A stretch of 32,000 nt of DNA, taken from Candidatus Hadarchaeales archaeon (GTDB lineage: Archaea; Hadarchaeota; Hadarchaeia; Hadarchaeales; Hadarchaeaceae). Of the stretch, positions 1 through 32,000 are shown one piece after another. Under the pieces are notes generated by a model. The model was not told where the DNA came from. It saw nothing but the letters and a program-made list of their open reading frames with translations, and did not search any database. The DNA lies in NCBI GenBank assembly GCA_038823825.1, contig JAWBCC010000001.1, forward strand, positions 360,001 through 392,000, read 5' to 3'. A program made the translations under genes and the position numbers. How positions within the stretch are numbered: the stretch's first letter is position 1; each line of letters starts with the position of its first letter.

Positions 1-573
1 AAATATACAGTTGAGATCCGTAATATATTCAGTCTCTATAAATGTTTTGTGAAACTCGCGATGTGTATCCATTCCGTTTCCGAGACACCACTCAAGATAC
101 GTGAACAGACTGATAGCACGAGAGCGCGCGGAGGAGTTTCTCAACTTTACACGCCATATTTCCAGCGGTTCTCCGATTGGTACAAAAACGAGCATCGAAC
201 AGTCTAAACCAGACCTTGCGCTTTTGATCTCTGTGTATCCCAAACCGTGTACAACCTCGTATTTCTCAAAATCTGGACAGCAGGGTTTCCATCCCAAAGA
301 CCAGAATTCACCATTTTCATCGTCGCGCACATAGATGTACTTTCCATATTCGTCGCGGATGAGATCTTGATGCCAAATGTTCAACCTAGCGAGAGCAGAG
401 TTTCCTCTCCAGCTGAAGCCGCTACCAGCCTGGGAGATGGCTAACCCATAGTCTCCATTACATATTATGTTCACCCATGGCGCTGGAGTGTCGGGCCTAG
501 TTATTACAAATTCCCTGCCGTTTTTCGTGAAGTATCCGTACTTGTTTGACAAAAGTCTCTGCTCCTGTGACAT
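1..573 (-). CDS. GH94-type glycan phosphorylase (cellobiose/chitobiose/cellodextrin phosphorylase-like), N-terminal 191 codons; gene runs off the window start
   Basis: My translation of the minus strand from ATG (complement of 571-573) gives MSQEQRLLSNKYGYFTKNGREFVITRPDTPAPWVNIICNGDYGLAISQAGSGFSWRGNS...LFTYLEWCLGN. This resembles the N-terminal signature of GH94 phosphorylases (YGxF..REYVIT.P.TP.PW.N; F.F.EFCLWN). It is absent from the ORF track because it is open at the window edge. Confidence 0.8.
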   Translation of the reverse strand, partial: MSQEQRLLSNKYGYFTKNGREFVITRPDTPAPWVNIICNGDYGLAISQAGSGFSWRGNSALARLNIWHQDLIRDEYGKYIYVRDDENGEFWSLGWKPCCPDFEKYEVVHGLGYTEIKSARSGLDCSMLVFVPIGEPLEIWRVKLRNSSARSRAISLFTYLEWCLGNGMDTHREFHKTFIETEYITDLNCIF

Positions 574-603
574 GGACCTCTAGAAAACTACTCATGCGAT
601 TTT

Positions 604-663
604 TTTAGTTTTCGTGCACGCAAGAGAAGCTAAATGGTGTTTTGTAAAAAAACGAAAACTAAA
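604..663. promoter_or_regulatory. Perfect 12-bp inverted repeat (TTTAGTTTTCGT ... ACGAAAACTAAA) with a 36-nt spacer in the divergent intergenic region between the GH94 gene and the solute-binding protein gene; candidate operator or hairpin
   Basis: Arms read directly at 604-615 and 652-663 and are exact reverse complements. The spacer contains the palindrome GTGCAC (615-620). The repeat lies 31-90 nt upstream of the GH94 ATG and 87-146 nt upstream of the GTG at 750. Confidence 0.4.
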
Positions 664-749
664 TTAAAATTCTTTTTTGGAACTAATTTTACTCTAGCTT
701 TTTCCAAAAAGGGTTAAAACCTTTGCTGTCTTAAATAAAATGTGAGAGG

Positions 750-1925
750 GTGAAAGAAAAGCTTGAAGTTTATCACTTCTGGATAGGGCATGAGCATGCA
801 CCAATAAAAAGTTTCTTGGATTTTTTTGCGAGAAAGTATTCAATTGAGGTCAGAGACATAGCGATGGAATGGGGTATCCATAGCGCGATAACTCAGGCTA
901 AAGTTATGAGAGAGAATCCGCCCGATATCGTAGCCACGGATATAGGACGGAGGCTGGCTGATTACGTTAAAACTGGCGAAATTGCCGAAGTCGAAAAGAT
1001 CTGGTCGAGTAAAAGTCTCAAAAAAGCAATACCGGACTGGATAAAAGAAGCCTGCAGCGTAGACGGCAAAATCTACGGTGTGCCGTCTAAATGTTTCACC
1101 TTTGCAGTCTGGTATCTGAAAAGAGTCTTCAAAAAGTACAACTTAGAACCTCCGGAAAGCTGGGACGAATTTTTAGAAATATGTAAGAAACTTTCCCAGA
1201 AAGGTATCAGACCAATAGTCTCTAGTTCTTGGGAGGTTTCTCTCTGGTTTGAGAACATCTTGGTTCGATTTGTGGGGCCGGATTTTTACAACGCTTTGAT
1301 GAGGGGCGAAGAGAGCTGGCTGGATCCGCGTGTTATCGAGGCTTATGAAACCTTGAGAGAGCTTTCGGAGTATTTCTTGCCAGGACCATTCAGCTATAGT
1401 TTTCGCGAGTCTTGGGAGGCTCTAAACGCTGAAAAAGCGGTCATGCAACTTCAAGGAGATTGGGTTAATGAGATGTGGAAGGTCGGTTATGGCTATAAAC
1501 CGGGTGTTGACTATGACTTTTTCTTGATACCGCCGATAGATGACAAAGTAGGTCATGTCATGATAACCGGTGGAAACGCTTGGTTGATGACTAAAAGAGC
1601 TCCACACAAGAATGAAGCTAAAACTTTCATGACTTTCGCCGCATCCAAAAGGGCCCACGAAATACTGGCAAAGGAAGGGATGGGCATAATGAGCAGAATC
1701 GATGTTCCTGAGCAACTCTATGATCCCGTCTCCTTAAGATTGCTCAAGAGTCTACAGAAATATCCTAATGTGCTTCAAATGGACGCGATACTGCCGGCTA
1801 CCGTGTTGAGCGTGGAAAGATTACAGCAGGCACAAATCGTTTTGGGAGAGGAATTTAGCAGGAAGCGAATAGAGGCGCTTTTAGAAGAGATCCAGAAAGT
1901 AAGTGAAGGAATCCGACAGAGGTGA
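750..1925 (+). CDS. ABC-transporter family-1 extracellular solute-binding protein homolog (sugar-binding type) lacking a signal peptide
   Basis: 391-aa ORF with a GTG start after a GAGAGG SD-like motif. It shows typical SBP_bac_1 features (PESWDEFLEICKKLSQKGIRPI, AVMQLQGDWV, FLIPP...GGNAWLMTK). An in-frame TAA at 732-734 excludes an N-terminal extension. Confidence 0.75.
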   Translation: MKEKLEVYHFWIGHEHAPIKSFLDFFARKYSIEVRDIAMEWGIHSAITQAKVMRENPPDIVATDIGRRLADYVKTGEIAEVEKIWSSKSLKKAIPDWIKEACSVDGKIYGVPSKCFTFAVWYLKRVFKKYNLEPPESWDEFLEICKKLSQKGIRPIVSSSWEVSLWFENILVRFVGPDFYNALMRGEESWLDPRVIEAYETLRELSEYFLPGPFSYSFRESWEALNAEKAVMQLQGDWVNEMWKVGYGYKPGVDYDFFLIPPIDDKVGHVMITGGNAWLMTKRAPHKNEAKTFMTFAASKRAHEILAKEGMGIMSRIDVPEQLYDPVSLRLLKSLQKYPNVLQMDAILPATVLSVERLQQAQIVLGEEFSRKRIEALLEEIQKVSEGIRQR

Positions 1926-1931
1926 ATACAT

Positions 1932-2674
1932 TTGGTGAGAAGGATTTCTTCTGTCATTGGACTTTTTTCGGCTAAGGGAGGCGTAGGAAAGACAGTTCTA
2001 GCCGTGAATTTGGCAACTTTCTCGGCAAACTGCTGAAAGGAAGAGTTGCTCTCATGGAGGTTGGTGGAGCGATACCGACGCTTCACCTTTACTTTGATTT
2101 GCCAGAACCAAAGATTCCACCTAGCAAAATAGTCACTGGCGGAGGCCGGATAGAAGAGGTAATCACAAAGTACGGGAATATCCTGGATATCGTTTCTCTC
2201 TCGTTTGACTATGGATCTGAAAGTGAGATAGGAATGATAATAGACCTTTTGCGTGAGAGATATCCTCTCATAATTCTCGATTCTCCACCAGGATTAGGAA
2301 TGGAGGTCCACTCCAGTCTCAGAGCTTGTACCGAAATAATTATTGTCTGTCAGCCGAAAATCCCCTCCGTGTTACAGGCTCTACAAACGTGTAAAATTGC
2401 AGAGAAGTGGCGTGTTCCGATCGAGCGCGTTATCATCAACCGTGTTCAGGGGGGAAATTTTGAAATCTCTCCAACAGATTTGCGGAAGACATTTGGTGGC
2501 GCCGTGATTTCCATAGTTCCAGAAGACCCCAGGATGCCAGAAAGTGTGACTAAGGGCAAGCCGTTAGTCATCCTAGACCCGGCCTCACCTGCCGCTCAGG
2601 AGATAAATAGGATAGCCCGCAGCATTGCTACAAAGATAAAAAAGAACATGAAACTCCTCTATGCCGTAAAATAG
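1932..2674 (+). pseudogene. MinD/ParA-family P-loop ATPase interrupted by a 1-nt frameshift near 2019-2023
   Basis: The frame starting at TTG 1932/GTG 1935 gives VRRISSVIGLFSAKGGVGKTVLAVNLATFSANC* (deviant Walker A KGGVGKT) and stops at 2034-2036. The -1 frame continues LGKLLKGRVALMEVGG...IILDSPPGLG... to 2674 (ORF-track 2054..2674). Joining the frames at TTC|CTC restores a normal MinD-like N-terminus. Confidence 0.75.
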
Positions 2675-2677
2675 ATT

Positions 2678-3310
2678 TCATCCACTTCTCATTTTTTCAA
2701 CTATCCCCTTCAGTGCGATTTCCTTTCTTGATCGGATTTTCTCATCGAACACAACGAGTAATTTTTCGGCTTCTTGGGTACCAATTTGCCATAGATCAAC
2801 GTATATTTGAGCGATCGGGGCTGACTGGTTCTGACTTACGCTTTCAATGTGAGAATCTTTTTCGAGCACCACAAGATTTGGTCTTCTACTTTCTCTTTTA
2901 GGGAATTTTGTAGAAATTTTCTGAGGATCTCCATAAACATAAACTTCTGAGTACAGCGGGGTTTCCCCTATCTTTCGCGCGTAACCCGAAAATGCTGTGA
3001 AAATTGTGCCGGAAGGGAGCTCGCTCTCGATTTCTTTGACTTTATGCGGAACGTAAGTCAAGAAGCATATGTCTTTATGCAAGTCTCTTGTACACGCCCA
3101 GTAAGTGAGGACCTTTTGAACATTTATCACACGGAAGCCCATGGGCTTCTTTTCGACTCCATGAAATCTGTGGAGTTCTCTTACGACTTTATTCACGGTG
3201 TCTAAGGAGATTTGACATTTTTCGGCGATCGATTTTTGCGTCATGTACGGTTCGTCGAGTTCAAGTGTTCTATACAAAATCTCCCTGAAAACAATGTTTT
3301 TTCTACTCAT
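2678..3310 (-). CDS. Putative DNA-binding protein with an N-terminal helix-turn-helix and a C-terminal domain of unknown function
   Basis: 210-aa ORF. The HTH-like segment is MTQKSIAEKCQISLDTVNKVVRELHRF. I do not recognise the C-terminal ~140 aa. AT-rich TATA-like sequence (TTTAAATA) lies upstream at ~3339-3346. Confidence 0.6.
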   Translation of the reverse strand: MSRKNIVFREILYRTLELDEPYMTQKSIAEKCQISLDTVNKVVRELHRFHGVEKKPMGFRVINVQKVLTYWACTRDLHKDICFLTYVPHKVKEIESELPSGTIFTAFSGYARKIGETPLYSEVYVYGDPQKISTKFPKRESRRPNLVVLEKDSHIESVSQNQSAPIAQIYVDLWQIGTQEAEKLLVVFDEKIRSRKEIALKGIVEKMRSG

Positions 3311-3369
3311 TTCCTACCTTTTAAAAATAAATTGAGGTTATTTAAATAGCTTTAAAAATGGGGATATCG

Positions 3370-3786
3370 TCAGGATAAGATTTCCTTCGCCGCTTCAATC
3401 AGCTTTTTGAAATCCACTTCTTGAAGTTTTTGTCCTAAGCCGATACCCGGACAATCGTCGTAGATTTCAAACACAATACCCTTTTCTGTTTTTCTAACAA
3501 AGAACGGATACAGTCTGCATACTAGTGGTCTGTGTTCGTATATCGTACATGCCCCGTTTTTCAGGAAAATGCATGCTCCTCCTCTCCTCTTCATCTTGTA
3601 TTTGAACTTTCCTGCTCCAGAAATCGGACTAGCAAATTGCATAGGATGCATGTCTGTGACATTCGAAATTTTTTCAACTTCTTTTTCAAGCAAATAAATT
3701 ACTCGGCTTCTGTGCGGGGCGTCACCACAACATCTAGCACATCTCTGACACTCAAACTGAACATTTTTGGGTATGTCTATGTTCAT
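3370..3786 (-). CDS. YkgJ/UPF0153-family cysteine-cluster (Fe/Zn-binding) protein
   Basis: 138 aa with CQRCARCCG near the N-terminus and GACIFL...CTIYEHRPLVCRLYPF, the hallmark CxxCxxCC plus C-terminal Cys pattern of this family. Confidence 0.8.
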   Translation of the reverse strand: MNIDIPKNVQFECQRCARCCGDAPHRSRVIYLLEKEVEKISNVTDMHPMQFASPISGAGKFKYKMKRRGGACIFLKNGACTIYEHRPLVCRLYPFFVRKTEKGIVFEIYDDCPGIGLGQKLQEVDFKKLIEAAKEILS

Positions 3787-3843
3787 CCAAGACTCATTCT
3801 TCGTATGGACTTAAAAGTTTATTTGGCACTGGAAGAAACTAGT

Positions 3844-4083
3844 ATGATAAGCATGCAGGCAATCGTGTATATTCGGACTACTCCTGGAAAGGCTCTGAAA
3901 GCCTTGGAAAAGATAAAGAAAATACCCCAAGTTAGATTCGCCGCTGCTACCACTGGTAGATTTGACATCGTGGTTAGGGTCGAAGTTTCGGATATACGCG
4001 AACTAGGCGAATGCGTAGTAAACGAGATACAGAAAATCGAAGGAGTTACGTACACAGAGACCGCTGTGATCGTTACAACATAA
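3844..4083 (+). CDS. Stand-alone Lrp/AsnC-type ligand-binding (RAM) domain protein
   Basis: C-terminal part of ORF 3532..4083: MISMQAIVYIRTTPGKALKALEKIKKIPQVRFAAATTGRFDIVVRVEVSDIRELGECVVNEIQKIEGVTYTETAVIV. This fits the ~75-80 aa AsnC_trans_reg pattern. The start is uncertain (ATG at 3805, 3844 or 3853). Everything upstream of 3787 is antisense to the YkgJ gene. Confidence 0.75.
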   Translation: MISMQAIVYIRTTPGKALKALEKIKKIPQVRFAAATTGRFDIVVRVEVSDIRELGECVVNEIQKIEGVTYTETAVIVTT

Positions 4084-4170
4084 AATAAAACTTGCGAATG
4101 TGGCTCCTTCCGTGCACAACTGTTAGAACATAATAGATTTTAAGAAAGTGTGCAGAACTCTGAAGATTAG

Positions 4171-6834
4171 ATGGAAATCCCAAAAGAGTACCGTCCACTT
4201 GAAGTAGAACCTAAATGGCAGAAAAAGTGGGAAGAATGGGGAATATACAGATTTCGGCGAGAGGACCGACATAGTCCAACATATGTTATCGATACGCCCC
4301 CACCCTATCCTTCTGGTGAATTTCACATGGGTACTGCCTTAAACTGGACCTACATTGATATTGTCGCACGTTACAAGCGGATGAGAGGCTATAACGTTTT
4401 CTTCCCTCAAGGATGGGATTGTCACGGGCTTCCGACAGAAGTTCAGGTTGAGAAGATTTACAAAATCAGGAAGGGAGATTTGCCACCCGACAAGTTCCGC
4501 GAGTTATGCATTCAGTTAACTGAAAATAACATAGCACATATGAAAGAGGAAATGAAATCGATGGGCTTTTCCATAGATTGGTCTACCGAGTACCGAACGA
4601 TGGATCCAGATTACTATGGCAAGACGCAGCTTTCTTTTGTTCTTCTTTACAAAAAAGGCCTGATTTACCGTGGAGAACACCCAGTGAACTGGTGTCCACG
4701 CTGCGAGACCGCCATCGCCGACGCCGAGGTAGAATATGAAGAGAGAGAAACGTCTCTGTATTACATAAGTTTTGAATTAGACAGTGGGGAGAAAATCCCA
4801 ATAGCCACCACGAGACCCGAATTTCTACCAGCGTGCGTGGCTGTGGCCGTTCATCCGGAGGATGATAGGTATCGTGGACTTCCCGGCAGAAAGATAAAAG
4901 TTCCTCCATTCTGGAATGAAGTACCGATAATAGAAGACCAAGAAGTAGATCCCGAGTTTGGCACCGGAGTAGTGATGATCTGTACTTTCGGGGACAAGAC
5001 TGATGTGAGATGGGTTAAACGTCACAACCTCCCCGTTATCAGGCTTTTGGACGAGAGAGGACGAATAACTGAAGCCGGTAAAAAGTACTCCGGAATGTCC
5101 CTAGAAGAATGCAGACGAGCGGTTCTTGAGGATCTAAAAACGGCCGGGCTTGTTTTTAAGGAAGAAAGGATACGGCAAAATGTTGGTCTATGCTGGCGTT
5201 GTAAAACTCCGGTTGAGATCCTCTCTAAACCGCAGTGGTTCTTAAGGGTCTTGGATCTAAACCCGCTAGCAATCAAAAAGGCTAAGGAGGTAAGATGGGT
5301 GCCATCTCACATGCTTTTCAGATTCATCAATTGGGCGGAATCGATGGACTGGGATTGGGTAATATCTAGGCAAAGGATATTTGCTACGCCTATACCCGCA
5401 TGGTATTGTGCCAATTGTGGAGCTCCGATCGTTGCGAGCGAGAAGCAACTGCCTGTGATTCCCTGGAGAGATCCACCCCCTGTGGAAAAGTGCCCTCACT
5501 GTGGAGGGAAAAACTTCAAACCGGAAACCGACGTGCTGGATACCTGGATGGATAGTTCCATCACCATCTGCGTGCACGCTGGTTGGCCGGATATGGATCC
5601 TCGATTGTATCCTGCTGACTTGCAACCGAATGGAACTGATATCATAAGAACCTGGGATTACTATCTGATGATCCGTCATCTCGCTCTTCTTGGTGAAAAG
5701 CCGTATAGAACAGTCCTGATCAATGGCATGGTTGTCGGAGAAGACGGAAGGAAGATGTCGAAATCCCTGGGAAACTATGTCGATACTAGCATGGCTAGGT
5801 CAAAATGGGGTGCCGATGCTCTCAGACAGTGGGCAGCCATAGGAGCTTCCACGGGTTCTGATGTTCCATTCAGCTGGAAAGATGTTGAGTTCGGCCATAA
5901 ATTCATGCAAAAGCTTTGGAACGCTTTCCGGTTTTCATCGAAATTTTTAGTAGGTGCCAAGAATCTAAATCCATCTAAGCTAAAATTCTCTCCTGTAGAT
6001 AGATGGATATTGAGCAAATATCAGAGGCTGGTTGAAGGAGTCACGGAGCACCTTGAAAATTTTGAATTTTGCCATGCTCTGCGAAAAATCTACACTTTTG
6101 TCTGGCATGATTTATGCGACAATTATTTGGAGGCCGTGAAATACAGACTGTACAGCAAAGACGAGACAGCCGAGGCTGCGAGATTTACTCTTTATGAAAT
6201 TTTCCTCGGCATAACAAAACTGCTCGCACCGTTTATCCCACACTTTGCTGAGGAGGTCTTCCAAACTTTCTTTTCAAGAGATTTTCCGGAGATTATAAGC
6301 GTACATCTCTCAGAATGGCCGAAAGCAAAGCCAGAATTCATAGACAAAGAGAGCGAAAGGCTTGGTGAAATGTTTTGTGCCGTGGTTGGCGCCTTAAGAC
6401 AGTTCAAAGCTCGGGAAAGGATGCCTTTGAATGCCGCGATAAGCAAGGCAATATTCTATACTTCGCCACAAATCGCCGAAGACTTGGAAAAACTAAAGTC
6501 CGACATTTCTGGAACTCTCAGGATTTTGGAGCTCTCAATCTCTATCTCTTCGCCAGAAATAGAGGAAGATATAGAAAGAGTTGAGTTAAACATCGAACGC
6601 GTCGGACCAAAATTTAGATCGGACCTAGAGATTCTTAAAGAAGCCCTAGAAAAATCAGACCCCAAGGATATCTATTCTGGCGTTATGAGTGGTGGCGTGA
6701 CAATCTGTTACAAAGGAAAGGAATTCAAACTAGACCCGGGAGACCTAAAATTTTTGAGAACCGTTTCCTCTGCCGATGGAAAGAAAGTCGTACTAGTAGA
6801 GGAATTTCCAATCACCATTGTTTTGCCTTTATGA
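4171..6834 (+). CDS. valS: Valyl-tRNA synthetase (archaeal type)
   Basis: 887 aa class-I aaRS with the PPPYPSGEFHMGTALNW (HIGH region), the CP1 editing region and KMSKS (GRKMSKSLGNYV). The N-terminal KWQKKWEE and the length are typical of archaeal ValRS. Confidence 0.95.
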   Translation: MEIPKEYRPLEVEPKWQKKWEEWGIYRFRREDRHSPTYVIDTPPPYPSGEFHMGTALNWTYIDIVARYKRMRGYNVFFPQGWDCHGLPTEVQVEKIYKIRKGDLPPDKFRELCIQLTENNIAHMKEEMKSMGFSIDWSTEYRTMDPDYYGKTQLSFVLLYKKGLIYRGEHPVNWCPRCETAIADAEVEYEERETSLYYISFELDSGEKIPIATTRPEFLPACVAVAVHPEDDRYRGLPGRKIKVPPFWNEVPIIEDQEVDPEFGTGVVMICTFGDKTDVRWVKRHNLPVIRLLDERGRITEAGKKYSGMSLEECRRAVLEDLKTAGLVFKEERIRQNVGLCWRCKTPVEILSKPQWFLRVLDLNPLAIKKAKEVRWVPSHMLFRFINWAESMDWDWVISRQRIFATPIPAWYCANCGAPIVASEKQLPVIPWRDPPPVEKCPHCGGKNFKPETDVLDTWMDSSITICVHAGWPDMDPRLYPADLQPNGTDIIRTWDYYLMIRHLALLGEKPYRTVLINGMVVGEDGRKMSKSLGNYVDTSMARSKWGADALRQWAAIGASTGSDVPFSWKDVEFGHKFMQKLWNAFRFSSKFLVGAKNLNPSKLKFSPVDRWILSKYQRLVEGVTEHLENFEFCHALRKIYTFVWHDLCDNYLEAVKYRLYSKDETAEAARFTLYEIFLGITKLLAPFIPHFAEEVFQTFFSRDFPEIISVHLSEWPKAKPEFIDKESERLGEMFCAVVGALRQFKARERMPLNAAISKAIFYTSPQIAEDLEKLKSDISGTLRILELSISISSPEIEEDIERVELNIERVGPKFRSDLEILKEALEKSDPKDIYSGVMSGGVTICYKGKEFKLDPGDLKFLRTVSSADGKKVVLVEEFPITIVLPL

Positions 6835-7026
6835 GCTTCCTTTGACCACACTTATGACTAAAATCAGAACAAAAAGCAAGAAAAACAGTATCATTGTGTA
6901 AAGTTGAATTCTATGATATCTCTTCTGCTGTTTCCTTAGAATTTCCTCGCAGGATGGAGAACAGATAAACTTGTCGGGCGGAACTGGTTTTCCACACACT
7001 ACACAGTGTCTATGATCCTCGACCAA
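6829..7026 (-). CDS. Small zinc-ribbon protein with a C-terminal transmembrane helix (DUF2116-like)
   Basis: 65 aa: HCVVCGKPVPPDKFICSPSCEE followed by the hydrophobic MILFFLLFVLILVISVV. It overlaps the valS 3' end by 6 nt (convergent). Confidence 0.65.
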   Translation of the reverse strand: MVEDHRHCVVCGKPVPPDKFICSPSCEEILRKQQKRYHRIQLYTMILFFLLFVLILVISVVKGSS

Positions 7027-7028
7027 TT

Positions 7029-7718
7029 TTATTCACCTGGCTCGATGACAGTTCCAGAATGGGGGTTTCCGGCCAAGATGTCTGGAAGTTTCTCTATTTC
7101 CTCTTTTCCCAACACCACACACTTTAATCTATGTAAATGTATGAGCTTTGCTGCAACCGGATCGATTATCACGTTCATTCCGGGCAAGAATTTTATTTTT
7201 CCAAAAAGATTCATGAGGTCTGCAGTCTTCATGACTTTGATTTTCTGCGCATCCGGGTATAGCTTCGGATCCTTATCATATATGCCATCCACGTTTGATA
7301 TGAAAATGAGTAACTCCGACCCAACCGAAGAAGCGAGCGTTGCAGCTACCGCATCCGTTGTCTGACCCGGAGTCGTTCCCCCCATGATTGGTATTTTTCC
7401 ACTTGCCAACACAATTGTTGCCTCCTCAACCGTCTCTATTGGCTTTTGTTCGCAAATTTCACCCAACGCCAGCCCCAAAAATCTCGCATTCAGTCTGGTG
7501 ATTAAGATTCCTAGCTCGTCCAGTTTGCTGCTGGGAAGCAGCAGTTTGCGTCCTTCTTCGATATACATTCTCGCTGGCTTTCCGCCGCCAACGACCAACG
7601 ATATCTCATGACCATCTTCCTTCAACTTGCGTAACACCTCCGCAAGCTTTTTCACAAATTTTCCATCCGGTCCGTCGGGAGCCAACACGGATCCACCTAT
7701 GCAAATTGTTATCCTCAA
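7029..7718 (-). CDS. pyrH: Uridylate (UMP) kinase, archaeal type
   Basis: 229 aa amino-acid-kinase fold: MRITICIGGSVL, VVGGG, GGTTPGQTTDAVAATLA, VDGIYDKDP. The TTG start forms a TTGA overlap with the stop of the upstream gene. Confidence 0.88.
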   Translation of the reverse strand: MRITICIGGSVLAPDGPDGKFVKKLAEVLRKLKEDGHEISLVVGGGKPARMYIEEGRKLLLPSSKLDELGILITRLNARFLGLALGEICEQKPIETVEEATIVLASGKIPIMGGTTPGQTTDAVAATLASSVGSELLIFISNVDGIYDKDPKLYPDAQKIKVMKTADLMNLFGKIKFLPGMNVIIDPVAAKLIHLHRLKCVVLGKEEIEKLPDILAGNPHSGTVIEPGE

Positions 7719-8008
7719 TTCTTCACCTCCTCAAAGATTTCCTTTTTAACAAATAAACCACAATGGCACCGCCCCATTGTGCGAATCTCTTCTTCGTGCC
7801 ATCTACACGGACATATCTTGGGTTGGTCTTCCGCAGGATTTCCTGTCAATGCCCTGCATGGACAGTATTGGTACCCATGCCTCTTTTTATTCTCCAACAA
7901 TCCACGCAGTATCATGTTTACTATTCCCTCGTCTGGATTCAGAGAATATCCTTTCATTCTCGCGTATCTCTCCATCCTTTTTCTGAGTTCATATATCTCC
8001 TGATCCAT
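7715..8008 (-). CDS. Ferredoxin:thioredoxin reductase catalytic-subunit-like protein (FTR-beta/ferredoxin:disulfide reductase family)
   Basis: 97 aa with the characteristic Cys pattern YCPCR...ICPCRWH...CHCGLF. Confidence 0.8.
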   Translation of the reverse strand: MDQEIYELRKRMERYARMKGYSLNPDEGIVNMILRGLLENKKRHGYQYCPCRALTGNPAEDQPKICPCRWHEEEIRTMGRCHCGLFVKKEIFEEVKN

Positions 8009-8033
8009 CAGAATTCAAATTAACTATCTTGCT

Positions 8034-8864
8034 TTAAATAGGCTGGAATATGAGGTCTGGAAAAACAGGATTGATTAAAATATTTGTAAAAATCACGTTT
8101 AGATTATCGATCTTGGCTGGGATTTCCTGACCGGTATATATTCTAGCGAAAGCTCCAGCGTAGTTTAGAAACACAATGTAGTAGTTCCAGAACTCGCGGA
8201 AGTCGATATTGGCGTTTTCAAATGTTATCCAGTCCTCATTCTCAAAACGTGCCCAACCTGTTTTAGCTCTCCAGCTCATTATGTACGAGATTCGTGCGTT
8301 ATTTTCGTCTATGGCGTTTATTCTAAGTTCCAAGTTTTCGATCTGATCTAAGTTCCTTGTGTAAAACTCTATTCTTCGTATGGGATAATTCTCGATGAGC
8401 AAAGTAAAACTCATGCTCTTGATTATTAACGGCTGTTCGTTCTCCTGTGGTTGTTCGTTCTCCTGTGGTGGGATTTCCAATTCCAGCGGTTTTGGCCCAA
8501 CTATCACATAGATATAAACGTGTTCATTTTCAACTTCTCCAGAAATCAAGGCGAAGTTGTTATCTTTTTCGAGAAGTCTTCCGTAAAATCTGAGTATGTT
8601 TCCTTCTCCGATCGATTGCCAGTTTTCTTTTCGGAGTGCTTTATCAAATGAGTTCATAGCTTTTTCGAGATCACCCGAACCGACATATCTGACTATGATA
8701 TAGTTCTCCACTAAATTCTCTTCTTCGATTTTGAAGCCCGATGGTACCTTGAATCCGCCTGGACCGGCCAGAGGGGGCGGTCGATTGACGAAACTTAAGA
8801 TAAGAAATGTCGAGATTATGATTACTCCAATCAGTCCGAAGATCCAAATCTTCATCTTTTTCAA
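8034..8864 (-). CDS. N-terminally membrane-anchored hypothetical protein with a PQENEQ tandem repeat
   Basis: 276 aa. It has an N-terminal hydrophobic helix (IWIFGLIGVIIISTFLILSF) and then a soluble region with no motif I recognise. It lies directly downstream of rps27ae on the same strand. Confidence 0.6.
   Translation of the reverse strand: MKKMKIWIFGLIGVIIISTFLILSFVNRPPPLAGPGGFKVPSGFKIEEENLVENYIIVRYVGSGDLEKAMNSFDKALRKENWQSIGEGNILRFYGRLLEKDNNFALISGEVENEHVYIYVIVGPKPLELEIPPQENEQPQENEQPLIIKSMSFTLLIENYPIRRIEFYTRNLDQIENLELRINAIDENNARISYIMSWRAKTGWARFENEDWITFENANIDFREFWNYYIVFLNYAGAFARIYTGQEIPAKIDNLNVIFTNILINPVFPDLIFQPI
8434..8469. repeat. Perfect 18-nt tandem duplication (TGTTCGTTCTCCTGTGGT x2) inside the 8034..8864 CDS
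   Basis: Read directly from the sequence. On the minus strand it encodes PQENEQ-PQENEQ. Confidence 0.9.
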
Positions 8865-8903
8865 AAAGATGTCGTCTGGAGGGTGTTTAATGTTGTCGCT
8901 TCA

Positions 8904-9074
8904 TTATTTTTTCTTAAATTCTGTATATCCACATCTACCGCATGAATACCGATTTTCATGTTCGGCCATAAACACTCCTTCACCACAGCGAGGACAGAAA
9001 CGTCTAAGTCTCTTCAAGCGTTCTCCCTCAATTTTATACAGTTTAGATTTTCTACCCCCAACTTTTTCTGTCAA
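8904..9074 (-). CDS. rps27ae: Ribosomal protein eS31 (S27ae), zinc-ribbon type
   Basis: Not in the ORF track (56 aa, TTG start). My translation is (M)[55 protein letters not shown]. It shows the classic CPRCG...CGRCGYT S27ae ribbon and the conserved position downstream of rps24e. The TTG at 9074 overlaps the rps24e TGA. Confidence 0.88.
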
Positions 9075-9385
9075 GTTTTTGCCTCCTCTGCTGCTTTCTC
9101 AGTTGGTTTGTCTCTATTCAATAAATACTTCGGTTCTAAGGATTCAAGTTGTTCTCTAGACTCGTAAACTCTGGCTATTCCCAAAGATTCAGCCTTGCCG
9201 TGCAAACTGGTTATCTTTTGGATTATGATCAGATCTTGGTTAACATTCAGTATTTCAGCCAGTTTTGCCTTGGTCTCCCGCCTACTGGGTGTGGACATTC
9301 CCTCATGTCTCAGCCTGAATTTTATTTCCCTTCTTTGCAAAAGCTTATTCTCCACATTTTCCACGATCTCTAACTCGAGCGCCAT
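9071..9385 (-). CDS. rps24e: Ribosomal protein eS24 (S24e)
   Basis: 104 aa: [48 protein letters not shown]... This is the typical S24e N-terminus, and the gene is followed by S27ae as in many archaea. Confidence 0.92.
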
Positions 9386-9430
9386 ATATATTCCATCAGA
9401 ATTATGTTCATGTTTTTTAAATTGTTCGCT

Positions 9431-9958
9431 TTAGGGGGATCCCGCCGAAGTGAATCTTTTCAAAATTTTCTCGAATTCCCGCTTTTTTTCCTCTGTAACT
9501 TCGATGATTACCGTTCCTTCGCCAGGCTGACCGTATATTACTATCGACCCGATCGGAGAAGTCAACACTGCAGGAATCGTCACAAGATCCTCCTCTCCTT
9601 CAACAATTACTCTCATCTTACCGCTCGCTTTTTCGAAGATATCCCATAGAGCTGGATTTAGGGTCCCAGCTGCATTTTTTATACGAGTTTCTTGGTATGG
9701 TGCATTGCGTAACATGTTCAAAACAGGTTGAAGGACATCTGCTCTCTCTATTTTGAAATCAATCACCAGTATATCGGGAAAAATCTCTTTCTCAAGAAGT
9801 TTTACACTCACGAAATCCCCCACTGATACGATCCTCGGAGGATTCCTTTCTCGAATGAAATTGGCGATTTCCTCGAAATCTTTTTTAACAACACCCAACG
9901 GCTTTTTCAGCTCTTTGCGAAGGTCTTCCGGCAACTCCAAAACATGTTTTGGACGCAC
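9431..9958 (-). CDS. GTP-dependent dephospho-CoA kinase (DUF359/COG1909 family)
   Basis: 175 aa with SVGDFVS and VIVEGEEDLVTIPAVL motifs characteristic of DUF359. Its position next to rps24e is common in archaea. Confidence 0.8.
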   Translation of the reverse strand: MRPKHVLELPEDLRKELKKPLGVVKKDFEEIANFIRERNPPRIVSVGDFVSVKLLEKEIFPDILVIDFKIERADVLQPVLNMLRNAPYQETRIKNAAGTLNPALWDIFEKASGKMRVIVEGEEDLVTIPAVLTSPIGSIVIYGQPGEGTVIIEVTEEKKREFEKILKRFTSAGSP

Positions 9959-9980
9959 AGATTTTCTTATTCTTATCCAA

Positions 9981-11645
9981 TTAATAGATTTTTCTCTGTG
10001 ATTCGAATATTTTGCGAAGCTTCTGCAAAGTGTCCGCTTGCTCGGCAGTCTTTTCCTCGCGAATTCTGTTTATTCTTGCAAACCGGAGGGCCATGCCACA
10101 CGGATATTTTGGGCTTTTTTGAATCTCGTTGTAGAATACTTCCACAACGATCTCCGGCTTAACCCAAACCGTTCGTCCTTCTTCAGAGATTTTTAAGTCT
10201 ATGAGCCTTTTAGTCATCTGCTCGAGTTCTTTATCAGAGAGACCCTTGAACGTTTTCCCAACGATTTCAAATTTTCCGGTTTTCTCGTCTAAAGCTCCAA
10301 GATAGTAGTCTGAGAGATATCTGGCTCTTCGCCCATGACCCCACTCTGCTCCGACTATCACGAGATCCAAAGGCTCCAACACCGGTTTTATTTTTAACCA
10401 TAATTCGCTTCTAGATCCCAGTAGATATTTTCCATGTAGCGCTTTTGCTACAAGCCCCTCATGCCCCTGCTTGATTGCTTCATTCAGAAATTCCTCTGCT
10501 TCCTTTTTGCTTGAAGTAATCATTGCTGGAACTATACAATCTGGTGGGATCAGATTTAGCAGTTTTTCTCTCCTTTGCAGGTATGGCAAGTTTGTCGTGA
10601 CCTGACCGTCTACGTATAAAACGTCAAAAAGTTGTAACTTGAGAAAAATTCCCTTCACAATTTTTGGAACCTCCATCTCACGCCTGAATCTTCTCAAAAG
10701 ATATTGGAAAGGAAGTGGGTTGCCATGTTGGTCGACTGCGATCACTTCTCCGTCCAAGATCGCTTCCTCAGCTTTTATTTCCTGAACCTTTTCAACAATT
10801 TCAGGCAGACAAACAGAAACATCTTTCAAACTTCTGCTGAATACTTTGACAATGCTACCTTTTTTGTGAAGCTGGATGCGGGCGCCATCCAATTTGAATT
10901 CAAAAGAGGTTTGCCCGCCGTGCAGCGATAACGCTTCTTGTACATCCTTGGCTATTTGGGCAAGCATGGGCTCTACTGGCTGAAAAGTGGATATTTGCAG
11001 AGAAGAAATCGCATCCTTTCCCTTTTCTGCAATTCTGGCAGCGACTTCACTTATGTCAGCCATGACTCCAACTGCTCTCTCAATCTCCTCCTCACTGATG
11101 CCGAAAGCTTTTGCCAAGCTGTTCTTGAGCATTTCTCCCTTGAATCCTGTTCTCATCTCTCCAGTCAGTATCTTCACGAGAAGTTTTGCCTCAGTCGGAC
11201 CACAGCGATTTAGCAAGCCTTCCAGCAGTTTTTCTTTTCGCTCATTTGCGCCTTTACCACTAATTTCAGAAATCTTGTGAAGAATGGCCCAAACTTCTTC
11301 AACTGTCAATTGCCTCGGATGAAGCGAGACGGGGGCTATTTTCCTTTTCTCAAATGCTATTTTGGTTGTCTCTCCAAGGTCTCCTGTTTCTTTGAAAAAC
11401 TTCCAGAATTCCGATTCTTTTAACCCCGTGACTTTTAGAACCACTTTTTTGATGGACTCCCAACCCAGTCCTTTGCCCAGTTCACTCGCCGAAGCCGACT
11501 TTCCAAGAAGCATGTCACACACAGGTCTAACTTCTGATTTTTCCAGTCCACTTATAAATCGAGCAACGGTTTCAATCATCACATTTCTTTTTCTCGTTTT
11601 TTCAAGCTTCTCACAAAGTTCGGCAAGCTTAGAGAATTCCATCAA
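9981..11645 (-). CDS. lig: ATP-dependent DNA ligase (paralog A)
   Basis: 554 aa with motif I EFKLDGARIQ (KxDG), LDGEVIA, LQLFDVLY, EGLVAK, LWLKIKP and LRFARINRIREEK. Confidence 0.93.
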   Translation of the reverse strand: MMEFSKLAELCEKLEKTRKRNVMIETVARFISGLEKSEVRPVCDMLLGKSASASELGKGLGWESIKKVVLKVTGLKESEFWKFFKETGDLGETTKIAFEKRKIAPVSLHPRQLTVEEVWAILHKISEISGKGANERKEKLLEGLLNRCGPTEAKLLVKILTGEMRTGFKGEMLKNSLAKAFGISEEEIERAVGVMADISEVAARIAEKGKDAISSLQISTFQPVEPMLAQIAKDVQEALSLHGGQTSFEFKLDGARIQLHKKGSIVKVFSRSLKDVSVCLPEIVEKVQEIKAEEAILDGEVIAVDQHGNPLPFQYLLRRFRREMEVPKIVKGIFLKLQLFDVLYVDGQVTTNLPYLQRREKLLNLIPPDCIVPAMITSSKKEAEEFLNEAIKQGHEGLVAKALHGKYLLGSRSELWLKIKPVLEPLDLVIVGAEWGHGRRARYLSDYYLGALDEKTGKFEIVGKTFKGLSDKELEQMTKRLIDLKISEEGRTVWVKPEIVVEVFYNEIQKSPKYPCGMALRFARINRIREEKTAEQADTLQKLRKIFESQRKIY

Positions 11646-11699
11646 AATTGATTCGATCTCTTGTGAAAAAACTTTTATTGTTTAAACAGAGTAGTCTTT

Positions 11700-12959
11700 T
11701 TGGTGAAAAAAACAGTCCACGATCCCGTACACGGGAGTATAACAGTTCATGGTGCTGTCCTAGACCTTCTCGATACTGTTGAGGTTCAAAGATTACGTGG
11801 AATAAAACAGCTAGGATTAGCGAACGTGGCTTTTCCTGGAGCGAACCACTCTAGATTTGAGCATGCCTTAGGTGCTTCCCACATGGCTGAAAAAGTTTCG
11901 ACGATCCTAAAATTGTCGAAAGATGAAAGAGAACTTCTCAAAGTCACAGCGCTTTTGCACGATGTTGGACATGCTCCATATTCCCACACATTTGAACAAC
12001 TCATGTTGGACGTCCTTGGATTAGACCATATGGAAATTACCGGAAAAATTTTAGAAGGAAAGATTTCAGTTGAGAGTTCAAGAAAATTGCGATCTCTCAA
12101 TGTGCCAAGAACTTGCGATGTTCTTAAAGAATGGGGTTTATCCGCAAAAGAAATTTCACTCCTGCTTCTTGGAAAACATGAAAAGGAGTATTTGGGCGAC
12201 CTTCTTCATAGCGAAATCGATGTTGACCAACTTGACTATTTGCTCCGCGATTCTCACTACACCGGTGTAGCACTTGGCATGGTCGACGCCGAACGAATTA
12301 TAAATACGCTTGTTGTTCGGCAAAATAAATTATGCGTACTTGAAAAGGGAATAGAAGCAATTGAGGGGCTTCTTACGGCTAGAAGTCTAATGTACAGTTC
12401 CGTTTACTATCATCACACAGTGAGGACGGCAGAGGTCATGCTAGCAAATGCAGTAGATTTCGTAATTCGTGGAGTTTCCAAACGCGAAGCTTTAAGGTTG
12501 TTCACAATGAACGATGCACAATTAATGGTTTTTCTAGATTCAGTCGGCGGTTTCGTGTCAGAACTCGTGGCAAGATTACGATATAGAACGCTTTTTAAAC
12601 CAGTCTATGTTAGACCAAGAACCAAACTTTCTGAAGAGGAGAAGAAGGAATATTTAGAAAAGTTCGGCAGATGGTCCAAAATACGCAAGATTCAGGAGGA
12701 AATCGCGGAAGAAGCAGGGGTTGAAGTCGGCAGAGTTATGATCGACGTTCCGGTTGTCGATATCATCATCTCAGAGCCCAGAATATCCAAAGTCGAAATG
12801 CCAGTTTTGTCTAGGGGAAAACTGCACAATCTTGCGGAGCTCTCTCCTCTTGCCGAAGCAATAAAACAACGACAAAGTCCCAAGTTTTTCCTGAGAGTTT
12901 TGGCTGATCCGAGATTTGAAGAGCAGGTAGAAAGGGCAGCAAAAAGGATCTTTGATTGA
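11700..12959 (+). CDS. HD-domain metal-dependent phosphohydrolase (COG1078, SAMHD1/dNTPase-like superfamily)
   Basis: 419 aa: VHDPVHGSI, QRLRGIKQLG, SRFEHALG, LLHDVGHAPYSH, DVDQLDYLLRDSHYTGV. The start is TTG 11700 or GTG 11703. Confidence 0.88.
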   Translation: MVKKTVHDPVHGSITVHGAVLDLLDTVEVQRLRGIKQLGLANVAFPGANHSRFEHALGASHMAEKVSTILKLSKDERELLKVTALLHDVGHAPYSHTFEQLMLDVLGLDHMEITGKILEGKISVESSRKLRSLNVPRTCDVLKEWGLSAKEISLLLLGKHEKEYLGDLLHSEIDVDQLDYLLRDSHYTGVALGMVDAERIINTLVVRQNKLCVLEKGIEAIEGLLTARSLMYSSVYYHHTVRTAEVMLANAVDFVIRGVSKREALRLFTMNDAQLMVFLDSVGGFVSELVARLRYRTLFKPVYVRPRTKLSEEEKKEYLEKFGRWSKIRKIQEEIAEEAGVEVGRVMIDVPVVDIIISEPRISKVEMPVLSRGKLHNLAELSPLAEAIKQRQSPKFFLRVLADPRFEEQVERAAKRIFD

Positions 12960-12960
12960 T

Positions 12961-13530
12961 TTATGCTTGCAGGGCACGGCGCCCCTTCTCTGTTGGTTTT
13001 AGCCTACCATCTAGATATCCCAAAATCTGAAGCCTTGTTATCTGAGATTTCGTAACAATCAATGGCATTCCTACTTCGGCCGATATTCTCTCAATTGTTT
13101 CCCCACGATCCAGTAACCTTATAATTTCTCTTCCAGCTTCGCCGACCAGAAATTCGTCCGCCAATCTCTGCTTTACCGGCTCCGGAAGCTTCGACCTCGC
13201 TAGTATTTTCTCCAAGGCCTCAACACCAGGTCGAGTTTTGTATTTTTTGAGTATGGTTCGCTGACATATTTTGGCTCCGGCAATTGCGGATCTCAATGTT
13301 TCCAAATCTTTAACGAGTTCATAGAGATCGGAACCGGACATTGGCGCAACCGGCTTTGCCTTTGCATATTCGACGAGCTTATTTCTAAGTTCCTCTATTT
13401 CTTTTTCGAGTTTTCTCTGTCTGAGAATACCGCTTCTACCCCAAAGCATCACCGCTAAGAGAACCACCACAAACGCCATCAAAATTACGTTTATTGTCCA
13501 GACCAATTCCAATTCTTCACCTCCAATCAT
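12961..13530 (-). CDS. Membrane-anchored protein with a coiled-coil segment and a C-terminal winged-helix-like domain
   Basis: 189 aa. It has an N-terminal TM helix (VWTINVILMAFVVVLLAVMLW), a charged helical segment (RKLEKEIEELRNKLVEY) and a C-terminal REIIRLLDRGETIERISAEVGMPLIVTKSQITRLQILGYLDGRLKPTEKGRRAL resembling a wHTH. Its ATG overlaps the tiaS stop (ATGA). Confidence 0.6.
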   Translation of the reverse strand: MIGGEELELVWTINVILMAFVVVLLAVMLWGRSGILRQRKLEKEIEELRNKLVEYAKAKPVAPMSGSDLYELVKDLETLRSAIAGAKICQRTILKKYKTRPGVEALEKILARSKLPEPVKQRLADEFLVGEAGREIIRLLDRGETIERISAEVGMPLIVTKSQITRLQILGYLDGRLKPTEKGRRALQA

Positions 13531-14843
13531 TTTTCATCTTCACATTTTAAAAGCGTGAGCTCGCCAATCTTGCTCCTGAACTCTCTTACAAGCGGTTTCG
13601 AAAGATGTCTTCTGGCTCTTGGTGGAACTTCGAATTTTCCAGGAAGAATTATTCTGGGTTTTTTCCGATATTCTACAGCCTCGGGAGGAAACTTGTATTT
13701 GCATTTTTCACATTCATATCCCTTGCCCCTACCCATGGATTTCGTTCTCCTTCCACAGATTGGGCAGGTCGGATTAACTTTTATTATCTTCTCGGCAAGC
13801 TTGAGCACTTCTATCTTTTCCAAATTTAGGGTTAGAGGGATCCCGGGTTTCTCTTTGACGCTACCGTGAACAACAATCTCGTCTCCAGGCATAAGCTGCA
13901 GCACAATTTCTCTGAACTTTCTGGTCGGCTCATATGCTGCACAGTGAATTTTACCTGTGTCGTCATTTATGGTGAAGATAACATGACCACCAGGGATAAC
14001 CCTTGGTTTTGAACTCACAAAACCGCGTACAGAGTAGGAACGAAGCGGTTTTATTTCTTTTATTTTTGCAGGTATTAGGTGTTCATCGGTCGCTTGATTT
14101 GTCTTATAAATAATCGTACGCTCAATTGGTTCTCCAACTTTAACAATCTCCGCGGCTTTCTCCAAAATCTCAGGAGATTCACCGCGGATCCCATAAAGAA
14201 TCGGACACGGGGTGTGTGGAGTGATCTTGATTTCGCCAGTCCATGGGTCGATATTGTCAAAAGTGAGTGGGAATGTTTTTTCGTTCATTTCCCTTACGCT
14301 TTCTGGATCAACTTTCCTAGGTTTTCCGTAATTCTGAGGGATTCGATATGCAATGTATTCGAAAGTGAAATCTCTGTCGAGTGGATGTCCAATTGCGGCT
14401 AGGGCTCCAATGATTCCTTTCCCCTTTCTGAATTCATAAATTTCCGCACATATGAGACGTGCAAGTTCTCTAGCCTCATCAATTGTCACTATGTCGCGAA
14501 CAACACGGAGCGCAAAATCAGAAAGTTCTGGAGGTATCTTCCTTTTCGGATAAAATACCACGCCCGGATTCGTCTTTTCATCTTCCTCGGCCAGTTCTTC
14601 CACTGTTTTCAAGATTGCTTTTTTGATCTTGTCTAAAAGATCTTCACCAAGTTTAAGCAAAAAAGCCACGGCACAGTTTCCTCTTGTCTTTTCAGGCCAG
14701 CAAGGATTCAACCTTATCAACCGTGGGTAATCGACAAGTTCGGCTCCGAGCTTTTGAGCACGTTCTATCGCTACTGCTCCTACATAGGTAGTGCACATGC
14801 CGCGTGGGGAATCCGTATCGTCTATTCCTACGTGAAGGAACAT
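13527..14843 (-). CDS. tiaS: tRNA(Ile2) 2-agmatinylcytidine synthetase TiaS
   Basis: From the internal ATG at 14843: MFLHVGIDDTDSPRGMCTTYVG...RLNPCWPEKTRGNCAV..., plus a C-terminal Zn ribbon CPICGRRTKSMGRGKGYECEKCKYK. The ORF-track N-terminal extension to 15050 overlaps apgM and looks spurious. Confidence 0.88.
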   Translation of the reverse strand: MFLHVGIDDTDSPRGMCTTYVGAVAIERAQKLGAELVDYPRLIRLNPCWPEKTRGNCAVAFLLKLGEDLLDKIKKAILKTVEELAEEDEKTNPGVVFYPKRKIPPELSDFALRVVRDIVTIDEARELARLICAEIYEFRKGKGIIGALAAIGHPLDRDFTFEYIAYRIPQNYGKPRKVDPESVREMNEKTFPLTFDNIDPWTGEIKITPHTPCPILYGIRGESPEILEKAAEIVKVGEPIERTIIYKTNQATDEHLIPAKIKEIKPLRSYSVRGFVSSKPRVIPGGHVIFTINDDTGKIHCAAYEPTRKFREIVLQLMPGDEIVVHGSVKEKPGIPLTLNLEKIEVLKLAEKIIKVNPTCPICGRRTKSMGRGKGYECEKCKYKFPPEAVEYRKKPRIILPGKFEVPPRARRHLSKPLVREFRSKIGELTLLKCEDEK

Positions 14844-14910
14844 ATTGCCCGCCAAGAATAATGTAAACGTAAAACTTTTTAGGAGAATTACCCGAGAAAA
14901 AAGGAGACCG

Positions 14911-16188
14911 ATGAGAGCAGTTCTCATAATTTGCGATGGTATGGCGGACCGTCCGGTTCCAGAGCTCGCAAACAAAACACCTCTTGAAATCGCACACAAA
15001 CCGAACATGGACTGGCTGGCGAAACACGGCGTATGTGGAATAATGGACACTGTTGAGGCAGGGGTGCCTCCGGGGAGTGATACCGCGCACCTCGCGCTTT
15101 TGGGTTACAATCCTTTTGAGGTCTACACGGGAAGGGGCCCCTTTGAAGCCGCTGGTGCCGGAATAGAGCTTAAGCCTGGAGACATAGCCTTCCGCGCAAA
15201 CTTCGCGACAGTTGACGAAAAAGGGATAATTGTAGATAGAAGGGCAGGTAGGATACAAGAAGCCAAGCTATTGGAGGAAGCGATTAGCAAAATAAAGATC
15301 AAGGGAGTAGAAATAATTTTCAAAGCGACAATTGGACATCGCGGTGTTTTAGTTCTACGCGGGAAGGGTCTATCACATGAAGTTTCAGATTCCGATCCGC
15401 ATGCAACGGGAGTGAAACCGCTAAAGATTTTTCCGAAATTAATTGAAGAAAAAAGAACTCCTGAATATCCTTTAATTGCAGGAGGGGTAAGAAAGTTGGT
15501 CATAAGAAGAAGCCGGGCGCTTAAAACCGCAAAAATTTTGAACGAGTTCTCTCGTAAAGCGCACGAAGTGTTACGTAAACATGAGGTTAATCTTCGAAGG
15601 ATAAAAGAAGGAAAACCACCTGCGAATTACATTTTGCTCAGAGGGCCCGGGGTGGTTCCTCATCTATCGTCCTTGGAAGAGAGAACCGGTCTGAAAGGGG
15701 CCTGTGTCGCTGCTGCGGCACTTGTAAAAGGCGTGTGCAGACTTGCAGGAATGACAGTTCCAGATGTTCCCGGAGCAACGGGGAGCGTAAACACGGATCT
15801 TGCGAGCAAGGTTAAGACCACTCTCAAACTTTTAGAAGATCACGATATCGTTCTCCTTCATATAAAAGGTCTGGACGAAGCGAGCCATGATCATGATCCG
15901 AGAAAGAAAGTAGAATTCATAGAAAAAATAGATTCTATTTTGCCCCAGTTAATTGAGGCTACGGATTTTATATTGCTTACAGCGGATCACACAACGCCAG
16001 TGAGTGTTGGAGATCACACAGCAGATCCTGTACCCGTTGTGATTTACGGACCTGGCGTTAGGGTCGATGATGTGGAAAAATTCGGAGAAAGGGATGCTGC
16101 GAAGGGTGGACTCGGCAGGATCAATGGTCGTCATTTGCTCCCGATTTTGGCAGACCTCATGGGAAAAAGTCACAAATTCGGTGCCTGA
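14911..16188 (+). CDS. apgM: 2,3-bisphosphoglycerate-independent phosphoglycerate mutase, archaeal ApgM type
   Basis: From ATG 14911 (preceded by AAGGAGA): MRAVLIICDGMADRP...GSDTAHLALLGY...DEASHDHD...TADHTTP. The upstream 22 codons of the ORF track are probably not translated. Confidence 0.88.
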   Translation: MRAVLIICDGMADRPVPELANKTPLEIAHKPNMDWLAKHGVCGIMDTVEAGVPPGSDTAHLALLGYNPFEVYTGRGPFEAAGAGIELKPGDIAFRANFATVDEKGIIVDRRAGRIQEAKLLEEAISKIKIKGVEIIFKATIGHRGVLVLRGKGLSHEVSDSDPHATGVKPLKIFPKLIEEKRTPEYPLIAGGVRKLVIRRSRALKTAKILNEFSRKAHEVLRKHEVNLRRIKEGKPPANYILLRGPGVVPHLSSLEERTGLKGACVAAAALVKGVCRLAGMTVPDVPGATGSVNTDLASKVKTTLKLLEDHDIVLLHIKGLDEASHDHDPRKKVEFIEKIDSILPQLIEATDFILLTADHTTPVSVGDHTADPVPVVIYGPGVRVDDVEKFGERDAAKGGLGRINGRHLLPILADLMGKSHKFGA

Positions 16189-17185
16189 GCTTCTTAAGTT
16201 CTTTTGGCTTAAACACACCGAATTCTGTTATAAAGGCGGTTATGTTCTCAGCGGGTGTTACATCGAAAGCGGGATTCCACACTGGAATGTTTTTAGGAAG
16301 TATTCGAATGCTCCCAATTTTTGCGATCTCATCGGGGTGTCTTTCTTCTATTGGAATTTCAGATCCATTTTTGACTTTGAAATCAAACGTGCTTGAAGGC
16401 GCTGCCACGTAAAATGAAACACCGTGCTGTTTCGCCAGAACGGAAAGAGTATATGTCCCGATTTTGTTAGCGGTGTCTCCATTTGCTGCAATTCTATCCG
16501 CACCGACAAGTATAACATCTACTTCACCGAGCTTCATCAGATATCCGGCAGCACTGTCAACTATCACCTTCACCGGAATTCCCTCTTTTTTAAGTTCCCA
16601 AGCAGTAAGCCGAGCACCCTGTAAAAGCGGTCGAGTTTCGGTAGCAATCACCTGTATCCTTTTTCCTTTCTCCACGCAGGCTCTGATAACACCTAGCGCT
16701 GTCCCATAATCTACTGTTGCGAGCGCTCCAGCGTTGCAATGTGTCAGAATCGTGGCTCCGTCTGGAACTAGTTTTTCGCCGTATTCTCCGATCCTTTTGT
16801 TTCTTTCGACATCTTCTTTGGCTATTTTTAGTGCTTCTTCAACAGCGGCTTTGCGTACGTCTCTCGAGTCTCTGCAAGCTCGGAGAACGCGTTCGATAGC
16901 ATGAAAAAGATCGACAGCGGTTGGACGGGTTTCCTTTAGAATGCGAGCGGCTCTTTCGACATCTTGCAGGATCCTCTCTTTAGATTTTCTTCTGCTTCTT
17001 ACCGCGGCCAGTGCAACACCCATCGCGCCGGCCACGCCTATTGCTGGTGCTCCACGGATTTTCATGTTCTTTATCGCTAGTGCGACTTCACCCACCGTTT
17101 TACATTCGATTACTCGATACTTCCAAGGAATGAGAGACTGGTCGATGAGGTAAACTCTCCCATTCCTAAACTCGACTGTTTTCAT
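16157..17185 (-). CDS. mtnA: Methylthioribose-1-phosphate isomerase-like protein (eIF-2B alpha/beta/delta family, MtnA/aIF-2BI)
   Basis: From ATG 17185: MKTVEFRNGRVYLIDQSLIPW...IRGAPAIGVAGAMG...LTHCNAGALAT...GADRIAANGDTANKIGTY. The 3' end overlaps the apgM 3' end by 32 nt. Confidence 0.82.
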   Translation of the reverse strand: MKTVEFRNGRVYLIDQSLIPWKYRVIECKTVGEVALAIKNMKIRGAPAIGVAGAMGVALAAVRSRRKSKERILQDVERAARILKETRPTAVDLFHAIERVLRACRDSRDVRKAAVEEALKIAKEDVERNKRIGEYGEKLVPDGATILTHCNAGALATVDYGTALGVIRACVEKGKRIQVIATETRPLLQGARLTAWELKKEGIPVKVIVDSAAGYLMKLGEVDVILVGADRIAANGDTANKIGTYTLSVLAKQHGVSFYVAAPSSTFDFKVKNGSEIPIEERHPDEIAKIGSIRILPKNIPVWNPAFDVTPAENITAFITEFGVFKPKELKKLRHRICDFFP

Positions 17186-17237
17186 CGCTACCGCAAGATT
17201 TAACTGAAACTGTGGATAAAAAGATGAGAGTTCGGAT

Positions 17238-18638
17238 ATGCTCAAGCCATTTGAGAAAGCCGCAAGAATTGTGAATGAGAATAGACATAAGGAAATTCTA
17301 GTTATTTCTCACTCCGATGCCGACGGTGTTTGTGCAGCAGCAATAATATCAAAGTGTCTTGAGCGTGAGGAAATTGAGTATTCTGTGAAGTTTGTCGAAA
17401 CACCCCACAAGGAATCTTTCAAAGACATGCCGTCAGCAGATCTAACAATTTTGGCAGACGTTGGTAGTTCTCTTTTAGATCATCTTTGTGAAAGATTTTC
17501 GAACAGCAAATTGATTATCCTAGATCACCATGAAATAGATCAAGACATACATCAGGAGAATCTTGTGCACTTAAATGCTCATCTTCTAGGCATGGATGGG
17601 GGAATCGAAATAAGCGGAGCGGGAATGGCGTACCTTTTTGCTCTCGCCCTCTACGAGAAAAACGTCGATCTTTCTCATTTGGCGATCATTGGTGCACTGG
17701 GTGATGCTCAAGATCTATGGGGAGAGCTTAAGGGTTATAACAGAAGAATAGCTGAAATCGCAGTAAAACTCGGACTTCTACGAAGGGACATAGATTTACT
17801 TCTTTATGGCAGACATTCAAGACCAATCTACAAGGCATTGGCAAATTTTACCGATCCGTTCATTCCGGGCGTGAGTAATTCCCCTTCTGGTTGTCTCCAA
17901 TTGCTTAAAGAACTTGGAATAGAAATCAAGAACGTCACAAAATTTAGACGACCTGTCGATCTTACTGAAGAGGAAAAGAGCCGTCTTGCTTCAGAAATCA
18001 TCGTACGAGCGAGTCTAAGTGCTCCTCCAGAGTTGTCTCCATATGTTCCGAGGTTAGTACTCGGAGAAGTTTTTTCGCTTCCGCAAGAGAGCGAGGAAAG
18101 TGGTCTGAAGGATGTTGACGAGTTTGCTACCTCTTTAAACGCGGTCGCTAAGCAAAATCAACCAATTTTGGGTTTAGAGGTTGCCAAAGGAGACAGAGGA
18201 GGATATTATGCGCAAATGCAAAAGTTATTGAACAGATATAGAAGAAAAATTGCTGAGAGCCTAGGCTATCTAGAAGGAACAGAATTTTACAGTGGCCCAT
18301 TGGGATATTTGCAGTTCTTTGATGCGACGGAATACGCGAGCGAGAATTTAGTTGGAACGATTGTTGGGATGTGCTTGTCTTCTGGTTTCGTCGATCCGTA
18401 CAGACCGGTCCTTGGAATGGTCAGAAAAAACGGATTTGCAAAAATTTCGACAAGATGCTCCAAATTATTGGCTCTTAAAAACATTAACTTGGCTAAGGCA
18501 ATTCGGGAAACCTGTAGAGAAATTGGAGGTGAAGGAGGAGGTCATGCAACAGCCGGCGGAGCCCTGATCGAGGAAGATAAGATCAACAAATTTATAGAAG
18601 TTTTTGAAAGAAATCTCCTTATGCAGCACCAGACTTAG
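17238..18638 (+). CDS. DHH/DHHA1 phosphoesterase, archaeal RecJ/GAN (Cdc45-like) nuclease homolog
   Basis: 466 aa with SHSDADGVCAAAI (DxD), ILDHHE (DHH) and GGEGGGHATAGGA (DHHA1 GGGH). The length is typical of archaeal RecJ-like proteins. Confidence 0.82.
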   Translation: MLKPFEKAARIVNENRHKEILVISHSDADGVCAAAIISKCLEREEIEYSVKFVETPHKESFKDMPSADLTILADVGSSLLDHLCERFSNSKLIILDHHEIDQDIHQENLVHLNAHLLGMDGGIEISGAGMAYLFALALYEKNVDLSHLAIIGALGDAQDLWGELKGYNRRIAEIAVKLGLLRRDIDLLLYGRHSRPIYKALANFTDPFIPGVSNSPSGCLQLLKELGIEIKNVTKFRRPVDLTEEEKSRLASEIIVRASLSAPPELSPYVPRLVLGEVFSLPQESEESGLKDVDEFATSLNAVAKQNQPILGLEVAKGDRGGYYAQMQKLLNRYRRKIAESLGYLEGTEFYSGPLGYLQFFDATEYASENLVGTIVGMCLSSGFVDPYRPVLGMVRKNGFAKISTRCSKLLALKNINLAKAIRETCREIGGEGGGHATAGGALIEEDKINKFIEVFERNLLMQHQT

Positions 18639-20337
18639 CTTTTCTCTCTTCCTGTCTTCTGTAGAGTTCTGCAATTTCGTTTATCGTGGCTGCTTCTTCG
18701 GGACGTTTGTCCTCTCTTATTCTGATAAATCGTGGGAACCTTAAACCAAATCCACTTGTATGTTTCTCTTCCGGACTGGCTTGGATTTCCTCGTATGCGA
18801 CTTCGAAGACTATTTTCGGTTCTACGTGGGCGTCGACGTCGATTTCGATATCCACAGAGGGATCAGGTTTTTGCAAAATGAGTGGTTGAAACAATTCCGT
18901 CAAATCTTTTAGATCCTCATCTGTGAAACCCGAACCACATTTTGTCACGGTCTTGAATTTACCAGATGCCGGATCTCGGGCCGCCAAAATGTAGCTACCA
19001 AAGACTCCTGCTCTTTTGCCCTTCCCATACAGAACACCAACAACAACCAAATCCAGCGTTTCTAAAACAGGTTTTATTTTTAACCAAAGGAATTCTCTTC
19101 TCCCAGCCCTGTAGGGAGAGTTCAATTCCTTCGCGAGTAGGCCTTCATGACCGATTTTTATCGCGTAGTCCGAGAATTCTCTGATCTCCTCTTCTCTCGA
19201 AAGAACTTTTTGTTCGACGATGAAGACTTTTTCGTTTTCCTCGATTATTTTTTCGAGTATCTTTCTTCTTTCAACATACGGTCGTTCTAACATGGCTCTG
19301 TCATCGACTAACAGGACATCGAAAAGGTGAAGCTCCACTGGTATTTGCTTCGCCGTTTTCTCGATTCCATATTTTCTCCTTCTCTTCAAAACTTCTTGAA
19401 ATGGCATGGGTTTTTTTGTTTCTGGATCAATTGCTACGAGCTCTCCGTCGACTATCGCTTTCTCCGCTTTTATCGCTCTGCGGAGAGGATATATCATGTC
19501 TGGAAACATGCTTGTATAGTCTTCCATTCTTCTTGTGAAGAGAATTACTTTCTCTCCATCTTTATGTGCTTGGATTCTTATACCGTCGAGTTTAATCTCA
19601 AAAGCCGCTTTACCGTTCATTCTCTGAAGGACTTCCGCTATACTTTCCGCTCGTTGGGCAAGCATTGGACTAACTGGACGCCCGACTACCACCGAAAGAC
19701 CCCTAACTCCTTCTATACCTTTCTCGGCGGCGGTTTTTGCAACCAGCGCATAATCTGATGTAAGCATGTATGCCTTCTCTACATCTTCAGGGGGTATGTT
19801 GAAAGCATCCGCTATTGCATCGCGCAATCTACCCTCTGCCACACCAATTCTGAGGTCGCCCAAAACCGTCCTAACAATGAATTTTGCTTCAATTGGTTGA
19901 GCACTTGTTAGAAGGGAGGCTACTCGCTCAATTTTTCTATCAATAGAGCTCTCTCCGGTAATCTCCGGCAATCTTTTTATCGTCTCAAAGACGTCAGAGA
20001 CTGTTAGTGGTTTTTGGAATAGCGAAACTTGTTTCTTTTTCTTTATCAGCTCTTGTGCAACTTCGCCCAAGTCCCCCATTTTTTTAAGAAGATGTTCGAC
20101 CTGTGAGGTTGGATAACCAGACGCGAGCGAGATCGCTTTTTTAAGCTGTTGTATTCCAACGCCCGTTTCTTTAGAGACATATGTCGGCCAAGCCCTTCCA
20201 AGGAGAAGAAGCACTACTTTTTCGATGTATTCAGGAGGAGTGTTCTGCAGTAAAGACACGATTATCTCATTTTTTTCGAGATAAGATGAAGTTTTTTCTA
20301 ATTTTTCGAAGGTTTCAGCTAAGGTAAGGTATTTCAT
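18619..20337 (-). CDS. lig: ATP-dependent DNA ligase (paralog B)
   Basis: Motif I FEIKLDGIRIQ, then VDGELVA, LHLFDVLL, EGLLAK, LWLKIKP and LRFPRFIRIREDK. I prefer ATG 20337 (MKYLTLAETFEKLEKT aligns with paralog A MMEFSKLAELCEKLEKT) over the TTG at 20364. The gene overlaps the recJ-like 3' end by 20 nt. Confidence 0.92.
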   Translation of the reverse strand: MKYLTLAETFEKLEKTSSYLEKNEIIVSLLQNTPPEYIEKVVLLLLGRAWPTYVSKETGVGIQQLKKAISLASGYPTSQVEHLLKKMGDLGEVAQELIKKKKQVSLFQKPLTVSDVFETIKRLPEITGESSIDRKIERVASLLTSAQPIEAKFIVRTVLGDLRIGVAEGRLRDAIADAFNIPPEDVEKAYMLTSDYALVAKTAAEKGIEGVRGLSVVVGRPVSPMLAQRAESIAEVLQRMNGKAAFEIKLDGIRIQAHKDGEKVILFTRRMEDYTSMFPDMIYPLRRAIKAEKAIVDGELVAIDPETKKPMPFQEVLKRRRKYGIEKTAKQIPVELHLFDVLLVDDRAMLERPYVERRKILEKIIEENEKVFIVEQKVLSREEEIREFSDYAIKIGHEGLLAKELNSPYRAGRREFLWLKIKPVLETLDLVVVGVLYGKGKRAGVFGSYILAARDPASGKFKTVTKCGSGFTDEDLKDLTELFQPLILQKPDPSVDIEIDVDAHVEPKIVFEVAYEEIQASPEEKHTSGFGLRFPRFIRIREDKRPEEAATINEIAELYRRQEERKAKSGAA

Positions 20338-20390
20338 TATCTCATTCAGCGGTTTGTTTTTCAATCCTAAAATTGTTTCCGTTTTCTTTA

Positions 20391-21212
20391 TTATTGACTA
20401 TCCATCACGTGTCCTGATGGTTGAATGGTTAGAACTATTTTCCCATTTTGAAATACCCTCACATGTCCATCTTCTTGTGAAACTACCACACCAATCGATT
20501 TTGTCGCACGTGTCATCGCAGCTACTGCGTAGTGTCTGCTTCCCAATCCGCGGACATCGACTTTCCTATTGGCGTCCAGATGTCTGCAACATGCTCGTAT
20601 TATACCGTTTGAGTCTACTACAAATGCTCCATCATGCGTCGCTGCTATTTTTGCTATAATCGGATAGTTATCTTTCTTTTTAATGTCGCGGGCCTGATGG
20701 GGTAGTGGATCTGACTCGAGTTGATGAGATAAGCGCATAACAGTTTTCCAATCCCCAATGATAAATGCTGCTCCCACCCTCATGTTGTTATAGGAGGTAT
20801 TAGCGATGTAAAGCGCAAGTTTTATGGCATGTATAACTGTTTCGTCGAAAGAGAATATTTTTTCCACGTCGTCCACGATTTTTAAGTGAATTGCGTGTGA
20901 ACCATCGAGATATACAACCTTTTCACCTTTTGACAGGACCCCCTGCCTTACGCAAACAGCGAGTGCGAACTCCGCTTCCTTTTCCGTATTTTCAGATTTC
21001 AGGGGAACGTGAACTACAGGATAGCTCGTAGAAAAAGACTTTTCATCAGAAGATCCGGTGCAGATAATGATTTTTTTGGAAAAAATTGAAAGCTCCTTGA
21101 GAATTTCTTGAGTGGGAATGTTGACGTTGTCGACACGAACCACTACCGCATCTGCTTCAATTAGTGTGGCAAGAGAAACGGCCGCCTTGGCCAGAGCCTG
21201 GGGAGCTTCCAT
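20391..21212 (-). CDS. dacZ: Diadenylate cyclase, DacZ type (pyruvate-kinase-C-like N-terminal domain plus DAC/DisA_N domain)
   Basis: 273 aa. The C-terminal half has GAAFIIGD...HDGAFVVDSNGIIRACCRHLD...GLGSRHYAVAAMTRATKSIGVVVSQEDGHVRVFQNG, which fits the DAC consensus (DGA, (G)xRHRxA, VVSxExG). A strong SD (GGAGAGGAGG) precedes the ATG. Confidence 0.85.
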   Translation of the reverse strand: MEAPQALAKAAVSLATLIEADAVVVRVDNVNIPTQEILKELSIFSKKIIICTGSSDEKSFSTSYPVVHVPLKSENTEKEAEFALAVCVRQGVLSKGEKVVYLDGSHAIHLKIVDDVEKIFSFDETVIHAIKLALYIANTSYNNMRVGAAFIIGDWKTVMRLSHQLESDPLPHQARDIKKKDNYPIIAKIAATHDGAFVVDSNGIIRACCRHLDANRKVDVRGLGSRHYAVAAMTRATKSIGVVVSQEDGHVRVFQNGKIVLTIQPSGHVMDSQ

Positions 21213-21304
21213 TCTAATCTAACCTCCTCTCCCCATCGCCTCTGGCCTAGCCAATTACCTTTCTACAGTTAGGGGTTATATCCTTTTCGATTGAAGAAAG
21301 TTTT

Positions 21305-22078
21305 GTGATATCTAAACTCGGAAGAGTCTCCGTGCTCAAAAGCGAATGCAAAAATGTGCTGATCGCTGGTGATATTCACGGAGATTTTAATGCATTCAAG
21401 AGAGCCTTGGAAATTTTTGAAGAAACTCCGGATAGCATACTGATTTTCTTAGGTGACTATGCGGATCGAGGAGACATGGGGTTGGAAGTAATAGAAACTC
21501 TGACCGAGATGATCGGCCCCAGAGTTGTGGCACTTAAAGGAAATCACGAAGATTACGTGAATGGTTCACCAACTTTTCATCCTTGGGATTTTGGATGGGA
21601 AGTTAAAATGAAGAGAAAAGTCAAATGGGAGGATTTTTTTCCAATTTTCGAGAAAAATTTTTTGAACAAACTTTCAATCGCCTTTGTAATTCCTGGTCTT
21701 GCACTTTGTGTGCATGGTGGAATTTGTGGAAGAATCAAAAGTCTCAATGATTTGAAAGCTCCAAACAGAAAAATAGAAGAATGCATACTTTGGAGCGACC
21801 CAACGGATCTCCCTGGTGAATTTCCCAATCCGCGAGGAGCCGGTATACTCTTTGGCCCAGACATCACAGATTGCGTTCTCAAATCACTTGATGTGAAGTT
21901 CCTTGTTCGCAGTCATGAACCAATGAAAGCTTCTGAAGGTCCTTTTTTAGAGCAAGGAGGACGAGTAATAACTCTAAGCACAACTAGTGTCTATGGTGGA
22001 AAACCCTTTTTGCTCCGAATAAATCCATACGAGAAATTCGATTTAACAAAAATCAATGAAAAAATCATCTTTCTTTGA
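21305..22078 (+). CDS. PPP-family metallophosphoesterase (Ser/Thr protein phosphatase / ApaH-like)
   Basis: 257 aa, GTG start. It carries GDIHGD, GDYADRGD, GNHE and VHGG motifs in canonical order. Confidence 0.85.
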   Translation: MISKLGRVSVLKSECKNVLIAGDIHGDFNAFKRALEIFEETPDSILIFLGDYADRGDMGLEVIETLTEMIGPRVVALKGNHEDYVNGSPTFHPWDFGWEVKMKRKVKWEDFFPIFEKNFLNKLSIAFVIPGLALCVHGGICGRIKSLNDLKAPNRKIEECILWSDPTDLPGEFPNPRGAGILFGPDITDCVLKSLDVKFLVRSHEPMKASEGPFLEQGGRVITLSTTSVYGGKPFLLRINPYEKFDLTKINEKIIFL

Positions 22079-22628
22079 GGAAATATTCTTCCAGCCAGCT
22101 TATCTTTCCAGGTCGGAGATCTTTTTTTCCCTTCAATGCCATCAAGAAATCGCTGACGCTTTTTTTCAAGGATTTTCTCGTTGTATCTATTTCATAAACC
22201 TTGTCTTCTCCATGAATGTTCACTGCCTCCCAAAGAATAATGTCCAAGGCTTCGGACTCTAAGTTATCTTCAAGCTTTTTTCCCTTAAATCCACGTTTTC
22301 TAAGACGCTTCTCCAGAACGCGCGGATGGGTACGCAAAACTATGACATGCGTTATAAGCGTGGAAGGGAGAAAATGTGAAAGAAGTCCATCTACTACGAG
22401 ATTTCTTCTGGTTTTTCTTACAAATTTTCTGAATTCCGACTTCATCTTTCGCAAATTCACAACCTTGGTTCCCTCAGCATCCAATTCGTAGATACCGAGT
22501 GAAGTTACAAATCGATTAAGGTCCAGCAGGTGTGCACCTAAACGTTTTGCAAGTTCTCTGCTAAACGTAGTTTTACCCGTTCCGGGCGTGCCTGTGACAG
22601 AGATTATCATACGTTTCAAAATGCTCAC
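22065..22628 (-). CDS. Fap7/AK6-like putative adenylate kinase (ribosome-biogenesis NTPase)
   Basis: P-loop MIISVTGTPGTGKTTFSRELAKRL. The size is ~180 aa. The alternative start at ATG 22610 fits the family N-terminus better. Confidence 0.75.
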   Translation of the reverse strand: MSILKRMIISVTGTPGTGKTTFSRELAKRLGAHLLDLNRFVTSLGIYELDAEGTKVVNLRKMKSEFRKFVRKTRRNLVVDGLLSHFLPSTLITHVIVLRTHPRVLEKRLRKRGFKGKKLEDNLESEALDIILWEAVNIHGEDKVYEIDTTRKSLKKSVSDFLMALKGKKDLRPGKISWLEEYFLKER

Positions 22629-22636
22629 CGAAACTT

Positions 22637-23623
22637 TTATCTCAGGTCTATTACATCAAAGATTTCCGGACCAACCGAAATCAATGTGACAGGGGTTTCC
22701 GTCACTTCCTCCACTCTTCTAATGAATTCTTTCGCTTCTCTTGGTAAATCTTCCCATTTCTTTGCCCCCTTGGCAGATGGGAAGAGTCTGTCAATACAAG
22801 TAATCGCGATTTGTGTTGCGCCGTTTATCATGACGGCTCTCCTCGCCAACTCGAAGTCAAAAAGACCGATCCTTCTACGTCTGCCGGTTACTGTTCCAAA
22901 CTCGACTATACCCATTTTCTCGGCTTCTTCCTGTGGAATTTCAGTCGGAAATGGTCCCTCTCCAACTCTGCTTGTGTAAGCTTTGAATATGACTATAACA
23001 TCATCGACGCGAGTTGGGCCTAAACCAACATCTGCCGCAAAGGTACTCGCCGTAGTGTCTTTGCTTGTGACATAGGGATATGTGCCATGAACCAAGGAAA
23101 GACCAAAACCCTGTGAACCTTCAACTATCACAAACTTTCCTTTCTTTATTGCTTCGTTAACTTCTAATGGTACGTCACAAAGGAAAGGAGATAATTCTGG
23201 GATTTCACGAGCGAGTTTAGCCGTCCGGTTAACTCTAGCAACATTTGCGGGTCCGCAGCCAGTCCCGGTGGTTCCGATTTTACCTTTTAAATGTGCAGAA
23301 GTTTTGTCTTCTTCTATATGCTTGGGTTCTATTATAGCACAGTTGTTGTCTACTCCTATCCTGTCTTTGACCTTAGTTTCTTCGACCTCTTGCAAAAAGA
23401 TTTGTGGATTAACCAAGACTCCAGGACCGATCAAAAGACGGGCACCTTCATAGACAAAACCGCAGGGGACTTGGCGTAGCCCATATTTTTTTCCGCCATA
23501 CAACACAGAGTGTCCGGCATTTGGACCGACACCAGCCCGAACAACGATGTCGGGTTTATCTCGAAGAGCGAGGTATGCCACCATTTTGCCCTTGCCTTCA
23601 TCACCCCACTGTCCTCCTACCAC
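22637..23623 (-). CDS. purA: Adenylosuccinate synthetase (short archaeal form)
   Basis: 328 aa: [34 protein letters not shown] call the GTG start; an upstream non-ATG start is possible (the frame is open back to a TAA at ~23655). Confidence 0.92.
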
Positions 23624-23737
23624 AATCGTGGATGGCAGATGTATCCCCTCATTTTATTTCATTTAGCTCTTAAAAACAGTCTGCAGATTAAGAATTCGTA
23701 AAATGTTTAAATTGTGGTACAGAAATGTTTGGGGAGA

Positions 23738-24229
23738 ATGAGAGCCGAGGTTTTACTCGGGATTGGTCTTCGACTTCTCTCAATATTTCTTATCTTAGGG
23801 CCGATTCTAATTGCGTTTTCTGCGAGCAACTGGGATCTCAAGAAAACTTTGATCCAAGAAGATGAAATTAAAGAAATTGAGGAAAAGTTTTCTGGTCTAA
23901 ATTTCGAAAATCTAGAATTAAGCGTCGATGAGGGCGCTATTGAATATAACGAAGCCACAAAGTTCGCAAGAATACCTGTCATGATATATTCCAGAATGAA
24001 GTTCTCTTTCGATATTCTAGAACTTGAAGTTTCTGTGAATTACGATGGTCATTCAACCTCGCTCAGCATGCAGGAGAACAGAGTCAAGATCACTCCATAT
24101 GAAAATACAAGATTTCACCTAGTCGGTGTCGTGGCGGAGGATCCAAGAGGAAAAAGCGTTGAGACCGAATTAAAACTTGCAGTTGTTGAAAAACTTGGCG
24201 TAACACTTGAAATAAAACCGAGGAAGTGA
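23738..24229 (+). CDS. Single-pass membrane protein with a predicted beta-rich ectodomain (hypothetical)
   Basis: ATG 23738 is preceded by GGGGAGA. The N-terminal TM helix is LLGIGLRLLSIFLILGPILIAF. The remainder alternates hydrophobic and polar residues (FSFDILELEVSVNYDG..., ELKLAVVEKLGVTLEI). I recognise no motif. Confidence 0.55.
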   Translation: MRAEVLLGIGLRLLSIFLILGPILIAFSASNWDLKKTLIQEDEIKEIEEKFSGLNFENLELSVDEGAIEYNEATKFARIPVMIYSRMKFSFDILELEVSVNYDGHSTSLSMQENRVKITPYENTRFHLVGVVAEDPRGKSVETELKLAVVEKLGVTLEIKPRK

Positions 24230-24233
24230 AACC

Positions 24234-24866
24234 ATGAAGAGGAAAAACGCGATTAACTGGTTTGGTGTTGTCTTTGGGGTTCTTATGATCGTGCTGCCAT
24301 TTGCGGGCAGCTGGTGGATGCTGAAGGTAGGTGACAATGCCGCCTCGGTAGCCATTTCTCCCTTCAACTTTGATGTGAAAGTTGTTGGAGTTTCAGTACG
24401 TTCTGTGCTCGTTGATTATATTTTGCTATTTTCAAAAATAACCTTCATGATCGCTGGCGTGTTTTCGATTTTGGCTTCTCTTTTCGCTGACCGTTGGTGG
24501 TCCGCCAAACTGCTAAGGTTTGGAGTAATGAAACCATTCTGGGGTATACTAACTCTAATCATCATACTGATCGTTGGGACCATCTTTGCTAACGCGGTGC
24601 TTCCAAAGATAGTTTCCGGCATGATTCGAGAGGGTACTGAAGGAGGTTTACAGATCAAAATAAATGTGCCATTTCTCTCAGGAAGTTCCAAGTCTGCAAT
24701 CGTAACAGGAGATGCTACTGTTAGCACAGAGATAAGGACCGGATTCCAGATGGCGTTTCTATTGGCGGTTATTACTGCTGGTGTCGGTATAGCTTCTAGA
24801 ATTTACCATCGAAGATTCTTGGAGAAGGAGGAGATTAAAAAGGAAAAGGTCGAAAAGAAAAAATAA
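24234..24866 (+). CDS. Polytopic membrane protein with a K/E-rich C-terminal tail (hypothetical)
   Basis: 210 aa, starting 4 nt after the previous stop. It has at least four hydrophobic segments (WFGVVFGVLMIVLPF; ITFMIAGVFSILASLF; FWGILTLIIILIVGTIF; MAFLLAVITAGVGIA) and the tail EKEEIKKEKVEKKK. Confidence 0.6.
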   Translation: MKRKNAINWFGVVFGVLMIVLPFAGSWWMLKVGDNAASVAISPFNFDVKVVGVSVRSVLVDYILLFSKITFMIAGVFSILASLFADRWWSAKLLRFGVMKPFWGILTLIIILIVGTIFANAVLPKIVSGMIREGTEGGLQIKINVPFLSGSSKSAIVTGDATVSTEIRTGFQMAFLLAVITAGVGIASRIYHRRFLEKEEIKKEKVEKKK

Positions 24867-24973
24867 TTTATAATTTCTTCTGAGGCAGCGAGATCTACTT
24901 AATATTTTCGTAAATCTGCGGAAAATCCCACAGTTTTTGGCTGTTTTTAAGTCCCCATTCCGAGTTTTGCTCG

Positions 24974-26671
24974 ATGGAGAAAACCACAGCAATAGTGTTT
25001 GCAAGCTTAGCGACTTTATTACTCATGATTCCGCTGATATCGGCGCCCGAGCTCATCTATGACGATTTCAACGATGAGACTCTTGGTACCAACACTGGGG
25101 GCGCTGCTGGAGCGATGTCATATGATGGAAATCACGACCCCACTATTAGCTTTGTGCAAGGATACGAGGGCAGGGCTCTAGCACTTACGTATAATCTTCC
25201 ACCAAATCAATGGGCCGGCTATTGGAGTTTCTTCCGATCGGATGAAGTGGGATACGATCTTAGAGGATATACGGATCTCCAGATGTGGGTAAGGGGCGCA
25301 AGCGGGGGGGAAATCTTCAAGGTCGAAATGAAAGACACAAACAACAGATATCGTGCGATATATGTAACACTCGTTCCAGGTTTCGAGAGTGGGGCGACTA
25401 CATCTTGGCAGAAGCTTGTAATTCCCCTTTACAATTTCGCCAGCGTAGTGGACCTCGGCAATGTAAAACAGCTCAACATCGTCTTCGACAGGGCCCCGTG
25501 GCAGGGGACCGTACATCTGGACAAAATAACCTTCACCACAGATTCTCCAGCCCGCAGTCTACCAGCCGGTCTAATAGTTGACGATTACAACGACGGAAGT
25601 GGGCCAAACAATCTAGGTGGTGGCTGCGGGATAATGGATCCAGATCCAAATGGTGGTCCTGAGTGGATCACGGAAGAGTATGTCGGCGGAGCGTATGAGG
25701 GGCTCGGTTGTCTGAAACTCACATACAATCGAGGAACCTCCAGTTGGGTCGGTTACTGGAGTTTCTTGCACCCCGACCAACATGGTGTCGATGTTTCTGA
25801 TTACAAGTATCTCAGCATGTATGTAAAAGGAGCAAGCGGAGGTGAATCATTCAGGGTGGAGTTGAAGGATAGTTCAAACAAAGTATCGAAACAGGTTATC
25901 AGTGGGATTACTTCCTCTTGGAAGGAATTCAGATTGGACCTTTCTAGCTTCTCTGGAGTTAGTCTGACGAGCCTCGCCATGGTAAACTTTGTCATGGACT
26001 TACCACCGAACTCTGGAACAGTTTATATAGACCTCGTTAGGTTCATTCGTGAAAACGAGAATGCCCCTCAGCAACCTGTCGACAACACTATCGTAAGAAT
26101 ATTTCCAGAAAATCAAAACGTCAGAACCGGGGAAAACTTTTCCGTACAAATCGGAATCATTCCAGTGACTGGTGTGGCTGGCGTTCAGTGTACATTGAGG
26201 TTCAATCCACAGATTCTGGGAGTTCTCGATGTAACCGAGGGTGACTTCCTGAAGCAAGGAGGAGCCAGTAGCTTCTTCCAAGTGATTTCCTTGGATAACA
26301 CGACGGGAAAAATTGAAATCACCGGTGTACGGATCAACGGATCTGCCAACTCCCCCGGAGTTTTTGCGACAGTGCAATTAAAAGCAAAGGATAATCAGGG
26401 GACATCACAGCTCTGGCTTGAGGATGTTATCCTTGGAGATGAGAACGGACAGGTTCTTCCAGTAACACTTAGGGGGGCAGTCGTTACTGTAGAAGCATAT
26501 GCTCCTTGGGACGTAAACCGGGATGGAAAAGTAAACATTCAGGACATGCTGGCTGTGATATCTAAATGGAAACAAACCGGTCCTGCTGGTTGGATAGCTG
26601 AGGATATAAACAAAGACGGAAAAATAAACGTGCTTGACCTCATCCTCATTGGACAGCATTGGACAGGATGA
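24974..26671 (+). CDS. Secreted modular protein: signal peptide, 2x CBM11/CIA30-like beta-sandwich modules, cohesin, type-I-like dockerin
   Basis: Signal-like N-terminus MEKTTAIVFASLATLLLMIPLISAP. Two homologous ~160-aa modules (aa ~27-188 and ~199-358) begin [IV]YDDFND / IVDDYNDG and end G-T-V-[HY]-[LI]-D. The cohesin-like module is aa ~371-507 (VRIFPENQNVRTGENFSVQIGI..VAGVQCTLRFNPQILGVLDVTEGDFL...GVFATVQLKAK). The C-terminal dockerin duplicate is WDVNRDGKVNIQDMLAVI...EDINKDGKINVLDLILI. Confidence 0.8.
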   Translation: MEKTTAIVFASLATLLLMIPLISAPELIYDDFNDETLGTNTGGAAGAMSYDGNHDPTISFVQGYEGRALALTYNLPPNQWAGYWSFFRSDEVGYDLRGYTDLQMWVRGASGGEIFKVEMKDTNNRYRAIYVTLVPGFESGATTSWQKLVIPLYNFASVVDLGNVKQLNIVFDRAPWQGTVHLDKITFTTDSPARSLPAGLIVDDYNDGSGPNNLGGGCGIMDPDPNGGPEWITEEYVGGAYEGLGCLKLTYNRGTSSWVGYWSFLHPDQHGVDVSDYKYLSMYVKGASGGESFRVELKDSSNKVSKQVISGITSSWKEFRLDLSSFSGVSLTSLAMVNFVMDLPPNSGTVYIDLVRFIRENENAPQQPVDNTIVRIFPENQNVRTGENFSVQIGIIPVTGVAGVQCTLRFNPQILGVLDVTEGDFLKQGGASSFFQVISLDNTTGKIEITGVRINGSANSPGVFATVQLKAKDNQGTSQLWLEDVILGDENGQVLPVTLRGAVVTVEAYAPWDVNRDGKVNIQDMLAVISKWKQTGPAGWIAEDINKDGKINVLDLILIGQHWTG

Positions 26672-26675
26672 AAGG

Positions 26676-27302
26676 TTGAAAACATGCTGGTTATTTGCGC
26701 TTGCCATACTGATTATTCTCATCTCTCAGCCCCTCTGTCAAGCCGAAATTACGAGGGTTTACGTAAAACCTAAAGAAGTTAATGTAGAAAATGGAAAGGT
26801 CTTCGAAATAGAAATAGTGGCAAACCCTTCCACCAAAATAGCGGGCTATCAGTTTTCTATCGGCTACGATTCATCGGTTCTTGACTTTCTTGCCATACGA
26901 GAGGGAAATTTCTTCAGGAAGTATGGTTTAAACACGTACTTCTACGAGGGGGATGTGGACAGAACGGCGGGAGTTTTAAGAGACGTCGTGTGCGTGGTGT
27001 TGGGAGAGGGCGGAAGCTCGGAGAATGGAACTTTGGCAATTGTTAGATTTCGGGCAAAGAAAACCGGACAATCAACAATTACCCTTTTTGATGTGATTGC
27101 CGGTAATCCGCTTGGAGAACAGGTAGAGGTAAACGTTCAGGGTGGTTCGGTTAAGGTTTTCACAAGCGGTATTGCCCCCTGGCTAGTTTTTTTAGTCGTG
27201 ACAATTGTTATTGTATTGTTAGTTCTCATATTTTTGCTGTTTCGCAGACGTTCTGGTCAAAGAAAAAAATCGAGAGAGCCAACCGTTTGGGAAAGTATTT
27301 GA
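26676..27302 (+). CDS. Membrane-anchored cohesin-domain protein (signal peptide, cohesin, C-terminal TM helix)
   Basis: I prefer the TTG at 26676, 4 nt after the upstream stop, which gives (M)KTCWLFALAILIILISQPLCQA|EITR. The alternative ATG at 26634 overlaps the upstream gene. The cohesin-like module is VYVKPKEVNVENGKVFEIEIVAN..IAGYQFSIGYDSSVLDFLAIREGNFF...GTLAIVRFRAKKTG. The C-terminal TM plus stop-transfer is IAPWLVFLVVTIVIVLLVLIFLLFRRRSGQRKK. Confidence 0.78.
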   Translation: MKTCWLFALAILIILISQPLCQAEITRVYVKPKEVNVENGKVFEIEIVANPSTKIAGYQFSIGYDSSVLDFLAIREGNFFRKYGLNTYFYEGDVDRTAGVLRDVVCVVLGEGGSSENGTLAIVRFRAKKTGQSTITLFDVIAGNPLGEQVEVNVQGGSVKVFTSGIAPWLVFLVVTIVIVLLVLIFLLFRRRSGQRKKSREPTVWESI

Positions 27303-27308
27303 ATTCCA

Positions 27309-29240
27309 TCATATCACGGGTTCCCGAAGGATGAGTTTTTTTGCTTCCTTGGCTAAAGAGGAAATCGGCAATGATAAACCTTCAAGCTGATGTAGCGCTT
27401 CGGCTGTCTGCAGAATCAATCTCTGAAGATCGCCTTCCTCCATGCGGGAGAGCTCGACCACTTCTTGCCACTTGGCTCCAGAGGCCCACATATAGACGCA
27501 ACTGGCTCTTCCACGAGCTGCCTCTAAAGAAGGTCTCTCGCTGTAGATCCCCGCTTTCTTCTCCATCCTCCAGATGTCGCGGAGTAAACCGATTACACGC
27601 GAAATATCAAGGAGAGCCAGCTTACGTCTGGGTGACCTTTCCCCAATGAGTGCTGCAACAGTTCCTGCTAGAGCGGCTGGAGAAAGCCCGCGGTAGAGGC
27701 CCCTTCTTACAAACTCCGCAAGATAGAGAAAAGATGCGTGAGTTATCATACAGGCCCACTCCCCATCTTCTGTCAACTCTAGAGAATCTGTCAGATATCC
27801 AAGAGACTTCAGAATGTTTATTCTCCTCCCAAACTCCTGCATCATCAGGTTTCTAACTTTTTTCTCCTTCTTTCTGCCGAGTTTTGACATTTGGTAAAAC
27901 AAAAGGCTTTTTTCGAAGATTTTGATAGTTCCCTGAAGACCGTGTCTGCCAAGTAGACTCAAAATCTGATAATATGCAACAGAGAAGGCGGATTTCAGAG
28001 GTTCCGGCGGAGATTTGGAGAGCGAGACGGCGTCATACAGCATTCTTTTTTCTCTCGGGACAAAAATCACAAAACCTACCCTATCTTTTCCTCTTCTGCC
28101 AGCCCTTCCGCTCATCTGATGGAATTCAAGCGGTGTGAGAAGGCGAGTGCCACTCTCATCTCTTGTCATAACCGTCGGGAGAGCAACGGTTCTTGCCGGA
28201 ACATCGAGCCCAGCGGCGAGAGTTGTCGTTGCAAAGACTGCTTGGATGAGACCGGCCGAAAGCATTCTTTCCACAGCAACCTTCCAGCCAGTCAAATGGC
28301 CAGCATGGTGTGGTGCCACGCCGGCATCTATGAGCTGCTCTAAGAGGGGATGGTCCCATAAAACTGGCGTTTCCTCCGCGACCTGAGCAAAGATCTCCAT
28401 CCGTCTTTCCCGGCCAATCCATTTTTGCCCGCGGAAGGTCCTCACGGCTTCATCACAGTCTCTTCTGCGCGGAAGGAAAACGATAACTGGTATGAGATCC
28501 TTTTCTTTTAAGATTGAAACGATTTTTACCGGATTAAAGGGCACTCTAGCATCCCTATCGCCGAGTTTGCCGATGATTTTTTCTCTCAGCGGAAGAACCC
28601 AGCCGCCAGCATGTAAAAAACCATATCTGAGGGGAACTGGCCTCTCGTCAACCCTTATTAGGCTAGGCTCTTCACCCCGGACTTTTCCCATCCACTCAGC
28701 CAGTTCATCTGAGTTTGAGATGGTAGCTGAGAGAAGTAGCAAACGTGTTTCTGAGGGAGAAAGGATTATGATTTCTTCCCACGTAACACCACGCTCAGGA
28801 TCTGCGATGTAGTGGGCTTCGTCCAAGACGACAAAATCGGGTGGTTTTCCCTCGCCATAAAGAGAGTTCCTGAGGATCTCTGTGGTGGCGACGATTATGA
28901 AAGCAGTTGGATTTTCTTTTCTCTCTCCGGTGAGAAGACCTACATTCTCTTCCCCAAAAATTCTCTTGAAGTAGTCATACTTTTGGTTAGAAAGGGCTTT
29001 AAGGGGCGTGGTATACCAACACTCTTTGCCTAGTTTGATGAAACTTCTGATTGCCTGCTCCGCAATCCAAGTTTTTCCGCTTCCAGTCGGTGCAACGACA
29101 ATAGTGTCTTTCTGAAGAACGCATCTCAGAGCTTCCTCTTGGAAAGGTGAAGGTACGAAAGCAGATGGCGAGGGTTCTCCTATTCCCTCTAGAAATTTTT
29201 CTTCAAGCTGATCAAAATCTCTCCCGTGACGTCCTTTCAA
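27309..29240 (-). CDS. Ski2/Mtr4/HelY-like DExH-box superfamily-2 helicase with a DSHCT-like C-terminal domain
   Basis: 643 aa with APTGSGKTW (motif I), VLDEAHY (DEAH), LSATISN (III) and QMSGRAGRRG (VI). The C-terminus VYMWASGAKWQEVVELSRMEEGDLQRLILQTAEALHQL...ILREPVI resembles the DSHCT domain. Confidence 0.82.
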   Translation of the reverse strand: MKGRHGRDFDQLEEKFLEGIGEPSPSAFVPSPFQEEALRCVLQKDTIVVAPTGSGKTWIAEQAIRSFIKLGKECWYTTPLKALSNQKYDYFKRIFGEENVGLLTGERKENPTAFIIVATTEILRNSLYGEGKPPDFVVLDEAHYIADPERGVTWEEIIILSPSETRLLLLSATISNSDELAEWMGKVRGEEPSLIRVDERPVPLRYGFLHAGGWVLPLREKIIGKLGDRDARVPFNPVKIVSILKEKDLIPVIVFLPRRRDCDEAVRTFRGQKWIGRERRMEIFAQVAEETPVLWDHPLLEQLIDAGVAPHHAGHLTGWKVAVERMLSAGLIQAVFATTTLAAGLDVPARTVALPTVMTRDESGTRLLTPLEFHQMSGRAGRRGKDRVGFVIFVPREKRMLYDAVSLSKSPPEPLKSAFSVAYYQILSLLGRHGLQGTIKIFEKSLLFYQMSKLGRKKEKKVRNLMMQEFGRRINILKSLGYLTDSLELTEDGEWACMITHASFLYLAEFVRRGLYRGLSPAALAGTVAALIGERSPRRKLALLDISRVIGLLRDIWRMEKKAGIYSERPSLEAARGRASCVYMWASGAKWQEVVELSRMEEGDLQRLILQTAEALHQLEGLSLPISSLAKEAKKLILREPVI

Positions 29241-29451
29241 GTTTCTCCAGCTCCTCTAATGCTTCGTCCTTTTCTTTTTCCGTCCACCATTTCTGTCCCC
29301 TTATGCACATAGATCTAAATTCCTTGAAGAGTCTGAGATAAGATAAACTGGAGACAGAAGTACTCTGTATCAGTCTTTCAAGTCTGCTACAATCCGGCGA
29401 ATCCTTATATGCACAAAGGGAACACAAGTACAACTTCCTCATTCTATTCAT
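29212..29451 (-). CDS. Small Cys-containing hypothetical protein overlapping the helicase start
   Basis: 79-aa ORF (MNRMRKLYLCSLCAYKDSPDCSRLERL...KEKDEALEELEKLERTSRERF). Its 3' end overlaps the helicase ATG by 29 nt in a different frame. I recognise no family, so coding status is uncertain. Confidence 0.35.
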   Translation of the reverse strand: MNRMRKLYLCSLCAYKDSPDCSRLERLIQSTSVSSLSYLRLFKEFRSMCIRGQKWWTEKEKDEALEELEKLERTSRERF

Positions 29452-29511
29452 TATCTAGATTTGGGTTGCTAAAAGATTTACACTCACTGGCGGATATCTG
29501 CCCGATCTTTT

Positions 29512-31782
29512 TCACGGGGGTTGAGTGGATAGCCAGATGTCATCCCAGTATGCACTCGTAGCGGGAGGTGTCTGCCCAGTTGTGTATCTAGCAGTAATGA
29601 AAACGCGCGCCCTAACCGCATTTTGTGGAGCCGTTACTTGGAAAGATACCAAAGTCCAACTATCAAAGGCTGTTGATGCAAAACCGCTACTCGGTGTCTG
29701 CACATAACCGTCATCATTCTCCCAGTATGGATACCATCTTACTCTGATGAATAGAGTGTACTGGCTTGGACTTGCCCCTCCTCCTGGATTTACGAGGTAG
29801 TAATACCCGGCTAGATAATACGTTTGTCCAGGGATGAAGCTCGTGATATTGTCTGAGGTCACATACGCGGTATACGAGGAGGAGTTAACCACTTGCTTTG
29901 CGGAGTAACTACCAGTTCTTGCCCTTTCGCTAGACCTAGAAGCGTTGGTTCCAAAACTCCAGTAACCGGTCTGCTCGAAGCTTGGGTTCTGGACGAGTTG
30001 TAATGGCGGCTCTGGCAAGGTTTCTACTCTAACATAGAAAGTGTTTGTATAGTTTCTGGCCGCTACGTTGCTTGGAATATCTAATCTCCACTCTATCTGT
30101 TTCTGCATATTTTCGCCATATTGGATGTTATTCCAAACATTTTCGTAGATGGTGCTCAGTGATACGGTTCTACCGCCGATCGCCTTGGCCGCACTGGCAG
30201 ATATCGTGTATCCGTCAGACGTGAAATCCCCGGCCGCTCTGACCTTAATCGTGAAGTTTCTGTTTGAGGACACAATAACCGTCATCGGACTCTGGGTTGC
30301 GTAAACGCTCTGTCCTTTGTAGCCGCTGAAGGAGAGGGTGTATGTGCTCAAAGACATCTCGAGGTAGACCTGAACCATAATCGCGTTGATATTCTCCAAA
30401 TAGTTATCTAGACCGGTGTTATCGACGGCTCTGACGTATAGATTCCACATTCCCGGAGCCGCGATTTTTGAAAGTTTCACCCTAAAGATTGCAGTGTATG
30501 TCTTGGTTTCAGAATTCTCTAAGACTGAACATCCAGATGTGTCTATGTAAGCAGACCCAAGTGGGCAACTAAACTGCCAAGCTCCCGCGCTCTTTGAAGC
30601 ACTCCATGTGTAGTGATTTCTGATGTTGTCTGACGCTGTATGGCTGAGCGAATTTTCATGTGCTACGAGATATATGTTCTCGAGCTCCATCTCTCCTTCC
30701 CAAACAGTAACTGTCACGTTAAACCAGCAGTTTGGCATTATGGTTGAATTTTCCGGAACTACCATCAGAACTGATGGGATTTCTATCAGAGGATAGGCGC
30801 AGAATTTATTACCACCACCGGCCCAGTCTGGTGGAGCACCCTGCCAATAAAAGATGGTGTTGTTAACGAAACCCAGTCTGTTTCCGTTATACTCGCCGAC
30901 GGGGTAGGGAAGATTTTCTAGACTCTCCCAAGTATTTGTCGAAATCTGATATCTGTAGAAACCATAGCCTGGCTGCTCAAGATAGGAACCACCGCTAAGA
31001 GCGTAAATGTAATCGGACTTGGTTGGAATCCAGAGGAGAGATCCTCCATCCCCTACCCCACCTGGATCCGGTATCGGACTAAGATTTTCCCAACTGTTTG
31101 TTTCAATGTTGTATCTCCAGAAATCCTGCAAAGGTGAAGTTTCATAATATTCTCCTCTTAAAGCGTAGAGGTAAGCTCCGCCGGTCCAGACAAGCGAACA
31201 ACCATCATCGGTGCCACCTGGTGGGTTAGCCAATACCTGCCAGGTGTTGGTCTGTGGGTTGTAACGGGCGAAAGTTGTTCCGTGTGTTGAGCTTCCCAAG
31301 ATCGCATAAATTCTTCCATCATAACCACACCAACAGAGAGCATCTCCCGCACCCTGTGGACCAGGAGTGTTCTCCAAGAACTCCCAGCTGTTCGAAGGAA
31401 TGGAATATCTCAGAAAGATTGTGCGGTTGGAATCCTGATATCTCGCCCCCGCCAGAGCGTATATGTAATTTTCATTATCCCAGGCAAGAGCGGTACCATT
31501 TCTGAAAAGACCTTGGGGTAGCATGGACGTGTTTATCTCTGTCCACTCGTTTGCAAATGGATCATACCTCCAGAAATGAACATTATCTAGGACATCGTAG
31601 CACCTGATTATGTAGATATAGTTTCCTACAGAGACCAAGGCTTGACCGTATCCGCCCGGCTGTGGGGTTGGGGCTTTCTCAATCCACACTGGCTCGGAAC
31701 TGATAGGGGGAGCAGAGAAAAGCATTGTGAGTATCATGAAAAAGGGCAGAGAGAGCCCCAGCACCAGAAGCTTTTTTCTCAT
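29512..31782 (-). CDS. Large secreted protein: signal peptide, Kelch-type beta-propeller (~6 blades), central beta-rich region, C-terminal CBM4_9/galactose-binding-like domain
   Basis: 756 aa with N-terminal MRKKLLVLGLSLPFFMILTMLFSAP. Blade motifs repeat: F-W-RYDPFANEWTE, FLRYSIPSNSWEF, FARYNPQTNTWQV, FWRYNIETNSWEN, FYRYQISTNTWES, each followed by IYA[LI].G-type strands. The C-terminal ~160 aa begin LVQNPSFEQTGYWSF...ARTGSYSAKQ. Confidence 0.8.
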   Translation of the reverse strand: MRKKLLVLGLSLPFFMILTMLFSAPPISSEPVWIEKAPTPQPGGYGQALVSVGNYIYIIRCYDVLDNVHFWRYDPFANEWTEINTSMLPQGLFRNGTALAWDNENYIYALAGARYQDSNRTIFLRYSIPSNSWEFLENTPGPQGAGDALCWCGYDGRIYAILGSSTHGTTFARYNPQTNTWQVLANPPGGTDDGCSLVWTGGAYLYALRGEYYETSPLQDFWRYNIETNSWENLSPIPDPGGVGDGGSLLWIPTKSDYIYALSGGSYLEQPGYGFYRYQISTNTWESLENLPYPVGEYNGNRLGFVNNTIFYWQGAPPDWAGGGNKFCAYPLIEIPSVLMVVPENSTIMPNCWFNVTVTVWEGEMELENIYLVAHENSLSHTASDNIRNHYTWSASKSAGAWQFSCPLGSAYIDTSGCSVLENSETKTYTAIFRVKLSKIAAPGMWNLYVRAVDNTGLDNYLENINAIMVQVYLEMSLSTYTLSFSGYKGQSVYATQSPMTVIVSSNRNFTIKVRAAGDFTSDGYTISASAAKAIGGRTVSLSTIYENVWNNIQYGENMQKQIEWRLDIPSNVAARNYTNTFYVRVETLPEPPLQLVQNPSFEQTGYWSFGTNASRSSERARTGSYSAKQVVNSSSYTAYVTSDNITSFIPGQTYYLAGYYYLVNPGGGASPSQYTLFIRVRWYPYWENDDGYVQTPSSGFASTAFDSWTLVSFQVTAPQNAVRARVFITARYTTGQTPPATSAYWDDIWLSTQPP

Positions 31783-31834
31783 TCAAAAATTTGTTGATTT
31801 TTTCTTCTCAAATACGTTTCGAGGAAGGTATTCG

Positions 31835-31911
31835 TGGCGGGCCGGGCGGGATTCGAACCCACGTCACGGGCTCCGGAGGCCCGTGTCCTTTCCTGGCTAG
31901 ACCACCGGCCC
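31835..31911 (-). tRNA. tRNA-Arg (anticodon CCG) with genomically encoded CCA
   Basis: The reverse complement GGGCCGGTGGTCTAGCCAGGAAAGGACACGGGCCTCCGGAGCCCGTGACGTGGGTTCGAATCCCGCCCGGCCCGCCA folds by hand into a cloverleaf. It has a 7-bp acceptor stem (GGGCCGG/CCGGCCC), a D arm, an anticodon stem CGGGC/GCCCG with loop CTCCGGA (anticodon CCG), and a T arm GTGGG-TTCGAAT-CCCGC. Confidence 0.92.
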
Positions 31912-31940
31912 AGATTTTTCTATTTTTCTGAAAGTAAAAC

Positions 31941-32000
31941 TCATTCGAGCATTAGAGAAGCGGCCTCCTCTATCGTGGAGACCTCTACTACCGATAGTCC
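31941..32000 (-). CDS. 3' end (last ~19 codons) of an unidentified gene that starts beyond the window end
   Basis: The minus-strand frame reads ...GLSVVEVSTIEEAASLMLE* with TGA at the complement of 31941-31943. It is too short to identify. Confidence 0.3.
   Translation of the reverse strand, partial: GLSVVEVSTIEEAASLMLE

Follow-up and report, generated by a model that had tools for sequence, protein, structure and literature searches.

What a cohesin and a dockerin might do together in an uncultured archaeon is the question raised by two adjacent genes on the plus strand of a Hadarchaeales contig, which we analyzed within a window of 32,000 nucleotides. The first, ORF1 (24974..26671, +), encodes a secreted, non-catalytic protein of 565 aa with two CBM30-like modules, a cohesin and a dockerin, while the second, ORF2 (26676..27302, +), encodes a membrane-anchored protein of 208 aa with a single cohesin. 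The window carries archaeal-type genes (TiaS, an aIF-2B-family gene and DUF359), and the relatives carrying a named lineage are Hadarchaeales. ORF2 begins with a TTG codon at 26676, 4 nt past the ORF1 stop. Since an in-frame TTG at 26634 would offer an alternative start overlapping ORF1, this spacing is conditional on the start at 26676; the ORF2 orthologues in three related loci (L001, L006, L007) are each called 4 nt past the upstream stop. Co-translation of the two genes is probable. The 107 nt before ORF1 (24867..24973, +) are A/T-rich and contain TTTTTAAG some 27 nt ahead of the ATG; they may include a candidate archaeal promoter for the pair. This region is preceded by two conserved genes, one for a single-pass membrane protein (23738..24229, +), which synteny (L001, L002, L006, L007) places upstream of the pair throughout this clade, and, 4 nt further on, one for a multi-pass membrane protein with about four TM helices (24234..24866, +). 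Neither product matched a Pfam or NCBIfam family, and a link of the single-pass protein to the ORF1-ORF2 system would be tentative.

The ORF1 product starts with a signal peptide (24974..25045, +; aa 1-24, ...IPLISA|PE), indicated by a hydrophobic segment at aa 3-29. AF2 predicts residues 6-17 to be helical, although pLDDT stays under 50 over aa 1-23, and identity among orthologues is 25-33% here compared to 68-82% for the domains. Two CBM30/CBM11-like beta-sandwiches follow: N1 (25046..25549, +; aa 25-192), assigned by Pfam and Foldseek, and N2 (25568..26053, +; aa 199-360), assigned by Pfam, AF2 and Foldseek. ORF1 matched CBM30 (PF21582; E 9e-11, 42.4 bits against a cut-off of 27) and CBM_11 (PF03425; E 1.5e-10, 41.9 bits against a cut-off of 27), each in two stretches, and CBM30 scores in its relatives reach E 2.5e-50. 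Foldseek placed the modules near the CBM22 tandem 4xup and, with TMt 0.67-0.72, near the CBM11 structures 1v0a and 6r31. N1 and N2 combine profile scores above the gathering threshold with a beta-jelly-roll fold; at 42 bits and a TMt of about 0.7, they are moderately similar to CBM30/CBM11. A bacterial GH144-like protein (P0009) contains the same type of module at 39-42% identity; across the module family, 32/35 members match Pfam CBM30, and GH144-like, malectin and GH113 domains are found together with it. Its attachment to GH144-like and GH113 enzymes provides indirect support for carbohydrate binding by N1 and N2. A flexible, poorly conserved linker (26054..26080, +; aa 361-369) with a pLDDT of about 55, falling below 50 at aa 366-369, separates the two sandwiches from the remainder of the protein.

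This C-terminal part consists of a cohesin (26081..26494, +; aa 370-507), 68% identical to its orthologues, and a dockerin (26495..26668, +; aa 508-565), 79% identical, joined by the residues YAPW only and ending in GQHWTG. The Pfam Cohesin profile (PF00963) matched aa 382-499 (E 8.5e-13; 49.1 bits, cut-off 24.1), and the AF2 model and Foldseek both indicate the nine-stranded beta-sandwich of cohesins. In the Foldseek search with the ORF1 model, the Archaeoglobus fulgidus cohesin 2xdh was the best cohesin (TMt 0.78) and second overall behind 4xup; together with 1aoh, 6kgc and others it spans TMt 0.75-0.78, and the ScaC cohesin 5lxv was also among the top structures. Dockerin_1 (PF00404) matched aa 513-559 with E 9.9e-10 (38.9 bits against a cut-off of 22.9). 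Both calcium loops are canonical (DVNRDGKVNIQD, aa 513-524, and DINKDGKINVLD, aa 544-555) and are trailed by helices in the AF2 model (aa 522-529 and 553-561), and a family alignment of 36 sequences shows at least 90% conservation at D513, N515, D517, D524, D544, D548, G549 and D555. The closest dockerins in sequence are the type II dockerin of the CipA X-Doc pair (3kcp, 2b59) and a P. cellulosolvens dockerin (2y3n); in fold, the cohesin is closest to type-I-like and A. fulgidus cohesins. The complete ORF1 model has a mean pLDDT of 86.8 with four folded domains, and pLDDT at the cohesin-dockerin junction is 77-85. With 68-82% identity, all four domains are under purifying selection, whereas the signal peptide and linkers (25-62%) are not. 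As there is practically no linker between cohesin and dockerin, the cohesin may serve partly as a structural buttress, comparable to an X module.

ORF2 is simpler. Its signal peptide (26676..26741, +; aa 1-22, ...PLCQA|EI) coincides with a hydrophobic stretch at aa 1-26 and an AF2 helix at aa 3-16, and is followed by a cohesin (26742..27161, +; aa 23-162) matching positions 3-138 of the 139 in the Pfam Cohesin profile (E 9.6e-11; 42.5 bits, again above 24.1). AF2 models aa 26-162 as an all-beta sandwich at pLDDT 95-99, with a mean of 90.5 over the whole protein. About five residues past the last cohesin strand, a TM helix (27177..27257, +; aa 168-194 in the AF2 model; hydropathy maximum 3.69) leads into a short basic cytoplasmic tail (27258..27299, +; RRRSGQRKKSREPTVWESI region), in which RRRSGQRKK follows the hydrophobic segment. 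The protein contains neither an SLH domain nor an LPXTG motif, which sets it apart from the anchors of classical cellulosomes, and no archaeosortase-type sorting signal was recognised in its C-terminus. The cohesins of ORF1 and ORF2 share 31% identity and fall into separate orthologous clades in the tree; at this distance, a shared specificity is not assured.

Pfam and NCBIfam searches revealed no catalytic domain in either protein. When all window ORFs with 70 aa or more were scanned with custom HMMs, ORF1 and ORF2 remained the only ones with cohesin, dockerin or CBM30-like modules; the window likewise encodes no extracellular glycanase. No dockerin-bearing enzyme was found in the window or seen among the homologues from Hadarchaeal relatives. 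With one cohesin per protein and no dockerin-bearing enzyme in the window, the pair differs from a classical cellulosome scaffoldin. Across the Hadarchaeal species-representative genomes, a scan for the ORF1 dockerin subtype, using a narrow pattern on incomplete MAGs, matched the pair locus only. The original prediction, made from the letters of the DNA, had proposed these domain architectures for both proteins, two calcium-binding dockerin repeats, a spacing of 4 nt and the lack of a catalytic module, and it had named Cohesin, Dockerin_1 and CBM_11 as Pfam families to check; on all of these points it agrees with our results, including scores above the gathering cut-offs for the three families and the ORF2 start at 26676.

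The ORF1-ORF2 pair is a conserved, real system. It is present in every Hadarchaeal relative found, with ORF1 orthologues at 98, 77, 73 and 55% identity, and both gene order and the 4-nt spacing are kept at 98, 77 and 73% identity (L001, L006, L007). More distant Hadarchaea contain the same order of the two genes, sometimes with two pairs per locus. In two of these distant loci (L003, L004), the pair directly follows a GH94 gene on the minus strand, a gene for a substrate-binding protein (SBP) and a MinD-like gene. These genes also open the window analyzed here: a GH94 phosphorylase gene represented by its 5' part (1..573, -; the first 191 aa, running off the window; PF06165, E 1.2e-57), a carbohydrate ABC-transporter substrate-binding protein (750..1925, +; SBP_bac_1, E 1.2e-22, with weak NCBIfam sugar-SBP matches) and a MinD-like gene that is frameshifted in this genome, followed by the same RepL-like gene as in the L003/L004 locus (47% identity). 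As 22 kb separate the pair from this locus here, a link to sugar uptake rests on two related lineages. The GH94 and sugar-binding genes, read in the original prediction as a hint at a beta-glucan lifestyle, are thus real, and the hint gains support from their position beside the pair in distant Hadarchaea.

A comparison of 33 species-representative loci from Hadarchaeota, Dehalococcoidia, ANME-1 and Thermoplasmatota extends the gene order beyond this phylum. A dockerin-ending gene directly followed by a gene for a signal peptide and cohesin was found in 16/33 loci, and the reverse order once; counted as junctions, the ratio is 19 to 1, with gaps mostly between -13 and +10 nt. Eight cohesin proteins in the 16 ordered loci carry a TM helix at their C-terminal end. 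A dockerin-cargo gene followed by a TM-anchored cohesin gene is therefore a recurrent operon in archaea and Dehalococcoidia. Three loci (L022, L025, L039) encode cascades of cargo-dockerin, Coh-X-Doc and cohesin proteins, the terminal cohesin of L025 being TM-anchored, and an ANME-1 locus (L014) shows the same order of dyad and cohesin. Cargo with enzymes is found in a Dehalococcoidia MAG (L013), where a gene for GH113, a CBM30-like module and a dockerin lies upstream of a signal peptide-cohesin gene, and in a Thermoplasmatota MAG (L039), where GH123 plus dockerin precedes Coh-X-Doc and cohesin; for the most part, cargo in other lineages consists of adhesion modules of Ig, LRR or lectin-like type. 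Of the best 150 cluster representatives, 75 contain the linker-less cohesin-dockerin dyad, mostly at the C-terminus and with a modal gap of 1 aa. A search with a dyad profile added 116 new proteins, 95/116 of them with the Coh-Doc order and many of just 200-250 aa with nothing else. Several dyad loci have no partner gene nearby, and in three bacterial and ANME loci (L014, L025, L029) the two cohesins of each locus group together in the tree.

The nearest archaeal precedent is A. fulgidus, where the dockerin of ORF2375 (aa 432-506) binds the cohesin of the adjacent ORF2376 (aa 29-162) strongly and specifically (PMC9705933). Archaeal host, adjacent genes, a dockerin-ending product followed by one with a signal peptide and N-terminal cohesin, and the lack of associated cellulases are common to both systems, and 2xdh is the top cohesin match of ORF1. 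ORF2375 has a cohesin as well, so that two cohesins and one dockerin are present as in ORF1-ORF2. The two systems are nevertheless remote in sequence (E 0.0016 for 2xdh against the dyad profile), and CBM-like modules or sugar-utilisation neighbours are not known for ORF2375/ORF2376. In Ruminococcus flavefaciens (R. flavefaciens), CttA combines two CBMs with an XDoc dyad, through which it attaches to the anchored, single-cohesin ScaE encoded in the same sca locus; a role in substrate targeting and cell adhesion is proposed (PMC5301203). ORF1-ORF2 likewise combines a non-catalytic two-CBM protein, whose C-terminal dockerin sits directly behind a beta-sandwich, with a single-cohesin surface anchor in the same locus. 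However, CttA has an X module before its dockerin where ORF1 has a full canonical cohesin, and ScaE is attached to peptidoglycan via sortase and LPXTG, whereas ORF2 would be held by its C-terminal TM helix. With these two differences, ORF1-ORF2 would work like CttA-ScaE but is not a member of that family. Furthermore, the R. flavefaciens modules are of type III, while the ORF1 dockerin is nearest to type II of CipA, and the host here is an archaeon in which neither a multi-cohesin scaffoldin nor dockerin enzymes were seen. In ScaC-type adaptor scaffoldins, a single cohesin is combined with a C-terminal dockerin, by which the protein attaches to a further cohesin (PMC5301203). ORF1 shares this combination in one polypeptide, and 5lxv is among its top structural matches; ScaC, in contrast, switches specificity and recruits hemicellulases in a large cellulosome, whereas ORF1 has CBMs and nearly no linker. 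A counterpart of ORF2 is known from some Firmicutes, whose 'non-SLH anchoring scaffoldins' also combine a single cohesin with a C-terminal TM helix, proposed as membrane anchor (PMC11557425). ANME archaea have abundant non-cellulolytic cohesin/dockerin proteins, for which neither the operon rule nor CBM30-like cargo was described (PMC9012536). The literature searched yielded no work connecting Hadarchaeota or Dehalococcoidia to cohesin/dockerin modules.

On balance, we favour the explanation that the ORF2 cohesin tethers ORF1 via its dockerin and thereby displays glycan-binding modules for sugar capture. ORF2 would be exported, with the TM helix and the basic stop-transfer tail keeping its cohesin some five residues off the membrane. 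ORF1 would be secreted by Sec as two CBM-like sandwiches, a flexible hinge and the linker-less cohesin-dockerin unit, and its calcium-loaded dockerin is predicted to plug into the ORF2 cohesin, which would tether two glycan-binding modules at the cell surface. A beta-glucan-type poly- or oligosaccharide is the putative target that these modules would capture, or on which they would hold the cell, and the captured sugar would feed the sugar ABC importer and the intracellular GH94 phosphorylase. The ORF1 cohesin could support the dockerin structurally or receive a further dockerin, be it from a second ORF1 molecule or from an unlinked dockerin protein. A cohesin directly on the membrane may be covered by an S-layer, which would limit access to insoluble substrates. 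As a reading of anchor and tethered protein, the original prediction stands, given the conserved pair, the 16/33 ordered loci against one and the A. fulgidus precedent (PMC9705933), which also means that archaeal cohesin-dockerin partners are biochemically better defined than had been stated. Its view of the pair's novelty was too generous, as CttA-ScaE (PMC5301203) and TM-anchored single cohesins (PMC11557425) were already known, and the formation of chains or lattices through the ORF1 cohesin was overstated.

Such chains would nonetheless be compatible with the tethering explanation and extend it: if the ORF1 dockerin bound the ORF1 cohesin in trans, a head-to-tail filament or matrix of CBMs could grow from an ORF2 primer and serve adhesion or biofilm formation. 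The wide distribution of the linker-less dyad, the many minimal Coh-Doc proteins, the loci without a nearby partner gene and the clustering of cohesins in L014, L025 and L029, expected if both bind the same dockerin, all point in this direction, as does the Hadarchaeal scan matching the pair locus alone, although that scan used a narrow pattern on incomplete MAGs. In addition, the single A. fulgidus dockerin is reportedly bound by both A. fulgidus cohesins (Voronov-Goldman 2011). Here, however, the two cohesins are diverged and belong to separate orthologous clades, and three loci resemble hierarchical cargo-adaptor-cohesin cascades rather than homopolymers, and we regard chain growth as unlikely. 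A broader version is speculative and rather doubtful: the dyad would be a self-complementary, calcium-dependent, non-covalent polymerisation unit, ORF1 would form a CBM-studded extracellular filament primed by ORF2, and an as yet undescribed class of extracellular protein polymers would be built from the many minimal signal peptide-Coh-Doc proteins found in Dehalococcoidia, ANME-1, Thermoplasmatota and Hadarchaeota. Most prokaryotes with such minimal proteins are not known to have peptidoglycan.

Alternatively, the ORF1 cohesin could act like that of ScaC and recruit dockerin-bearing hydrolases encoded at other loci into a minimal cellulosome-like complex on ORF2. Its conservation (68%), its structural likeness to 5lxv and the enzyme-bearing versions in L013 (GH113) and L039 (GH123) fit this idea, but the window has no second dockerin gene, the narrow scan of the Hadarchaeal representative genomes gave no further locus with this dockerin subtype and the homologues include no Hadarchaeal dockerin-bearing enzyme, which leaves it rather unlikely. 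Quite improbable is an architectural role, in which glycans made by the cell itself (S-layer N-glycans or exopolysaccharide) would be the ligands of the CBM-like modules and the pair would bridge membrane and envelope instead of capturing nutrients. The short distance of the ORF2 cohesin from the membrane, by which the complex would begin inside the pseudo-periplasm, the two conserved membrane proteins, rather than sugar-utilisation genes, that always precede the pair in this clade and the predominance of adhesion modules as cargo elsewhere would suit such a role, yet the pair adjoins GH94-SBP genes in two distant Hadarchaeal lineages and secreted glycanases carry the same module. Finally, adjacency could stem from duplication and common descent, and the cohesins are indeed diverged paralogues; the two genes might be neighbours through duplication and domain shuffling, with modules that bind partners elsewhere or none. 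A tight, polar order that recurs across phyla (19 junctions against 1, mostly with gaps of up to 10 nt) and is kept at all levels of divergence in Hadarchaeota, together with the proven partnership of adjacent genes in A. fulgidus (PMC9705933), makes this very improbable.

Hadarchaeota are uncultured subsurface archaea whose dealings with organic matter are known from genomes alone, and a predicted membrane-tethered, non-catalytic glycan binder offers a cheap and concrete handle on polysaccharide capture in this group. The system follows well-studied principles, and its value is incremental unless the self-polymerisation reading is true. The TM helix of ORF2 and its counterparts suggests that, in these lineages, this type of anchor stands in for SLH domains or sortase, which may relate to a lack of peptidoglycan. 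Gene order would also predict cognate cohesin-dockerin pairs and could become a source of orthogonal, possibly thermostable pairs for protein display.

Both genes of the predicted cohesin-dockerin pair are present on the same strand, ORF1 at 24974..26671 (+; 565 aa) and ORF2 from a TTG start at 26676 to 27302. ORF1 ends with a TGA stop codon (26669-26671), and the in-frame TTG at 26676 begins MKTCWLFALAILIILISQPLCQA, a typical signal peptide. Because the signal peptide begins at this position and the orthologous ORF2 genes of three relatives are also called 4 nt downstream of the preceding stop, the alternative TTG at 26634, which would overlap ORF1, was rejected. With this start, the 4-nt distance between the genes given in the original prediction is borne out.

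The domain composition was likewise confirmed by sequence profiles and structural models. For ORF1, Pfam matches above the gathering cut-offs were obtained for Cohesin (aa 382-499, E 8.5e-13), Dockerin_1 (aa 513-559, E 9.9e-10), and CBM30 (E 9e-11) and CBM_11 (E 1.5e-10), the latter two over two stretches each. ORF2 showed a full-length Cohesin match covering 3-138 of 139 profile positions (E 9.6e-11); no NCBIfam match was found for either protein. Based on hydropathy, both carry an N-terminal hydrophobic segment, while a strong C-terminal one, followed by the basic tail RRRSGQRKK, occurs in ORF2 alone. In the AF2 model of ORF1 (mean pLDDT 86.8), four domains are folded, the signal peptide is disordered, aa 361-370 form a floppy hinge (pLDDT about 55) and the cohesin-dockerin junction is fairly well defined (pLDDT 77-85); the ORF2 model (mean pLDDT 90.5) shows a beta-sandwich (aa 26-162) and a helix (aa 168-194). 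In Foldseek comparisons, the ORF1 cohesin resembles solved cohesins including A. fulgidus 2xdh (TMt 0.78), and its two N-terminal modules (N1 and N2) resemble CBM11 (1v0a/6r31, TMt 0.67-0.72) and a CBM22 tandem. Both predicted calcium loops of the dockerin are present, with D/N/G positions that show at least 90% conservation in an alignment of 36 sequences and are invariant or almost so in 35 diverse cohesin-dockerin fusions (dyads).

The window is archaeal; among its products are TiaS, two ATP-dependent DNA ligases, a DUF359 protein and an aIF-2B-family protein. The closest relative of ORF1 is a 98% identical protein (P0001) of another Candidatus Hadarchaeales archaeon (GCA_038858875.1), and further relatives were found in Hadarchaeota/Hadesarchaea MAGs. 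Comparison of ORF1 with its orthologues by domain revealed identities of 73-82% for N1, 75-81% for N2, 68% for the cohesin and 79% for the dockerin, versus 25-33% for the signal peptide and 38-62% for the hinge; all four modules are therefore kept by selection. The ORF2 cohesin diverges faster (53-61% identity to its orthologues), and the two cohesins of the pair, which are only 31% identical, belong to two separate orthologous clades.

In the 98%, 77% and 73% identical relatives, four genes are collinear, with ORF1 and ORF2 preceded by genes for a small single-pass membrane protein with a beta-rich ectodomain (23738-24229, +) and a membrane protein with about four TM segments (24234-24866, +). 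These two, for which no Pfam or NCBIfam match was found, always lie 5' of the pair in the clade of the window. At the far end of the window, a GH94 enzyme (its first 191 aa at 1..573, -; PF06165, E 1.2e-57) and a sugar-type ABC binding protein (SBP; 750..1925) proved to be real, as predicted, and no cohesin, dockerin or CBM30-like module other than those of the pair was detected within the window.

In distant Hadarchaea (loci L003, L004/L005 and L011; 55-57% identity), the ORF1 homologue is found at another site, in the order GH94 (-), SBP (+), MinD/CbiA-like ATPase (+), ORF1 homologue, larger anchor and RepL-like HTH gene; the two membrane proteins are missing from this arrangement, and the L004 GH94 gave no NCBIfam match. 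The window also contains the GH94, SBP, MinD-like and RepL-like genes (the last 47% identical) without the pair between them, so the location of the pair differs between the two lineages. The larger anchors (L003:7085-8926, 613 aa; L004:7525-9381, 618 aa) consist of a signal peptide, a cohesin, a CBM30-like module, a PKD-like module, a TM helix and a conserved cytoplasmic tail of ~90 aa, whereas the tail of ORF2 comprises only ~14 aa. L003 and L011 each harbor a second pair, whose anchor is a short ORF2-like protein of signal peptide, cohesin and TM helix. When four anchor proteins were scanned permissively, no PGF-CTERM/archaeosortase-type signal appeared, the sole match being an insignificant PACE-CTERM (14.6 bits; cut-off 110). 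In L003 and L004, an intact MinD-like ATPase (257-258 aa) is encoded directly 5' of the pair, and judging from this gene order, it may position the larger anchor via the cytoplasmic tail. In the window, the corresponding gene beside the SBP is split (~1926-2674, +): the Walker A motif SAKGGVGKT (~nt 1974) lies in another frame that runs to a stop, and the listed ORF (2054..2674) covers only the C-terminal two thirds, which is a frameshift, a pseudogene or a sequencing error.

Both building blocks of the pair are widespread, as a full-library HMMER search yielded 5699 matches at E < 1e-3. Among the best 150 representatives, 75 have a cohesin fused to a dockerin, usually C-terminally, with a gap of typically 0-3 residues and often with the ending GQHWTG; many are composed of a signal peptide, cohesin and dockerin and nothing else. 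Such minimal proteins (~200-360 aa, 0-3 aa linker, many ending in GQHWTG; L009-L041, P0168-P0283) form a large family spanning Dehalococcoidia, ANME-1, Methanoperedens, Thermoplasmatota, Poribacteria and Planctomycetia. Since the alignment of the 35 diverse dyads (A1) offered no sufficiently conserved stretch, a scan pattern was built from eight closer sequences (A2). Scanning species-representative genomes with it identified 33 loci, a number that covers one dockerin subtype rather than a full dockerin census, in Hadarchaeota, Dehalococcoidia, Methanophagales (ANME-1), Thermoplasmatota, Planctomycetia, Poribacteria, Peptococcaceae and Deltaproteobacteria.

Annotation of these loci with custom HMMs revealed a common gene order. 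In 16/33 loci, a dockerin-ending gene is followed directly, on the same strand, by a signal peptide-cohesin gene (19 junctions, spacing mostly -13 to +10 nt), and the reverse order occurs once. The loci were confirmed by tblastn using a cohesin-plus-dockerin query, which may affect ascertainment; dockerin-only loci passed as well, and flanks of equal extent were taken on both sides. Sampling cannot account for the polarity. A C-terminal TM helix is present in eight of the terminal cohesin proteins. The cargo consists mostly of Ig, LRR, malectin or LamG-type binding modules and includes, in a Dehalococcoidia MAG, a GH113 protein with a CBM30-like module and dockerin that is encoded directly 5' of a signal peptide-cohesin protein (L013:5654-9406, 9416-10600). 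Three loci (L022, L025 and L039) encode cascades of cargo-dockerin, cohesin-X module-dockerin and cohesin, and that of L025 ends TM-anchored. The L039 cascade (L039:459-7925), from a Thermoplasmatota MAG, starts with a GH123-LamG-dockerin protein and would represent an archaeal dockerin-bearing glycoside hydrolase cascade.

The simplest reading is that the pair constitutes a surface display module. The ORF2 cohesin would be held about five residues from the membrane and receive the ORF1 dockerin, thereby tethering two CBM30-like modules on a flexible hinge to the cell; that the two proteins dock, which carbohydrate they bind and what ORF1's own cohesin does are inferred. A carbohydrate-binding role of the N modules is probable based on family membership (CBM30 matches 32/35 N-module relatives), fold and their presence on GH144-like and GH113 enzymes. 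The GH144-like protein sharing the N module (P0009) is bacterial; it supports such a role and says nothing on Hadarchaeal enzymes. The GH94/SBP neighbourhood in the sister lineages suggests that a beta-glucan-type substrate may be captured for import and subsequent phosphorolysis. As anticipated, a classical cellulosome was rejected, given only one cohesin per protein, the lack of dockerin-bearing enzymes among the genes in view and the absence of an SLH or sortase anchor.

Every component of the pair has precedent, and the display reading agrees with two proven cases. In A. fulgidus, high-affinity, specific binding occurs between the ORF2375 dockerin (aa 432-506) and the cohesin (aa 29-162) encoded by the neighbouring ORF2376 (PMC9705933); ORF1 and ORF2 share the testable features of this non-cellulosomal archaeal pair, with binding here predicted. 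In R. flavefaciens, CttA, a non-catalytic protein with two CBMs, uses its C-terminal XDoc dyad to dock onto anchored ScaE, which has one cohesin; the sca locus encodes both, and their role is 'substrate targeting and bacterial adhesion' (PMC5301203). ORF1 and ORF2 would work alike. Single cohesins with a TM anchor have been reported from Firmicutes (PMC11557425) and abundant cohesin/dockerin proteins from ANME archaea (PMC9012536). In the literature searched, no paper linking Hadarchaeota or Dehalococcoidia with these modules was found. New here are the lineage, the combination of two CBM30-like modules with a cohesin-dockerin dyad and a TM anchor, the proximity to GH94 in relatives and a gene-order rule that spans phyla.

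ORF1's own cohesin could accept the dockerin of a second ORF1 molecule, so that a daisy chain forms. In favour of such self-association, some bacterial and ANME loci have two cohesins that group together, and no second locus with this dockerin subtype was detected in the Hadarchaeal representative genomes scanned. However, the low identity between the two cohesins of the pair and the hierarchical organization of the three cascade loci argue against self-association, and we consider a polymer unlikely, although it would, if true, represent a new kind of extracellular assembly. Alternatively, the cohesin could recruit dockerin cargo encoded at unlinked loci, with ORF1 as a ScaC-like adaptor, or act mainly as a structural buttress for the dockerin, like the X module in XDoc dyads. 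The near-zero cohesin-dockerin linker and a profile match running across the module-dockerin junction of CipA X-DocII (3kcp, 2b59) hint at a buttress, whereas the canonical cohesin sequence and fold and its conservation among orthologues argue that it remains a functional socket.

Further genes of the window deserve mention. A 756-aa protein with N-terminal Kelch repeats (29512-31782, -) is kept in the 98% relative (L007), and its ~450-aa C-terminal region gave no family match. The two DNA ligases are full-length paralogues with N, adenylation and C domains, encoded less than 9 kb apart (9981-11645, -; 18619-20364, -). The product of 20391-21212 (-) contains a DisA-type diadenylate cyclase (DAC) domain, which suggests c-di-AMP signalling in the Hadarchaeales host.
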